The notes below the pieces were generated by a model. That model had not been told where the DNA came from. It saw nothing but the letters and a program-made list of their open reading frames with translations, and did not search any database. From NCBI GenBank assembly GCA_963667085.2, contig OY762975.1, forward strand, positions 655,578-719,577: a DNA stretch of 64,000 bases, given 5' to 3'. Positions 1 to 64,000 of the stretch are shown here, one piece after another (position 1 is the stretch's first letter; each line of letters begins with the position of its first letter). The position numbers and the translations under genes are program-made. The DNA is from Acidimicrobiales bacterium. GTDB lineage: Bacteria > Actinomycetota > Acidimicrobiia > Acidimicrobiales > Bin134.

Positions 1-137
1 TCGTAGCCCCAGATACCAGGAAACAGATCTTCCCCAGCCCGGATGCGGGCGATGGCGTTTCGCCGGATCTCGTGTTTGACCGAAACCGACTGCCAGCCGG
101 CTTCCCTGAGCTCGCCGATAGTGGTGGGTTGCGACAT
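1..137 (-). CDS. AAA+/Mg-chelatase-like ATPase, N-terminal fragment (gene continues past window start)
   Basis: Open-ended minus-strand frame with ATG at 137-135: MSQPTTIGELREAGWQSVSVKHEIRRNAIARIRAGEDLFPGIWGYD. From memory this resembles N-termini of actinobacterial Mg-chelatase-like ATPases. Not in the ORF track because it has no stop inside the window. Confidence 0.4.
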   Translation of the reverse strand, partial: MSQPTTIGELREAGWQSVSVKHEIRRNAIARIRAGEDLFPGIWGY

Positions 138-229
138 AGGAGTTGAACCCTACCCCCTCATCGTCGGCCAGCCAGTGGAAGCGGCGGTTCGGCTAGTCGG
201 GGGGTGGGGGCCGCCGGTACGGTCGGCGG

Positions 230-1035
230 GTGATGGCGCAGACCATGACGAGGGTGAGCACGCCGCCGCCGGTGCGGGCGGCCCCAAGGATGAAGCTCCC
301 GTGGCCGCTCAGCATCTATCAGACTGCGGTGGGCAAGAAGTGGGTGATGGGCCTCACCGGGATCGCGCTGCTGGGCTTCATCGTGGTCCACATGATCGGC
401 AACCTCCACCTCTATGAGGGGCCGCTGGAGATCCACGAATACGCCGAGACGCTGCGGGATCTGGGCACCAAGCTCCTGCCCCGCACCTGGCTGCTGTGGA
501 TCATGCGCATCGGGCTGATCATCGCATTCGCCCTGCACATCCACTCGGCCTACTCCCTGAGCCGGATGAGCCTGGCCGCCGACCAGCGCTATCCCGGCGG
601 CCGGAACTACGTCGCGGCCAACTTCGCCTCCCGCACCATGCGGTGGACCGGCCCCATCATCGGGCTGTACCTCTTCTACCACCTGGCCGATCTCACCTGG
701 GGGTGGTTCAACCCCGACTTCGTGCGGGGCGACCCCTACCACAACGTGTCGGAGAGCCTGGGCAGCATCCCGGTGGCGATCCTCTACATCGTGGCCAACA
801 CCGCGCTGGCCGTCCACATATTCCACGGCACCTGGAGCATGTTCCAGAGCCTGGGGATCAACAGCCCCCGCTACAACCACCTGCGCCGCTACCTGGCCGC
901 CACACTCGCCGGGATCATCCTGGTGGGCAACCTGAGCTTCCCGATCTTCGTGCAAGCCGGGGTGATCGACGACGACGGCCGCTCCGTCGTGAAGGAGCTC
1001 CAGCAGCACGGCGCCGCTGAGGGGGAGGACCACTG

Positions 1036-1036
<1 letters not shown>
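230..1036 (+). CDS. sdhC: succinate dehydrogenase cytochrome b subunit (b558 type)
   Basis: Polytopic membrane protein immediately upstream of and overlapping sdhA. The string [37 protein letters not shown] is typical of single-subunit b558 anchors. Exact start is uncertain. Confidence 0.85.
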
Positions 1037-2954
<1,918 letters not shown>

Positions 2955-2958
<4 letters not shown>

Positions 2959-3722
2959 GCGCAGAGATCAACCTGACGCTCAAGGTGTGGCGCCAGCCCG
3001 GTCCTTTGGCCGAGGGCCGCTTCGTCACCTATGAGGCCAGCGGCATCAGCACCGACGCCTCGTTTCTGGAGATGCTCGACATCGTCAACGAGCGGCTCAT
3101 CGAAAACGGCGAGGAGCCCATCGTGTTCGAATCGGACTGCCGGGAGGGTATCTGCGGCACCTGCGGGCTGATGATCAACGGCCAGGCCCACGGACCCCAG
3201 AAGGGCACGGCCACCTGCCAGCTCCACATGCGCAGTTTCAACGACGGCGACCACATCGTGATCGAGCCATGGCGGGCCACGTCGTTCCCTGTGCTGCGGG
3301 ACCTGGCGGTGGACCGCCGGGCCATGGACGCCATCGTGGCCGCCGGGGGCTACATCTCGGTGAACACGGGGGCCGCCCCCGACGCCAACCTCACCCCGGT
3401 GCCCAAGGAGACGGCCGACACCGCCTTCGACGCCGCCGCCTGCATCGGCTGCGGCGCCTGCGTGGCCGCCTGCCCCAACAGCGCGGCACAACTGTTCACC
3501 GCAGCCAAGGTGCAGCACCTGAACCTGCTGCCCCAAGGCCAAGCCGAGCGGTGGGCCCGCACCGAGGCCATGGTGGAGACCATGGAGGACTTCTTCGGCT
3601 CTTGCACCAACCACGGCGAGTGCGAAGAGGCGTGCCCCAAGGAGATCCCCATCGACTTCATCGCCTGGACCAACCGCGACTACATCAAGGCCAAGGTCAA
3701 GAACCGCAAACTGGCTGGCTAG
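2955..3722 (+). CDS. sdhB: succinate dehydrogenase iron-sulfur subunit
   Basis: GTG at 2955 overlaps the sdhA stop (GTGA). 2Fe-2S motif [10 protein letters not shown] and 4Fe-4S/3Fe-4S motifs [12 protein letters not shown] and [12 protein letters not shown]. Confidence 0.95.
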
Positions 3723-3740
3723 CTGTAGCCTCGCGGCTTG

Positions 3741-4694
3741 ATGTCGGCACGAGCAAGAGAGGCCGTCCTGCATGTGGTGCGGGGGGCTTGCATGGGGGCG
3801 GCTGATGTGGTGCCCGGGGTGTCGGGGGGCACGGTAGCGCTATTGCTGGGGATCTATACCCGGCTGATCGACACCGTGCGGGCCGGGGCCGGTGTGGTGG
3901 GCGTTTTTCTGCGGGGCCGATGGGGCGAGACGTGGAACCGGCTACGGAGTTTCGACTGGTGGTTTGCCGTGCCGCTGGCGGCAGGCATCGTGGTCACTGT
4001 TGCGGCCCTGGCATCGGTGATCGACGAGCTGTTGGTGGACGAGCCCGAGGCCATGGCCGGGCTGTTCTTCGGGCTGGTGGCGGCATCGGTGGTGGTGGCC
4101 TGGAATTTGGTGGAGAAACCCAGCGCGGGGTTGGCCGTGACGGCGCTGGCCGTGGGCGGGCTGTTCTTCTGGCTCTTGGGGCTTCAGTCGGGGCCGGTGG
4201 CCGACCAAACGGAGATCGCCCTGTTCGGGTCAGGGATCGTGGCGGTGTGCGCGATGTTGCTGCCCGGCATCTCCGGGTCGTTCATCTTGTTGATGTTGGG
4301 GGTGTACCCGGCGGCGATCGCCGCAGTGGACGATTGGGTTTGGGCTGACCTGGCCGCGCTGGCCGCGGGAGCAGCGCTGGGGTTGGCCTTGTTCTCAAAC
4401 CTGATCGGCCGAGTCCTCGAACGCTGGCACGACCTCACCCTGGCCGCGATGGTGGGCCTGCTGCTGGGGTCTCTCCGGGTGCTCTGGCCCTGGCCCGCCG
4501 GGGTGGGCGTGATCAGCCGCCACGCCGAGGACACCATCAACGGCACCAGCTTGGGCTGGGCCCCCGCCCACGAGATTTGGCCCCCAACGGTGCTGGCCAT
4601 CGCCGCCGCTGGTTTGGTTCTGGTCCTCACCGAGTTGGCCTCCAAAAGAAAACGCGCGGGCCGGGAACCAGACGCAGGAGCGGTATCGTCATAG
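3741..4694 (+). CDS. DUF368 family membrane protein (putative undecaprenyl-phosphate translocase family)
   Basis: Internal two-fold repeat of the DUF368 signature (VVPGVSGGTVALLLGIY and LLPGISGSFILLMLGVY), polytopic. Start is TTG 3738 or ATG 3741. Confidence 0.8.
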   Translation: MSARAREAVLHVVRGACMGAADVVPGVSGGTVALLLGIYTRLIDTVRAGAGVVGVFLRGRWGETWNRLRSFDWWFAVPLAAGIVVTVAALASVIDELLVDEPEAMAGLFFGLVAASVVVAWNLVEKPSAGLAVTALAVGGLFFWLLGLQSGPVADQTEIALFGSGIVAVCAMLLPGISGSFILLMLGVYPAAIAAVDDWVWADLAALAAGAALGLALFSNLIGRVLERWHDLTLAAMVGLLLGSLRVLWPWPAGVGVISRHAEDTINGTSLGWAPAHEIWPPTVLAIAAAGLVLVLTELASKRKRAGREPDAGAVSS

Positions 4695-4698
4695 GGGC

Positions 4699-5601
4699 AT
4701 GCGTAAGACAACCTTGTTCTTGATCGGATTAGCGTTTGCCCTGCTGGCGGCGGCTTGCGGATCGTCGGATTCCGAGACGCTGAGCGCGACCGGCGGAAAC
4801 GGCGACCAAACGGTCGAAACTCCGACCAGCCCAGCACCCGACGATGAGTCGAAGGAAGCGCCAGCCACCCCGACATCGACCAATGAGGCTGCGGAAGGCG
4901 GCCAGACCGCGGAAGACGACCAGGCCGGCGCTACCCCGGACCCTGATGATCAAATTGTGGAAGGTCCGGCCAGCCCGGCGCCCGAAGATGAAGCCGGAGA
5001 GTCGGGAACCAGCTCATCGTCTGAGGCCGACGAAGACGACCGCACGTCCTCCGATGCATCCTCGGCTAGCTCGTCCGAAGACCAAACCGAGGATGGACCC
5101 GAAGATGATGCTGGCAGCACAGGAGCAGACACGTCCTCAGGTTCGTCTTCATCCTCCGAAGACCACACCGACGGCACCCCATCGCCGGACTCGGCGGTGA
5201 GCGTCTCGTCGGACCAGGTTGGCGCAACAACCCCGACACCGAGCCCGACACCGGTCGTCCCCGAAAGCGACCGCCGGCCGGTGACCGTGGAGGATGTGCA
5301 GATCGTGGTGCGGGAGAGCTGGCCGATGCAGGTGGCCGTCTTGATCTCCGGGGCGTTGCCCACCCCTTGCCACGAGTTGAAGTGGACCGTCGAGCAAAGC
5401 GCCACCACCACGCAGGACGACTGGACCGTGGCCGCCAACGGCTCTGTCCATACCATCTCGGTCTGGACTACCGAGCTGCCCTCGGATATGGCCTGCGCCA
5501 CCGTGATGGAACCATTCAGCGAGCAGGTGGAACTGGGCCGCTTCGTCTCCGGTGACTACACCATCGTGGTCAACGGCGAGCGCTTCCCCGTCACCCTCTG
5601 A
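4699..5601 (+). CDS. secreted lipoprotein with long acidic Ser/Asp/Glu-rich tether, unknown function
   Basis: Signal peptide with lipobox (LLAAAC), about 170 aa of low-complexity S/D/E/T/P, then a roughly 110-aa globular C-terminal domain with two Cys. Confidence 0.7.
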   Translation: MRKTTLFLIGLAFALLAAACGSSDSETLSATGGNGDQTVETPTSPAPDDESKEAPATPTSTNEAAEGGQTAEDDQAGATPDPDDQIVEGPASPAPEDEAGESGTSSSSEADEDDRTSSDASSASSSEDQTEDGPEDDAGSTGADTSSGSSSSSEDHTDGTPSPDSAVSVSSDQVGATTPTPSPTPVVPESDRRPVTVEDVQIVVRESWPMQVAVLISGALPTPCHELKWTVEQSATTTQDDWTVAANGSVHTISVWTTELPSDMACATVMEPFSEQVELGRFVSGDYTIVVNGERFPVTL

Positions 5602-5610
5602 TCGCGGATC

Positions 5611-6039
5611 TTGAGTGGCACCCAGGGGCTCTGCTCCGCCCCCGAGCCGATACCGTTGGACCTGGTGACTCAGTACCTCAGCGACGAGTGGATCCAAGCG
5701 GCTGACGCCGCGCTGCGGGCATCGGCGTTGCGGACATCGGAAGGCGACCGGTTCACAGTGGAACAGCAAGTGGACGACATGGCGTTCCACATGGTGTTCG
5801 ACGACGAAGGCGCCCGTGTCTGCGCCGGACCGGCCGTCGATCCCGAGGTGGTATTCCGCCAGAGCTGGGACACTGCCGTTGCCATCGCCCGAGGGGAGCT
5901 GTCATCGGAAGAAGCGGTTCTGAACGGGGAGATCGCATTCGAGGGCAACCCCATGGCTCTCCTGTCCTACCGTCGGTTGCTGGCCTCAGCCGACGACGTG
6001 TTCGCCGACGTGCGGGACCGCACCGTCTGGGAGCGGTAA
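5611..6039 (+). CDS. SCP2 sterol-binding-domain protein
   Basis: TTG start. About 140 aa with an SCP2-like pattern (LSDEWI...FHMVFDD...AVAIARGELSSEEAVLNGEIAFEGNPMALL). Confidence 0.65.
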   Translation: MSGTQGLCSAPEPIPLDLVTQYLSDEWIQAADAALRASALRTSEGDRFTVEQQVDDMAFHMVFDDEGARVCAGPAVDPEVVFRQSWDTAVAIARGELSSEEAVLNGEIAFEGNPMALLSYRRLLASADDVFADVRDRTVWER

Positions 6040-6055
6040 CGGCAGGCGAGACCAC

Positions 6056-6631
6056 TCAATAGTCGAGGCCCTTCTTGGCCAGGATCTGACGGTCGAAGGC
6101 GTGCTTGACCTTGACCATCTCGGTCACGGTGTCAGCCACCTCGATCACTTCATCGGCCATGTCCCGGCCGGTCAGGATCACGCTCACTCGCTCGGGCCGC
6201 GACTCTAGTGCCGCCGCTACTTCAGCAGCGTCGATCCAGTCCCAGGTCATGGCGTAGCTGATCTCGTCCAAAACGACCAGGCGATAGTCGCCGCCAGCAA
6301 CGAGTTGAGCGGCGAACTCCCAGGCCGCCACAGCCATTGCCCGAGACTCGTCGAGATCGTCGGAATCCCAGGTGAACCCGTCGCCCGCCGAAAACCACTG
6401 CACCCCGAGCTCTCGGCACACCTTCTCCTCGCCCGTGTTCCAGTCGCCGCTCTTGAGGAACTGCACCACCGCCACCGGCCAGCCCTGGGACACCGCCCGC
6501 AAGACGGTGCCGAACGCCGCGGTGGACTTGCCCTTGCCGTCGCCGGTGTTCACCAGCACGAGCGAGTCGACCGTCTTCATGGCGGAGAGGTCATAGGGGC
6601 GCTCCTGTTGGGGGGCCGCGTCATCGCCCAT
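6056..6631 (-). CDS. cobO: cob(I)yrinic acid a,c-diamide adenosyltransferase
   Basis: P-loop NTGDGKGKSTAAFG and DEISYA motif typical of CobO/BtuR. Overlaps the upstream ABC ATPase gene by 11 nt. Confidence 0.9.
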   Translation of the reverse strand: MGDDAAPQQERPYDLSAMKTVDSLVLVNTGDGKGKSTAAFGTVLRAVSQGWPVAVVQFLKSGDWNTGEEKVCRELGVQWFSAGDGFTWDSDDLDESRAMAVAAWEFAAQLVAGGDYRLVVLDEISYAMTWDWIDAAEVAAALESRPERVSVILTGRDMADEVIEVADTVTEMVKVKHAFDRQILAKKGLDY

Positions 6632-7451
6632 GCGATCTCCTTCTCGTCGCCTGCCGACGGGGAGCGGGCAGCACCACCAGCTCGCCGTCGATGTCCTGAA
6701 CTGTAAGCGGGGTGGCGTACACCGCGGAGAGCAGATCGGCTCTCAGCACCTCAGCCGGGCTTCCCTGAGCCACGATGCGGCCACGGTCAATGAGCATGAG
6801 GCGGTCGGCGAACCGGGCGGCGGCGCTCAGGTCGTGCATGGCGGCCAGCACGCTGAGTCCCTCGGAACGGCGCAGATCGTCCACCAGCTCCAGCACCGAC
6901 ACCTGATGGCCCAGGTCGAGGGCACTGGTGGGCTCGTCCAGCAGCAACACCGGGCACTGTTGAGCCAGCGCCCGGGCCACCACCACCTGCTGGGCCTCCC
7001 CGCCCGACAATGTGGACACCAGGCGGTCGGCGAAGGCCGTGAGATTGAGACGGTGCAGCACCGAGGAAGCGATCTCCCGGTCGGCGCGCGACTCGCGAGC
7101 CAGCCACCCGAGGTGCGCGGTACGCCCCAGCAGCACGTACTCGGCCACGGTCATGCCCGCAGGCAGCACCGGCGACTGGGGTACGAGGGCCACGTCCGCC
7201 GCCCCTGGCGACCGACCGTCGCTCAGGGCCACGGTTCCGAGATGCTCAGCCAACCCGGCGACCGACCGCAAGAGGGTGGACTTGCCCGCCCCGTTGGGGC
7301 CGATGACACCAAGCCATTCCCCGATGCCCAACTCCAGATCGACGCCGCAGACCACCTCGGTGGTGCGGTACGACACCCGCACCCCTCGACAGGAAAGGGC
7401 CAGAGATTCCCGAACGGGAGGCGCAGCAATAATCGAGGGGGCCGCGCTCAT
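6621..7451 (-). CDS. iron-siderophore/cobalamin-type ABC transporter ATP-binding protein
   Basis: Walker A GPNGAGKST, signature LSGGEAQ, Walker B LLLDEPTSALD. ATG at 7451 forms an ATGA overlap with the permease stop. Confidence 0.9.
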   Translation of the reverse strand: MSAAPSIIAAPPVRESLALSCRGVRVSYRTTEVVCGVDLELGIGEWLGVIGPNGAGKSTLLRSVAGLAEHLGTVALSDGRSPGAADVALVPQSPVLPAGMTVAEYVLLGRTAHLGWLARESRADREIASSVLHRLNLTAFADRLVSTLSGGEAQQVVVARALAQQCPVLLLDEPTSALDLGHQVSVLELVDDLRRSEGLSVLAAMHDLSAAARFADRLMLIDRGRIVAQGSPAEVLRADLLSAVYATPLTVQDIDGELVVLPAPRRQATRRRSHGR

Positions 7452-8545
7452 GCGGTGCTCCAGCGGCCGCGCCACAGCACGAGGGCGAAGAACGGGGCCC
7501 CCACAAACGCAGTGATGACTCCCACCGGCAGTTCGGCCGGGGCCAGCAGGGTGCGGGCACCGATGTCGGTGAACGCCAGGAACGCGGCGCCGACCACCGC
7601 CGAGAGCGGCACGATCACCCGGTAACTATGGCTCACCAGCAGACGGACGATGTGAGGCACGACGAGCCCGACGAACGCGATCATCCCGCTCACCGACACC
7701 GCAGCCGCGGTCAGCAGCGACGCGGCGGCAATCACCAGCAGGCGGGAGCGGGCCGGGTCGAGGCCCAGCGAGCGGGCCTCGTCATCGCCGACTCGCAGCA
7801 CGTCGAGGTGCCGCCGGTGGACGAACAGGGCCGCCCCGCACACCACGGTGTAGGGGGCGAGCAGCCAGACCTGCTTCCAGCCACTGGTGTTGAGCTGGCC
7901 GAACAGCCATGACAGCACTTCTCGCGACCGGGTCTCGTCGAGCTGCTGGATGGCGTATGTCTGCGCTGCCGCAAAGAGGGCGGCCATGGCCACCCCGCCG
8001 AGCAACAGCGTGGCGGGCGACGTGCCTCCGCCCCGGGCGATAGCCATCGATGCCGCCACCGCCACCAGCGCCCCCAAAAAGGCCGCGGCCGGCACCGTGT
8101 CGAACGGCCCCCAGCCCAAGTCGAGGCCGAAGCCCAGGGCCAGCACCGCACCGAACCCTGCCCCGGCGGACACACCCAGCAGGTAGGGATCGGCCAGGGG
8201 ATTGCGGAACACGCCCTGATAGGCCGCCCCGGCCATGCCCAGCGATCCCCCCACCAGCATTCCGAGCACCAGCCGGGGAAGCCGGATCTCGAACAAGATG
8301 CTCTCTTGGGTGGCCGACAGGGACGACTCCGCTCCGAGCAGCGGAACCCAATCGAACAAGGCGGCGAACACGCCGCCCACCGGCAGGCCGGCAGCCCCGC
8401 TAGTGGCGCTGAGCAGACCCACCGCGGCCAGCAGCGCTACACCGACGAGCACAGCCCCCACCGGCACTCCATAGGCCCGCTGCACCGCCCGGCGGGCGAC
8501 ATCGTCGTCGGCCACGGGGGTTGCCGGGAGGGAGGCGTCGGCCAT
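7448..8545 (-). CDS. FecCD/BtuC-family ABC transporter permease
   Basis: Polytopic, FecCD-like (LFEIRLPRLVLGMLVGGSLGMAGAAYQGVFRNPLADPYLLGVSAGAG). Start trimmed to ATG 8545, just after the binding-protein stop. Confidence 0.9.
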   Translation of the reverse strand: MADASLPATPVADDDVARRAVQRAYGVPVGAVLVGVALLAAVGLLSATSGAAGLPVGGVFAALFDWVPLLGAESSLSATQESILFEIRLPRLVLGMLVGGSLGMAGAAYQGVFRNPLADPYLLGVSAGAGFGAVLALGFGLDLGWGPFDTVPAAAFLGALVAVAASMAIARGGGTSPATLLLGGVAMAALFAAAQTYAIQQLDETRSREVLSWLFGQLNTSGWKQVWLLAPYTVVCGAALFVHRRHLDVLRVGDDEARSLGLDPARSRLLVIAAASLLTAAAVSVSGMIAFVGLVVPHIVRLLVSHSYRVIVPLSAVVGAAFLAFTDIGARTLLAPAELPVGVITAFVGAPFFALVLWRGRWSTA

Positions 8546-8553
8546 TGCCGGGC

Positions 8554-9489
8554 CTAAGAATCCGACTCGGCTACCGTCTGAAGGGCCTCGGCCACCGCCG
8601 CGATGAACTGGGGCAGCCGCGGCCCCCATCGAGAGGCGGGGTCGGCGTCGACCATGACGATGTTGCCGTTTCGCACCGCGGAAACCTCGCCCCACCCGGG
8701 CCGGGCGGCCACATCGGCGGCGGTGTAGCCCATCAGATCGGTGATCACGATCAACTCGGGGTCGGCCCCCACGATGTACTCCTCGGTGAGTTGGGGGTAC
8801 CCGTAGCCGTCGGGGTCGGCCTCATCGGCGATGTTGACCACCCCCATGGCGGCGTAGACCGCGCCGATGAAGCCAGCCGAGCTGACCGAGTAGTACTGGT
8901 CGTCGAGCTCGTGGTACACCCGCAGCGGCACGTCGGGAGCATCAGCCAGCGCGGCCTCGATTTCCGCCCGGAGTTTCTCGACCACGGCCAGCGCCTCGTC
9001 CAAGCGTCCAACAGCGATGCCTAGGTCGATGATCGAGGCGTAGCCGCTCTCAAACTCGGCTGGGGCTGGACTGAGCGTCACCGGAACGCCCACCGCGTCC
9101 AGCCCAGCCACCAGATCATTGGCGTCGTTGACGATCACCACCAGGTCGGGTTCGTAGGAGAGCACCGCCTCCACATTGGGATCCCAACCGGACAAGTCGG
9201 TGACCGGGGCTTCCGGCGGGTAGTAGGAGAACTCGTCGACAGCCACCACCTGCTCGCCCGCGCCGATGGCGAACAAGATCTCAGTGGCCATCGGCGACAG
9301 CGACACGATCCGCTGGGAGCGGACCGGCTCGGTCTCGATAGGCAACGGGGCTGCCTCGGTTGGGGGTGGCGGCGCAGGCTCTTGTGTGCCGACAGGCTCA
9401 CCGGCGTCATCATCGTTGCCGCAGCTCGCGGCTACCAGCGTGAACGCCAACAAGATCGCCGCAAACAGACGGAATCGGAACGGGGGCAT
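8554..9489 (-). CDS. BtuF/FhuD-type periplasmic binding lipoprotein (probable cobalamin-binding)
   Basis: Lipobox LVAASC, class-III SBP pattern (RIVSLSPMATEILFAIGAGEQVVAV). AGGAGG sits 5 nt before ATG 9489. A B12 riboswitch lies directly upstream. Confidence 0.85.
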   Translation of the reverse strand: MPPFRFRLFAAILLAFTLVAASCGNDDDAGEPVGTQEPAPPPPTEAAPLPIETEPVRSQRIVSLSPMATEILFAIGAGEQVVAVDEFSYYPPEAPVTDLSGWDPNVEAVLSYEPDLVVIVNDANDLVAGLDAVGVPVTLSPAPAEFESGYASIIDLGIAVGRLDEALAVVEKLRAEIEAALADAPDVPLRVYHELDDQYYSVSSAGFIGAVYAAMGVVNIADEADPDGYGYPQLTEEYIVGADPELIVITDLMGYTAADVAARPGWGEVSAVRNGNIVMVDADPASRWGPRLPQFIAAVAEALQTVAESDS

Positions 9490-9495
9490 CAGCAC

Positions 9496-9700
9496 CTCCT
9501 GTTGATCGAGGAACGGAAGCTCGACTGGCAGGTGCTCTGCCCTCGAGCCAACCCAACCCTCGGGGTTTATGGCTCGTTTCGGCGCAAAGCTCGACCGGAC
9601 TTACTGGCTCAGGGCCAGTTCACCGTTGCGGGACAGTGCCGGGTTCTAACCGGACTTCGCCTCCACGCCGCTCAGCAGCATAGCCGCCCTGCCGGTGGTG
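9496..9700 (-). promoter_or_regulatory. cobalamin (B12) riboswitch
   Basis: The minus-strand RNA reads GGCGAAGUCCGGUUAGAACCCGGCACUGUCCCGCAACGGUGAA...GAGCCAGUAAGUCCGG. This matches the conserved cobalamin-riboswitch core (GAA..CCGGU.AGAA.CCGG.AC.G.CCCGC.AC.GU) plus a B12-box-like segment. It is the leader of a btuFCD-like/cobO operon. Exact ends are approximate. Confidence 0.75.
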
Positions 9701-9714
9701 ACTACCCGTGAAAG

Positions 9715-10701
9715 TCAGATCAAACCCAATTCGGCCACGGTGTCGCGCTCCTCGGCCAACTCGGCCACGGTGGCATCAAGGCGGGATTGGGAGAAATCGT
9801 CCAGCTCTAGGCCGCCCACGATCGACCAGGCTCCTTCGGCGGTGGTGCAGGGGAACGACGAGATGAGGCCTTCGGGCACGCCGTAGGTGCCGTCGGAGGG
9901 AACGGCCATGCTCACCCAGTCGCCCGGCGCGGTGCCGTGGACCCAGTCGTGGACATGGTCGATGGCGGCGTTGGCGGCTGAGGCTGCGCTGGAGAGGCCG
10001 CGGGCCTCGATGATGGCCGCGCCCCGCTGCTGTACCGCAGGAATGAACTCATCGGCGATCCATGCTTGGTCGCCTACCACCTCGGCGGCCGACCGTCCTC
10101 CCACCTGGCAGTTGAACAGGTCGGGATACTGCGTGGCCGAGTGGTTCCCCCAGATGGTCATGCGGCTCACCTCGGCCACGGTCACCCCAAGTTTGGCCGC
10201 AAGCTGGGCCACCGCCCGGTTGTGGTCGAGGCGGGTCATGGCGGTGAACCGCTCGGCGGGAATCCCCTCGGCGTTGTTCATGGCGATGAGGCAGTTGGTG
10301 TTGGCCGGGTTGCCCACCACCAACACCCGCACCTCATCGGACGCCCCCGCGGCCAACGCCTCGCCCTGGGTAGTGAAGATGGCGCCGTTGGCCTCCAGCA
10401 GGTCGCGGCGCTCCATGCCCTTGCTCCGGGGCCGCGACCCCACCAGCAAGGCGTAGTCCACGCCGTCGAACGCCTCGTGGGGATCGTCGGTACACACCTT
10501 CCCAGCCAGCAGCGGGAAGGCGCAGTCGTCCAACTCCATGGCCACGCCGGCCAGTGCTCCCATCGCCGGGGGGATTTCCAGCATCTGGAGCACGACGGGC
10601 ACATCGTGGCCGAGCATCTGTCCGCTGGCGATGCGGAACAGCAGGCTGTAGCCGATCTGGCCCGCCGCGCCGGTCACCGCCACTCGCTTGGGATCGCTCA
10701 C
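9715..10701 (-). CDS. mdh: malate dehydrogenase
   Basis: 328 aa. N-terminus [22 protein letters not shown] and IWGNHS motif of the LDH-unlike (cytosolic-type) MDH family. Confidence 0.95.
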
Positions 10702-10764
10702 CGGCAGGTCTCCTTTGTGCGTGAGGGGGTCAGGAAGGATTGACTGGAGTGGGTTGCCAGGCGA

Positions 10765-11961
<1,197 letters not shown>

Positions 11962-12096
11962 GTCAGGCGAGCATACCGACGAGCCTTCGCGCCCGACGAA
12001 GCCAAGCCACTGCCGGGCCAAAGTTCCCAATCCGGTAGCCAGGCCAGCGGCAATTGATGCCGAATCGCCGCCAATCGGTCCATACCATGACCCGCA

Positions 12097-12942
12097 ATGA
12101 CGCGGATTGCCGACCTATTGGGCCAGCGGCCGACGCTCTCGTTTGAGTTCTTCCCCCCGGCTGACGACATCGCCGGCAAGCAGTTGGACAAGGCGCTCGA
12201 CGAGTTGGCCGGGCTGGCCCCCTCGTTCGTGTCGGTGACCTGCGGTGTGGGCGGCGACGGCCACGACCGCACCCACGACATCGTCACCGGCGTCTGCCAA
12301 GATCGGCCCTTCCCGGCCATGGCCCATCTCACCTGCGTGGGCCACACCCGACCCGGCATCGCCGCTCTGTTGGACGACTATGCCGCCGCCGGCGTGGCCA
12401 ACATCTTGGCCCTGGCCGGCGATCCACCCGACGGATCGGCCATCAGCGGCGATTTCCACTACGCCTCCGAGCTGGTTGAGGTAGTCCAAGACCACCCGGC
12501 CGACTTCAGCGTGGGAGTGGCCGCCCACCCCGAAGTTCACCCACGATCGACTGATCGAGCCTCCGACCGCCGATTTCTGGCCGCCAAGCTAAACCAGGCC
12601 GACTTCGCCATCACCCAGTTCTTCTTCGACCCCGCCGACTATGTGCAGCTCTGCAACGAACTGGCCGACCTGGGATGCCACCAACCAGTGATCCCCGGGG
12701 TCATGCCGGTGATCTGGCCGAAGAGCATTCGCCGCTACGCCGACATGAACGGCTCCACCGTGCCCGAGGCGCTTTTCACCGATTTGGAGGCACTGTCCGG
12801 CCCCGATCGCATTGCCGCCGCCGCCGAGTCTGCCGCTGAGCTGTGCCAATCCCTGCTAGACGCCGGCGCCCCCGGCATCCACCTCTACACCCTCAACCGA
12901 CCTGAGGCCTCAACTCTGATTGCCGAGTTGCTCAGCCTCTAG
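12097..12942 (+). CDS. metF: methylenetetrahydrofolate reductase
   Basis: LSFEFFPP N-terminal motif, FVSVTCG, and an overall MetF-length TIM barrel. Confidence 0.9.
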
Positions 12943-14459
12943 TGGCGGAAGTGGCGTTCGCCGGTGAACACCATTGACATACCGTGCTCGTTGGCGGCGT
13001 CGATCACCTCTTGGTCGCGCACTGACCCGCCCGGCTGGATGACGGTGGCACATTGGGCCTCGGCGGCGGCGTCGAGGCCGTCGCGGAACGGGAAGAAGGC
13101 GTCGCTGGCGCAGGCCCCTCCTGCCGCTCGACCGGCCGCCTTCTCGGCGGCAATGCGTCCGGCGTCGCGCCGGTTCTGCTGGCCAGCGCCGATGCCCACG
13201 GCCTGGCGGTCTTTAGCCAACACGATGCAGTTCGATCCGACCCGGGCCGCCACTCGCCAAGCCAGCTCCAAGTCGGCCCACTGGTCGTCGGTGGGGGCCC
13301 GCTCGGTCACCACCTGCCAGATTGAGCGGTCCATGGTCACGGTGTCGGGGGTCTGAACCAGAGCCGCGCCTCCAAGCGTGCGGATCTCCAAATCGGCCGA
13401 CTCCGGCGGTGGGGCGTGGAGCACCCGCAGGTTCTTCTTGCGGCCCAGCAGCGCCAGCGCAGCCTCCTCGTATTCGGGGGCAATGAGCACTTCGGTGAAC
13501 ACGTCGGCCATAGCCTCAGCCATCGCCGCGGTCACCAGGCGGTTAACGGCCACAATCCCCCCGAATGACGACACTGGATCGCACTCGTGGGCCCGCCGGT
13601 AGGCGGTGGCGATGTCGTCGGCCACGGCCGCCCCGCAGGGGTTGGCATGCTTGATCACCACGGCAGCTGGATCGTCGCCCAGCGAGTAAACCAGCCGCCA
13701 GGCGGCGTCGGCGTCGAACACGTTGAGGTACGACATGGCCTTGCCCTGAAGCTGGGTTGCCTGGTCCCACCAGCTCGACTGGCTAGCAATCCGGTAGCGG
13801 GCCCCTGTCTGATGGGGGTTCTCGCCGTAGCGCAGAACCTCTTGGCGCTCCAGGGTCAGCGCCACGGTGGGGGGAAGTTCTTCTTCGTCGGCATCGGTTA
13901 GCCAGTCGGCGATGGCCGTGTCGTATGCGCTGGTGTGGGCATATGCCGCTCGGGCCAGCCGCCGCCGGGTGGCGTCCGACAACGAGCCGTCGCGCTCCAA
14001 TTCCTCCAGCACAGCGTCATAGTCGTCGGGCTGCACCACTACGCCGACCCGCTCGTGGTTCTTGGCCGCGGCCCGCACCATGGCCGGTCCGCCGATGTCG
14101 ATCTGCTCCACCGAGGGGTCGGAGCGGAACGGATACAGGTTGGATACCACCAAGTCGATGGGCACGATGCCCCGGTCGGCCAAATCCCTCACATGGCCGG
14201 GGTTCGTCAGGTCGGCCAGCAATCCCCCATGGATCACGGGGTGGACCGTCTTGACCCGTCCATCCATCATCTCAGGTGCGCCGGTGACTTCTTCCACTGG
14301 GATGACCTGGATCCCGGCGTCGGCCAGGGCGGCGGACGTACCCCCGCTGGAGATGATCTCCCATCCCATGGCCACCAGCCGCTGGGCCAGGTCAATCACC
14401 CCGGTCTTGTCGTACACCGACACCAGCGCCCGCGGCGGCTGGTCAGCTCCTTGGCTCAT
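12939..14459 (-). CDS. purH: bifunctional AICAR formyltransferase / IMP cyclohydrolase
   Basis: 506 aa. [14 protein letters not shown]-like [15 protein letters not shown], and the C-terminus FTGERHFRH. Confidence 0.95.
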
Positions 14460-15019
14460 AGGACATATCCCCGATCGATGATCTCTCTGACGGTGCGGAT
14501 GTAGAGGTCGCGTTCCACCGTCTTGATTCGCTCGTGCAGCGTGTCCACCGTGTCATCGGGCTCAACGGCCACAGCCTGCTGGGCCAGAATGGGCCCGGCG
14601 TCTACCTCCAGGGTGGCCACGTGCACGGTGCAGCCGGTGACCTTGACCCCGTATTCCATGGCGTCTTGCACCGCGTGCCAGCCGGGGAAGGCGGGAAGCA
14701 GCGACGGGTGGGTGTTCAAGATGCGCCCCCCGTAAGCATCCTGAATCGGCTGATCTAACACGGTGCCGAATCCGGCCATGGCCACTAATTCGATTTCGTC
14801 AGCCTGGAGGCACTCAGTCACCTGCCTTGTGTAGTCAACCCGGTCGAAGTCGGAACCGAAGCTGGTCCGCTCCACCAGCTCACACGCCAAGCCATGATTG
14901 GCCGCCACCTTCTCCGCCTTGCAGGGCCGATCTACCAGCACCAGCGAGATGGGCAGCCCGCTGTCGGCCATGGCGTCGAGGATCGTCCCACTGCCCGAGG
15001 CCAGCACCGCTAGTCGCAT
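14456..15019 (-). CDS. purN: phosphoribosylglycinamide formyltransferase
   Basis: RLAVLASGSGT, NTHPSLLP and GCTVH motifs. 4-nt overlap with purH. Confidence 0.9.
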   Translation of the reverse strand: MRLAVLASGSGTILDAMADSGLPISLVLVDRPCKAEKVAANHGLACELVERTSFGSDFDRVDYTRQVTECLQADEIELVAMAGFGTVLDQPIQDAYGGRILNTHPSLLPAFPGWHAVQDAMEYGVKVTGCTVHVATLEVDAGPILAQQAVAVEPDDTVDTLHERIKTVERDLYIRTVREIIDRGYVL

Positions 15020-15045
15020 CGGGCCGAACCTACCACCCGCCTATA

Positions 15046-15930
15046 TCAGAGCCCGGCCACTACCTCGGCCATGATGTCGCCGGCTTCGCTGGGGCTTTGG
15101 CCGATGCGGACGCCGGCGGCGGCCAGGGCGTCCATCTTGGCCTGGGCGGTGCCCTTGCCCCCCGACACGATGGCCCCGGCGTGGCCCATCTTCTTGCCCG
15201 GCGGAGCGGTGAGCCCGGCGATGTAGGCCACCACCGGCTTGGACACGTTGGCGGCGATGAACTCAGCGGCCTCCTCCTCGGCCGACCCACCGATCTCGCC
15301 GATCATCATGACCGCCTCGGTCTCGGGATCGTCCTCGAAGGCGGCCAGGCAGTCGATGAACGACGTGCCCGGCACCGGGTCGCCGCCGATGCCCACGCAG
15401 GTGGTGCAGCCGATGTCCTTCTGCTTCAGCTCGTAGAGCGCCTGGTAGGTGAGGGTGCCCGAACGGCTCACGATGCCCACCGGACCGCCCTCTTTGGCGA
15501 TGTGGCCGGCGGTGATGCCGATGTTGGCCTTGCCGGGGCTGATGAGGCCGGGGCAGTTGGGCCCGAGCAGCCGCACACCGGGATAGTCGGCCTTGAGCTT
15601 GTTGTAGAAGTAGGCCTCGTCGTGCATGGGCACGCCCTCGGTGATCACCACGATCAGCTCCACCCCGCCCTCGGCGGCCTCCAGCACCGCGCTGCGCACC
15701 CCGGCGGCGGGAATGAACACGCACGACACGTTGGCGCCGGTGGCCTCAACGGCATCGGCCACGGTGGCGAATATGGGCACGCCCTCCACGTCGGTGCCCG
15801 CCTTGCGGGGATTGGTGCCGGCCACCACCTGGGTGCCGTAGTCGCGGTTCAGCATGCCGTAGTACCGACCCTGGCTCCCGGTGAGGCCCTGGTAGACCAC
15901 CTTGGTGTTCTCGTCGACGAAGATGCTCAT
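15046..15930 (-). CDS. sucD: succinyl-CoA synthetase alpha subunit
   Basis: [20 protein letters not shown], and the phosphohistidine loop MGHAGAIV. Confidence 0.95.
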
Positions 15931-17075
15931 GATGCAGCTCCTTCTGCGAGGGCGACGGCTTCTCGGGCCGCTTCCAGCATGGTGGGCGCCATCATGAGCC
16001 GGTCGCTCAGATGAGGTGCCAGCAGCGCTCGGCCCTCATCGGCATTGGTGCCGTCGAGACGGATCACGATGGGCGAGGCGATGTCCACCCGGTTCATGGC
16101 CTCGATGATGCCGTTGGCCACCTCCTCACCCCGGGTGATGCCCCCGAAGATGTTGATGAATATGGACGCCACGTCGGGATCGTTGTTGATCACCTCCAGC
16201 GCCCCGGCCATCACGTCGGCATTGGCCCCGCCGCCGATATCCAGGAAGTTGGCCGGCTTTCCCCCCACCTGGTTGACCACGTCCACCGTGCTCATGGCCA
16301 GACCGGCGCCGTTGGCGATCACGCCCACCGAGCCTTCCAGGCCCACATATTGCAGCCCCTTGGCGTGGGCGGCGGCCTCTCGCTCGTCGCGGGGCTGGGT
16401 GGCGTCGAAGGGAGCCAGATCGTGGCGGAAGCCGGCGTTGCCGTCGAGGGTCACCTTGGCGTCGAGCACGTGCACCCGGCCCTCGGGGGTGACGATCAGC
16501 GGGTTGATCTCCACCAGGTCGGCGTCGCCGCCGGTGTAGGCCTCATACAGCTTCAACAGCAGCTCCACCGTTTGGTCGGTGACGTCGGGGTTGAGGTTGG
16601 CGGCCAGCACCCACTGGCGGCACTGGTCCTCGGAGAGGCCGTCCACGGGGTCGACCCAGATCTTGGCGATGGCGTCGGGGTTCTCCTCGGCCACGGCCTC
16701 GATCTCCACCCCGCCCTCGGCCGACAGCATCCCCAGGTGCTGCTTGGCCGACCGGTCGAGGGTGAAGCTCACGTAGTACTCCTCGGCGATGTCGGAGGCC
16801 TTCTCGATCCAAATGTTCTCGACGATGTGGCCCCGGATGTCGAGCCCCAAGATGTTGGACGCATGGGTGCGCACGGCCTCGATGTCGGCGGCGAACTTCA
16901 CGCCCCCGGCCTTGCCCCGCCCCCCGGTATGCACCTGGGCCTTCACCATCACCGGCGTTCCCAACCGCTCGGCGGCGGCCACCGCGTCGTCCACGGTGGT
17001 AACCGCCTCGCCGGGCGACACCGGCATGTCATACGACGCGAAAAACTGTTTTCCCTGATATTCGAATAAGTCCAC
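15927..17075 (-). CDS. sucC: succinyl-CoA synthetase beta subunit
   Basis: GTG 17075 gives VDLFEYQGKQFF, the canonical SucC N-terminus. ATP-grasp domain plus ligase-CoA domain. 4-nt overlap with sucD. Confidence 0.95.
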   Translation of the reverse strand: MDLFEYQGKQFFASYDMPVSPGEAVTTVDDAVAAAERLGTPVMVKAQVHTGGRGKAGGVKFAADIEAVRTHASNILGLDIRGHIVENIWIEKASDIAEEYYVSFTLDRSAKQHLGMLSAEGGVEIEAVAEENPDAIAKIWVDPVDGLSEDQCRQWVLAANLNPDVTDQTVELLLKLYEAYTGGDADLVEINPLIVTPEGRVHVLDAKVTLDGNAGFRHDLAPFDATQPRDEREAAAHAKGLQYVGLEGSVGVIANGAGLAMSTVDVVNQVGGKPANFLDIGGGANADVMAGALEVINNDPDVASIFINIFGGITRGEEVANGIIEAMNRVDIASPIVIRLDGTNADEGRALLAPHLSDRLMMAPTMLEAAREAVALAEGAAS

Positions 17076-17174
17076 GGGCTCCCCAATGCAGCGCGATGGC
17101 CAAGTATGCGGTGTGGTCCGGCGATGGTTCGTACCGCCGTTGCTTCGCCGCGATACTAGGAGCAACGTCGTCTA

Positions 17175-17693
17175 GTGGAACGAACCGAGGAAGGACTCGT
17201 GCCCGTCGCATCTGGCCCCAAGATCACGCCGCTGCGAGCGGTTGTCTACTCCGTGATCAGCATCGGGCTCGGGGTGGGGCTGGTGTTCGCCGTGGTGTCG
17301 CTGGCCGGCTCCGACCAGATCGAGGTGAAGCTGGGCGACGACGACTTCAACGCTGGCGACGCCGAGAACCTGGCCGCCGAGATCGCCGACCGAGGACCGA
17401 TTCCGTGGGCCCCGCTGAGCCGGGGGCGCAGCATCTGGATCAACCACACCGGCAGCGATCCCGGGCTGGGTTGGTTCGCCTTCGACGTGCAGTCGCCCGG
17501 AGCCAGCGACGATTGCGTGGTCGACTGGGACCCCGACCGGCAACTGTTCGCCGACACCTGCGACGAAACCCTGGTCTACTCCACCACCGGCGACGGCCTC
17601 ACCCAGTTCGGCGTGTGGGTCAACGACGACGGCGACCTCATCGTGGACGTCAACGCCAACGACCTATCGCCCATTCCGGCTGTCGAGGAATAG
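17175..17693 (+). CDS. hypothetical membrane-anchored protein
   Basis: Single N-terminal TM (VVYSVISIGLGVGLVFAVVSLA) followed by an acidic extracytoplasmic domain. No family recognised. Confidence 0.45.
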   Translation: MERTEEGLVPVASGPKITPLRAVVYSVISIGLGVGLVFAVVSLAGSDQIEVKLGDDDFNAGDAENLAAEIADRGPIPWAPLSRGRSIWINHTGSDPGLGWFAFDVQSPGASDDCVVDWDPDRQLFADTCDETLVYSTTGDGLTQFGVWVNDDGDLIVDVNANDLSPIPAVEE

Positions 17694-17706
17694 GAAGTAG
17701 CCGAAG

Positions 17707-19926
17707 TCAGGCTTTTTCGAGGCGGGCGTAGGAGGCGAGGAGGACTTTGGGGCCTTCGGTGGTGAAGTTGACGGTGATCTCGGCGTCGTCGGGGGTTTGT
17801 TTTACGTCGGTGACGACGCCGAGGCCGAATTTGGGATGGTTCACGTCGTCGCCGATCACCACCTGAAGCGGACTGGGGTCGGCCTTCACGGGGATGCGGG
17901 GGGTTTGGGCGGCATCCACGATGCGGTCTCGGCCCGCGAAGGAGCGGGCATTGCGGTCGGTGTCCCGGCCGTAAGCCGACCTGGTTGAACGGTTGAGGCT
18001 GCTGCTGCGGTTGTCAACCAACTCTTCGGGAATCTCCTCCAAGAACCTGGATGGCGCGTTGTACATCGAGGCGCCGTGGATGTTTCGCGTCCAAGCATGG
18101 GTCAGATAGAGCCGCTGCTGGGCCCGGGTGATGCCCACATAGGCCAGGCGGCGCTCCTCCTCCAGTTCGTCGGGCTCAGTGAGCGAGCGGAAATGGGGGA
18201 ACACGCCGTCCTCCATGCCCACCAGGAACACCACCGGGTACTCCAGGCCTTTGGCCGAGTGCAAGGTCATCAGCGTGAGCATGGAGTCGTCGGTCAGGTC
18301 GTCGGTGTCCGACACAAGGCTGACCTGTTCGAGAAAGTCGTTCATGTCGTCGCACTCAGAGGCCGCACTGATCAACTCGTCGAGGTTCTCCAGCCTCCCC
18401 TGGGCCTGGATGCTCACCTCAGTGCCCCCGGCAGCTTCTGCCTCGATCTGGGCCAGATACCCGCTGGTGTCGAGCATGTGCTCCAACACAAGGGCAGGGC
18501 CGCCGTCGAGCAGGCCGCGGGCGTCGTCGATCACCTTCAAGAAGGCGTTGACCCCCTTCAGCGCCCGCCCGCTCACCCCCGCATCCGACGCGTTCGCCAA
18601 AGCGTCCATCAGGGTCAGCCCGTGGGCCTCGGCCCAAGCCTCCAGCTTGGCCACCGACCCGTCGCCCACCCCCCGCTTGGGCGTGTTCAGCGCCCGGCGC
18701 AGGCTGACGGTGTCGCCGGGGTTGACCGTCACCCGCAGATAGGCCAAGGCGTCTTTGACCTCCCGGCGATCGTAGAAGCGGGTGCCGCCGATGAGCTGAT
18801 AGGGGATGTTGGCCTCCATCAGCACCTCTTCCACCGCCCGGCTCTGGGCGTTGGTTCGGTAGAACACGGCCATCTCGTCCCAGCGGAACTGCTCATCGTC
18901 GTGGAGCCGGTACGCTTCCCGCACCACCCAGCGGGCCTCGTCGTACTCGTCGGAGGCGCAGTAGCGAACGATGGGGTCGCCGCCGGTCTGGTCGGTCCAC
19001 AGGTTCTTGGGCTTGCGGGCCAGGTTGTGGGCGATCACCGCGTTGGCCGCGCTCAGGATGCGCTGGGTGGAGCGGTAATTCTGCTCCAACAGCACCACGG
19101 TGGCGTCCTCGAAGGCCCGCTCGAAGTCCAGAATGTTGCGGATGTCGGCCCCCCGGAATCGGTAGACCGACTGGTCGGCGTCGCCCACCACGAACACGTT
19201 GCGGTGCTCCTGGCCCAGCGTCAGCACCAGCTCGTTCTGGACCCGGTTGGTGTCCTGGTATTCGTCCACCAGCACGTGCTCGAATCTGCGGCGATAGCGG
19301 TCCAGCACATCGGGGTTCTGCCGGAACAGGTCCACGGTCGTGCCCAAGAGGTCGTCGAAGTCCATGGCCCCGGCCCGGCGAAGGCGCTGCTGGTACTCGT
19401 CGTAAATCTCGCCGATGCGGCGCTCGAACAAGTTGGCGGCCCGGTCTTTGTACTGGGCCACGCCGATCATCTCGTTTTTTGCCGCGCTGATGGCGGCGTG
19501 GATCGAGCGGGACGGCATCCGCTTGGGGTCGAGGTTGAAGTCCCGGCAGATGTAGCGGGTGAGCCTCACCGAGTCGGCCTGGTCGTAGATGGTGAAGGTG
19601 GAGGGGAAGTCAATGGCCTCGTGCTCGTAGCGCAGGATGCGGACACAGGCTGAGTGAAAGGTGCTCACCCACATCTTCTCGGCCACCGGGCCGACGAGGG
19701 CGCCCACCCGGTGCTTCATCTCCTGGGCTGCCTTGTTGGTGAAGGTGATGGCCAGCAGGGCAAAGGGGGAAACGCCCAGGTGGTCGATGAGGTAGGCGAT
19801 GCGGTGGGTGAGGACGCGGGTCTTGCCCGAGCCGGCCCCGGCTACCACCAGAATGGGGCCTCCCGGGTGGGTGACCGCGTCGATTTGGGCCGGGTTCAGG
19901 CCCTCGGTGAGCGCGGTCTGTGGCAT
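17707..19926 (-). CDS. pcrA: ATP-dependent DNA helicase PcrA/UvrD
   Basis: Helicase motifs AGAGSGKT, DEYQDTN, VGDADQSVYRFRGA, HSAKGLEYPVVF, YVGITRA. Start is ATG 19926 or 19950. Confidence 0.9.
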   Translation of the reverse strand: MPQTALTEGLNPAQIDAVTHPGGPILVVAGAGSGKTRVLTHRIAYLIDHLGVSPFALLAITFTNKAAQEMKHRVGALVGPVAEKMWVSTFHSACVRILRYEHEAIDFPSTFTIYDQADSVRLTRYICRDFNLDPKRMPSRSIHAAISAAKNEMIGVAQYKDRAANLFERRIGEIYDEYQQRLRRAGAMDFDDLLGTTVDLFRQNPDVLDRYRRRFEHVLVDEYQDTNRVQNELVLTLGQEHRNVFVVGDADQSVYRFRGADIRNILDFERAFEDATVVLLEQNYRSTQRILSAANAVIAHNLARKPKNLWTDQTGGDPIVRYCASDEYDEARWVVREAYRLHDDEQFRWDEMAVFYRTNAQSRAVEEVLMEANIPYQLIGGTRFYDRREVKDALAYLRVTVNPGDTVSLRRALNTPKRGVGDGSVAKLEAWAEAHGLTLMDALANASDAGVSGRALKGVNAFLKVIDDARGLLDGGPALVLEHMLDTSGYLAQIEAEAAGGTEVSIQAQGRLENLDELISAASECDDMNDFLEQVSLVSDTDDLTDDSMLTLMTLHSAKGLEYPVVFLVGMEDGVFPHFRSLTEPDELEEERRLAYVGITRAQQRLYLTHAWTRNIHGASMYNAPSRFLEEIPEELVDNRSSSLNRSTRSAYGRDTDRNARSFAGRDRIVDAAQTPRIPVKADPSPLQVVIGDDVNHPKFGLGVVTDVKQTPDDAEITVNFTTEGPKVLLASYARLEKA

Positions 19927-20072
19927 TTGGCCAACACTACCGACCACCATCCCCCGGCGTGACTGCGGGTCCTGTCTCCGAGGCGGCTCGGCGGACGGTG
20001 CCGCCGAGTCCTAGCCTCGGAGCCACCCACAGTCACGCCTATATTTGGACCCTATCTCCTACTAGTGAAGGG

Positions 20073-21008
20073 ATGGGGATGCGGAAGTTTCGGTTTGGGG
20101 TGCAGGTTCGGGATGTGACTGATGCCCGGGAGTGGCGGGAGATGGCTCGGCAGGCGGAGGGGTTGGGGTATGACGTGTTCAGCGTGCCTGACCATTTCGA
20201 TGTTGGGCCGGCGCCGATGGTGGCGCTGGCCTTTGCCGCTGAGGCCACCACCACGCTGGGGCTGGGGACCATGGTGCTGGCCAACGATTTCCGGCACCCC
20301 GCGGCGCTGGCCAAAGAGGCGGCCACCTTGGATGTGCTTTCGGGCGGGCGGTTTGAGTTGGGCATCGGCGCCGGATGGCAAAACAGCGACTACCACAGCA
20401 CCGGCATCACCATGGACCGGCCCGGCGTGCGGATCGAGCGACTGGGTGAGGCGGTGGCCATCATCAAGGGGTTGCTGGCTGGCGAGACGGTCACGTTCTC
20501 GGGCCAGCACTACACCATCGACGGGCTGGAAGGACTCCCCGAGCCGGTGCGACCGGGAGGCCCGCCGCTGTTCGTGGCCGGAGGCTCTGAGCGGGTGCTG
20601 CGATTGGCCGCTCGAACAGCCGACATCGTGGGGGTGAATCCCAGCATGGCGGCCGGGGTCATCGACAACCGTGTCGGTCCGTCGGCCACTGCCGAGGCCA
20701 CCGCGGCCAAGATCAACTGGATCCGGGAGAGCGCCGGAGAGCGGTTCGAAAGCTTAGAACTGCACTCCCGGGTTCACGTGGCCACACTTACCGACGACAA
20801 GCGGAACTTTGCGGGGGCACTGGCTCCGGCGTTGGGACTGGACACCGAACAGGCACTGGCGTCGCCTCACAGCCTGATCGGAACAGTGGACGAGGTGGTG
20901 GACAAGCTGGTTCGCCAGCGCGAGGAACTGGGCATCAGCTACATCGGCCTGTCGATCGAGTCCATGGAGGACATGGCCCCAGTAGTAGCCCGCCTGGCGG
21001 GAACCTGA
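20073..21008 (+). CDS. LLM-class (luciferase-like) F420-dependent oxidoreductase
   Basis: FRFGVQV...GYDVFSVPDHF...ELGIGAGW pattern of luciferase-like monooxygenases. Start trimmed to ATG 20073, which follows GAAGG. Confidence 0.8.
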   Translation: MGMRKFRFGVQVRDVTDAREWREMARQAEGLGYDVFSVPDHFDVGPAPMVALAFAAEATTTLGLGTMVLANDFRHPAALAKEAATLDVLSGGRFELGIGAGWQNSDYHSTGITMDRPGVRIERLGEAVAIIKGLLAGETVTFSGQHYTIDGLEGLPEPVRPGGPPLFVAGGSERVLRLAARTADIVGVNPSMAAGVIDNRVGPSATAEATAAKINWIRESAGERFESLELHSRVHVATLTDDKRNFAGALAPALGLDTEQALASPHSLIGTVDEVVDKLVRQREELGISYIGLSIESMEDMAPVVARLAGT

Positions 21009-21056
21009 GTTTGCCTTATCGGTATTCCGGTCTAGCCCATTAGTGTTAATTCCCCT

Positions 21057-22211
21057 ATGTCTGAGGTAGAAGCCACTGCCGAAGAACCACAAGAGGCCGC
21101 CGCCGAAGAACCCGAGGCCGAACCCGCCGCAGAACCCGAACAGCCCGCTGCCGGTGTGGAGGAACCGAAGCCGGAGGCGCCGCCGGGGGAGCCGGCATCG
21201 CCGACGGTGGACGGGTTGGCCGGGGGGACCATCGTGTCCGGGTCGGTCAAGACCAAAGCCACCCACGAAATTGAGCTCGACTTGGGGGGCGGTCGGATCG
21301 GGGTCATCAGCCAGCGTTACTGGGGCGACGACCCGGCTGCCGACCTCGCCCAAGAGTGCGTGCTGGGCGAGGTGATCAACGCCGCCGTGCTGGTGCGGGA
21401 AGACCACAAGGGGCGCATCGTATTGTCCCGGCTGTGGGCCATGCAGCAGATCGCCTGGGTAAACATCGCCCGGGCGGATGCGGCCAAAGAGCCGGTCACC
21501 GGGACGATCACCGCGGTGGTCAAGGGCGGGCTATCGTGCGATGTGGGGGTGCGCGGCTTCATCCCATCGTCGCTCATCGACGTGGAACCGGTGGATAACC
21601 TTCAGGCGCTGGTCGGCCGGGAAGTGCAGTGCAAGGTGGTGGAGGCCGACCAGGTGTCGGGACGCCTGGTGCTGTCCCGCAAGGCGGTGGTCCGGGCCGA
21701 GCAGCGCAAGGCGGCCAAAGCGTTTATGGAGACCATGTCGGCGGGCGACGAGTACACCGGAAAGGTGGTGGACATCCAGGATTTCGGTGCCTTCGTCGAT
21801 ATCAACGGCGTGCGGGGACTGGTCCACACCACCGAACTGGGGTGGAAGCGGGTGCAGCACCCCAATGAGATGGTGAGCGTGGGCGACGAGGTGCAGGTGA
21901 AGGTCAAGTCGGTGCAAGTGCCCAAGCAACGGGTGAACCTCACCATGAAGCTCACCCCCGACCCCCTGACCGAACTTGAAGTCGGCGGACTGGTGTCCGG
22001 CCGTGTCACCCGCCTGGTGGACTTCGGCGCGTTCGTGGCCGTGGCCGACGATATCGAGGGCTTGGTCCACATCACCGAGATGGCCGAATACCGGGTGTAC
22101 CACCCCGAGGAGATCGTCCTCCCCGGCGAAGAGGTATGGGTCAAAGTCCTGGCCGTAGACCGCAAGCGCCGCCGCGTCGACCTCTCCATCGCCCAAGCCA
22201 TCGCCGGCTAA
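21057..22211 (+). CDS. rpsA: 30S ribosomal protein S1 (four S1 domains, acidic Pro/Glu-rich N-terminal extension)
   Basis: Repeated S1 OB-fold motifs (GTITAVVKGGLSCDVG-VRGFIPSS, GKVVDIQDFGAFVDING-VRGLVHTTE, GRVTRLVDFGAFVAVADDIEGLVHITE). Confidence 0.8.
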   Translation: MSEVEATAEEPQEAAAEEPEAEPAAEPEQPAAGVEEPKPEAPPGEPASPTVDGLAGGTIVSGSVKTKATHEIELDLGGGRIGVISQRYWGDDPAADLAQECVLGEVINAAVLVREDHKGRIVLSRLWAMQQIAWVNIARADAAKEPVTGTITAVVKGGLSCDVGVRGFIPSSLIDVEPVDNLQALVGREVQCKVVEADQVSGRLVLSRKAVVRAEQRKAAKAFMETMSAGDEYTGKVVDIQDFGAFVDINGVRGLVHTTELGWKRVQHPNEMVSVGDEVQVKVKSVQVPKQRVNLTMKLTPDPLTELEVGGLVSGRVTRLVDFGAFVAVADDIEGLVHITEMAEYRVYHPEEIVLPGEEVWVKVLAVDRKRRRVDLSIAQAIAG

Positions 22212-22236
22212 TCGAAAAGATTTCGTTTTTTGGTTA
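22210..22236 (+). terminator. weak AU-rich hairpin plus T-tract right after the rpsA stop (candidate intrinsic terminator or operator palindrome)
   Basis: TAATCGAAAAGATTTCGTTTTTTGG: arms AATCGAAA / TTTCGTTT (7 of 8 complementary), 3-nt loop, then T6. Unusually AT-rich for this genome. Confidence 0.3.
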
Positions 22237-22283
22237 AATTTGTGGAGTATCCTGCCGACGCCGATTTCTGAGAGGACGTGAGC

Positions 22284-22742
22284 ATGTCAGGAGCAGTCGG
22301 AGTGCGTCATTGGTCGCACGTGATCATCCATCCGGTGGATGTGGATGCTTCGCTGGAGTTCTACACCAAGCTGCTGGGCTACGAGGTTCTGTCTGACGAG
22401 CAAATCTCAGGACCGGGACTCGACGCCATCGTCGGCCGAGAAGGGGTCCAGGGACGGGTCGTGGTCGGCCTGGTTGGGGGGCAGAAGGTTGAGTTCGTCT
22501 ATCTCGGCGACCCAGATCTGGGTGGCCCCCAAGACAATGAGCGCGGCCTGCGAGGATTCACCGTGCGAGTGGCCGATATCAACGAGGCGGCCGACGCCTG
22601 CACTGCTCACGGAGTGCCGATTGTCAGCGGCCCGTCGGAGATCAAAGGATTCTGGCAGTTCATGATCATGGACCCCGACGGCGTCGCGATCGAGATCTCC
22701 CAACCGCCTCCCGGAGTGGAACTCTCCGGACCGCTGTCATGA
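22284..22742 (+). CDS. VOC/glyoxalase-family protein
   Basis: About 150 aa with glyoxalase/bleomycin-resistance fold pattern (HVIIHPVDVDASLEFYTKLLGYEV...DPDGVAIEI). Start is ATG 22284 or GTG 22278. Confidence 0.7.
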   Translation: MSGAVGVRHWSHVIIHPVDVDASLEFYTKLLGYEVLSDEQISGPGLDAIVGREGVQGRVVVGLVGGQKVEFVYLGDPDLGGPQDNERGLRGFTVRVADINEAADACTAHGVPIVSGPSEIKGFWQFMIMDPDGVAIEISQPPPGVELSGPLS

Positions 22743-23608
22743 GCGAACAGTCTCCGCAAACGCCTAGCCCCATTGCGCTGGTCACCGGGGCCAGTCGGGG
22801 AATCGGCCGGGCTAGCGCGCTGGCCCTGGCTGATGCGGGATTCGACGTCGCCATCACCGCCCGGACGGTGCGGGAAGGCGAGGGAAGGATCGGACCGCCC
22901 ACGTCCGATGGCGGAGGCGACGTGACCGTTCCCGGAAGCCTGGAGACGACGGCTGCCGAGATCACCGAGCGGGGCCAGCGGGCCCTGTCCATCACCATGG
23001 ATCTCCTGTCGGCGGAGTCGGTGCGGGCCGCAGCCGCAACCGCCCTTGACGAGTGGGGTCGGGTCGACGTGTTGGTGAACAACGCCATCTGGAGCGGCCC
23101 TGGCCTGCTCGACCCCGTTGGGGTGCTGAACCTCGAAGCCCTCGACACTGCGTTCACCGCCAATGTGCTGCGCCAGGTGCTTCTCACGCAACTCATCCTG
23201 CCGTCGATGATCGAGCGGGGATCGGGCCTCATCTTGAACCTGACCTCATCGGCCGGCCAGGTCGACGATCCCCCTTATCAAGTGGTCGAACTCAAGATGC
23301 TCGGCTTTGCCCACTGCGCCTCTAAGGGCGCCTTCCACCGCATGGCGCCCATGCTGCAAGCCGAGCACGAGTCTGACGGGATCACTGCAATCAACATCGA
23401 CCCCGGCTTCACCTGGACCGAGACCATGGCGGCGCTCGACTTGCATAATTTCGGAGGCGCGCCCCCCGAGGCCACCGGGAAGGTCGTGGCCTGGCTGGCC
23501 GAGGAACCCGAGCGAGCAGCCGAATGGCGGGGACGCACCCTGAACTCCCTAGAGTTGTGCGCCGAACTCGGCCTTGTTGAGGGTTGGCCGCCACAGAATG
23601 GAACATGA
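22739..23608 (+). CDS. SDR-family oxidoreductase (atypical: HxxxK in place of YxxxK)
   Basis: TGASRGIG cofactor motif and NNAI. The expected YxASK reads AHCASK. ATGA overlap with the VOC gene. Confidence 0.8.
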   Translation: MSEQSPQTPSPIALVTGASRGIGRASALALADAGFDVAITARTVREGEGRIGPPTSDGGGDVTVPGSLETTAAEITERGQRALSITMDLLSAESVRAAAATALDEWGRVDVLVNNAIWSGPGLLDPVGVLNLEALDTAFTANVLRQVLLTQLILPSMIERGSGLILNLTSSAGQVDDPPYQVVELKMLGFAHCASKGAFHRMAPMLQAEHESDGITAINIDPGFTWTETMAALDLHNFGGAPPEATGKVVAWLAEEPERAAEWRGRTLNSLELCAELGLVEGWPPQNGT

Positions 23609-23620
23609 GGGACTGTTGCC

Positions 23621-24544
23621 TTGAATTCCGACCCGACCGAGAGAGTCCTCGGATTGGACGAATCTGAGAACCCCGAAATCCTGCCAACGATTCACCTTCG
23701 GAGCTTGCTGCCGAGCCTGACGCCGAAGCTGGCGGTGGTGGCCGAGGAGATCTTGGCCGACCCGGCCTTGGTAGTCCGGCAATCGGTGTCCGATCTGGCC
23801 CAGCGCACCGGAACTTCGATGTCGACCATCGTGCGCCTGTGCCAAGAGCTGGGCCTGCGGGGATTTCAGGACCTAAAGCTTCGACTGGCCGCCGAAGTCT
23901 CCACCACCGGTTTCGCCGGGCCGTCGGAGGGCGACGACCGCGAGTCGGTCCTCTCCAAGGTCCTGTCTTCAACCGTCGACGCCATCAGCCACACGCAGCA
24001 CACGCTGGACAAGGCCAGCTTCAACCAAGCCTCAGAATTGCTGGTTAACGCTCGCTCGATCATCTTCATCGGGGCCGGAGCCAGCGCCGCGGTGGCGTTC
24101 GACGCCGCATTTCGATTCCGCACGCTGGGTCACCGAGCCGAGTTCCACAGCGACTCGCACATGCAGCTCACCGCGGCCCGCTTCCTTCGTCCGGGAGACG
24201 TGGCCCTGGCAATCAGCCACTCCGGGTCAACTCGGGAGACCTTAACCGCACTGGAGGCGGCCTCAAGCGGAGGGGCGCAAACCGTGGCCATCACCACGTT
24301 CGCCCGATCCCCGCTGGCAGAACTCGCCGACCACCTCTTGCTGGCGGGTGGCACTGAGTCGGAGTTCCGGATTGCCGCCGTCTCCAGCCGACTGGCCCAC
24401 CTGGCCGTGGTCGACGCCTTGTTCGTTGCCGCGGCACGGTTGCGGCCGGAGCGGGCCCGGGCCGCCCAAGAGCTGTGGAGCGACATGATCGCCGAACACC
24501 GGCTCAGCCCTCCATGGGCCACTCGCCGAGAGCCGGCCGACTGA
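23621..24544 (+). CDS. MurR/RpiR-family transcriptional regulator (HTH + SIS phosphosugar-binding domain)
   Basis: N-terminal HTH_6 pattern (LTPKLAVVAEEILADPALVVRQSVSDLAQRTGTSMSTIVRLCQELG) and a C-terminal SIS domain (IIFIGAGASAAVA...ISHSGSTRET). TTG start. Confidence 0.85.
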   Translation: MNSDPTERVLGLDESENPEILPTIHLRSLLPSLTPKLAVVAEEILADPALVVRQSVSDLAQRTGTSMSTIVRLCQELGLRGFQDLKLRLAAEVSTTGFAGPSEGDDRESVLSKVLSSTVDAISHTQHTLDKASFNQASELLVNARSIIFIGAGASAAVAFDAAFRFRTLGHRAEFHSDSHMQLTAARFLRPGDVALAISHSGSTRETLTALEAASSGGAQTVAITTFARSPLAELADHLLLAGGTESEFRIAAVSSRLAHLAVVDALFVAAARLRPERARAAQELWSDMIAEHRLSPPWATRREPAD

Positions 24545-24550
24545 TCTAGC

Positions 24551-25363
24551 TCACGGTTCCAGCAGCAGCTTCCTCAGAGCATCGACTTCGGCTTGGGAGA
24601 GCGAGAGCTGATCCTGGGCATAGGCGTCAATGCCCCCGAAATCATGGTCGATGACGTCAAGCGCCAGCTCGATGTAGTCAGACTTCGCCAACCCCAACGC
24701 CAAGAGCACGTCGCGTGACTCCTCGGGGTACTCGGCCAGCCGAAGCTGAAACGTGCTGGACTGATCGGTCAGCCGATCATTGGTAAGCATGTAGTCCTCG
24801 ACTATTTGCCCACGATCAACTCCGAGGATCGACAGAATGACCGCGGCCGCCACACCAGTCCGGTCCTTGCCTCCCGCGCAATGAAACAGGACCGGGGAGC
24901 GATCGACGATGGAGCGGATCAGCACGGCGAACGCCGCGCTGCCTATCTCAGCAATATGCCGATAGGAATCGAGGAGTATCTGGTGGGCGTCCTCCCGGGT
25001 CAGCTCCCCGGCAATCAGTGACTCCATCACCTCGCCCGCAGTTCTTTCCCCTCGGCCGAATGGAGCAGACACAACGGTTGCTCCGGGAGGAAGCCTCGAT
25101 GGTCGGGCCTCGACCTCCTCGGAGCTGCGGAAATCAACGATGGTTTGGACTGATCGCTTCTCGAGTTCGGCCAGGTCGAGGGCGCTGAGATCGGCAAGGT
25201 CGTCAGATCGGTAGGCGAGGCCGAACTTCACCGACTGGCCGTTCGCGGTGGTCGCACCGCCCAGGTCTCGGACATTGAGGGCGCCGTCAAAATGGAGAAT
25301 CCGGCGAAGATGCAGCGGCGTGGGGCTGGCAGCGCCATCGGGTTTGTTGGAGTTAGGGGGCAT
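24551..25363 (-). CDS. MptpB-like atypical tyrosine/dual-specificity phosphatase (Y_phosphatase3-type)
   Basis: NVRDLGG entry motif and P-loop HCAGGKDRTG (CX5R). No signal peptide. ATG 25363 is preceded by GGAGAGGAA. Confidence 0.8.
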   Translation of the reverse strand: MPPNSNKPDGAASPTPLHLRRILHFDGALNVRDLGGATTANGQSVKFGLAYRSDDLADLSALDLAELEKRSVQTIVDFRSSEEVEARPSRLPPGATVVSAPFGRGERTAGEVMESLIAGELTREDAHQILLDSYRHIAEIGSAAFAVLIRSIVDRSPVLFHCAGGKDRTGVAAAVILSILGVDRGQIVEDYMLTNDRLTDQSSTFQLRLAEYPEESRDVLLALGLAKSDYIELALDVIDHDFGGIDAYAQDQLSLSQAEVDALRKLLLEP

Positions 25364-25377
25364 ATTCCTCTCCACAT

Positions 25378-28300
25378 TCAAAGGTCGGATCGAGCAATGG
25401 CCCGATCATCTGTTCCCAGATAGCTGGCAATGACGAGCGGATCGGCCCGCACCTGGTCGGGGCTGCCTTCAGCGATGACCTGCCCGGCTTCCAAGCAGTA
25501 GACATGATCGCTCACGCTCATGATCAGCGGCATGTCGTGCTCGATGATCAGCATCGACGACTGGAGTTCGCTGTTGATGCTCACCAGCAGCGGGCCGAAG
25601 GCCTCAGCCTCGCGCTGGGCCACGCCTGCGGTGGGTTCGTCGAGGCACAGCAGGTGGGCGTCGAGGGCTAGGAGGCCGCCGATTTCAACGATGCGCCGCG
25701 TTCCGGTCGACAGATCGCCCACATAGGAATCGCCATAGCGGCCCAAGCCAAGGAAGTCGATGATCTCGGTGGCGGCGCTTCTCTGGGCCCGGGAAATCCT
25801 GGTCGAGGCGGGGAGGCAGGCAGCAGTGGCCAGGATCGGCGTCCGCTCCCGGGCCTCAAGGGCCACCTCCACGGTTTCGCGCACGGTGAGCTCGGGAAAC
25901 AGGGTCGCCCCTTGGAACGTCCGGCCCAAACCGAGCATGGCGCGCCGGTGCGGAGCCAGGCGGCTGATGTCCGTTCCATCGAGCCTGATCTGGCCGACGG
26001 CCGGGACGAACCCCCCGACGGCATTCATAAACGTCGACTTGCCCGCACCGTTGGTTCCGATGAGCCCGACGATGCGGTTGGGCGGGATCGATAGCGACGC
26101 TCCGTCCAGAGCCTGGTTGCCGCCAAACGCCACCGACAGATCATTGGTTTCGAGAACCGGGTGGCCGCCGTCAGACCGGACGCGATGCGACGCGGGCAGC
26201 CGGACCGAACCCTGAGCTCCCTTCGGAGGCGCCGACAGTCCATAGCGGTTCTCCGCCCATCTCAGCCCTGACGACCGCCACGAATAGAGGATCTGGACGA
26301 AGCCGCCAGGGAAGTACATCACCACCAGCAAGAGCCCGATGCTGGATGTGAACAGCGCCACCACACTGCTGTTATTGAACAGGGATGGGAGCCCCTCGAT
26401 CCACAGGGCGCCAAGCACCGGCCCGATGATCGTGCCAAGACCTCCGATCACCACGATGCCGACCAGCCTGATCGAATCGTCGACGGTGAAGAACCGCTCG
26501 GAAAGCGGGATGCTTTGGACCAAACCGGCGAGCACCGCCCCGCCGAGGCCCACGATGCCGCCGGCCAGTGCGAAGGCCGATAGCTTCATGCGAGTGGAGC
26601 TAACGGTGTAGGCCGACGCGGCCTCGACGTTGTCTCGAATGGCAATGGTCCCCCGCCCGACTCCGGATCGGCGAAGCCGCTCCAAGATGAAGAGGACAAC
26701 AGTGAGAAGTACCAGGCAGAAGTAGTAGTAGTTGCGCTGGCTGGCCAGGTTGATGCCGAACAAGTCGCCCCGCATGAACGGGACGGTGCGAGGGTTGCCG
26801 TCGGAAAAAATCGGTCGCCGGAATATGTAGAGCGACGCGGCCAAGGCCAGCACCAGGGTCGTGACGGCCAGCATGAGTCCTTGCACCCGAAGAGCGCCCA
26901 CGCCCACTACCGCGGCCAGCAACGCAGTAAGCAGGGGCGCGATGAACACGGCCAGCGCAAACGGTATGGGGTCGGCGGTGAAATCGATGAACCAGAAGTC
27001 CATCTCGATGCCGCGGGTCAACGCGGCGGCGGTGAGCGCGCCGATTCCGGCGAAGCTCATCTGGGCCAGCGAGACCTGGCCCGACCATCCGGTGATGACG
27101 GTGAGCGAACTGGCACACAGCGCAAAGGCCAGAACCGACGCGTAGGCCAGATTCCGGCTCGGCTGGGTGATGATTAGCGGCAGCATAATCAACGCCAAGA
27201 GCCCGACTCCGAACCCGATCCGGCTCATGTGGCGTATCCACCAAATCTGGCGGAGGTGGTCGGGTATTGGGGGGATCTTTGGGGTGAACGAGAACGACTC
27301 GGTCGACAGGCGCTGGCTTCGCTGCAAAGCCACCGCGCCCAACACGGCCAGCAGCAGCAGGAATTCGAACAACCCCGGCTGGTCAAGGAAGTTGAACTGA
27401 ATCGTGAACTCGATGATGCCTAGATAAATGCCGGCCGCCATGGCCCGGGGAAACGAGGTCATCCCTGCGATCGCTGCGGCAACCAGGGCCCGAGCCAGAG
27501 TGGAGGCGCCAAGCCCCCCGAGGTTAGACACGCTGCCGCTCTGCCCCGACAGCAGAACGATGGCAATCGTGGAGATGAGTCCGGCCATCACCCACACGAA
27601 CGTTGAGACCACTTTCGGGTTGACGCCCGCCAGCCGGGAAAGGTCGGAGTCTTCGGCCGCGGCGGCCACGTTCTTGCCGAACCATGTGCGGTTGAGCACC
27701 AAATAGAGGCCGAGCGCCACAAGCGGGACCGCAACGAGGATGGTGAGCTGGGTACCGGAAACACGGATCCCCTTGGGCTCGCCCCCGCCCGATACCAGCG
27801 CGAGCACCCCGAAGGTCACCGCCAACCCGACGACCCATGTACTCAGCCAAGTGTTTCGCCGACTCGAGCGGTCTTTGTGGGTACGGAGCGCCAGCAGCCC
27901 CCAGCCCACCGCGGCGATCACCGCCGGGGCAGCAAGCACCGTCCAGAGCTGGACTTCGCTCACCCCCAGTGCTTCGAACGGCCGCCAACTGGCCGAGGTC
28001 ACCACCGGATAGCGCCGAATTCCCTTGACGTCGAGCTCGGGGTACGTCAGCGGGATCACTTGGCATAGCTGGGCCACCCCCACCGTGGCCACCAGCAAAA
28101 TGACCCTGGGCGAGCGGAACAGCCGCCGGATGACGGTGAGCTCGACGATTCCCCCGAACACCGCGCCCATCACCAGAACCAGGGCCACCGCCACCCAAAA
28201 CGGGAAGTTGTATTGAAGCACGAGCAGTGGCAACAGCATTCCGCCGATCAGTCCCATGTTCCCTACTGCGAAGTTGATCACCTTCGTCGATCGAAACGTC

Positions 28301-28404
28301 AGCACGATCCCCATGGCCAACAGCCCGATGACGATGCCCGTGACCGCGCCGTTGAACATCACCTGGGGGTTGATTCGGCTGGCGGCGAGAACGGCCGAGA
28401 ACAT
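25378..28404 (-). CDS. fused branched-chain-type ABC importer: LivH permease + LivM permease + LivG ATPase in one polypeptide
   Basis: 1008 aa. The N-terminus is LivH-like (FNGAVTGIVIGLLAMGIVLTFRSTKVINFAVG). The middle is LivM-like (LTVITGWSGQVSLAQMSFAGIGA). The C-terminus is an NBD with GTNGAGKST, LSTGTRRIVEI and LCLDEPTAGV. Confidence 0.9.
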   Translation of the reverse strand: MFSAVLAASRINPQVMFNGAVTGIVIGLLAMGIVLTFRSTKVINFAVGNMGLIGGMLLPLLVLQYNFPFWVAVALVLVMGAVFGGIVELTVIRRLFRSPRVILLVATVGVAQLCQVIPLTYPELDVKGIRRYPVVTSASWRPFEALGVSEVQLWTVLAAPAVIAAVGWGLLALRTHKDRSSRRNTWLSTWVVGLAVTFGVLALVSGGGEPKGIRVSGTQLTILVAVPLVALGLYLVLNRTWFGKNVAAAAEDSDLSRLAGVNPKVVSTFVWVMAGLISTIAIVLLSGQSGSVSNLGGLGASTLARALVAAAIAGMTSFPRAMAAGIYLGIIEFTIQFNFLDQPGLFEFLLLLAVLGAVALQRSQRLSTESFSFTPKIPPIPDHLRQIWWIRHMSRIGFGVGLLALIMLPLIITQPSRNLAYASVLAFALCASSLTVITGWSGQVSLAQMSFAGIGALTAAALTRGIEMDFWFIDFTADPIPFALAVFIAPLLTALLAAVVGVGALRVQGLMLAVTTLVLALAASLYIFRRPIFSDGNPRTVPFMRGDLFGINLASQRNYYYFCLVLLTVVLFILERLRRSGVGRGTIAIRDNVEAASAYTVSSTRMKLSAFALAGGIVGLGGAVLAGLVQSIPLSERFFTVDDSIRLVGIVVIGGLGTIIGPVLGALWIEGLPSLFNNSSVVALFTSSIGLLLVVMYFPGGFVQILYSWRSSGLRWAENRYGLSAPPKGAQGSVRLPASHRVRSDGGHPVLETNDLSVAFGGNQALDGASLSIPPNRIVGLIGTNGAGKSTFMNAVGGFVPAVGQIRLDGTDISRLAPHRRAMLGLGRTFQGATLFPELTVRETVEVALEARERTPILATAACLPASTRISRAQRSAATEIIDFLGLGRYGDSYVGDLSTGTRRIVEIGGLLALDAHLLCLDEPTAGVAQREAEAFGPLLVSINSELQSSMLIIEHDMPLIMSVSDHVYCLEAGQVIAEGSPDQVRADPLVIASYLGTDDRAIARSDL

Positions 28405-28406
28405 CG

Positions 28407-30629
28407 CTAGCCGCCCTCCTCTCCCAGGAACACCGCCCGGGCAATGTCGTCGCGCTCGGCCAATTCGGCGGTTCGCCCCTCGAACCGCACCTCGCCCTTC
28501 TCCAAGAAGACAGCCCGCTCGGCAATGGACAGGGCCACGTTCAAAGACTGCTCGACGATGATCATGGTCTGGCCCGTCTCCTTCAATGTCTCGACCAGCT
28601 CGAGAAGCTCAGCCACCACCCCCGGCGCCAGCCCGAGCGACAGCTCATCGATGAGCAGGATCTCGGGCTGGTGGAGCATCACCCGGGCCAGGGCCAGCAT
28701 CTGCTGCTGGCCGCCGGACAGGTCGCCGGCCAACTCCTGTTGCCGGTTCTTCAGCATGGGGAACAGCTCGTACACGTAGTCGAGCCTCTGCTCCAGGGCA
28801 GCCCGATCCTGGCGGTAGTGGCCGGCGCCCACCAGGATGTTGTCGGCGATCGTCATCGACCGAAACACCCCGCCACCGCCGGGGAGCATCTGGATGCCCA
28901 TGGCCACTCGCTGCTCTGGAGTGGCGAAGGTGATGGTGCGGCCGTTGAAGCGGACGATTCCCCTCTCCGGCGTGTTCAATCCGGTGACCACCTTGAGAGC
29001 GGTCGACTTGCCTGCTCCGTTGGTTCCCAAAAAGGCCAGGGTCTCGCCCTGTTGCACCTCGAAGCTGAGGTCGAACAGCACTTGCACTTGGCCATAGCTG
29101 AAGTCGACGTTGTGGAGTTGCAGCGCGGGTATGGTGGCACCCGGCTCGGTCCGACGCTGCTGCTCTTCCTCTTCTTCTTTGAGCTCGGACACCACCAGCG
29201 ACAAGTCCCGCCGCATCCGGCTCGCCCCACGCATGATGTAGAAGGCGCCGAGGGGCATGGCGATCACCGTGATCGTGATGATCGTGGACCGCTCCCCGAT
29301 CTCGTCTTGCAAAAGGGAGGCGAGGAGACCACCGCCCACCGCGCCGATGGCGAACATGAAGAACAAGATGATGGCCATCCCCATGCCGCGCAGCCGGTAG
29401 GGAAGAACCGTCTGCACCGCGGGTCCGATCATCGAGAACGACGCCCCCAGAAGCGTCCCGTTCACCACCGCCCAAGCCACGAACAGATAGACGTTGGGCA
29501 TGAAGTACTGGATGGGCACCGTTACCGTCAGCGGGAACAGCAGTGAGCCGAGAATGCGCAGAGCCCGGTTGGGATCGCGTTTGAACGTCTGGTCGAACCG
29601 CTTGCCGATGAACGGCAGGAACAGCAGCAGGCCAAAGGCGGTCGGCGATATGGCCAACCCCCGCTCAAAGGCGTCCAAGCCGAACTCCTCCTCCAGGAAG
29701 AAGCTCTCAATGGAACTGGCCGGAAAGAGCGCGAAGCCCAGCGCTGCCAGCGCGATGGTCATGTACCGGATGGTGTCGATACGCCAGATCCGGGCAAAGG
29801 CAGCTTCTACGGAGATCTCGATGCCGTCGTCGGTGTCGAGGCCCTTGCCGAGAACCTCGCGCTTTTCCCATTGGCCCCGCTCGGGCTCGGGTAGGCGCAG
29901 GGCATAGAACCCCATCACTGCTATGGGGATGCTGAGAACCAGATAGGCCCAGCGCCATCCCTCATCGCCCCCGGCAACGGTGGCCACCGCGCCCACCAGG
30001 ATCGGACTGATCGTTCCGGCCACGCGGGAGATGCTCTTCTCCAAGGCGTACATGCGGCCCCGGATGGCAATCGGGTAGGCATCGGCCAGCAACGTAGGGT
30101 GGATGGTGAGGCTGTTGGCCTTGGCGATGCCGGCGCCGAAGCGCAGCCAGAACAGCATGAATGCGCTCACCGCCAGCCCGGTGGCGAAGGAGAAGAACGA
30201 GAACACTATGGTGGCGATGGCCACGATGGGGGTTCGCCGCATGCGGTCGGCCAGCCAGCCCATGGGGGCGGCGCCAAGCATCAAGAAGGCAGCCGCCGCC
30301 ACCGAGATGAAGGTGATGGTGCCGTCGGAGACGTCGAATGTTTCGGCAATGTCGGGGCCCAGAACGCTGAGCGCGGCACCCTCCAGTTCGTCGAAGGCTT
30401 CGATGGCGGCCAGGGTGCCGAACGTGATCATCCCGCCCCGGCGGAGGCCGTCCCGCAGGCCCATCTCCTCAACGCCAACGCCGGGCAACGCGGCATCCTC
30501 ATACACCACATCTCGCTTGGCAGCCTGCGCGGCGTACAGCCGGGTCTCTTCGTTGTCAAGGATGGTGGAGCTCAGAAGGGAGGCGGCATTCTGATTCGGG
30601 TTGTCTGGGGCATTCCCTTCGACGGCCAC
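28407..30629 (-). CDS. chimeric MFS-transporter domain + LivF-type ABC ATPase
   Basis: 740 aa, GTG start. The N-terminal roughly 480 aa is polytopic with MFS motif A (GWLADRMRRTP). An E-rich linker (ELKEEEEEQQRR) follows, then an NBD with GTNGAGKST, LSGGQQQMLALAR and LLIDELSLGLAP. Its stop is 2 nt from the LivHMG start. Confidence 0.85.
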   Translation of the reverse strand: MAVEGNAPDNPNQNAASLLSSTILDNEETRLYAAQAAKRDVVYEDAALPGVGVEEMGLRDGLRRGGMITFGTLAAIEAFDELEGAALSVLGPDIAETFDVSDGTITFISVAAAAFLMLGAAPMGWLADRMRRTPIVAIATIVFSFFSFATGLAVSAFMLFWLRFGAGIAKANSLTIHPTLLADAYPIAIRGRMYALEKSISRVAGTISPILVGAVATVAGGDEGWRWAYLVLSIPIAVMGFYALRLPEPERGQWEKREVLGKGLDTDDGIEISVEAAFARIWRIDTIRYMTIALAALGFALFPASSIESFFLEEEFGLDAFERGLAISPTAFGLLLFLPFIGKRFDQTFKRDPNRALRILGSLLFPLTVTVPIQYFMPNVYLFVAWAVVNGTLLGASFSMIGPAVQTVLPYRLRGMGMAIILFFMFAIGAVGGGLLASLLQDEIGERSTIITITVIAMPLGAFYIMRGASRMRRDLSLVVSELKEEEEEQQRRTEPGATIPALQLHNVDFSYGQVQVLFDLSFEVQQGETLAFLGTNGAGKSTALKVVTGLNTPERGIVRFNGRTITFATPEQRVAMGIQMLPGGGGVFRSMTIADNILVGAGHYRQDRAALEQRLDYVYELFPMLKNRQQELAGDLSGGQQQMLALARVMLHQPEILLIDELSLGLAPGVVAELLELVETLKETGQTMIIVEQSLNVALSIAERAVFLEKGEVRFEGRTAELAERDDIARAVFLGEEGG

Positions 30630-30653
30630 GACAGATGGTTAGCACCTAAATCC

Positions 30654-30679
30654 GAATCGCGAAAGACAGCCTTTCGATT
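30654..30679. promoter_or_regulatory. imperfect palindrome in the divergent control region of transporter locus 1
   Basis: AATCGCGAAAG-ACAGC-CTTTCGATT. It lies in a 154-bp AT-rich intergenic region containing five CGAAA/TTTCG copies. Confidence 0.3.
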
Positions 30680-30783
30680 TTTGTCTACACTCATCGAAAA
30701 TATTGCGAAATTCGGGTGGACCGCCACGAGGAGTCGCCGTTTTTCGCTACGTTGTGACCACCACAGTGACTTTGGAGGTTCAA

Positions 30784-32214
30784 GTGTTCAAACGGCTTCT
30801 TGGAGTGCTCGTCGCTCTTTCGCTCATATTCACCGCCTGTGGCGGCGACTCAGATTCCGACTCTTCCGACGACACTCCGGCCGCGCCGGCCACTAGCGCG
30901 CCCGAACCCGAAGCCGACGAGCCGGCCCCCGCGCCCGAGCCCGACGACGAGGAACCAGCCCCCGAACCCGAAGCCGACGAGCCGGCCCCCGCGCCCGAGC
31001 CCGACGACGAGGAACCAGCCCCCGAACCCGAGCCCGAGGCGACTCCAGTGCCGCTGACCGCCTCATTCCGAGGGGTGACCGAAACAGAGATCCGCATCGG
31101 CATGACCTCCCTCAATGCCGAGATGTTCGGATTCGACCAGGGCGACCTGGCCTCCAAGTGGCAGGTGGCTGTGGACGCGGTGAACGCCGCCGGCGGAATC
31201 AACGGCCGGATGCTCGTTCCCTTCATTGATGTCCTCGACGTCATCGGAACAGTGGAGGCCGACGCCACCTGCGTGAAGTTCGTAGAAGACAAGATGGTCT
31301 TCGCCTTCGTCGGTTGGCTTCGCGAGGACAACGAGCTCTGCTACACCGAGCGCAACAACACCATCGCCGTCAACGGCAACGATGTGACACCGGAGGCCAT
31401 CAGCCGCTCCAATGGCCTGCTCTTCGCCACCGAGGCCACCAAGTTGGGAATCCAGCGTAACTTGATCGCCGCCGCCGCGGCCGACGGGCTCATCGATGGC
31501 AAGAGGGTCCACTTCAGCATCTTGGCCAGCGAAGACTCTCTCACCGACCCCCTCATCGAAACGCTAGAGGCTCACGGCGCCACCATCACCTCGGTGAGCA
31601 GGGTGACCGCGGTCGACGACGTGCAGGCCGCCGAGGCCAACCACGACGTGATCGTCCAGCGGATCGCCGATGAGGATCCTGATTTGGTGTATTCGCTGGA
31701 GCCTTCGCTCATGTCTGGGGCCATGATCAGGGCGGGGATCGACATCCCGCAGATCACCAGCGAGTCTAACGAAGACCTCTACCTGAACTTGGGCGTCGAT
31801 CCCACCGCCATCCAGCTTCACGTGTACGCACCGGCGCAGATTAAGACGTTCTGGGACCGGGGGGACGATCCCCTGCTCAATGAGTGCGTGGAAAATTACA
31901 ACAACGCTCAGATCACCGACGAGGACGGGAATGTCGAACAGGTCAACGTGACCGAAGATCCCAGCCAGCCCATCAACCTCGATCTGGTGGTCAGGGCCTG
32001 TCAGACGGTCTGGCTGTTCGCCGCCATTGCCACCGCCGCTGGCCCCAACCTCACCAACGAGACATTCCTGGAGGCGGCGGCCAACCTCGGGCCGATCGAC
32101 CTGCCGGGCATGTCTGCGGCTTCAATGAGCGAGGGCAAGATAGGCGCCGACGACTCCCCGCTGGTCAAGGTGATATGGGATGCCGAAAAAGAGGAGTTTG
32201 TGTCAGCCGGCTGA
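30784..32214 (+). CDS. LivJ-like (Peripla_BP_6-type) ABC substrate-binding lipoprotein with Pro/Glu/Asp-rich tether
   Basis: GGAGG sits 5 nt before GTG 30784. Lipobox IFTACGG, then an acidic PE/PA tether. The core GVTETEIRIG...VNAAGGINGR is typical of HAAT-family binding proteins. Confidence 0.85.
   Translation: MFKRLLGVLVALSLIFTACGGDSDSDSSDDTPAAPATSAPEPEADEPAPAPEPDDEEPAPEPEADEPAPAPEPDDEEPAPEPEPEATPVPLTASFRGVTETEIRIGMTSLNAEMFGFDQGDLASKWQVAVDAVNAAGGINGRMLVPFIDVLDVIGTVEADATCVKFVEDKMVFAFVGWLREDNELCYTERNNTIAVNGNDVTPEAISRSNGLLFATEATKLGIQRNLIAAAAADGLIDGKRVHFSILASEDSLTDPLIETLEAHGATITSVSRVTAVDDVQAAEANHDVIVQRIADEDPDLVYSLEPSLMSGAMIRAGIDIPQITSESNEDLYLNLGVDPTAIQLHVYAPAQIKTFWDRGDDPLLNECVENYNNAQITDEDGNVEQVNVTEDPSQPINLDLVVRACQTVWLFAAIATAAGPNLTNETFLEAAANLGPIDLPGMSAASMSEGKIGADDSPLVKVIWDAEKEEFVSAG
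30901..31031 (+). repeat. perfect 60-bp in-frame tandem duplication (2.2 copies) inside the binding-protein tether
   Basis: 30901-30960 and 30961-31020 are identical base for base. The next 11 nt start a third copy. The unit encodes PEPEADEPAPAPEPDDEEPA. Confidence 0.95.
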
Positions 32215-33044
32215 TGGGCATCGACGTCTTCAAGCAGCTCGTTCCCGTTGGGGGCACCAAAAACCTGCGCGACCTCGGTGGCCTGCGAACCGCCGAGGGC
32301 CGCGTGGTTCGCAGCGGAGTCCTCTTCCGCTCCGACACCCTCCACGAGGCCGATAGCGACGACCTGGCCCGGCTCGGCTTGGCGTGCGTGGTCGATTTCC
32401 GCAGCGAGGCGGAGGTGGAGCGCCGTCCCGACCGACTCAATGGCCTCGCCGTGCGCTGGGTGAATCTGCCCATCGACAACCCCCGAAGCCCAACTGCCCT
32501 TTTCGGGGATAGGCAAGACCAACAGGATGTGTCCGAGCTCCGGGCGGAGATCATCCATCACTGGCTCAACCAGGACTTCGACGCGGTGCTCAAACTCATT
32601 GACGAGCTGGGCCTCGACATCCCAGCCGACCGGGTAGAGCGTTATGTGAGCTTTGCCGCCGATTTCGCTCCGGTGTTCGCTGGGTTCTTCGCCGAGTTGG
32701 TGGCGATTTCGGGCCAGCCCTTGCTCTTTCACTGTGAGGGGGGGAAGGATCGCACAGGAGCGGCCGCTGCCATGCTGCTCGGCGTTCTGGGCGTGGACCG
32801 CGACACAGTGGTTGCGGACTACCTGGCCACCAACACTGTGGTGGCCGACGAACTGGAAGAACAGCGTCGGCTGGCTCCCGAATCACTTTGGCCGATTATG
32901 GACGCCCACGAATCGCAGATAGAGGCGTTCCTAAACCACATCGACAACGAGCTCGGCGGCATGGACTCCTACGCCCGCTCGCACCTCAATCTCACCGGCG
33001 AGACAATCGCCCAGCTCAGATCGACTTATCTCCGCCCCGCATAG
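32214..33044 (+). CDS. MptpB-like atypical tyrosine/dual-specificity phosphatase (paralogue of 24551-25363)
   Basis: ATG 32214 overlaps the binding-protein stop (TGATG). KNLRDLGG motif, P-loop HCEGGKDRTG, no signal peptide. Confidence 0.85.
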   Translation: MGIDVFKQLVPVGGTKNLRDLGGLRTAEGRVVRSGVLFRSDTLHEADSDDLARLGLACVVDFRSEAEVERRPDRLNGLAVRWVNLPIDNPRSPTALFGDRQDQQDVSELRAEIIHHWLNQDFDAVLKLIDELGLDIPADRVERYVSFAADFAPVFAGFFAELVAISGQPLLFHCEGGKDRTGAAAAMLLGVLGVDRDTVVADYLATNTVVADELEEQRRLAPESLWPIMDAHESQIEAFLNHIDNELGGMDSYARSHLNLTGETIAQLRSTYLRPA

Positions 33045-33048
33045 CGGT

Positions 33049-34248
33049 TCAGTGCGTGGCCCGGCGGTGGCGGTGGGCGGTGAGTTGGGCGGTGAGCTCA
33101 TCGGGAGGCGTCTTGTTGGCCAGGGCCTCGAGCACCAGGTCTTGCTGTGACGGGGGCGTGAGACCGCCGATGGGCACGTCGCGGTCGAGGTTGGTGGGAA
33201 AGGCATAGCCCTCGGCGCTGGCCGCCACTACGCAGGCGATGACTGTGGGATCAAGTCCTTCTTCTTGGCGGCGCAACAGCACCGGGTAGATGGCGTTCAC
33301 GATGCGCTCTCGGTCTACGGCTTCGGTGGCCCGGCCCATGGCCGAGGAGATTTGCAGCAGGTTGGCCATCCGCCGCACGTCGGACGTTCGGTTGTGGCCC
33401 CCGGCGTGGAACACCGCGGGGCTGAAGAACACCAGGTCGCCCTTGTCCAGTTCGATCTGTACGTGGTGTTCGGCGAAGTACTCGATCAACTCGGAGCGCC
33501 GCCACGCCAGGTAGCCCAGCTCGTACTTGTGGGAGTGGGGTAACAGCATGGTGGCCCCCGTCTCCGGCGGCATGTGGCAGTGGGCTACTCCTCCCTGCAA
33601 GGTCAGCAGCGGCGACAGGCGATGGGCGTGGATCGGATAGCGCTCGGCCACCTCGTCGGTCATGAACCCCACGTGGTAGTCCCGGTGGGGCATCTGGGCC
33701 GCGCCGCCGGGATTGATGGCGTTCACTTGGGCGGTGATCTGGTAGCCGGGACCGAGCCAGGCCAGCGAGGCCAGGTCGATCATGTCGCTCCCGTGGTAGT
33801 CCACGAAGACCTCAGGGTCGGCCACGGCCAGCTTCTCCAGCGCATTCCACAACCGGTCGTTGGCACCGGGCTCGGCGTAGTGGTCTCCCCCACCGGTTCC
33901 GGCCTCGCGCTCGTCGGCGATGATCTGCTCGAACACCTCGGTGGCCCGATCCACCACCGAGTGTTCGATGGCCCCGATGATCACGATCACCCCCGGTCCG
34001 TCGTAAAGGGCTCGAGTCAGCTCGTTGCGAACGGCGGCGGCCTGGTCGAGATCGCGCAGACAACCCCGTAGCTCTTCGGAGCGGTACACCAGCGCCCGGT
34101 CCACCACCCGGTCAGCCAGCGGGTATTCCTCCAGAGCAACCTCAACCTCCACAACGGAGCGCAACTCGCCAAGATCGAACCCCTGCCTGCTCGTAACCGC
34201 AGCGTCCCCCGCGGTGACTCGGTTGGGGTCGAGCGGTGCGGTGGTCAT
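33049..34248 (-). CDS. phytanoyl-CoA dioxygenase (PhyH)-family Fe(II)/2-oxoglutarate oxygenase
   Basis: HxD facial-triad element (MPHRDYH), distal His (FHAGGHNRT), PhyH-like length and pattern. Confidence 0.65.
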   Translation of the reverse strand: MTTAPLDPNRVTAGDAAVTSRQGFDLGELRSVVEVEVALEEYPLADRVVDRALVYRSEELRGCLRDLDQAAAVRNELTRALYDGPGVIVIIGAIEHSVVDRATEVFEQIIADEREAGTGGGDHYAEPGANDRLWNALEKLAVADPEVFVDYHGSDMIDLASLAWLGPGYQITAQVNAINPGGAAQMPHRDYHVGFMTDEVAERYPIHAHRLSPLLTLQGGVAHCHMPPETGATMLLPHSHKYELGYLAWRRSELIEYFAEHHVQIELDKGDLVFFSPAVFHAGGHNRTSDVRRMANLLQISSAMGRATEAVDRERIVNAIYPVLLRRQEEGLDPTVIACVVAASAEGYAFPTNLDRDVPIGGLTPPSQQDLVLEALANKTPPDELTAQLTAHRHRRATH

Positions 34249-34263
34249 GCTGGATTCCCTCAG

Positions 34264-34338
34264 CGCGCTTGGAGGGACTCGAACCCCCGGCCTTCTGATC
34301 CGTAGTCAGACGCTCTAATCCAACTGAGCTACAAGCGC
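34264..34338 (-). tRNA. tRNA-Arg (anticodon ACG)
   Basis: The reverse complement folds as a cloverleaf: acceptor GCGCTTG/CAAGCGC, D-arm GCTCAGTTGGATTAGAGC, anticodon loop CTACGGA, T-arm GGGGGTTCGAGTCCCTC. No encoded CCA. Confidence 0.9.
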
Positions 34339-34376
34339 GGGCTGCACCAGTGTACTCAGCCCCTTGGACATGGTTG

Positions 34377-35195
34377 CTACTGGTTTGGCGCGATCTTGAT
34401 CGAGCGGGTCAGCATGATCCCGCCAACCAGGGCCACAATCGGGGCAGACCCAAAGGACTCGTACCCAAACACCGTCATGGCCAAGACGTTCGAGCCGGCG
34501 ATCACCACGATGGCGATGCCTGCGGTCTGGCAGATCGCCATCAGCCACTGCCGTCTGCCTTCTAACACCATGCGGGGAACGGTGAGAAGGTCAACGATGA
34601 GCACCAACGCGATTCCCCCCAGAATGAGCACGGGGATGCCGAACTTCAAGTCGGTGTCCACACCGCTGAGCGGGGCAACGCCGTAGTCGGCATTCGTCCA
34701 ATCAAGCCAGAACGAGGCCACTACTGCGAGCACAGCACCCAGTGCTCCCGCCCCGGGACGAATATCCAGAGTTGGCGCTTCTTCCTGCTCGTATGCGGAT
34801 ATCAGTGCCCCCAGCACGGCCACCGAACAGCCGGCCAAGCCAAGCCATGCGCCAAAGCCGAGCAATGGTGCGTCGGTCCCGACCAACAAGATGAAGATCA
34901 AGTTGATGGCGAAGGCGCCCAGCGACATGCCCAGGGAGGCGGCGACCGACTTGGCCCGCACCAGAAGCGACAACCCCACTAGGAAGACGGTGAGGCCGAC
35001 ACCAATCGTCGAACTACCGATGCCAGTTACGTTGGGGAAACTGTCAGAACCAATCTCGATCCAGCTGAACAGCGCCGACAAGACCATCGCTGCCCCGCCG
35101 ATCCCCACCAGCATGCGTCCGGTGGAAGGAATCTCAAGAGGCCCCAACATCCCCGAGCCGCCCCCGTCGGCGCCCTCCGGCTCGCCCTCAACCAT
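34377..35195 (-). CDS. hypothetical polytopic membrane protein
   Basis: About 7-8 hydrophobic segments, no recognised family. 8-nt overlap with the upstream gene. Confidence 0.5.
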   Translation of the reverse strand: MVEGEPEGADGGGSGMLGPLEIPSTGRMLVGIGGAAMVLSALFSWIEIGSDSFPNVTGIGSSTIGVGLTVFLVGLSLLVRAKSVAASLGMSLGAFAINLIFILLVGTDAPLLGFGAWLGLAGCSVAVLGALISAYEQEEAPTLDIRPGAGALGAVLAVVASFWLDWTNADYGVAPLSGVDTDLKFGIPVLILGGIALVLIVDLLTVPRMVLEGRRQWLMAICQTAGIAIVVIAGSNVLAMTVFGYESFGSAPIVALVGGIMLTRSIKIAPNQ

Positions 35196-36318
35196 GGCCT
35201 CGTCGGATTCTTCGCCGGTTGAGCTGGTTGAAGGGGACTACTCGGGCATCGGCGGTAGGCAGGGGAGCATCGGAGCGGAACCAGCGCAGGCTGACCGATC
35301 CAGAAGGATGGCCGGCGGTGTCCAGCCAGTTGGGCATGTCAGGGTCTTGGTGGGCCACCACCAGCCGCACGGTGCCGTCGTCGCGGCGCACCGCGGTGTC
35401 GCCGTTGATGACCGCGGTTCGGGTTCGCCAGTCCACCGTCTCCCCCCAGTAGGTGAGCAGCACCCATCCCCAATAGTCGGCCCCGCCCGACGGGTCGAAA
35501 TCCACAACCAGCGCCTCGTCGGGGCCGAGCTCCCAGTCGCCGAAGAGGTAACGCACGTTGTCGGGGGTGAGCAAGTCGCCATCGTCGGGCATTGGTTGAA
35601 TGGTGTTGACGAGCTCTTCGATCGGCGGCGGCTTCCTCTGCTGCACCCACCAGCCGAACGAACCGGTGGTAAAGAGCACGGCCTGCTCCAGTCCTCGGCG
35701 CAGCTGATCAAGAGTGAGCGCAGGGGCAGGCCCCGCCGACGGGATGGCCTCGATGGAGGGCCGGGGATGGGCCAACCTCACGTCCCGATCGGTGAAATAG
35801 GTGCGAATGATGACGGTGCTGGCGTCGGGCTCAAGGCGCAGCTGATTGGGGTTGTCGGGTTGGGGGTCGGGGGTGAGCAGCAGCTCATAGGCGCCGTTCG
35901 GGTCCACCCGCAGCGTGGTGTCCTCCACCGCGTCGACCAGCCGGCGGCCGCCGTCGCTCCGGTAGTCCCCGGCGTACACCCCTACCTCCACCGCCACCGC
36001 CCCGGCCATCGTGGCGTTGATCCGGTACGACCGGTCGCCGCCGATAAAGGCGGAGAAATACGACTGGTCGGGGTTGTCTCCCATGTATTTGCGGATGGTG
36101 GTCTGGTACTCCACGAAGTCTGGTCGCTCCGGATCAGCTCGCTCCACAAAAGTCTCCAGCGCAAGAGTCGCGTAGCGGCTCAGAGCGCGGATTCCCTCAG
36201 CCCGCAGATCGGGATCATCCGGCGTCCCCGAGGCCAGCACCAACTCCCCGGCATCGGCCATGGCCTGGCAGTACGCCCGCCAGACCTCTACTGAAGGATC
36301 CACGGGTCTAGTACACAC
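35188..36318 (-). CDS. hypothetical protein, DUF1214-like
   Basis: 376 aa. The C-terminal PNWLDTAGHPSGSVSLRWF resembles the DUF1214 NWLP...L.LR.Y element (from memory). 11-nt overlap with the sterol-reductase-family gene. Confidence 0.45.
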   Translation of the reverse strand: MCTRPVDPSVEVWRAYCQAMADAGELVLASGTPDDPDLRAEGIRALSRYATLALETFVERADPERPDFVEYQTTIRKYMGDNPDQSYFSAFIGGDRSYRINATMAGAVAVEVGVYAGDYRSDGGRRLVDAVEDTTLRVDPNGAYELLLTPDPQPDNPNQLRLEPDASTVIIRTYFTDRDVRLAHPRPSIEAIPSAGPAPALTLDQLRRGLEQAVLFTTGSFGWWVQQRKPPPIEELVNTIQPMPDDGDLLTPDNVRYLFGDWELGPDEALVVDFDPSGGADYWGWVLLTYWGETVDWRTRTAVINGDTAVRRDDGTVRLVVAHQDPDMPNWLDTAGHPSGSVSLRWFRSDAPLPTADARVVPFNQLNRRRIRRGHG

Positions 36319-37447
36319 CGGGGAAGATGCGGTAGGGCACCTTCTCCTGGTACTCGGCCCACTTCTCGGGGCCGTACTTGATGGCGCAGTCCCTGTCGTC
36401 GAAGCGCTGGCGGATGGTGAAGAACGGGATTATGAAGAGGGCGTAGGTCCACGCCCAGAGCACCCCGAAGTGGCCGAACGACAAGGCGACCCCCACGCAG
36501 AGGAAGCCCTCGCCCAGGTAGTTGAAGTGGCGAGCAGCACCCCAGTAGCCGCTGATCAGGATCTTGCGATCGCCAGCCTGGATGTGCGTGGGCTCAATGA
36601 GACCGAGGAAGTGGCGATCCGGGAATCGCTTGAACATGTACTTCTGCAAGTTGGCGCCCCGCGAGATGCTCCATCCGATGACGAACAGCGCCGCCGCTAC
36701 CACGAGCCAGAAGTTCCTCCACGCGTACGACATATCGGGGTTTGGGTAAGCGGCCATGCCGTACAGCGGGATGATGAACAGCCACCCGTAGACCACCAGG
36801 CCGCCCCACCACAGCTTGAAGCCGAGATGCTCGTGGATCAGGTCGTAGGTGTAGAGCTGGACCCGCTCGAAGACGAAGTAGTCGAACACATAGAACGTCA
36901 TGAACGCCGCGTACATGTAGACGCCGGGGTTGGCGGCACCTCCAAACTTCTCGCTGTGCCACACGGCGCCTGACAATGCGTTGAGCGACAGCATCGTGCC
37001 GCCGACCACGTAGAACCACATCTTGATGTCGATGCGCTCGCCGAAGAACTGGAGCTCTTTGGCCCGGCCCTCCCAGAGCGCTAGCCAGGGATTCTGGATC
37101 TCGCCCTTGGGCTGGCTGAACACTGACCAGATGGCGAAGATCGCGGTGAAGACCGTTCCCCCGATCACGGCCCAGAGCGTGGACCGGTAGAACCAGTCAC
37201 GGTCCAGTCCGGTGACCTCGGTGGCCCACAGGACTTGGGCGATGACGAACACCAGCAGGCCGTTGAGCCGGTAGGGGCGGGGCTGGCCGGTCTTGGGATT
37301 GACGACGTACCCGGTCACGCTCCGGGCTGGGAGTATCAGCTGGGCGATGAAGAAGGCCGCGAAGATGATCAGCGGGGTGAAGAAGGCCCAAACCTTCTCC
37401 GACCCGGAGAGCTCAAAAAAGTGTTCAATGCCAAGTGCGTCACCCAT
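36308..37447 (-). CDS. ERG4/ERG24 sterol-reductase-family membrane oxidoreductase
   Basis: Polytopic. The C-terminus ARHFNYLGEGF...IRQRFDDRDCAIKYGPEKWAEYQEKVPYRIFPGVY matches the ERG4/ERG24 signature (R-D-x3-C-x2-K-Y-G-x2-W-x2-Y ... VPYR[IL]xPG[IV][YF] at the extreme C-terminus). Confidence 0.8.
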   Translation of the reverse strand: MGDALGIEHFFELSGSEKVWAFFTPLIIFAAFFIAQLILPARSVTGYVVNPKTGQPRPYRLNGLLVFVIAQVLWATEVTGLDRDWFYRSTLWAVIGGTVFTAIFAIWSVFSQPKGEIQNPWLALWEGRAKELQFFGERIDIKMWFYVVGGTMLSLNALSGAVWHSEKFGGAANPGVYMYAAFMTFYVFDYFVFERVQLYTYDLIHEHLGFKLWWGGLVVYGWLFIIPLYGMAAYPNPDMSYAWRNFWLVVAAALFVIGWSISRGANLQKYMFKRFPDRHFLGLIEPTHIQAGDRKILISGYWGAARHFNYLGEGFLCVGVALSFGHFGVLWAWTYALFIIPFFTIRQRFDDRDCAIKYGPEKWAEYQEKVPYRIFPGVY

Positions 37448-37509
37448 AGACCGGATACTACTTCCGCAAGGAGACAGTCATCCGCGATGCTTAGTCCATC
37501 GAAGATCGA

Positions 37510-39132
37510 ATGGCCGAGCCTAACTTCGACATCGTCATCATCGGCGCCGGCGCCGCCGGGCTGTACGCCCTCCACCGGGTCCGCGGGCTCGGGCTGTCGG
37601 CCAAGGTCTACGAGAAGGGCGACGGGGTGGGCGGCACCTGGCACTGGAACCGCTACCCCGGCGCACGGTGCGACGTGGAGAGCTGGGACTACTGCTACAC
37701 GTTCTCCGAAGAGCTCGAACAGGAGTGGGAGTGGACCGAGCGGTTTCCCACCCAGCCGGAGCTGGAGCGCTACTTCAACCATGTCGCCGACCGCTTTGAC
37801 CTGCGGCGCGACATCGATTTCGAGACCCGGGTGGATCAGGCCCGCTTCGACGAGGACCAGAACTGCTGGCTGATCAGTACATCGAACGGCGAGACAGTCT
37901 CGGCCCGATTTCTCATTTCGGCTGCGGGCTGCCTGTCGGAGGTGAACACCCCCCGGTTCGAGGGCGCCGAGACGTTCGAGGGCCGACAGATCCACACCGC
38001 CCGCTGGCCCAAGGGCGGCATCGACGTCACCGGCCTGCGGGTCGGCGTGATCGGCACTGGGTCAACGGCCGTGCAGACCATCCCGCAGTTGGCCAAACAG
38101 GCCGATCACTTGTTCGTCTTTCAGCGCACCCCGCAGTTCGCCATCCCGGCCCGAAATCGGCCAATCGACGCCGACCAGCTTGAGGAGCTAAAGCACAACT
38201 ACCGTGAGCGGTGGGAGCTCAAGCGATCCAACCCGGTCGGCATGGGGCGTCGGCCTCCCGAAGTCTCGTCGGCTCTCGAAGTCGACGAGGCAACCCGCAC
38301 CAGGATCATGGAGGACTCATGGGCGCTGGGCGGCCCGGGCTTTGCCCGAACCTTCGACGACGTGATGACCAACGCCGAGTCGAATCAGATCACGTCCCAG
38401 TTCGTCTTGGACAAGATCAAAGAGAAAGTCACCGATCCGGCGGTGGCCGAGAGCCTTCTGGCCATCGATCACCCCCTCGGCGCCCGCCGGCTCATTGTCG
38501 AGATCGACTACTTCGAAACCTACAACCGGGAGAACGTGACGCTGGTGGACGTGGCGGCCAACCCCATCACCGAGATCACCGCTCAAGGGCTGCGAACCAC
38601 CGATGGCTCCTACGACCTCGACCTGATCGTCTACGCCACCGGCTTCGACGGCATGACCGGTGCCTTGCTGGCCATGGACATCCGAGGAGTCGGCGGACTA
38701 CCGCTCCAGGCCAAATGGGCCGATGGGGCCGGCGCTTATCTCGGCCTGGTGGCGTCGGGATTCCCCAATTTCTTCATGATCACGGGCCCCGGCAGCCCGG
38801 CGGTGTTCAGCAACGTGATCTTCTCCATCGAACAACACGTCGACTGGATCGCCGACTGCCTCGCCCACATGCTCGACCACGATCACGACCGCATCGACGC
38901 CGACCCCGAGGCCGAGGCCGAATGGACCCGACAAGTCCACAACATCGCCGCCCAGAGCATCGTCGGCAAGACCGACTCCTGGTGGACCGGCGCCAACATC
39001 GATGGCAAGCCCCAAGGCGTCACCTTCTACCTCGGCGGTACCCACACCTACCGCGAGATCTGCGACGACATCGCCACCAACGGATACGAAGGATTCGTCT
39101 TCCGGACGGCCCACAGCCCCGCAAGCGTCTAG
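37510..39132 (+). CDS. Baeyer-Villiger (type I flavin, NADPH-dependent) monooxygenase
   Basis: FAD motif IIGAGAAG, GGTWHWNRYPGARCD, BVMO fingerprint FEGRQIHTARWP, and a second Rossmann motif VIGTGSTAVQ. Confidence 0.9.
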   Translation: MAEPNFDIVIIGAGAAGLYALHRVRGLGLSAKVYEKGDGVGGTWHWNRYPGARCDVESWDYCYTFSEELEQEWEWTERFPTQPELERYFNHVADRFDLRRDIDFETRVDQARFDEDQNCWLISTSNGETVSARFLISAAGCLSEVNTPRFEGAETFEGRQIHTARWPKGGIDVTGLRVGVIGTGSTAVQTIPQLAKQADHLFVFQRTPQFAIPARNRPIDADQLEELKHNYRERWELKRSNPVGMGRRPPEVSSALEVDEATRTRIMEDSWALGGPGFARTFDDVMTNAESNQITSQFVLDKIKEKVTDPAVAESLLAIDHPLGARRLIVEIDYFETYNRENVTLVDVAANPITEITAQGLRTTDGSYDLDLIVYATGFDGMTGALLAMDIRGVGGLPLQAKWADGAGAYLGLVASGFPNFFMITGPGSPAVFSNVIFSIEQHVDWIADCLAHMLDHDHDRIDADPEAEAEWTRQVHNIAAQSIVGKTDSWWTGANIDGKPQGVTFYLGGTHTYREICDDIATNGYEGFVFRTAHSPASV

Positions 39133-39194
39133 TTGTACCCCTAATAGCGGATCAGGATTCAGTGGCCTCTAGAAGGGCGTGGGAGGATCGGGGA

Positions 39195-40019
39195 GTGGGG
39201 AGCTTGTTTAGGGTTGGGGAGTTGGCTACTGAGATCATCGAAGGGCCGGCTGGTCCTATCGAGGTGAAGATCGCCGGGGAGGGTCATGCGGCGGTGTTGA
39301 TCCCGTCGCTGGGCCGCGGGGCTGACGACTTCGACGATCTGTCGGTGCGCCTGGCCGACCACGGCTACATGGCCGTGGGCCCCGAGCCCCGGGGCATCGG
39401 GGCCAGCACCGGGCCGCTCGACGATCTCACAATGTTCGATCTGGCCGCCGACACCGCCGCCGTCATCGAAGCTCTGGGCATCGCCCCGGCTTCGCTGGTG
39501 GGCCACGCGTTCGGCAACCGAGTGGCCCGGATGACCGCCACCGAACATCCAGAGCTGGTGGAAAGCGTGGTGCTTTTGGCCTGCGGGGGCCTCGTGCCGG
39601 CGGCACCGGAGCACATCGAAGCCCTCAGCACGATCTTCCTCACCGACGCTTCCGAAACTGAGCACCGTGCCGCGGTGGCTAAGGCGTTCTTCGCCCCCGG
39701 CAATGACGCCTCGGTTTGGTTCGACGGGTGGCACATCGCCGTCTCTCGGGCCCAGAGTCGGGCGACGACCGCACTCGACCCCCAGTACTGGTGGCAGGCT
39801 GGCCGGGCCGACGTGCTCGTCGTGCAGCCCGAAGACGATGTGGTCGCCCTGCCCGCCAACGCCCAGGCCACCGCCGAACAGATCGGCGACCGCGCCACCG
39901 TCGTCACCATCCCCCGCGCCGGCCACGCCCTGTTGCCCGAACAGCCCGAAGCCGTCGCCGCCGTCGTGCTGGAGTGGCTCAGCGACCGGGGTCTGGGCGG
40001 GGCGCAAACTTCGGCGTAG
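39195..40019 (+). CDS. alpha/beta-hydrolase-fold protein with Ala at the nucleophile position
   Basis: GGAGGA sits 6 nt before GTG 39195. The nucleophile elbow reads LVGHAFGN where G-x-S-x-G is expected (codon GCG). This is only the in-frame tail of track ORF 38211-40019. Confidence 0.75.
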   Translation: MGSLFRVGELATEIIEGPAGPIEVKIAGEGHAAVLIPSLGRGADDFDDLSVRLADHGYMAVGPEPRGIGASTGPLDDLTMFDLAADTAAVIEALGIAPASLVGHAFGNRVARMTATEHPELVESVVLLACGGLVPAAPEHIEALSTIFLTDASETEHRAAVAKAFFAPGNDASVWFDGWHIAVSRAQSRATTALDPQYWWQAGRADVLVVQPEDDVVALPANAQATAEQIGDRATVVTIPRAGHALLPEQPEAVAAVVLEWLSDRGLGGAQTSA

Positions 40020-40069
40020 TCATCGTGGGGGCGACCCACTATCGCGGGAGCGGCTGACCACACTCTGAA

Positions 40070-40159
40070 TGGCGGAAGGTATGGGATTCGAACCCATGGT
40101 GACCCGGAGGCCACAACGGCTTTCGAGGCCGCCCCATTCGTCCGCTCTGGCAACCTTCC
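40070..40159 (-). tRNA. tRNA-Ser (anticodon CGA)
   Basis: Reverse complement GGAAGGTTGCCAGAGCGGACGAATGG...CTCGAAA...long variable arm...GGGTTCGAATCCCATACCTTCCGCCA. Type II tRNA with encoded CCA. Confidence 0.9.
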
Positions 40160-40213
40160 GTCCATCAGGGTAGCGGGCCGCTTGAGCGGCCTCCCAGCCC
40201 ATAACCTGACCTT

Positions 40214-40678
40214 GTGACCGAACCGGCGGCGCTCGACGATCGCCAGCTCATGGAGCTGGCCTTGGCCGAGGCCCGCCGGGCGGTTGATCGGGGCGAGGTG
40301 CCCATCGGCGCGGTGGTGGCCATCGACGGGGAGGTGGTGGCGGCCCGCCACAACGAACGGGAGGGCACCAATGATCCCACCGCCCACGCTGAGATTTTGG
40401 CCTTGCGGGACGCGGCCGCGGCGCTGGGCACGTCCCGGCTCGACGGGGCGGTGCTGGTGACCACCCTGGAACCGTGTCCGATGTGCGCGGGGGCGGCGGT
40501 TATGGCTCGGGTGGGCCGGGTGGTGTTCGCCGCCGAGGATCCCAAGGCCGGGGCGTGCGGCACGCTCTACAACCTGGGGGCCGACCCCCGGCTCAACCAC
40601 AACTTCGAGGTGGTGGCCGGTGTGGGCCGAGACGAGTCGGCCGCCCTGCTCCGGAAGTTCTTCACCACCCGCCGCTGA
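40214..40678 (+). CDS. tadA: tRNA adenosine(34) deaminase
   Basis: CDA zinc motifs TAHAEILALR and LEPCPMCAGA. GTG start. Confidence 0.9.
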   Translation: MTEPAALDDRQLMELALAEARRAVDRGEVPIGAVVAIDGEVVAARHNEREGTNDPTAHAEILALRDAAAALGTSRLDGAVLVTTLEPCPMCAGAAVMARVGRVVFAAEDPKAGACGTLYNLGADPRLNHNFEVVAGVGRDESAALLRKFFTTRR

Positions 40679-40712
40679 ATCAGTGGCTTTTCTTGCCGCG
40701 GGCGCTCCTTCG

Positions 40713-41273
40713 CTATGGGGCCCGGTCTGCCCCTCGGCGGCGGGGCCAGAAAAGCCAGGCAGCTAGAACCACGGCCACGGGGATGATCACCAACAGCGCC
40801 ACGGTGGCCCCGCTGATGCCGCCGCCGCCCGACCATTCAGCGGCCGACTCGGGAAGCCGCTCGGGTGGGGCGGCCGACGGGTCGTAGGTGAACTCCCACT
40901 CCTCTCTGACCCAGTCGCCGTCGCTGTCGTCGAGCAGTTCCCAAATCACCGTATAGGTGCCAGATTCGGTCAGCGATTCGAAGCTAGCTCGCACCAAGCG
41001 TTTGTTGATCGCCAACTCTGTCAGAGCAATGGTGCCGTCGGGGTACACCAGCGCCACTGCATTGGCCTCATGGGGCCGGATGGGCTCGCGATACGCCATC
41101 TCCACCCGATCGACCATTCCCCCCACCACCTGGTTGGGCCTTGGAGCCGACTCACGTATCTCGGCATGGGCCGCAGCAGTGTCGCTGAACACAACCAACA
41201 GCGACAACAGCAGGGCCAACACGATGGCGATCGCCACCACCAGCGCCACTGCTTTCCGGGCCCGAACCCGCAT
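40713..41273 (-). CDS. CopC-domain protein with C-terminal membrane anchor
   Basis: The signal peptide ends ...AAAH. The mature N-terminus HAEIRESAPRP resembles the CopC HAxLxxSxP element. GTYTVIWELLDDSDGD corresponds to the CopC Y.V.W...S.DGH region. One C-terminal TM. Confidence 0.55.
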   Translation of the reverse strand: MRVRARKAVALVVAIAIVLALLLSLLVVFSDTAAAHAEIRESAPRPNQVVGGMVDRVEMAYREPIRPHEANAVALVYPDGTIALTELAINKRLVRASFESLTESGTYTVIWELLDDSDGDWVREEWEFTYDPSAAPPERLPESAAEWSGGGGISGATVALLVIIPVAVVLAAWLFWPRRRGADRAP

Positions 41274-41318
41274 GTCGCAACCCTACGGCCCGACAAACCG
41301 CCCATGGTCACTGGGTGG

Positions 41319-41350
41319 GGATATGGAGCGGAAATCTCATATCCGTTTTC
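41319..41350. promoter_or_regulatory. bulged 9-bp inverted repeat followed by a T-rich tract, between the copC-like gene and binding-protein gene 2
   Basis: GGATATG(G)AG-CGGAAAT-CTCATATCC then GTTTTCTGG. It lies about 75 nt upstream of ATG 41422 and about 45 nt upstream of the copC-like start. Confidence 0.3.
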
Positions 41351-41421
41351 TGGCAACCACACTCCACGCCTGTTAGCGTCGCCGGGAGAATCGTCTACTG
41401 GTCAAACAGCAGGGGGATGTC

Positions 41422-42930
41422 ATGAGCCGCACCAAGCTGCGCACTTTTGCTATCGCGTTCATCGCGCTGCTTGCCCTGGTCGCAACAGCGTGCAGCAGTT
41501 CGGAGGATGCCGAGGAACCTCGAGCTGCCGAGCCAACGCCAACCAGCGCCCCAGCTCCTGCTGATGAGCCCGCACCCGAGCCTGAACCCGCGCCGGCCGA
41601 CGAACCTGCCGACGTACCGGCCCCCGAACCCGAGCCCGCCGATGAACCAGCGGATGAACCTGCGGACGAGCCTGTCGACGAACCGGAGCCCGAGCCGACG
41701 GCTGCTCCCACTCCGATCCCAGTGCCCGAAGGATCGACGGTGGGCATTACCGATGACACCATCAAGATCGCCGTCTTGCGCAGCGACAGCAAGTCGCTCG
41801 AGGAGGCGGGCATTCTCCCCGACACCGGCGACATCCCGCGCAACTACGAGGTCTTCGCCGAGCAGGTCAACGCCCGGGGAGGCGCGGGCGGACGCAACAT
41901 CGAAATCGTGTTCCACGCCTATCCACCGGGGGCGTCGGCCACCGACCAGCAGGCCGCCTGCATTGCAGCCACCGAGGACGATCAGGTGGCCGTCGTCCAC
42001 TTTGTGGGCGGGGTGGCGGCCGAGACCGTGCTGTGCGCCACTGAGGGCCATGAGCGGATCGCCTACATGCTGTCGGGCATCCTGCCCCAGGAGATATACA
42101 ACCGCTCCAACGGGCGGCTGTTCTCCCAGGCCATGACCACCGAGCGACTCGTGGGGGCTTGGCCTACCGTGGCGGAAGCCCAGGGCTTGCTGGAAGGCCA
42201 AACGCTCGGGCTCATGCGGGGCGACATCGGCGAGCACGAGGTGGCCGCTGGTGTGCTCAAGGGGGCGCTGGCCGACGCTGGATACGAACTCGCCGACGAG
42301 GTGGCCCTGCCCTGTCAAGGCACTTCCTGCTCTCAGGTCGACATCGGCTTGGAGCGCATGCAGGCCGCAGACGTGGACACGGTGTTCTCCCTGTTGCCCC
42401 CCTCGCCGTTCGGAATCGCGGTGTTCCTGGGCGCTCAGGCGGGCTGGGAACCGCAGTGGCTGGTCAGCGATATTGAGAATCTGGTGTATGCCTCGGTAGC
42501 CCAGGCGGTGTATCAGCGGAACGCCGATCCCACTCTCTTCTACGGCTTGTACGGCCTGAGCTACGGCCTCGACCGGCTGAGTCCCGACGAGCACACCATC
42601 GAGTGCAATGCCGTCTTCACCGAGGTCACCGGCATTTCCTACGACGCTGTCGAAAACGAAGACGCCTGGAGCGCGGTGGGCAGCACCTGCATGTTCATCA
42701 AGAACCTGGAGGCGGCAGCCAACTGGTCTCAGGAGACGTATGGCACCGTGAACCAGACCACGCTCATCCAGGGCTTCGAGACGCTCACCGACTACAAACT
42801 GGGCGACATCACCGGCTCGTGGAGCGCCACCAAGCACGACGCCCCCGACGCGATCACGCTCAAGGAGTACCGGGCCGATTGCGCCTGCTGGGTGGAGATC
42901 GACGGCGCTCGGATGCTGCTCGATCAATAG
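41422..42930 (+). CDS. LivJ-like ABC substrate-binding lipoprotein (paralogue 2) with Pro/Glu/Asp-rich tether
   Basis: Lipobox LVATAC, tether PAPADEPAPEPEPAPADEPADVPAPEPEPADEPADEPADEPVDEPEPEP, core GITDDTIKIAV...VNARGGAGGRNIEIV. Confidence 0.85.
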   Translation: MSRTKLRTFAIAFIALLALVATACSSSEDAEEPRAAEPTPTSAPAPADEPAPEPEPAPADEPADVPAPEPEPADEPADEPADEPVDEPEPEPTAAPTPIPVPEGSTVGITDDTIKIAVLRSDSKSLEEAGILPDTGDIPRNYEVFAEQVNARGGAGGRNIEIVFHAYPPGASATDQQAACIAATEDDQVAVVHFVGGVAAETVLCATEGHERIAYMLSGILPQEIYNRSNGRLFSQAMTTERLVGAWPTVAEAQGLLEGQTLGLMRGDIGEHEVAAGVLKGALADAGYELADEVALPCQGTSCSQVDIGLERMQAADVDTVFSLLPPSPFGIAVFLGAQAGWEPQWLVSDIENLVYASVAQAVYQRNADPTLFYGLYGLSYGLDRLSPDEHTIECNAVFTEVTGISYDAVENEDAWSAVGSTCMFIKNLEAAANWSQETYGTVNQTTLIQGFETLTDYKLGDITGSWSATKHDAPDAITLKEYRADCACWVEIDGARMLLDQ

Positions 42931-42973
42931 CCGAGCTCTTTTGGACTGACGGCGCTTGGAGCCATCTGAAGGG

Positions 42974-45175
42974 ATGACCGAATCCCCCAGGTCGGAGACC
43001 CCGGCGGATCTGGTCGCCAGGGTCTTCGACGAAGAGGACCGCCGCCAACAAGAGATCGCCGCCGCCGAGGCCGCCCAGCGCGGGCCGGAGGGCAGCTTCG
43101 ACGCCGAACAGCTCACGCTGCGCCAGGGCCTGCGCCGGGGCGGGAAGGGGTTGATCGGGTTCATCGGCCTGCTCGGGTTCGTGGAGACGCTGGAGACGTC
43201 GGCCTTTGCGGTGATCGCCCCCGACATCCAGGAGTCGCTCGACGTTTCCGACGGCACCATCGGCGCCATCGGGGGCGCCTTCGGCATCTTGTTCCTGCTG
43301 GGCTCCATCCCGCTGAGCTCGCTGGCCGACCGCATGCCCCGCAAGCTGGTGGTGGGGGCGGCAATGTCGCTGTGGTCTGTCGTGGTCATGGTGACCAGCG
43401 CCATTTCCAATGCGTTCTTGCTGTTCATCGCCCGTATGGGCGCCGGACTGGGGCAGTCGTACTACATCCCGGTGGCCGGGCCCATGCTGATGGACGGCTA
43501 CCCCATCGGGGCCCGGGCCAAGATCTTCGCTCTGAACGGCTGGTTCCAGATGGCCGGCCAAGCCCTGGGCCCGCTGGTGGCCGGGCTGGTCGTGCTCATC
43601 GCCACCGGCGACGACGGTTGGCGGTGGGTGTTCCTCACCATGGGGGTCATGGGCATTCCCTTGGCGATCAGCGCCTTCTTTGTGCGCGAGCCCCGGCGGG
43701 GCAGCCACGAGATGCAGGCCGTGCTCGGCCAAGAACTGGAGCAATCCGATGACGAGCTGCCCATCTCGCTGTCGGTGGCCTTTGAGCGGCTCCGCAAGAT
43801 CAAGTCGTTCTACTACTACCTAACCGGCATGGCGGCCATCGGCTTCGCCATATTCACCACCATCATCTTCATCAACCTCCATCTGGAGGAGCACTTCGGG
43901 CTGTCCGCGTTCGAGCGGGGCGTCTTTGGATCGCTCACCGTTTTGCCCGGCTTCGTGGGCGCCGCGGTGTCGGGCAAGCGGGCCGACGCCCTGTTCAAAG
44001 AGCACCCCTCCCGGGCCATGGTCTTCATCGGCATCCTCGTCGTCACCTTCGGCGCCATCCAAGTAGTGGGGATATGGATGCCCGCGGTCTGGCTGCTCGG
44101 GATATTTCTGGGGGCCTCCAACGCCTTTGCGCGGGCCGCCTTCGCCATCCTGCCGGGCGTGATCGCCTCGGTCATCCCCTACCGGCTGCGATCCCGGGGC
44201 ACCGCGCTGGTGGGCATCTACATGTTCTTGTTCGGCGCGTTTCTGGGCGCGGTGATCACCGGCATGCTCAGCGATGTCCACGGCGAGCAGACCGCGCTCA
44301 CCATCGTGATCCTGCCCGCCACGCTGGTGGGGGGATCGCTCATGGCCTACGGCTCCCGGTTCATCGAGGGTGACATTGCTTTGGTCATTGAAGAACTGCA
44401 CGAGGAGCAAGACGAGGCCGAGCGCCTGAAGGCCGCCGATGCCGCGGACATCCCGGTGCTCCAAGTGCGCAACCTGGACTTCTCCTACGGCAAGGTGCAG
44501 GTGCTGTTCGACATCGGCTTTGAGGTACGCCGAGGGGAGTCCCTGGCCTTGTTGGGCACCAACGGCGCGGGCAAGTCCACGGTGTTGCGAGTGGTGAGCG
44601 GATTGGGGGTGCCCCAACGCGGCGTGGTGCGGCTCCACGGGCGCACCATCACCTATGCCGACCCGGGGATGCGGGCCAAGATCGGCATCGTGCAGTTGGC
44701 CGGCGGCAAGGCCGTCTTCCCCGGCTTGTCGGTGGAGGAGAACCTGCGCATGGCCGGGTTCCGCTACCGCTCCGGCGAGCTCGAACCCCGCTTGGAGCGG
44801 GCCTACGACCTGTTCCCGGTGGTCGCCGAGCGCCGTTCGGCCGTGGCCGGGGAGTTCTCCGGCGGGCAGCAGCAGATGCTGTCGCTGGCCATGGCGCTCA
44901 TGCACGACCCGGAGATCTTGATGATCGACGAGCTGTCGCTGGGTTTGGCCCCGGTCACCGTGCAGTCGCTGTTGGAAGTGGTGGAGCGGCTCCGCGACGA
45001 CGGGCAGACCATGATCATCGTGGAGCAGTCGTTGAACGTGGCCCTGGCCGTGGCCGACCGGGCCATCTTCTTGGAGAAGGGGCAGATCCGCTTTGAGGGG
45101 CCGACCCAGGAGCTGGCCGAGCGGGATGACCTGGCCCGAGCCGTCTTCCTCGGACAGTCGGGATCGGGCGGCTGA
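42974..45175 (+). CDS. chimeric MFS-transporter domain + LivF-type ABC ATPase (paralogue 2)
   Basis: Same architecture as 28407-30629: MFS motif A (SSLADRMPRKL), acidic linker EELHEEQDEAERLK, and an NBD with GTNGAGKST, FSGGQQQMLSLAM, LMIDELSLGLAP. Start is ATG 42974 or TTG 42956. Confidence 0.85.
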   Translation: MTESPRSETPADLVARVFDEEDRRQQEIAAAEAAQRGPEGSFDAEQLTLRQGLRRGGKGLIGFIGLLGFVETLETSAFAVIAPDIQESLDVSDGTIGAIGGAFGILFLLGSIPLSSLADRMPRKLVVGAAMSLWSVVVMVTSAISNAFLLFIARMGAGLGQSYYIPVAGPMLMDGYPIGARAKIFALNGWFQMAGQALGPLVAGLVVLIATGDDGWRWVFLTMGVMGIPLAISAFFVREPRRGSHEMQAVLGQELEQSDDELPISLSVAFERLRKIKSFYYYLTGMAAIGFAIFTTIIFINLHLEEHFGLSAFERGVFGSLTVLPGFVGAAVSGKRADALFKEHPSRAMVFIGILVVTFGAIQVVGIWMPAVWLLGIFLGASNAFARAAFAILPGVIASVIPYRLRSRGTALVGIYMFLFGAFLGAVITGMLSDVHGEQTALTIVILPATLVGGSLMAYGSRFIEGDIALVIEELHEEQDEAERLKAADAADIPVLQVRNLDFSYGKVQVLFDIGFEVRRGESLALLGTNGAGKSTVLRVVSGLGVPQRGVVRLHGRTITYADPGMRAKIGIVQLAGGKAVFPGLSVEENLRMAGFRYRSGELEPRLERAYDLFPVVAERRSAVAGEFSGGQQQMLSLAMALMHDPEILMIDELSLGLAPVTVQSLLEVVERLRDDGQTMIIVEQSLNVALAVADRAIFLEKGQIRFEGPTQELAERDDLARAVFLGQSGSGG

Positions 45176-45177
45176 AC

Positions 45178-48108
45178 ATGCTGGCAGCCGCACACGCTGT
45201 GCTGGGCACCGTCGACACATCGCTCGGTGCAATGGGCACAGTGCTGGCGTTCACCTTCAACCGCCAGATCGTCTTCAACGGGCTGGTCACGGGGATCACC
45301 TACGGGGTGATGGCCGTGGGCCTAGTGCTGATCTTCCGGTCCTCGCGGGTGATCAACATCGCCCACGCTGAGGTAGGGGCATTCGGGGGGGCGCTTTTGG
45401 GGCTGCTGGTGGCCAAGTACGGCGTGCCCTACCCGATAGCGCTCATCGCCGGGCTGGCCTCAGGGGCTGCATTCGGCGGGATCATCGAGCTCACCGTGGT
45501 GCGGCGCCTGGCGCAGGCCCCCAAGGTGATCTTGTTCGTGGCCACCATGGGCGCCGCGCAGGTGGTGTTCCTGGCCGGATTCTGGCTGCCCAACTACACC
45601 GCCATCGCCAACTTCCCCACCCCATTCGACGGCCGCTGGGAGCTGTTCGACATCAGGATTCGCAGCGCGCAGTTGCTGGTGCTGATCGTGGTACCGGTGA
45701 TCGTGGCCGTGCTGGCGCTGTTCTTGGAGCGCACCAAGTACGGCACCGCCATCCGAGCCTCGGCCGAGAACCCCGATGCCGCCCGGCTGTCGGCCATCAG
45801 CACCAAGGCCATGTCCACCGCGGTGTGGACCATTGCCGGGTTGCTATCGGCCATCACCGCGGTGCTAGTCGCCCCGCTCAAGGGCCAGGGCACGGTGATA
45901 GAGGCGGCCACGCTGGGGCCGGGGCTGTTGCTTCGGGCCCTCGCTGCGGCGCTGATCGCCCGAATGCACTCGCTGCCTGCCGCGCTCTTGGCCGGCACGG
46001 TGATCGGCGGGGTCGAGGCGACGCTGCTGTTCAACTACTTCGACGAGCCGGGGCTGATCGACGCGGGGCTCTTTGTGGCCATGCTGGTGGCGGTGCTGTC
46101 GTACCACCGGCGACAGCGGGGCGGCGAAGGGGCTCAGTCGATGTCGTTCGCCCCCCGGGTGCGACCGGTGCCCCGCCAACTGCAACAGCTCTGGTGGGTG
46201 CGCTATCTGCCCCAGATCACCGTCACCGTTGCGCTGGCGGTGGCCATCGTGCTCCCGCTGATCGTGACCCGCCCGTCCCGCCATTTCCTCTACTCCCTCA
46301 TGCTGCTGTTGGCCATCGTGGGCATGTCGCTCACCCTGCTCACCGGCTGGGCCGGGCAGCTCTCGCTGGGGCAGTTCGCCTTCGCCGGACTGGGGGCCAT
46401 GCTCACCACCGCGATGGTGCGGGGCGTGAGCTTCTCCATCGGCGACAGCGACTTCGAGCTACCGGTGGTGCCATTCGAGGGGGCGGTGTTTCTGGCCGCC
46501 TTCGCCTGCCTGGTCACCGCGGTGGTGGTGGGATTGCCCGCGCTGCGCGTCCGGGGGCTGTTTCTGGCCGTCATCACCCTGGCCTTCGCGGTGATGGCCC
46601 AAAACTGGCTGCTCGAGCGCGACGTTCTCACCGGGGGCGACTTGGTGGTGCGCCTGCCCCGGGCCCGGTGGGGCGACACCTTCGACCTCAAGTCGCAGCG
46701 CACCTACTACTACGTGTGCCTGGCGGCGCTGTGTTTCTGCGCCATCTTGGTGAGCCGCATCCGCCGCAGCGGGGTGGGCCGGTCGCTCATCGCGGTACGC
46801 GACAACGAGCAGAGCGCGGCGGCGTTCACCGTGTCGCCCACTCGGATGAAGCTGGTGGCGTTCGCGATCTCCGGGGCGCTGGCCGGACTGGCCGGCGGGC
46901 TCATCGCCGGGCTTCGGGTGCAGTTCGGGCCCACCGCGTTCTCCCCCGATGAATCGCTGCGGGTGGTGGCCATCGCCGTCATCGGCGGACTGTCGTCGAT
47001 CTGGGGGGTGATCCTGGGCGCGCTGTGGGTGGTGGGCATCCCGTCGTTCTTCGCGGAGTCCGAGCAGGTGCGCCTGCTCACCTCGGGGGCGGGCGTCCTG
47101 ATTCTGCTCATGTATCTGCCCGGCGGGCTGATCCAGGTGGCCTATTCGATTCGCGACGCCATCTTCGCCGCCGCGGCCAAGCGGATCCCCGATACCACCG
47201 AGGAGCGGGCACCCGCCCCCATCCCTGCTCGAGCGGTTTCGGCCGCCGTGGCCGACCGGGCTACCCCGACCGGAGTGCCCGCCCTCGCCACCAGCGGCGT
47301 GTCGGTGCAGTTCGGCGGGGTGCATGCGGTGGAAGACGTCGACCTCTGTGTGCAGCCGGGGGAGGTGGTGGGCCTCATCGGCACCAACGGGGCGGGCAAG
47401 ACCACGCTGATGAACGCCGTCGGGGGGTTCGTGCCGTCGGTTGGCCAAGTGGAGATATTCGGCACCAACGTGACCCGATTCTCCCCCAGTCGCCGGGCCA
47501 GCCTGGGGCTGGGTCGCACCTTCCAGCAGGCCGACCTGTTCCCCGACCTCAGCGTGCGGGAGACCATTCAAGTAGCGCTGGAGGCCCGGGGCCGCTCCCA
47601 GGTCATCCCCACCTTGCTGGCGCTGCCCAGCGCCAAGCGCCGGGAGCGCACCCGTCAGGCCGAGGGCGACGAGCTCATCAGCTTCTTCGGTCTGGGGCGC
47701 TACGCCAGCTCGTTCATCAGCGAGCTGTCCACCGGCACCCGGCGCATCGTGGAGCTGTCGTGCCTCATCGCGCTGGAGGCCCGGGTGCTGTGCCTCGACG
47801 AGCCCACCGCCGGGGTGGCCCAGCGGGAGACCGAGGCATTCGCCCCGCTGGTGCTGCGCATCCGCGAGGAGCTGGGGGCGTCGCTGCTGGTGATCGAGCA
47901 CGACATGCCCTTCATCATGGGCATCAGCGACCGGGTGTACTGCCTGGAAGCCGGAGCCATCATCGCCGAGGGCACCCCCGATGAGGTGCGCAACGACCAG
48001 CTGGTTGTCGCCAGCTATCTGGGCACCGACGAGCGGGCCATCGCCCGCAGCGGTGCAACCGCCCTCCGTGACAGACTCGATCCCAGGGAGGAACCCAGCC
48101 ATGACTGA
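45178..48108 (+). CDS. fused LivH + LivM + LivG ABC importer polypeptide (paralogue 2)
   Basis: 976 aa, collinear with 25378-28404. NBD motifs GTNGAGKTT, LSTGTRRIVEL, LCLDEPTAGV. Starts 2 nt after the MFS-NBD stop. Confidence 0.9.
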   Translation: MLAAAHAVLGTVDTSLGAMGTVLAFTFNRQIVFNGLVTGITYGVMAVGLVLIFRSSRVINIAHAEVGAFGGALLGLLVAKYGVPYPIALIAGLASGAAFGGIIELTVVRRLAQAPKVILFVATMGAAQVVFLAGFWLPNYTAIANFPTPFDGRWELFDIRIRSAQLLVLIVVPVIVAVLALFLERTKYGTAIRASAENPDAARLSAISTKAMSTAVWTIAGLLSAITAVLVAPLKGQGTVIEAATLGPGLLLRALAAALIARMHSLPAALLAGTVIGGVEATLLFNYFDEPGLIDAGLFVAMLVAVLSYHRRQRGGEGAQSMSFAPRVRPVPRQLQQLWWVRYLPQITVTVALAVAIVLPLIVTRPSRHFLYSLMLLLAIVGMSLTLLTGWAGQLSLGQFAFAGLGAMLTTAMVRGVSFSIGDSDFELPVVPFEGAVFLAAFACLVTAVVVGLPALRVRGLFLAVITLAFAVMAQNWLLERDVLTGGDLVVRLPRARWGDTFDLKSQRTYYYVCLAALCFCAILVSRIRRSGVGRSLIAVRDNEQSAAAFTVSPTRMKLVAFAISGALAGLAGGLIAGLRVQFGPTAFSPDESLRVVAIAVIGGLSSIWGVILGALWVVGIPSFFAESEQVRLLTSGAGVLILLMYLPGGLIQVAYSIRDAIFAAAAKRIPDTTEERAPAPIPARAVSAAVADRATPTGVPALATSGVSVQFGGVHAVEDVDLCVQPGEVVGLIGTNGAGKTTLMNAVGGFVPSVGQVEIFGTNVTRFSPSRRASLGLGRTFQQADLFPDLSVRETIQVALEARGRSQVIPTLLALPSAKRRERTRQAEGDELISFFGLGRYASSFISELSTGTRRIVELSCLIALEARVLCLDEPTAGVAQRETEAFAPLVLRIREELGASLLVIEHDMPFIMGISDRVYCLEAGAIIAEGTPDEVRNDQLVVASYLGTDERAIARSGATALRDRLDPREEPSHD

Positions 48109-49393
48109 TCTGGAAAGCCGCAACTTCTTCACCGACAAGGATCTGGTGGCCAACCCCTACGAGTACTTCGACCACCTCCGCTCGCGCTGCCCGGTGCATC
48201 CCGAGCCCCACCACGACGTGATGATGATCACCGGCTACGCCGAGGCCACCGAGGTCTACTACGACAACGACGGTTTCTCGGCCTGCAACGCGGTGTCCGG
48301 ACCCTTCCCCGGCTTCCCGGTGCCGCTGGAGGGCGACGACATCGGCGAGCTCATCGCCGAGCACCGCGACAAGCTGCCCATGTCCGACCAGCTCCCCACC
48401 ATGGACCCCCCCGTCCACACCGACCACCGGGCTCTGCTCATGCGGCTCATCACCCCCAAGCGCCTGAGCGAGAACGAGGAGTTCATGTGGCGCCTTGCCG
48501 ACCGCCAACTCGACACGTTCATTGAGGAGGGCCGCTGCGAGTTCATCGCGGATTTCGCCCAGCCGTTCGCCCTGCTGGTGGTGGCTGATCTCTTGGGCGT
48601 GCCCGACGACGACCGGGACAACTTCACCGAGCAACTGCTGCGGCGGCCCAAGGAACACGGCATCGGCTCGACCGACGAGCACGCCATGGCCCACAACCCC
48701 CTGGAGTTCCTCTACGGCCAGTTCACCGCCTACATCGAAGATCGCCGGGCCAACCCCTGCGACGACGTGCTCACCGGGCTGGCCACCGCCACGTTCCCCG
48801 ACGGGTCGACCCCGGAGGTGATCGACGCGGTGCGCATCGCCGCCAACCTGTTCGCGGCCGGCACCGAAACCACTGTGCGGCTGCTCAGCACCATGCTCTA
48901 TTTCGTGGCCGAAGACCCCGAACTCCAAAATCGGATACGAGACGACCGCTCCCTGATCCCCAACTTCGTGGAGGAGTCGCTGCGCATCGAGAGCCCGATC
49001 AAGGGCGACTTCCGGCTCACCCGCCGTCCGGTGACCGTCGGCGGAGTGGATTTGGGGGCGGGCACCACGGTGATGGTTCTCAACGGGGCGGCCAACCGCG
49101 ACCCCGAGCAGTTCCCCGATCCCCACACGCTCGACATCGAGCGCGACAACGCCCGCTCGCATTTGGCCTTCGGCCGGGGCGTACACACCTGTCCCGGTGC
49201 ACCCTTGGCCCGGGCCGAGGCCCGGGTGAGCCTCAACCGCATCCTCGACCGCATGGACGACATCTGCATTTCCGAGGGTGTTCACGGGCCGCCCGGCAAC
49301 CGGCGGTTCTCCTACGTGCCGACCCACATCCTGCGGGGACTGGCCTTCCTCGGCCTCGAGTTCACCCCGGTGGACGCGCCACAAGGCGAATAA
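48101..49393 (+). CDS. cytochrome P450
   Basis: ATG 48101 overlaps the transporter stop (ATGACTGA). I-helix AAGTETT, ExxR (ESLR), heme loop FGRGVHTCPGAPLA. Confidence 0.9.
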   Translation: MTDLESRNFFTDKDLVANPYEYFDHLRSRCPVHPEPHHDVMMITGYAEATEVYYDNDGFSACNAVSGPFPGFPVPLEGDDIGELIAEHRDKLPMSDQLPTMDPPVHTDHRALLMRLITPKRLSENEEFMWRLADRQLDTFIEEGRCEFIADFAQPFALLVVADLLGVPDDDRDNFTEQLLRRPKEHGIGSTDEHAMAHNPLEFLYGQFTAYIEDRRANPCDDVLTGLATATFPDGSTPEVIDAVRIAANLFAAGTETTVRLLSTMLYFVAEDPELQNRIRDDRSLIPNFVEESLRIESPIKGDFRLTRRPVTVGGVDLGAGTTVMVLNGAANRDPEQFPDPHTLDIERDNARSHLAFGRGVHTCPGAPLARAEARVSLNRILDRMDDICISEGVHGPPGNRRFSYVPTHILRGLAFLGLEFTPVDAPQGE

Positions 49394-49427
49394 AGCAAGC
49401 ACATTGCCACCGCTGACAGAATTGGAT

Positions 49428-50198
49428 ATGGCCTCTCCCATCTGGTCCCAGCCTCGAGTTGCCATCGTGACCGGCGGCGGTGCCGGCATCGGCGAGGCGA
49501 TAAGCCTGCGGCTCGGCACCGATGGCGCGGCCGTGGCCGTGTTGGACTTCGACGGCGATACCGCAGCAAGAACCGCTTCGGCCATCGAGGCCGCGGGCGG
49601 CACCGCCGTCGCGGTGAAATGCGATGTCGCCGATCGGAGTTCGATCGAGGCCGGAGTGGCCGCGACCGTCGACAAACTGGGCCGCCCGACGATTCTGATC
49701 AACAACGCCGGGATCTCCCCCTTTGAGCGGTTCCTGGAAATCTCCCGGGAATCTTTCGACCGGGTCATTGCCGTCAACCTGCGGGGCACTTTTGAGCTCT
49801 GCCAGATCGTGATTCCCTACATGATCGAAGAGAGCTGGGGCCGGATCGTCAACATCTCCTCCTCAAGCGCCCAGACCGGGAACTTTGGGCAAACCCACTA
49901 CTCAGCATCGAAGGCCGCGGTGATCGGCCTGACGAAGTCACTGGCCCGGGAATTCGGCCGCAAGGGGATCACCGTCAACGCCATTGCCCCCAGCTTTATC
50001 GAGACGCCGTCGCTGCACCGGGCTGCCGACGAGGGCCATCTCGGCGGGGGGATCGAGGAGCACGTCCCCACCACGCCTGTGCGCCGGGTGGGCCAACCCG
50101 AGGACATCGCCGCGGCCTGCGCCTACCTCTGTCGAGACGATGCCGACTACTTCACCGGCCAATTGCTCGGCGTGAACGGGGGCCGGGTCATCGTTTGA
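49428..50198 (+). CDS. SDR-family oxidoreductase (FabG-like)
   Basis: TGGGAGIG, NNAG, and YSASKAA catalytic motif. Start trimmed to ATG 49428. Confidence 0.9.
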   Translation: MASPIWSQPRVAIVTGGGAGIGEAISLRLGTDGAAVAVLDFDGDTAARTASAIEAAGGTAVAVKCDVADRSSIEAGVAATVDKLGRPTILINNAGISPFERFLEISRESFDRVIAVNLRGTFELCQIVIPYMIEESWGRIVNISSSSAQTGNFGQTHYSASKAAVIGLTKSLAREFGRKGITVNAIAPSFIETPSLHRAADEGHLGGGIEEHVPTTPVRRVGQPEDIAAACAYLCRDDADYFTGQLLGVNGGRVIV

Positions 50199-50274
50199 CC
50201 TCGGAATTGGGCATGGCAATCCTCCGAACCGCCGATTGTCACCGGTGGGGCGTATCGTGCAGGAAGTGCATGCG

Positions 50275-52149
50275 ATGGGCGGCGCCCACGGCGCCATCGG
50301 CCACGATCCAACCGGGGTCAAGGGCAAGCAGATAGCCGGGCAGACAATCCGCCGGGTGGCCGGTTTCGCGCGCCCCTATCGGGGCATGCTCATCGGCTTC
50401 GTGGTGGTGCTGTTGCTGGGGGCGCTGCTGTCGCTGGTGCCCCCGCTGCTGTTCCGTCAGATCATCGACGAGGCCATCGCCAATAGCGATCGGGGCCAGG
50501 TGAACCTGTTGGCCGCCATCATCGTGCTGGCCGCCTTCGGCGAGGCGGCCCTTGCGTTCATCGAGCGCTATTGGTCGGCCCGTATCGGCGAGGGGCTCAT
50601 CTACGACCTGCGGGTGGGACTGTACGACCATGTGCAGCGGATGCCGATGGCGTTCTTCACCCGGGTGCAGACCGGTTCGCTCATCAGCCGGATGAACAAC
50701 GACGTGATCGGCGCCCAGCGGGCGTTCACCGGGACGCTGGGCTCGGTGGTGTCCAACACCATCGTGCTGGCCACCACGCTGGTGGCCATGTTCTTGCTTG
50801 AGTGGCGGCTCACGCTGATGGCCCTGGCCCTGCTGCCGGTGTTCATTTTGCCCACCAAGCGGGTGGGCCGGAAGCTCCAGGCTCTCACCCGGGAGTCCAT
50901 GGAGCACAACGCCTCGATGAACACGGTTATGACCGAGCGCCTGAACGTGTCGGGGGCGCTGCTGGTGAAGCTGTTCGGACGCCATAACCAGGAGCGGGAC
51001 GGATTCGGGGCCACCGCCGGGCGGGTGCGCGACATCGGCGTGCGCAGCGCCATGTACGGGCGGGCGTTCTTCATCGCGCTGAGCCTGGTGGGGGCGGTGG
51101 GGGCCGCGGTGCTGTATTGGGTGGGCGGGCAACTGGTGATCTCCGGGACGATCACGGTGGGCACGTTGGCCGCCATGGGGCTGATGGTGGTGCGGATCTA
51201 CACCCCGCTCACCAGTCTGACCAACGCCCGAGTGGATGTGATGACCGCCCTGGTCTCGTTCGAGCGGGTGTTCGAGGTGCTGGACACTCCCAACCCCATC
51301 TCCGACCGGCCCGATGCCATCAAGCTGCCCAACCCCCGAGGGCGCATCGAGCTGGCCGACGTCACCTTCACCTACCCGCCCAGCGACGACCGGCTGGCGT
51401 CGCTGCAAGCCAACGCCGCCGCACCAGAGGCCACCGGCAAGCCGGTGCTGCGCCATGTGTCAACGGTGATCGAACCGGGTCAGCTGGTGGCGTTGGTGGG
51501 ACCGTCGGGGGCGGGCAAGACCACCCTGGCCGCGTTGTTGAACCGGCTGTACGACGTGGACGACGGGGCGGTGCTGATCGACGGAACCGACGTGCGCGAC
51601 GTCACCCAGGAATCGCTGCGGGCATCGGTGGGGGTGGTGCCCCAGGATCCCCACCTGTTCCACGAGACGGTGGCCGACAACCTGCGGTACGCCCGGCCCG
51701 GCGCCACCGATGCCGACATGGAAGCCGCCTGCCGCTCGGCCCATATCCACGACCTCATCGCCTCGCTGCCCGAGGGCTACAACACCGTGGTGGGCGAGCG
51801 GGGCTACCGGCTGTCGGGCGGTGAGAAGCAGCGGTTGGCCATCGCCCGGGTGCTGCTCAAAGACCCGTCCGTGGTGGTGCTCGACGAGGCCACCAGCCAC
51901 CTCGACAGCGAGAACGAGGCCCTAGTGCAGCAGGCGCTGGGGCTCGCCCTCCAAGGGCGGACCGCGGTGGTCATCGCCCACCGGCTGTCCACGGTGACCA
52001 ACGCCGACCAGATCCTGGTGCTCGACCAGGGAGAGCTGGTGGAGTCGGGTCGCCACGGCGATCTGCTGGCCGCGGGGGGGCTGTACGCCGAGCTGTACCG
52101 CACCCTGGTGCGCAATGAGCAGCGCTCTCCGGCGGAGAGCGCGCGATGA
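50275..52149 (+). CDS. ABC exporter, fused permease/ATPase (MsbA/type IV exporter-like)
   Basis: Six-TM ABC_membrane domain followed by an NBD: GPSGAGKTT, LSGGEKQRLAIAR, VVLDEATSHLD. AGGAAG sits 8 nt before ATG 50275. Confidence 0.85.
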   Translation: MGGAHGAIGHDPTGVKGKQIAGQTIRRVAGFARPYRGMLIGFVVVLLLGALLSLVPPLLFRQIIDEAIANSDRGQVNLLAAIIVLAAFGEAALAFIERYWSARIGEGLIYDLRVGLYDHVQRMPMAFFTRVQTGSLISRMNNDVIGAQRAFTGTLGSVVSNTIVLATTLVAMFLLEWRLTLMALALLPVFILPTKRVGRKLQALTRESMEHNASMNTVMTERLNVSGALLVKLFGRHNQERDGFGATAGRVRDIGVRSAMYGRAFFIALSLVGAVGAAVLYWVGGQLVISGTITVGTLAAMGLMVVRIYTPLTSLTNARVDVMTALVSFERVFEVLDTPNPISDRPDAIKLPNPRGRIELADVTFTYPPSDDRLASLQANAAAPEATGKPVLRHVSTVIEPGQLVALVGPSGAGKTTLAALLNRLYDVDDGAVLIDGTDVRDVTQESLRASVGVVPQDPHLFHETVADNLRYARPGATDADMEAACRSAHIHDLIASLPEGYNTVVGERGYRLSGGEKQRLAIARVLLKDPSVVVLDEATSHLDSENEALVQQALGLALQGRTAVVIAHRLSTVTNADQILVLDQGELVESGRHGDLLAAGGLYAELYRTLVRNEQRSPAESAR

Positions 52150-53558
52150 GCCTGTTCGACACTGCTTCGTCGGGGGCGTTTGCCGAGCCGATGACGTTCA
52201 CCGTCGCCGAGCTGGCCGGGCGGATCAAGCAGGTGCTGAGCGACGCCTTCGGCGACGAGTTGTGGGTGGAGGGCGAGATCCGCAACCTGAGCCGGGCCCG
52301 CAGCGGGCACATGTACTTCGATTTGGTGGAGCCCGACCCGGACAACGGCGCGGGCAAGCAGCCCGAGGCATCGGTGTCGGTGGCGCTGTTCCGGTTCAAC
52401 CGCGAGAGGGTGGAAGAGACGCTGCGCCGCCATGGGGGCATGGCGATGGAAGACGGGATGAAGATCCGCATACAGGGCAAGCTGGATTTCTGGCCCCCCG
52501 GAGGCCGGCTCCAGTTGTACATGTCGGGCATCGACCCCAACTTCACGCTGGGAGAGCTGGAGGCTGAGCGGCTGCGCCTGCTGGAGAAGCTGCGCGACGA
52601 GGGTCTGTTGACCAAGAACCAAGCCGTCCCCTTCCCCGTGGCCCCAATGCGGATCGGCCTTGTGACCTCCAACGGCAGTGCCGCCCACCATGACTTCTGC
52701 GACGAGCTCGAAGCCAGCGGCCTGGCCTGGGACGTGGTGCTGGCCGACACCCCGGTGCAGGGGGTAGACGCGCCCCCGCTCATCGCTGCGGCCATTCGGG
52801 CGGCGGGTCAAGCCGGGGTGGACGTGATTGCGGTGGTCCGCGGCGGCGGGGCCCGTACCGATCTGGTGGCCTTCGACAGCGAGGCCGTGGTCCGAGCCAT
52901 CGCCAATGCCCCCGTGCCGGTGGTCACCGGAGTGGGCCACGAGATCGACCGGACCATCGCCGACGAGGTGGCTCATGAGGCTCAGAAAACGCCCACCGCC
53001 GCGGCGGTGTTCATCGTGACCGCGGCCCGGGCCCACCTTGAAGCCGCCGATCTGGCATGGGGCGGCATCGCGGCATGGGCCTCACGGCTGCTAGGAGACG
53101 CCGACCAGCGGCTGGCGGCGGTAAGCCAGACCACCGCCCGGACCGCCGAGGCCCATTTGCACCGGGCCGGCACCCGGCTTCAGGGCCGGGCTGCCCGGAT
53201 CCGAGAGCTGGCCGAGAACCGGACCCGGGGCGAGACCCGCCGAGTGGACGACTGTGCGGGAACCATGCGCCACCGAGCGGCAACGGTCGTTTTGGACGGG
53301 CGGCGCACGCTGGAGCGGAAGAAGTCAAGCATGGCGGCCCAGGCTCTGCGGATCCCGGGGACGGCGGCCAAGGAACTGACCAACCTGGAGGGTCGGACCC
53401 GCCTGCTCGACCCCCGGGCGATCTTGGCCCGCGGTTGGTCGATCACCCGCCATAGCGGCAAAGTGGTGCGCGACCCCTTGGCGTTGACCATCGGCGACGA
53501 TCTGGTGACCACCCTGGCCGAAGGCGAACTGCACAGCACGGTGTCGGAGAACAAGTGA
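52146..53558 (+). CDS. xseA: exodeoxyribonuclease VII large subunit
   Basis: N-terminal OB-fold (FTVAELAGRIKQVLSDAFGDELWVEGEIRNLSRARSGHMYFDL) and catalytic core (RGGGARTDL...PVVTGVGHEID). ATGA overlap with the exporter gene. Confidence 0.9.
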   Translation: MSLFDTASSGAFAEPMTFTVAELAGRIKQVLSDAFGDELWVEGEIRNLSRARSGHMYFDLVEPDPDNGAGKQPEASVSVALFRFNRERVEETLRRHGGMAMEDGMKIRIQGKLDFWPPGGRLQLYMSGIDPNFTLGELEAERLRLLEKLRDEGLLTKNQAVPFPVAPMRIGLVTSNGSAAHHDFCDELEASGLAWDVVLADTPVQGVDAPPLIAAAIRAAGQAGVDVIAVVRGGGARTDLVAFDSEAVVRAIANAPVPVVTGVGHEIDRTIADEVAHEAQKTPTAAAVFIVTAARAHLEAADLAWGGIAAWASRLLGDADQRLAAVSQTTARTAEAHLHRAGTRLQGRAARIRELAENRTRGETRRVDDCAGTMRHRAATVVLDGRRTLERKKSSMAAQALRIPGTAAKELTNLEGRTRLLDPRAILARGWSITRHSGKVVRDPLALTIGDDLVTTLAEGELHSTVSENK

Positions 53559-53571
53559 GGAGCACGAGACA

Positions 53572-53835
53572 ATGAGCACGCAAGAAATCGGCTACGCCGA
53601 TGCATTGAGCGAGCTTCAGCAGATTTTGGGCGAACTGGAGGCCGAGGACATCGACATCGACCTACTGGCAGTGAAGGTTGAGCGGGCCGCGGAGCTGATC
53701 CGGGTGTGCCGGGGGCGGATCAACGATGCCGAGGTGCGGGTTAAGGAAATCGTGGCCGGACTGGACCACGAGGAAGACGAGCCCTCCCCTGCCGGCCATG
53801 TAGACGACTGGGACGACCCTTCCTCAGACGACTAG
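53572..53835 (+). CDS. xseB: exodeoxyribonuclease VII small subunit
   Basis: 87 aa helical protein immediately after xseA (YADALSELQQILGELE...). Confidence 0.85.
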   Translation: MSTQEIGYADALSELQQILGELEAEDIDIDLLAVKVERAAELIRVCRGRINDAEVRVKEIVAGLDHEEDEPSPAGHVDDWDDPSSDD

Positions 53836-53884
53836 AACGACATAGTCAGCTCTTGCCGACAACAGACCCAGCCGGGAGCAGGTC

Positions 53885-54772
53885 TTGCCCATAGAGAAAC
53901 TCGAAACAGTCGACGCCTTCATCGTGTTCGATTTGGCCGACGCGCCCGAGTCGGTGGGCTCGGTCCGGTCAGCCCGCAAGATCTTGCCCGGCGGGGCCAG
54001 TGATCTGGCCCGGTCGATGACCTACGCCTTCGCCACCTTCGAAATGCGCCGCAGCGGGGCCTCGGCGGGAATCAACGCCGTTGACGACGAACGAGCCGAT
54101 GCGGTGGCCAAGTTCACCGCGGAGATTGCCCCCATGGTGGCCTCGGGCCGCTTTCTCCCCGAACCGGGCACCCGAGTACCTCGGACCGCCCTGGAGCCAT
54201 TGGCCGAGACCGACTCCCGGGCCGCGATAGGCGATGTGGCTGATCAGGCGACCGTCGCTGGGGTAGTTGCCGCGGCGGCGTCTGCGTCCGGCGGGTTGGA
54301 TAATCGCACCGTGGCCATCGAGGGCTCGGGACCGATTTGCGACGCCCTGACCATCGCGGTTGAGGATCGGGGCGGAACAATTGTGGAAATGAACGGCCAA
54401 GCCGACGTGCTGTTCGCCGGCTCCAAGATGGGCGCCATCGACCACACCGTGGCCGAGCAGCTCAGCGTGAGCACCCTGGTCCCCTACAGCCCGATCCCGG
54501 TCACCGCCCGGGCGCTGGCCATCCTCAGCAGGGCCGGCACCACGGTGGTCCCCGACTTCATCGCCACCGCCGGCCCCCTCTTCGCCTGGTGGCCCACCGG
54601 CGACCCCACGCCCGAGACCATCGTCGCTGACGCCGCGGCCAAGATCACCGCTTCTCTCGAAGAGATCGCCGACCACCCCGACGGCCTTTTCCTGGCCGCC
54701 GCCTACCGAGCCGAGTCGTTCCTGGCCACCTGGCAAGACTCCCTCCCCTTCGGCCGCCCGTTGGCGTCATAG
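53885..54772 (+). CDS. degenerate Glu/Leu/Phe/Val-dehydrogenase-like protein (probably non-catalytic)
   Basis: LARSMTYAFATFEMRRSGASAGINA aligns by eye with LeuDH [23 protein letters not shown], but both Lys are missing. Rossmann-like IEGSGPI. TTG start. Confidence 0.45.
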   Translation: MPIEKLETVDAFIVFDLADAPESVGSVRSARKILPGGASDLARSMTYAFATFEMRRSGASAGINAVDDERADAVAKFTAEIAPMVASGRFLPEPGTRVPRTALEPLAETDSRAAIGDVADQATVAGVVAAAASASGGLDNRTVAIEGSGPICDALTIAVEDRGGTIVEMNGQADVLFAGSKMGAIDHTVAEQLSVSTLVPYSPIPVTARALAILSRAGTTVVPDFIATAGPLFAWWPTGDPTPETIVADAAAKITASLEEIADHPDGLFLAAAYRAESFLATWQDSLPFGRPLAS

Positions 54773-54795
54773 GAAACGCAGCCTGAGCCCGGCTT

Positions 54796-55749
54796 CTATG
54801 GGTCTGGGGTCAACGAGGCCAAGAACTCCCGGGTGCGCTGGCTGGAGGCGATCAGCTCATCGCGGCCGTCGCCCACGGGCAGCACTCGCACCGACAGGTC
54901 AGTGACTCCGGCGTCGGCGAACGAACGCAGTCGGGCCAACACGGCGGCCTCGTCGCCCACTGCCATGATGTCGGACACCCCGTGGGCATCGCCCCGATCC
55001 AACAGCCGCTGGTAGTTGGGGGACACCTCGGCCTCGGCCAAGAGCCGCTCGGCCCGGTCTTTGGCCGCGTCCACCTGGCCGGGAGCACACAGGCACACCG
55101 GCACACCGGCCACGATCCGAGGCGGGGGCCGACCGGCCTCAGCAGCCGCGTCGTTGATCCGAGGGGCGATGAACTCGCCAATGGCCCGCTCGTCAGCCAG
55201 CCACAACACGGTGCCGTCGGTGCGAGCGCCGGCCAGCCGCAGCATGACCGGCCCCAGCGCGGCCAAAAGCACCGGGGTGGCGGCCTGATCGGTGATGTCC
55301 AGCGGGTTGTCGATGTGGAAGTGCTCGTTGTCGACCCGAACCGGACCGGGACCGGCCAGGGCCTGGCCCAAGACATCGAGATATGACCGGATCTCGGCCA
55401 CAGGCCGCTCGTAGGACAATCCCAGCATGTCCTCCACGATCCAGTGGTGCGACGGGCCCAGGCCGAGGGTGAACCGTCCCTCGCAGGCCAATTGCACCGA
55501 CAGCAGTTGCTGGCACAGGGCGATGGGGTGGCGGGTTTGGGCCACCACCACCGCGGTGCCCACCTCAACCGACGAGGTGGCCGACCCGATCAGCGCGGCT
55601 GCGGTCATGGCGTCGAACTCGTCGGGAATCTGGGGAATCCACACCGAGGCGAACCCGCCCGCCTCGGCCTCCTGAGCGGCTTCGATCATCCGGGCCGTCT
55701 TGGTGGCGTACCGGCGCCGCTCGGGTCCGACCATCAGTCCTATACGCAC
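54796..55749 (-). CDS. LLM-class (luciferase-like) F420-dependent oxidoreductase
   Basis: MRIGLMVG...GFASVWIPQ...FTLGLGPSH pattern of luciferase-like oxidoreductases. Confidence 0.8.
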   Translation of the reverse strand: MRIGLMVGPERRRYATKTARMIEAAQEAEAGGFASVWIPQIPDEFDAMTAAALIGSATSSVEVGTAVVVAQTRHPIALCQQLLSVQLACEGRFTLGLGPSHHWIVEDMLGLSYERPVAEIRSYLDVLGQALAGPGPVRVDNEHFHIDNPLDITDQAATPVLLAALGPVMLRLAGARTDGTVLWLADERAIGEFIAPRINDAAAEAGRPPPRIVAGVPVCLCAPGQVDAAKDRAERLLAEAEVSPNYQRLLDRGDAHGVSDIMAVGDEAAVLARLRSFADAGVTDLSVRVLPVGDGRDELIASSQRTREFLASLTPDP

Positions 55750-55874
55750 AACAACTCCTCACCGCCTGACGCTGCCCCGTTCATACCAGACATCAGCCGA
55801 CGAGCGAGGGCTGACGCCGGTCTTTGCTTCTCATGGGTCGGTTACCATCCCAGAAGAAAGCCAAGGAGGATCGA

Positions 55875-56519
55875 GTGGGCAGCTCGACCGAGAAACCGGA
55901 CAACCCGACCATGAGGCCTCGCATCGCGCCGCTGGAGTTGTCGGAATGGACCCCCGAGGCATTTGCCGCCATGGAGCCCATGCGCCCGCCGGCGGGCTCC
56001 ACCTACGACAAGCGCAAATCCGACCGCAAACAACAGGTGAGGCGCCCCAACAACGCTTTATCTGTGATGGCCCAGTATCCCGAACTGGCCAAGGCCTTTT
56101 TGGAGTTCAACCGCCACCTGCTCTATTTCAACTCCCTGCCGGAGCGGGTCATTGAGCTGGCAGTGCTGCGGGTGGCGTGGCGGCGCCAAAGCGAATACGA
56201 GTGGGTCCAGCACGCGGCTTCTGCCCTTGAAGTGGGCCTGACCGATGAAGAAATCGACCGCACCGCCGTTGATTCCGTTGACGGCTGGGCACCAGATGAC
56301 GCCTTGGTGCTGCGGGCGGTGGACGAGTTCCACCACAATCACGGCTGGTCGGACGGCACCTGGAATGAGCTGGCCGAGACGTTCGACACCCGCCAGATCA
56401 TGGATCTGCTGTTCACAATCGGTGCCTACGACACCCTGGCGGTGGCGTTCAACTGCTTCGACCTGCCCCTCGACCCCGAACTGGAAGGCAAAGGGTTCCC
56501 TTCCGACGCCGAGGACTAG
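55875..56519 (+). CDS. carboxymuconolactone decarboxylase (AhpD-like) family protein
   Basis: ERVIELAVLRVAWRRQSEYEWVQH is typical of the CMD family. AAGGAGGA sits 4 nt before GTG 55875. Confidence 0.75.
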   Translation: MGSSTEKPDNPTMRPRIAPLELSEWTPEAFAAMEPMRPPAGSTYDKRKSDRKQQVRRPNNALSVMAQYPELAKAFLEFNRHLLYFNSLPERVIELAVLRVAWRRQSEYEWVQHAASALEVGLTDEEIDRTAVDSVDGWAPDDALVLRAVDEFHHNHGWSDGTWNELAETFDTRQIMDLLFTIGAYDTLAVAFNCFDLPLDPELEGKGFPSDAED

Positions 56520-58096
56520 GAACCGGCCAACAGCTCGTCTTTCATCACCTTGCCGGTGGCGTTGAGCGGGAGCGAATTCCGCAGCACTACTGAACGGGGC
56601 ACCTTGTAGTTGGCCATGCGCTCCCGGCACCAGGCGATCAGCTCTTCAGGATCGAGAGCCGCTCCGGCCTGGGCCACGATGTACGCCCGCCCCACCTCCC
56701 CCAGCCGCTCATCGGGCACGCCGACCACTGCGGCCTGGGCCACATCGGGATGGCCGAGCAGGGTGTTCTCGATCTCGGCGGGGTAGACGTTGAATCCGCC
56801 GACGATGAACATGTCCTTGATGCGACCGGCGATCCTCAAGTAACCCCGGGCATCCATCGTCCCCAAGTCGCCGGTGTGGAGCCACCCGTCGGCGTCAATG
56901 GCCGCGGTGGTGGCCTCGGGATCGTCGAAATAGCCGGTCATCACGCTGTAGCCCCGCACCAGCACCTCGCCGGTCTCCCCGGTGGCGGCCTCCCGGTCGC
57001 CGTCCACCACCCTGAGCTCCAAGTCGGGCATGGCCCGGCCCACGGTGGTGGCGATGATTTCAGGATCATCGCCGGATTGCGTTCCGGTGCAGGTGCCGGC
57101 TTCGGTGAGGCCGTAGCCGGTGCAGATGCGCTCGAACGGCAACTCGTCGTGCATTCGGCGGATCAGCTCCACCGGGATGTCGGCCGCCCCGGTAACCGCC
57201 ACCCGCAGGCTGGACAGGTCTCGGTTTGAGCGAGCGGGATGACCCAGAACCGCCTGGTAGATGGTGGGGGGACCGGGGAGCACGGTGATCTGCTCGGCCT
57301 CCACCAACTCCAGCACCCGGTCGATGTCGAACACCGGCACCGGGTACACCGTGGCGCCCCGCAGCAGGCAGGCCAGCCAGCCGGCCTTGTAGCCGAACAT
57401 GTGGAAGAAGGGGTTGATGATCAGATACCGGTCGCCTTGGCGCAGATCGGCGAAGTCGCACCAGTCGGAGAACTGCCGCAGGGTTTGACCGTGGCTCATC
57501 ATCACGCCCTTGGGGGCGCCGGTGGTGCCCGACGTGAACAAGATGTCGCTGATCTGGCCGGGATCCACCGCCTGCCGCCGGGTCTGGACCGAGTCGAGCG
57601 TGACCGACTCGCCCGCGGCCAGAAAATCTGCCCACGACACTCCGATGGACAGGGTTTCGGCGGACTCGGCCGGCGGGAGCACCACGACCTGCTCCAAAGC
57701 AGACAAGTCTTGGTCGGGCTGCTGGAACAGTCCTGCGGGATCTATGCCCGCGAACCCGGCTTCGGCCACCAGCAGCCGGGCCCGACTGCGGGCCAGGATG
57801 TAGGCGGCTTCGGCCGGTTTGAATCGGGTGTTCACCGGCACCAACGCGGCGCCCGCCGAGTGAAGCCCCAGCGCGGCGATGATCCACTCCGAGCGGTTGG
57901 AAGCCCAGATCGCCACCCGGTCGCCAGCCTGCACCCCGGCCGCCAGCATGGCCGCGGCGGCCTGGTCGACTCGCTCCCCAAGTTCGGCGTAGGTGAGCAC
58001 GGTGTCGCCCTCCACCACCGCAGGGGCATCGGCGAAGCGGGCCGCGGCCTCAGCGGCCATGGCCGGGATGCTGAGCCACTGCCCCCTTCCGCTCAT
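56516..58096 (-). CDS. AMP-dependent acyl-CoA synthetase/ligase
   Basis: AMP-binding motif FTSGTTGAPKGV, YGLTE, GWLHTGDLG, and C-terminal PLNATGKVMK. Start trimmed to ATG 58096. Confidence 0.9.
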   Translation of the reverse strand: MSGRGQWLSIPAMAAEAAARFADAPAVVEGDTVLTYAELGERVDQAAAAMLAAGVQAGDRVAIWASNRSEWIIAALGLHSAGAALVPVNTRFKPAEAAYILARSRARLLVAEAGFAGIDPAGLFQQPDQDLSALEQVVVLPPAESAETLSIGVSWADFLAAGESVTLDSVQTRRQAVDPGQISDILFTSGTTGAPKGVMMSHGQTLRQFSDWCDFADLRQGDRYLIINPFFHMFGYKAGWLACLLRGATVYPVPVFDIDRVLELVEAEQITVLPGPPTIYQAVLGHPARSNRDLSSLRVAVTGAADIPVELIRRMHDELPFERICTGYGLTEAGTCTGTQSGDDPEIIATTVGRAMPDLELRVVDGDREAATGETGEVLVRGYSVMTGYFDDPEATTAAIDADGWLHTGDLGTMDARGYLRIAGRIKDMFIVGGFNVYPAEIENTLLGHPDVAQAAVVGVPDERLGEVGRAYIVAQAGAALDPEELIAWCRERMANYKVPRSVVLRNSLPLNATGKVMKDELLAGS

Positions 58097-58115
58097 GCCG
58101 GTTCGTCTCTGCCGT

Positions 58116-59582
58116 TCAGGCGTCGGGTTCGGCCAGGGTCTTGATCTCGAGGAACTCCTCAAACCCGGCCACGCCCATCTCCCGGCCGATGCCCGACTGC
58201 TTATAGCCCCCGAAGGGCGCGTCGGGGGCGTAGTACAGGCCTCCGTTCACACTGATCGTGCCCGAACGGATCTGCCGGGCCACCGACCGGGCCCGCTCCG
58301 GGTCGGCGCTGCTCACCGCGCCCGACAGGCCGTAGATCGAGTTGTTGGCAATCCGCACCGCCTCCTCGTCGCCTCCTTCATAGGGAATGACGGCCAGCAC
58401 CGGCCCGAACACCTCCTCTTGGGCGACCAGGTCGTTCTCGCCCACCCCGGCCAGCAAGGTGGGCTCGTAGTAGTAGCCCACCGGCAGGTGGTCGGGGCGC
58501 TTGCCCCCGGTCACCAGCTTGGCCCCCTGGTCCTGGGCGTCGCAGACCAGCTTGTGTACCTTGTCGCGCTGGCGGGCGTTGATGAGCGGCCCCATCATCA
58601 CGCTGGGGTCGGTGGGATCGCCGTAGGGAATGGCACCCAGCGTGGCCGAGACCACCTCGGCCGCGGCGTCGGCCATGGCGGCGGGCACCACCAGGCGGGT
58701 GGCGATGGCGCAGCCCTGCCCGGCGTGGGTACACACCATGAATGCGTTCATGGCGGCCGCAGCCTCGATGTCGGCGTCGTCCAGCACCACGTAGGCGCTC
58801 TTGCCCCCCAGCTCCAAGAAGGTCTTCTTCACCGTGGCGCTGGCCGAGGCCATGATCTTTCGACCGGTGGCGGTGGAGCCGGTGAACGTGACCATGTCCA
58901 CGTCGGGGTGGGTGGTGAGCACCTCGCCCACCGAGTTCTCCGCCGAACTCAAGATGTTGACCACGCCGGGGGGGATGTCGGTCTCATTGGCGATCAAGTG
59001 CCCCAAGGCCAGCGCCGACCACGGCGTGTCCGGCGCGCCCTTCAACACCACGGTGTTGCCGGCGGCCAGCGCCGGGGCCAGCTTGGCCAAGTTCAATTGC
59101 ACCGGGAAGTTGTAGGCGGTGATGGCGGCCACCACCCCCACCGGCTCCCGCTCGATCCACCGTCGGTGATTGCCCCCGTAGGCCTCGACCACCCCGAGAT
59201 CCTGGGTCCACTGGTAGCCGTCCAGCATGTCGGCCACCCACTTGACCGAGGCCACCGGGGCTTCGAGCTGCGGACCGCCGTAGGTGAGCATCACCGGGGC
59301 GCCCACCTCGGCCACGGTCAGCTCCCGCATCTCCTCCAGATGGTTCTCCAGCGCGGCGTGGAACTGGCGCAGGCACCGAGCCCGGAACTCGTGGCTGCGG
59401 GCCCAGTCGGTGGTGTCGAAGGCCCGTCGGGCCGCGGCCACCGCGGCCGAGGCGTCGGCATCAGTGGCATTGGCCGCCACCCCGAGCACCTCCTCGGTGG
59501 CGGGGTTCACCGTTTCGAATACTCCACCCCCGGCCGCGCTCCGCAGTTCCCCGTCGACCAACAGCCGTTCCTCATGCCACAT
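58116..59582 (-). CDS. NAD(P)-dependent aldehyde dehydrogenase
   Basis: FTGSTATGRKI, catalytic Glu (LELGGKSA), and catalytic Cys region (HAGQGCAIATR). Confidence 0.95.
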   Translation of the reverse strand: MWHEERLLVDGELRSAAGGGVFETVNPATEEVLGVAANATDADASAAVAAARRAFDTTDWARSHEFRARCLRQFHAALENHLEEMRELTVAEVGAPVMLTYGGPQLEAPVASVKWVADMLDGYQWTQDLGVVEAYGGNHRRWIEREPVGVVAAITAYNFPVQLNLAKLAPALAAGNTVVLKGAPDTPWSALALGHLIANETDIPPGVVNILSSAENSVGEVLTTHPDVDMVTFTGSTATGRKIMASASATVKKTFLELGGKSAYVVLDDADIEAAAAMNAFMVCTHAGQGCAIATRLVVPAAMADAAAEVVSATLGAIPYGDPTDPSVMMGPLINARQRDKVHKLVCDAQDQGAKLVTGGKRPDHLPVGYYYEPTLLAGVGENDLVAQEEVFGPVLAVIPYEGGDEEAVRIANNSIYGLSGAVSSADPERARSVARQIRSGTISVNGGLYYAPDAPFGGYKQSGIGREMGVAGFEEFLEIKTLAEPDA

Positions 59583-59615
59583 GGTGGAATTCTCCCTGAT
59601 TCGACAAGAAATCGT

Positions 59616-59678
59616 CTAGCGGGGCACATCGCCCTCGAAGGTGAACTCTCTAGCGCGGCACATCACCCTCGAAGGTGA
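59616..59678 (-). repeat. 34-nt-period direct repeat: the last 9 codons plus stop of the TauD-like gene are duplicated in the downstream spacer
   Basis: 59650-59678 (gene end, ITFEGDVPR*) versus 59616-59644 (FTFEGDVPR*): 27 of 29 nt identical. Both differences are synonymous third-codon positions (GGT/GGC, CCG/CCC). Confidence 0.85.
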
Positions 59679-60498
59679 TGCGGTGCATGACTCGGAGTTG
59701 GCCGGGGTAGTCGTTGATGGGGTTGTGCATGGCGCAGCGGTTGTCCCACAGCGCCAGCGAGCCCGCCTCCCAGCGGAATCGACAGGTGAACTCCGCCTTG
59801 GACTGGTGGGCGAAGAGAAACCGCAGCAGGGGCTGACTCTCTTCCTCGGTCATGCCCTCGAACCGGGCGGTGTGGGCCACGTTGACATACAGGGACTGGC
59901 GGCCGGTCTCCGGATGGGTGCGAACAACCGGATGGACGGCCTCATAGTCTTCTCCGGCGCCGTGCCCGGCTTCGGCGGCTTCGGCGATGCGGTCTTCCCG
60001 GGTCTTGGACACGTCGGCCAGCGCCGAGCTGTTCACCGCCCGCAGACCCCGGAGGAACTGCTTCAAACCGTCAGAGAGTGCGTCGAAGGCGGCGTACATG
60101 TTGGCGAACTCGGTGTCGCCGCCGGCGGCGGGCACCTCCCGGGCCAAGAGCATCGATGCCATGGGCGGCCGGTCTAGATAGGCGGTATCGGTGTGCCAGA
60201 TGCCGCCGAAGTTGACGGTCTCGTGGGGCAGCTTCTTCACCTCGATGATCTCGGGGTGATCAACAAGGCCGGGCACGAACGGGTATCGGCCGGGAGTGCC
60301 GATGCGACGGGCAAACGCCGAGAATTGCTCGAGGGTCAAGGGCTGATCGCGAAAGAACACCACCAGATTCGCGAGCCATGCCCGGCGAATCTCGGCCACC
60401 GCCGCGTCGGCCAGGTCCTCCCGCAGGTCGACTCCGCTGACCTCCGCGCCAATGCAGCCGCCTACTGGGACCACCGTCAGATGCCGATACTCGCCCAC
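59650..60498 (-). CDS. TauD/TfdA-family Fe(II)/2-oxoglutarate dioxygenase (taurine dioxygenase / AtsK alkylsulfatase-like)
   Basis: GIWHTDTAY (HxD), WDNRCAMHNPI (distal His/Arg region). GTG start. Confidence 0.9.
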   Translation of the reverse strand: MGEYRHLTVVPVGGCIGAEVSGVDLREDLADAAVAEIRRAWLANLVVFFRDQPLTLEQFSAFARRIGTPGRYPFVPGLVDHPEIIEVKKLPHETVNFGGIWHTDTAYLDRPPMASMLLAREVPAAGGDTEFANMYAAFDALSDGLKQFLRGLRAVNSSALADVSKTREDRIAEAAEAGHGAGEDYEAVHPVVRTHPETGRQSLYVNVAHTARFEGMTEEESQPLLRFLFAHQSKAEFTCRFRWEAGSLALWDNRCAMHNPINDYPGQLRVMHRITFEGDVPR

Positions 60499-60563
60499 TC
60501 GCGCTCCACTCTGGCCGGAAAGAAGTCTTTGGTTAGGGTAGCGACGGATGGGGTTGCGTGCTG

Positions 60564-61439
60564 ATGTCTGAGCCTTATGATCTCGCCGGGAAAGTGGTGC
60601 TGGTCACCGGCGCCAGCCGGGGGGTGGGAGCGGCCGTTGCGATGGCGGCCGCGGCCAAAGGAGCCAAGGTGGCCTGTGCGGCCCGCTCCACCAGGGAGTC
60701 GCCCAAGCCGCTCCCCGGCACCATCGATGAGACCGTCGACGCGGTGATCGATGCCGGGGGCGAGGCCTTGGCCGCCCCCACCGATCTGACCTCGGCTGAC
60801 GACATCGAGGCCATGGTGGCCGCCCCGGTGGAGGCGTGGGGCCGCCTCGACGTGGTGGTCAACAACGCGGCGGTGACCTTCGTTGGGGAGGTGGACATCC
60901 CCCTGAAGCGCTACGACCTCATCATGGACATCAACCTGCGGGCCCCGCTGCTCACCGTGCGGGCCGCCCTGCCCCACCTGCGGGCTGCGGGGCGGGGGCG
61001 CATCCTGAGCCTGTCGTCGCAAGCCGCGCTGCGCCCGGTGCCGGGCCTGATGTCGTACGGCATGTCGAAGCTGGCCCTCGAGCGGATGACCACCGACTTG
61101 GCCCGGCAACTCCACCCCGACCGCATCGCGGTCAACTGCTTCCGCATCGACATTCCGGTGGCCTCCGAGGGCACGCTGGCCAACATGGGCGACATCGATC
61201 TCACCGACTGGGAACCCACCTCGGTGCCCGCCGACGGCATCATCTGGATGCTGGAACAGCCCGACCACTACTCCGGGCGGTGCGAGAGCATGTGGGACCT
61301 GCGCCACCGGGAGAAGATCATGCCCACCCGAGCCCAACAGGAGTACACCACCAAGCCGCCGCTCCAGTTCATCAACGGCCTCTACGACCTCGGCACCGAC
61401 GACGCCTTCGCCCGAGGCGCCCAGGAAGCGGAGAGCTGA
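60564..61439 (+). CDS. SDR-family oxidoreductase
   Basis: TGASRGVG, NNAA, and SYGMSKLA (YxxxK). Start is ATG 60564 or GTG 60558. Confidence 0.8.
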   Translation: MSEPYDLAGKVVLVTGASRGVGAAVAMAAAAKGAKVACAARSTRESPKPLPGTIDETVDAVIDAGGEALAAPTDLTSADDIEAMVAAPVEAWGRLDVVVNNAAVTFVGEVDIPLKRYDLIMDINLRAPLLTVRAALPHLRAAGRGRILSLSSQAALRPVPGLMSYGMSKLALERMTTDLARQLHPDRIAVNCFRIDIPVASEGTLANMGDIDLTDWEPTSVPADGIIWMLEQPDHYSGRCESMWDLRHREKIMPTRAQQEYTTKPPLQFINGLYDLGTDDAFARGAQEAES

Positions 61440-61441
61440 CC

Positions 61442-62194
61442 ATGGACTTGGCTGGCAAGACCGCGCTGGTCACCGGGGCGGCTTCGGGCATCGGCGCCGC
61501 CTGCGCCCGCCGCTACGCCCAAGCAGGGGCTCAGGTTGTCTGCACCGACATCGTGGACGACGCCGGCCAGCAGGTGGCCGACGAGATCGGCGGCCGATAC
61601 CGCCACCTGGATGTGGCCGACTCCTCGGCGTGGAGCGCATTGGCCGCCGAGCTGGTGCAGGATCCGGGCCATCTCCACATCGTCCATCTCAACGCCGGGA
61701 TCATGCTGGGGCTGAGCAATATCGCCGAGATCTCCGACGACGACTATCTCCGCATCATCGGGATCAACCAGCACGGCGCGGTGTTCGGCCTGCGGGCCGC
61801 GGTGCCGCTGCTGGAAGCGAGCGGTGGCGGGCACGCGCTGATTACCGGGTCGATGGCCTCGTTCAGCCCGCTGCCGGTAGACCTGGGCTACTCCATGTCA
61901 AAGCACGCCATTGCCGCTCTGGTCCGCAGCGCCGCCCCCGACTTGGCCGAGCGGGGCATCAGCCTCAACGCCGTCTGCCCGGCCACGGTGGGCACTGGAT
62001 TCCTGGGCGGGAATCGGGATCGTCTGGAGGCCGCGGGCATGGTCATCATGGATGCCGAGGAGGTGGCCGAGGCGGCCATGGCGGCCCTCGACTCCGGCCT
62101 CACCGGCGAGTGCTTCGCGCTGTTCAAGGGCCGACCGCCCGAGCCCTTCCAGTTCGCCACCATCCCCGGCGCCGACTACCGGTCGCGCCGCTAG
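61442..62194 (+). CDS. SDR-family oxidoreductase
   Basis: TGAASGIG, NAGI, and YSMSKHA. ATG 61442 is 2 nt after the preceding stop. Only the tail of track ORF 60836-62194 is real. Confidence 0.9.
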   Translation: MDLAGKTALVTGAASGIGAACARRYAQAGAQVVCTDIVDDAGQQVADEIGGRYRHLDVADSSAWSALAAELVQDPGHLHIVHLNAGIMLGLSNIAEISDDDYLRIIGINQHGAVFGLRAAVPLLEASGGGHALITGSMASFSPLPVDLGYSMSKHAIAALVRSAAPDLAERGISLNAVCPATVGTGFLGGNRDRLEAAGMVIMDAEEVAEAAMAALDSGLTGECFALFKGRPPEPFQFATIPGADYRSRR

Positions 62195-62202
62195 CACGAG
62201 CC

Positions 62203-64000
62203 ATGGACGAGCCAGCCACCACTCGATCGGGCGCCGCCGACATCGGGCTCACCGTGGCCGAGTCCACCCCTCGACCCCCCGAGCTGCCCCGGGCCCCTAA
62301 AGGCGCACCCAACGTTCTGGTCATCCTGCTGGACGACACCGGGTTCGCCCAGCTCGGCTGCTTCGGGGCCGACTTCGCCACCCCCAACATCGACCGCCTG
62401 GCCGCGGGCGGGCTGTCGTACAACCGCTTCCACGTGACCGCCCTGTGCTCGCCCACCCGAGCCGCCCTGCTGACCGGGCGCAACCACCACGCGGTGGGCA
62501 TGGGCTTTCTGTCCGACATGACCATGGGGTTCCCCGGCTACACCGCCCGCATCCCCCCCTCGGCGGCCATGCTGCCCCGCATCCTGCGAGACGCCGGCTG
62601 GGGCACCATGGCCGTTGGCAAGTGGCACCTCGCCCCCCGGGGCGAGCGCAGCGCAGCCGGGCCGTTCACCTTGTGGCCCACCGGGGTGGGCTTCGAGCGC
62701 TACTACGGGGTGCTCCATGGCGGCGCCAACTGCTGGGCCCCCAACCTGGTGCGCGACCAGCACTACATCGATCCCCCGGCCCACTACGACGACGGCTACC
62801 ACCTCAGCGCCGATTTGGCCGACCAGGTGATCGCCCACATCACCGACCAAAAGCACGCCGCCCCCGAAAAGCCGTTCTTCTGCTACTACGCCGAAGTGGC
62901 GACGCACGCCCCCCACCATGTGACTCCTGAATGGGTGGCGCCCTACCGGGGGATGTTCGACGACGGCTGGGACCGGTGGCGGGAACGGGCCTTCGAGCGG
63001 CAACTCGCGTCCGGCATCGCGCCGGAGGGCACCGCGCTCACCGAGCAGCCGTCATGGGTCCAGCCCTGGGACGAGCTCGATACCGACGCCCGGCGGCTGT
63101 TCGCCCGCATGCATGAGGTGTACGCCGGGTTCGTCACCCACACCGACGCCCAGATCGGCCGGGTGATCGACCACCTCGAGGCCATCGGCGAGCTGGACAA
63201 CACCATCGTGATCCTGTGCTCCGACAACGGGGCCAGCGCCGAGGGCGGGCAGGTGGGATCGGTCAACGAGCACCGGTTCACCAAGGGCCTGCCGGAGTCG
63301 GTGGCCGCCAACCTGGAGTGGCTCGACGAGCTGGGCGGTCCCCGCACCTACAACCACTACGCCTGGGGCTGGGCCTGGGCCGGCAATACCCCGTTCCGGC
63401 TGTGGAAGCGCTATGCCTGGCTGGGCGGCACCCGCACCCCGCTGGTGGTGCATTGGCCCGCGGGCATCGCGGCCCGGGGCGAGGTGCGCACCCAGTTCTG
63501 CCACGCCATCGACTTGGCCCCCACCGTGCTGGAGCTGTGCGGAGTGGACGCCCCCGAATCGGTGGACGGGGTGGCCCAGATCCCGATGCACGGTGCCAGC
63601 CTGGCGGCCACCTTCGACGACGCCAACGCCCCCTCGCCCCGAACCGAGCAGTACTTCGAGGTTCAGGGGTCGCGGGCCATGTACCTGGACGGCTGGAAGG
63701 CCACCACCAATCATGTGGGCCAAGCCCATGGCGACGAGATCGCGCTGATGGAGGGAAGCCGCTCGTTCACCGACGACGCCTGGGCGCTGTTCAACCTCGA
63801 CCAGGACTTCTCCGAAGCCCACGACCTGGCCGTCGAGCACCCCGAGAAGCTAGCTGAACTCGAGGCGGCCTGGTGGGGGGCGGCTGAGCGGTACGAAGTG
63901 CTGCCCCTCGACGACGGCTACGCCGGGCGGATGCCGGCCATCTACCCGCCCGCCTATCCACCCCCCGCCCAGACCCGGTACCGCCCCGGCGCGGGCCGGG
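62203..64000 (+). CDS. Cys-type (formylglycine-dependent) arylsulfatase, 3'-truncated by window end
   Basis: My own translation from ATG 62203: ...PNVLVILLDDTGFAQLGCFG...LCSPTRAALLTGRNHH...GKWHL...THAPHH...LCSDNGASAEGG. Open to the window end, so it is absent from the ORF track. Confidence 0.9.
   Translation, partial: MDEPATTRSGAADIGLTVAESTPRPPELPRAPKGAPNVLVILLDDTGFAQLGCFGADFATPNIDRLAAGGLSYNRFHVTALCSPTRAALLTGRNHHAVGMGFLSDMTMGFPGYTARIPPSAAMLPRILRDAGWGTMAVGKWHLAPRGERSAAGPFTLWPTGVGFERYYGVLHGGANCWAPNLVRDQHYIDPPAHYDDGYHLSADLADQVIAHITDQKHAAPEKPFFCYYAEVATHAPHHVTPEWVAPYRGMFDDGWDRWRERAFERQLASGIAPEGTALTEQPSWVQPWDELDTDARRLFARMHEVYAGFVTHTDAQIGRVIDHLEAIGELDNTIVILCSDNGASAEGGQVGSVNEHRFTKGLPESVAANLEWLDELGGPRTYNHYAWGWAWAGNTPFRLWKRYAWLGGTRTPLVVHWPAGIAARGEVRTQFCHAIDLAPTVLELCGVDAPESVDGVAQIPMHGASLAATFDDANAPSPRTEQYFEVQGSRAMYLDGWKATTNHVGQAHGDEIALMEGSRSFTDDAWALFNLDQDFSEAHDLAVEHPEKLAELEAAWWGAAERYEVLPLDDGYAGRMPAIYPPAYPPPAQTRYRPGAGR

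Follow-up and report, generated by a model that had tools for sequence, protein, structure and literature searches.

Why should a complete secondary transporter be covalently joined to the ATPase of an ABC importer? MFS and ABC, the two largest superfamilies of transporters, serve as the textbook representatives of secondary and primary transport, respectively. In the window (the whole stretch of 64,000 nucleotides analysed here), one open reading frame on the reverse strand (28407..30629) runs without a break from a GTG start codon through 740 codons to its stop, and its product carries an MFS domain followed by a LivF-type nucleotide-binding domain (NBD). Is this fusion genuine, to which transporter does it belong, and what could its MFS half do?

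Two transporter domains in one reading frame

The initial annotation described a single uninterrupted frame of 740 amino acids joining two parts. The reading frame agrees with this description, and all the motifs quoted there are present: GWLADRMRRTP (aa 124-134), GTNGAGKST (aa 535-543), the Glu-rich linker ELKEEEEEQQRR (aa 482-493), and the NBD motifs LSGGQQQMLALAR (aa 637-649) and LLIDELSLGLAP (aa 658-669). The expected Pfam matches, MFS_1 at the N-terminus and ABC_tran at the C-terminus, were obtained for this protein and also for a diverged paralogue of 739 aa, which is encoded on the forward strand (42956..45175) and belongs to a second cassette. MFS_1 (PF07690, cut-off 33.4 bits) scores 109.3 bits in copy 1 and 136.6 bits in copy 2, and ABC_tran (cut-off 25 bits) scores 97 and 89 bits. 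The two copies are collinear over their full length and 42% identical, with 35% identity in the MFS domain and 61% in the NBD.

The AF2 model of the full-length 740-aa protein has a pLDDT of 83.2 and a pTM of 0.77, an indirect indicator which suggests that the domains are arranged in a defined manner relative to each other. The N-terminal cytoplasmic extension (aa 1-62; 30444..30629, reverse strand) contains a predicted helix (aa 11-39) and is the part of MFS-LivF under weakest constraint (dN/dS 0.06-0.44). The MFS domain follows (aa 63-470; 29220..30443, reverse strand), and a linker (aa 471-500; 29130..29219, reverse strand) joins its TM12 to the NBD (aa 501-740; 28410..29129, reverse strand). 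This linker is modelled as a single unbroken acidic helix of about 23 residues (aa 472-494), and in family alignments its residue E485 is at least 90% conserved.

Distribution and authenticity of the fusion

An assembly, frameshift or gene-calling error joining adjacent genes would be the most trivial origin of such a protein, and nothing was found in its favour. The initial annotation had already argued against a sequencing artefact from the recurrence of the fusion in a diverged paralogue, an argument that holds for the two copies in the window. Beyond these, more than 1,100 full-length MFS-LivF homologues were retrieved from independent assemblies in NCBI, ENA, JGI and Logan, among them cultured isolates and closed chromosomes of long-read MAGs. 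Both halves are under strong purifying selection, as is the junction itself: dN/dS across the linker is 0.03-0.15, and D475 is invariant. Assembly or frameshift artefacts are ruled out by these comparative data, and the probability we attach to an artefact of any kind is negligible.

The homologues come mostly from Acidimicrobiia; the cultured Ilumatobacter fluminis and two Streptomycetaceae have the fusion too. The fusion is real, strongly conserved and common in Acidimicrobiia. The initial annotation had asked whether the architecture might prove common and already described: it is indeed common in that class, but no functional or structural description of it was found by full-text searches of the literature or in the PDB, and it has apparently never been studied before. 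Sponge-associated Poriferisocius genomes carry at least three MFS-LivF copies each.

Of the species-level loci, 77 are long enough to show what lies downstream of the fusion, and in all 77 the Liv permease gene follows directly. Three layouts are found. LivG is free in layout C and part of the MFS-LivF chain in layout B, where LivF and LivG lie in tandem on the MFS polypeptide; in the remaining layout it is joined to LivH-LivM. MFS-LivF and LivH-LivM are constant throughout all three.

A Liv-type importer in two polypeptides

In the window, the gene after each fusion encodes a LivH-LivM-LivG triple fusion. That of cassette 1 (25378..28404, reverse strand, 1008 aa) matches BPD_transp_2 twice, then ABC_tran and BCA_ABC_TP_C, and its top NCBIfam matches are LivG and UrtD. 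That of cassette 2 (45178..48108, forward strand, 976 aa) was identified with Pfam and NCBIfam and begins 2 nt after MFS-LivF. A gap of 2 nt between stop codon and start of the triple fusion had been noted for cassette 1, and the junction sequences (TAG-CG-ATG and TGA-AC-ATG) establish it for both cassettes.

Each cassette also has a candidate substrate-binding protein (SBP). In cassette 2, the SBP gene (41422..42930, forward strand) encodes a Peripla_BP_6 protein scoring 37.9 bits, over the cut-off. In cassette 1, the gene for a putative lipoprotein SBP (30703..32214, forward strand, exact start uncertain) is divergently transcribed; its product scores 24.5 bits with Peripla_BP_6, under the cut-off, but has a homologue (E 4e-23) in the SBP of the Streptomycetaceae cassette, a bona fide Peripla_BP_6 protein. 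It carries a lipobox-like LIFTAC followed by a spacer rich in Pro, Glu, Ala and Asp. Both cassettes hence combine BPD_transp_2 domains, a LivG with BCA_ABC_TP_C, a LivF-type NBD and an SBP, the same component set as E. coli LivJ/K-LivHMGF and UrtABCDE (HAAT family, TC 3.A.1.4). As to the substrate, a PDB search with the SBPs returned no informative relative (best E 0.095), and the neighbouring genes (an RpiR/SIS regulator, two Y_phosphatase3 proteins, PhyH, BVMO, P450) gave no consistent clue.

Judged by its domain content, the LivH-LivM-LivG protein contributes both permease domains and one ATPase. Where is the second? No free LivF that would make the fusion redundant was found in the window: the other NBD-containing frames, at 6624-7625 and 50176-52146, are only 27-31% identical to it. 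At locus L079, a free NBD proved to be an unrelated ABC-F-like protein. With just one NBD in the triple fusion and no separate LivF gene close by, MFS-LivF is the only candidate for the second ATPase, which is the role that the initial annotation had considered very likely. Layout B is independent evidence: the tandem placement on one chain shows LivF and LivG to be partners. On these grounds, MFS-LivF provides the second ATPase of the importer and pairs with LivG.

An apparently asymmetric pair of ATP sites

The initial annotation had called the C-terminal part LivF-like, and the nearest solved relative, by sequence (E 1e-49) as well as by structure (Foldseek TM-score 0.91), is the soluble LivF-type protein 1ji0. 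The best NCBIfam matches of the NBD are UrtE and LivF (193 and 173 bits in copy 1). Across the copies, scores of 181-193 bits for UrtE (TIGR03410) and 173-174 bits for LivF (NF008626) lie far below the equivalog cut-offs of 285.8 and 441 bits, so that the fused NBD is best classified as LivF-like and not as an orthologue of either. Nor is it a soluble single-domain NBD of about 230-260 aa: ordinary LivF and UrtE proteins measure 235-296 aa stop-to-stop, and 1ji0 240 aa, whereas the fused protein has 740 aa and 12 TM helices.

Walker A (GTNGAGKST), Walker B (IDE) and the signature LSGGQQQ, the hallmarks of an ABC ATPase, are invariant in the fused LivF; this signature, like the VEQ it has at the H-loop position, is typical of LivF. 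Its Q-loop, P583-G584-G585-G586-G587 (28869..28883, reverse strand), is deviant, as ordinary LivF and UrtE have Glu or Gln at position 584. In the small set of six ordinary proteins compared, the Q-loop reads P[E/Q]G/D and Walker B DEP (1ji0 likewise has P[E/Q]G), whereas all of the 77 fused loci have PGG and DEL; PGG also occurs in layout B. LivG differs as well, its signature in MFS-LivF cassettes being a deviant LSTGTRR.

The consensus and deviant motifs of LivF and LivG complement each other, and they do so in every layout, as would be expected if LivF pairs with LivG and not with a second LivF. It also suggests an asymmetric pair with one consensus and one degenerate ATP site. The consensus site would be built from the Walker A, Q-loop and H-loop of LivG and the LSGGQQQ signature of LivF; the deviant site would combine the Walker A and the Gly-Gly Q-loop of LivF with the LSTGTRR of LivG, and may bind ATP but hydrolyse it poorly.

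The MFS domain is complete and constrained

Could the N-terminal part be a LivH/LivM-type permease? MFS_1 lies far over its threshold, and neither copy has a Pfam match to BPD_transp_2 in this part; such a permease is ruled out, in line with the initial reading of the domain as MFS. Its AF2 model (pLDDT 85.8, pTM 0.81) has the 12-helix MFS fold, with a first bundle of six (aa 67-98, 102-129, 132-150, 156-184, 187-219 and 225-243), a central cytoplasmic loop, and a second bundle of six (285-316, 320-351, 353-375, 380-408, 411-444 and 446-469). The topology check that had been proposed for the whole protein accordingly returned 12 TM helices, the linker helix and a canonical NBD, at pLDDT 83-86. 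The domain is complete, and both its termini are cytoplasmic.

MFS motif A (GWLADRMRRTP, 30228..30260, reverse strand) lies in the TM2-TM3 loop. In family alignments, conservation reaches at least 90% at its residues D128, R129 and R132, and R132 is invariant in 79 diverse members. The motif B Arg (R163, in TM4) and G167 are conserved to the same degree. Across sets of 47-79 diverse members, D183/P186/R190, W225/R226, R323 and R414 are likewise either invariant or conserved to 90% or more; R280 and P353 are also among the conserved residues. The dN/dS of the domain (0.04-0.16) is similar to that of the NBD and lower than that of LivH/LivM (0.08-0.37). Identity between orthologues follows the same order, with 92% for MFS versus 71/77% for LivH/LivM in one comparison, and 62% versus 36/48% in another. 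A decaying MFS remnant is ruled out by these dN/dS values and by conservation above that of LivH/LivM. The sequence comparisons show the domain to be kept by selection as a working module. Transport by alternating access is a prediction, indirectly supported by purifying selection and by close homologues that stand alone; non-transporting MFS sensors likewise conserve MFS motifs, and conservation is no proof of transport.

These constraints bear on the view that the MFS domain is an anchor or scaffold only, which keeps LivF membrane-bound and in a 1:1 ratio with LivH-LivM(-LivG), as one instance of a lineage-wide tendency to fuse subunits. Accessory TMD0 domains of ABCC and TAP transporters offer an analogue. 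The tendency is visible in the other subunits, LivH and LivM being fused without exception and LivG in all but layout C, and in the loci examined MFS-LivF was never seen away from an adjoining Liv permease gene. However, a complete domain of 12 TM helices, with invariant residues in motifs A and B, far exceeds what an anchor needs, the MFS domain is the most constrained membrane part of the system by both dN/dS and identity, and its free homologues presumably function by themselves. We therefore hold a pure anchor to be quite improbable. The three roles listed in the initial annotation (second path, sensor or gate, anchor) thus stay in consideration, with the last one weakened.

The higher conservation of MFS relative to LivH/LivM could be taken further, to mean that the MFS domain is the true ATP-driven path, either as a self-contained pump (for example, with an NBD homodimer) or with the SBP delivering to it. 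Layout B, which puts the whole motor (LivF and LivG) on the MFS chain, fits this idea, and ArsAB provides the precedent of an ATPase that turns a secondary carrier into a pump. Against it, LivH-LivM is never missing and evolves under purifying selection itself, and no helix that would couple an NBD is known in MFS proteins, so we judge this scheme very improbable.

A third alternative follows from where the conserved residues lie. In the MFS domain they cluster on the cytoplasmic face (D128/R129/R132, D183/R190, R280, P353 and R414), and the linker adds D475, as might be expected of a sensor or gate (transceptor) that moves no solute and reports substrate, product or membrane energisation to LivF, thereby switching the importer. 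Trans-inhibition domains on ABC ATPases and the MFS sensors UhpC and Snf3/Rgt2 are analogues of such a device. The strict 1:1 association of MFS with the motor is in keeping with it, and a LivF without the Q-loop Glu/Gln, situated in the deviant ATP site, would suit a regulatory NBD. However, cytoplasmic-face conservation is typical of every working MFS transporter, and no dedicated ligand-sensing feature was identified. Moreover, stand-alone MFS genes, 50-62% identical to the fused members and located away from ABC genes, have no ABC or signalling partner nearby, which suggests that the module can work alone as an ordinary transporter. These genes nest at several points inside the fused radiation in a neighbour-joining tree (without support values). 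A sensor is, in our view, unlikely. Beside one free MFS gene, at locus L084, a 599-aa protein without Pfam match showed no similarity to any SBP.

A proposed second solute path beside the importer

We lean, with some reserve, towards the following model: each cassette encodes a HAAT importer made of two polypeptides and a lipoprotein SBP, and its MFS domain provides a second, coupled solute path. As LivF is fused to the C-terminus of the MFS domain, one MFS would be held beside each LivH-LivM permease. We infer that this MFS is a conformationally active secondary-transporter module and not a passive anchor, and that it contacts LivH/LivM and may communicate with the NBD. Its most likely role would be that of a second, physically coupled solute path, carrying either the same or a related solute by means of the proton-motive force, or a counter-substrate or product that is exported. 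The alternating access of the MFS and the ATPase cycle of the deviant-site LivF might then affect one another, with the linker helix and the conserved Arg/Asp network on the cytoplasmic side as the connection.

A stronger version is hybrid primary/secondary transport, in which the Q-loop-less LivF would couple the MFS cycle, by mechanical or allosteric means, to the ABC motor. ATP and the proton-motive force would then both power a single machine; alternatively, ATP-driven import via LivH-LivM would be coupled to movement of a second solute by the MFS. We think of this hybrid as conceivable but rather doubtful; if true, it would represent a mode of transport undescribed for either superfamily.

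Comparison with known transporters

The component families of MFS-LivF are themselves ordinary. Ordinary LivF is soluble and of about 235-255 aa; here it extends the C-terminus of a 12-TM MFS protein, and LivH, LivM and LivG, unlike in ordinary HAAT systems, are fused as well. On the MFS side, the nearest neighbours by sequence or structure are SPNS2, Spns1, HnSpns (6e8j), DgoT, G6PT, MdfA and EmrB. Foldseek gives TM-scores of about 0.8 with SPNS2, DgoT and HnSpns, and the 12-TM fold is common to these transporters and the fusion, which also keeps motif A, the Arg of motif B and a conserved Pro in TM5. The Spinster family (TC 2.A.1.49) gives the top PDB matches (E 1e-7 to 1e-5, 16-18% identity), and DgoT, G6PT and MdfA are similar structurally; at about 16-18% identity and phmmer E-values of 1e-7 or weaker, the MFS subfamily is not assignable. 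In contrast to MFS-LivF, SPNS2, DgoT and the other neighbours carry no ABC ATPase, and the PDB holds no solved structure that spans MFS and NBD together.

Secondary-type folds are joined to primary ATPases in ArsAB (the ArsB carrier with the ArsA ATPase) and in KdpFABC (the channel-like KdpA with the P-type KdpB). These are other protein families, the association is non-covalent, and the substrate has no path but the secondary-type subunit; here, the link is covalent and a complete LivH-LivM permease exists besides. TMD0 (ABCC/SUR, TAP) is, as here, an additional membrane domain in covalent linkage with an ABC subunit, but it has about five TM helices and no transporter fold. In LplT-Aas, the covalent partner of the MFS domain is an enzyme of the cytoplasm, and in sensor kinase fusions it is a signalling domain. 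Partners in the known MFS fusions are kinases or acyltransferases, and not, as here, the motor subunit of another transporter. A single MFS fusion family, Sensor Kinase-MFS Fusion (TC 2.A.1.34), is listed in PMC3924187.

What sets MFS-LivF apart is the covalent and lasting union of a complete MFS domain with the motor of an ABC importer, which strong selection maintains throughout an entire class of bacteria. If the halves communicate, this would be a natural system in which to study how the two modes of transport are coupled energetically; failing that, the fusion would still be an uncommon way of using an accessory domain to assemble an ABC transporter. As a PDB sequence search with the LivH-LivM described here gave no match to a solved HAAT permease, such permeases appear to be without a close solved structure, and the two-polypeptide version could make a convenient target for cryo-EM. 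Ilumatobacter fluminis, Streptomycetaceae NBC_01309 and Embleya NBC_00888 are cultured and potentially tractable hosts. In databases, these proteins are labelled just "MFS transporter" or "ATP-binding protein", labels which, on thousands of entries, hide their being subunits of Liv-type importers.

The MFS-LivF fusion and its cassettes

The gene at 28407-30629 (minus strand) is a single unbroken frame of 740 aa, and its relative at 42956-45175 (plus strand) encodes 739 aa. In both proteins the N-terminal 60% matches Pfam MFS_1 (109 and 137 bits, cut-off 33.4), with no BPD_transp_2 found by Pfam in that part, and the C-terminal third matches ABC_tran (97 and 89 bits, cut-off 25). The two align end to end with 42% identity (35% in the MFS, 61% in the NBD). 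The initial annotation had described one frame joining an MFS domain, rather than a LivH/LivM-type permease, to a LivF-type ATPase, together with a diverged fused paralogue; this description holds, and every motif it quoted is in place in the protein. UrtE and LivF are the best NCBIfam models for the fused NBD, and since its scores fall well under both equivalog cut-offs, the domain is LivF-like and not an orthologue. It also differs from ordinary LivF, a soluble single-domain protein with Glu/Gln in the Q-loop, in architecture and Q-loop.

Only 2 nt separate the fusion stop codon from the ATG of the next gene, which spans about 1,000 aa (25378-28404, minus strand; 45178-48108, plus strand), as claimed earlier for the first copy and seen here in both cassettes. 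Its single polypeptide is a LivH-LivM-LivG fusion, since it combines a pair of BPD_transp_2 domains with ABC_tran and the BCA_ABC_TP_C tail specific to LivG (Pfam, NCBIfam). As LivH, LivM and LivG share one chain, each importer consists of two polypeptides and a binding protein, and by its components it is a HAAT-type ABC importer. About 70 aa are inserted in the LivH part of copy 1 compared with copy 2, which splits the BLAST alignment into two segments.

The binding proteins are lipoprotein-like relatives of Peripla_BP_6, transcribed divergently from the fusion gene in cassette 1 (30703-32214, plus strand) and located upstream on the same strand in cassette 2 (41422-42930, plus strand). No informative solved relatives of them were found in the PDB. 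Both show (around 30790-31060 and 41490-41720) a lipobox-like Cys, a long low-complexity Pro/Glu/Ala/Asp-rich spacer and then a folded domain; the spacer gives rise to spurious Trypan_PARP and SslE matches.

Distribution

Among 5.8 billion proteins searched, at least 1,128 match the fusion at E < 1e-10. The best 120 of these, which come from NCBI, ENA, JGI and Logan assemblies, are full-length (706-767 aa, PF07690 + PF00005) save two truncated fragments, and their only labels are "MFS transporter", "ATP-binding protein" or JGI automatic names. The fusion is real and recurrent: with so many matches from such varied sources, the chance that it is an artefact, already discounted in the initial annotation, is negligible.

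With the MFS domain alone as query, a scan covering one genome for each GTDB species gave 80 loci, all in Acidimicrobiia (Ca. Poriferisocius, Aldehydirespiratoraceae, Microthrix, Iamiaceae and Sva0996); the window shares about 95% identity with a closed Ca. Poriferisocius MAG chromosome. The LivH-LivM(-LivG) gene directly follows the fusion gene in all 77 loci that reach past it (LivH is split off in one, and another is cut by a contig end). Several genomes give two loci in this species-level scan, and the second window copy falls in yet another, more diverged group, the third; a genome therefore has at least three cassettes.

Three cultured carriers were found: Ilumatobacter fluminis (WP_166657336.1), Streptomycetaceae bacterium NBC_01309 (gene order SBP, MFS-LivF, LivH-LivM-LivG) and Embleya sp. 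NBC_00888. The two Streptomycetaceae (loci L082, CP108400.1, and L090, NZ_CP108785.1) are candidate experimental hosts. They carry the cassette outside Acidimicrobiia, the class of nearly all other members. The MFS of protein P0351 clusters with Acidimicrobiales sequences in an NJ tree without support values, a grouping that fits horizontal transfer. In the fusion orthologue of locus L003, dS is 0.105 in the MFS versus 0.56 in the linker and NBD, a mosaic within one gene that suggests recombination with a breakpoint close to where the domains meet.

Alternative layouts

A profile built from the deepest fused members, whose MFS is only 22-28% identical to that of the window protein, retrieved proteins of about 960-1,090 aa made of an MFS, a LivF-type NBD and a LivG-type NBD with BCA_ABC_TP_C. 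In Aquihabitans (layout B; L081 7001-10021, L083 7001-10090), this MFS-LivF-LivG gene lies directly after a fused LivH-LivM gene; next comes a protein of about 565 aa that weakly resembles an SBP and has no Pfam match. In layout C (L088, 5615-10559), the order is SBP, MFS-LivF, LivH-LivM and a free LivG. Layouts B and C both come from other Acidimicrobiia. LivG is therefore variable, being free, on the permease chain or on the MFS-LivF chain, and the MFS-LivF and LivH-LivM fusions are constant across the three layouts. Because layout B places both NBDs in tandem on one chain, it independently shows LivF and LivG to be probable partners.

A full-text literature search yielded no description of the MFS-LivF architecture, only automatic annotations, and InterPro or TCDB may list it; it is an uncharacterised variant of a known importer type. 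A secondary-type fold is joined to an ATPase in ArsAB and KdpFABC, and TMD0 is an accessory domain of ABCC and TAP transporters. These are functional analogies, none of them homologous to MFS-LivF.

The MFS half

From a 79-sequence alignment, AlphaFold2 modelled the MFS (pLDDT 85.8, pTM 0.81) with 12 TM helices arranged 6+6, an N-terminal helix (residues 11-39) and an unbroken helix after TM12 (472-494). Its Foldseek neighbours are SPNS2, DgoT, HnSpns, G6PT and MdfA (TM-score about 0.8, identity only about 16%), and phmmer against the PDB matched Spns1, HnSpns, SPNS2 and EmrB (E 1e-7 to 1e-5). The predicted fold is canonical, but these matches single out no subfamily; the domain belongs to the MFS superfamily and to no characterised family. 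The MFS termini are cytoplasmic, which puts the C-terminal NBD on the correct membrane side. The full-length model (pLDDT 83.2, pTM 0.77) has a pTM above that expected for randomly oriented domains. No PDB chain matched both MFS and NBD (best query-normalised TM-score 0.31, to the NBD alone), and the LivH-LivM region had no sequence match among solved structures there.

Nei-Gojobori dN/dS over ten orthologues of the fusion gene is 0.04-0.16 in the MFS, 0.03-0.14 in the NBD, 0.03-0.15 in the linker and 0.06-0.44 in the N-terminal extension; LivH and LivM give 0.08-0.37. The MFS is more conserved than LivH/LivM at all orthologue distances (92% versus 71/77% for L013, 62% versus 36/48% for L018). 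In 47-79 diverse members drawn from both layouts, the residues with full or at least 90% conservation are motif A (D128/R129/R132), motif B (R163/G167), D183/Y185/P186/R190, P209, W225/R226, R323, P353 and P410/R414, and, in the linker, D475 and E485. The make-up of the system, the constancy of its gene partners, the selection acting on all its parts and a complete MFS fold with its motifs are established. Judging from sequence and model, the MFS half is a complete transporter module that has been maintained.

Ilumatobacteraceae, Microtrichaceae and other Acidimicrobiales also encode a large set of MFS-only proteins (434-500 aa) that share 50-62% identity with the fused clade of layout C. On three independent long contigs, no ABC component was found within 8 kb either side of their genes, and the neighbours encode amidohydrolases, an amidase, hydrolases and acetyltransferases. 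In the NJ tree of the MFS domain, which carries no support values, MFS-only groups occupy at least three positions inside the fused radiation, a suggestive scatter; whichever way fusion or fission ran, the module probably works alone in close relatives. An MFS serving only as anchor or scaffold is hard to reconcile with such stand-alone relatives, with the complete fold, low dN/dS and conserved motifs, and we regard it as improbable. In three independent contigs, the free MFS genes (L084-L087) adjoin genes for Amidohydro_2 or amidase proteins, which may hint at the solute class of this lineage.

The ATPase pair

In the fused LivF, Walker A and the Walker B Asp-Glu are kept and the LSGGQQQ signature is perfect. 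Gly-Gly takes the place of Glu/Gln in its Q-loop (28869-28883, minus strand, in the window), which is L-P-G-G-x-G in 77/77 loci and, for layout B, V-P-G-G-x-G. P-E/Q-G(D) and D-E-P occur in the solved LivF-type 1ji0 and in five LivF/UrtE genes of the ordinary kind (Alpha-, Beta- and Gammaproteobacteria, Streptomyces, a haloarchaeon), whereas the fused proteins, Embleya's included, show P-G-G and D-E-L. In the partner LivG, Walker A, the Q-loop Gln, Walker B and the H-loop His are all canonical, and its signature (within 25378-26181, minus strand) is LSTG(T/S)RR in 76/76 loci and layout B, counted in MFS-linked systems. Since the LivF Q-loop and LivG signature are both altered, the site formed by LivF Walker A/Q-loop and LivG signature would be deviant and the other consensus, which suggests one degenerate composite ATP site. 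The LivF/LivG asymmetry recalls the pattern of heterodimeric ABC transporters in which one of the two sites is degenerate.

Autonomous MFS relatives and this motif asymmetry are both observed. LivF probably pairs with LivG on LivH-LivM, which would keep the MFS 1:1 beside the permease. We lean, by a little, towards an MFS that works in secondary transport and is coupled to the importer, most likely as a second path for solute with a cycle that would communicate with the deviant LivF site. That the MFS acts instead as a sensor or gate seems unlikely, and that it forms an ATP-driven path very unlikely.

Flanking regions

Y_phosphatase3 genes (tyrosine-phosphatase family) lie on both sides of cassette 1 (23621-25381 and 32220-34248), and one side also carries an RpiR/SIS regulator, the other a PhyH-type dioxygenase; the layout-C cassette of L088 is likewise flanked by PhyH genes. 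The cassette neighbours gave no clear substrate hint, although these flanks may offer one. The segment of about 7.2 kb between the cassettes (34213-41408) has the look of a strain-variable island: L001 and L002, the closest MAG chromosomes, lack it and have the cassette 1 flank joined directly to the cassette 2 SBP gene, and L004 has part of it. It encodes a membrane protein, a DUF1214-like protein, a flavin monooxygenase, an alpha/beta hydrolase, a deaminase-like ORF and a small secreted protein.
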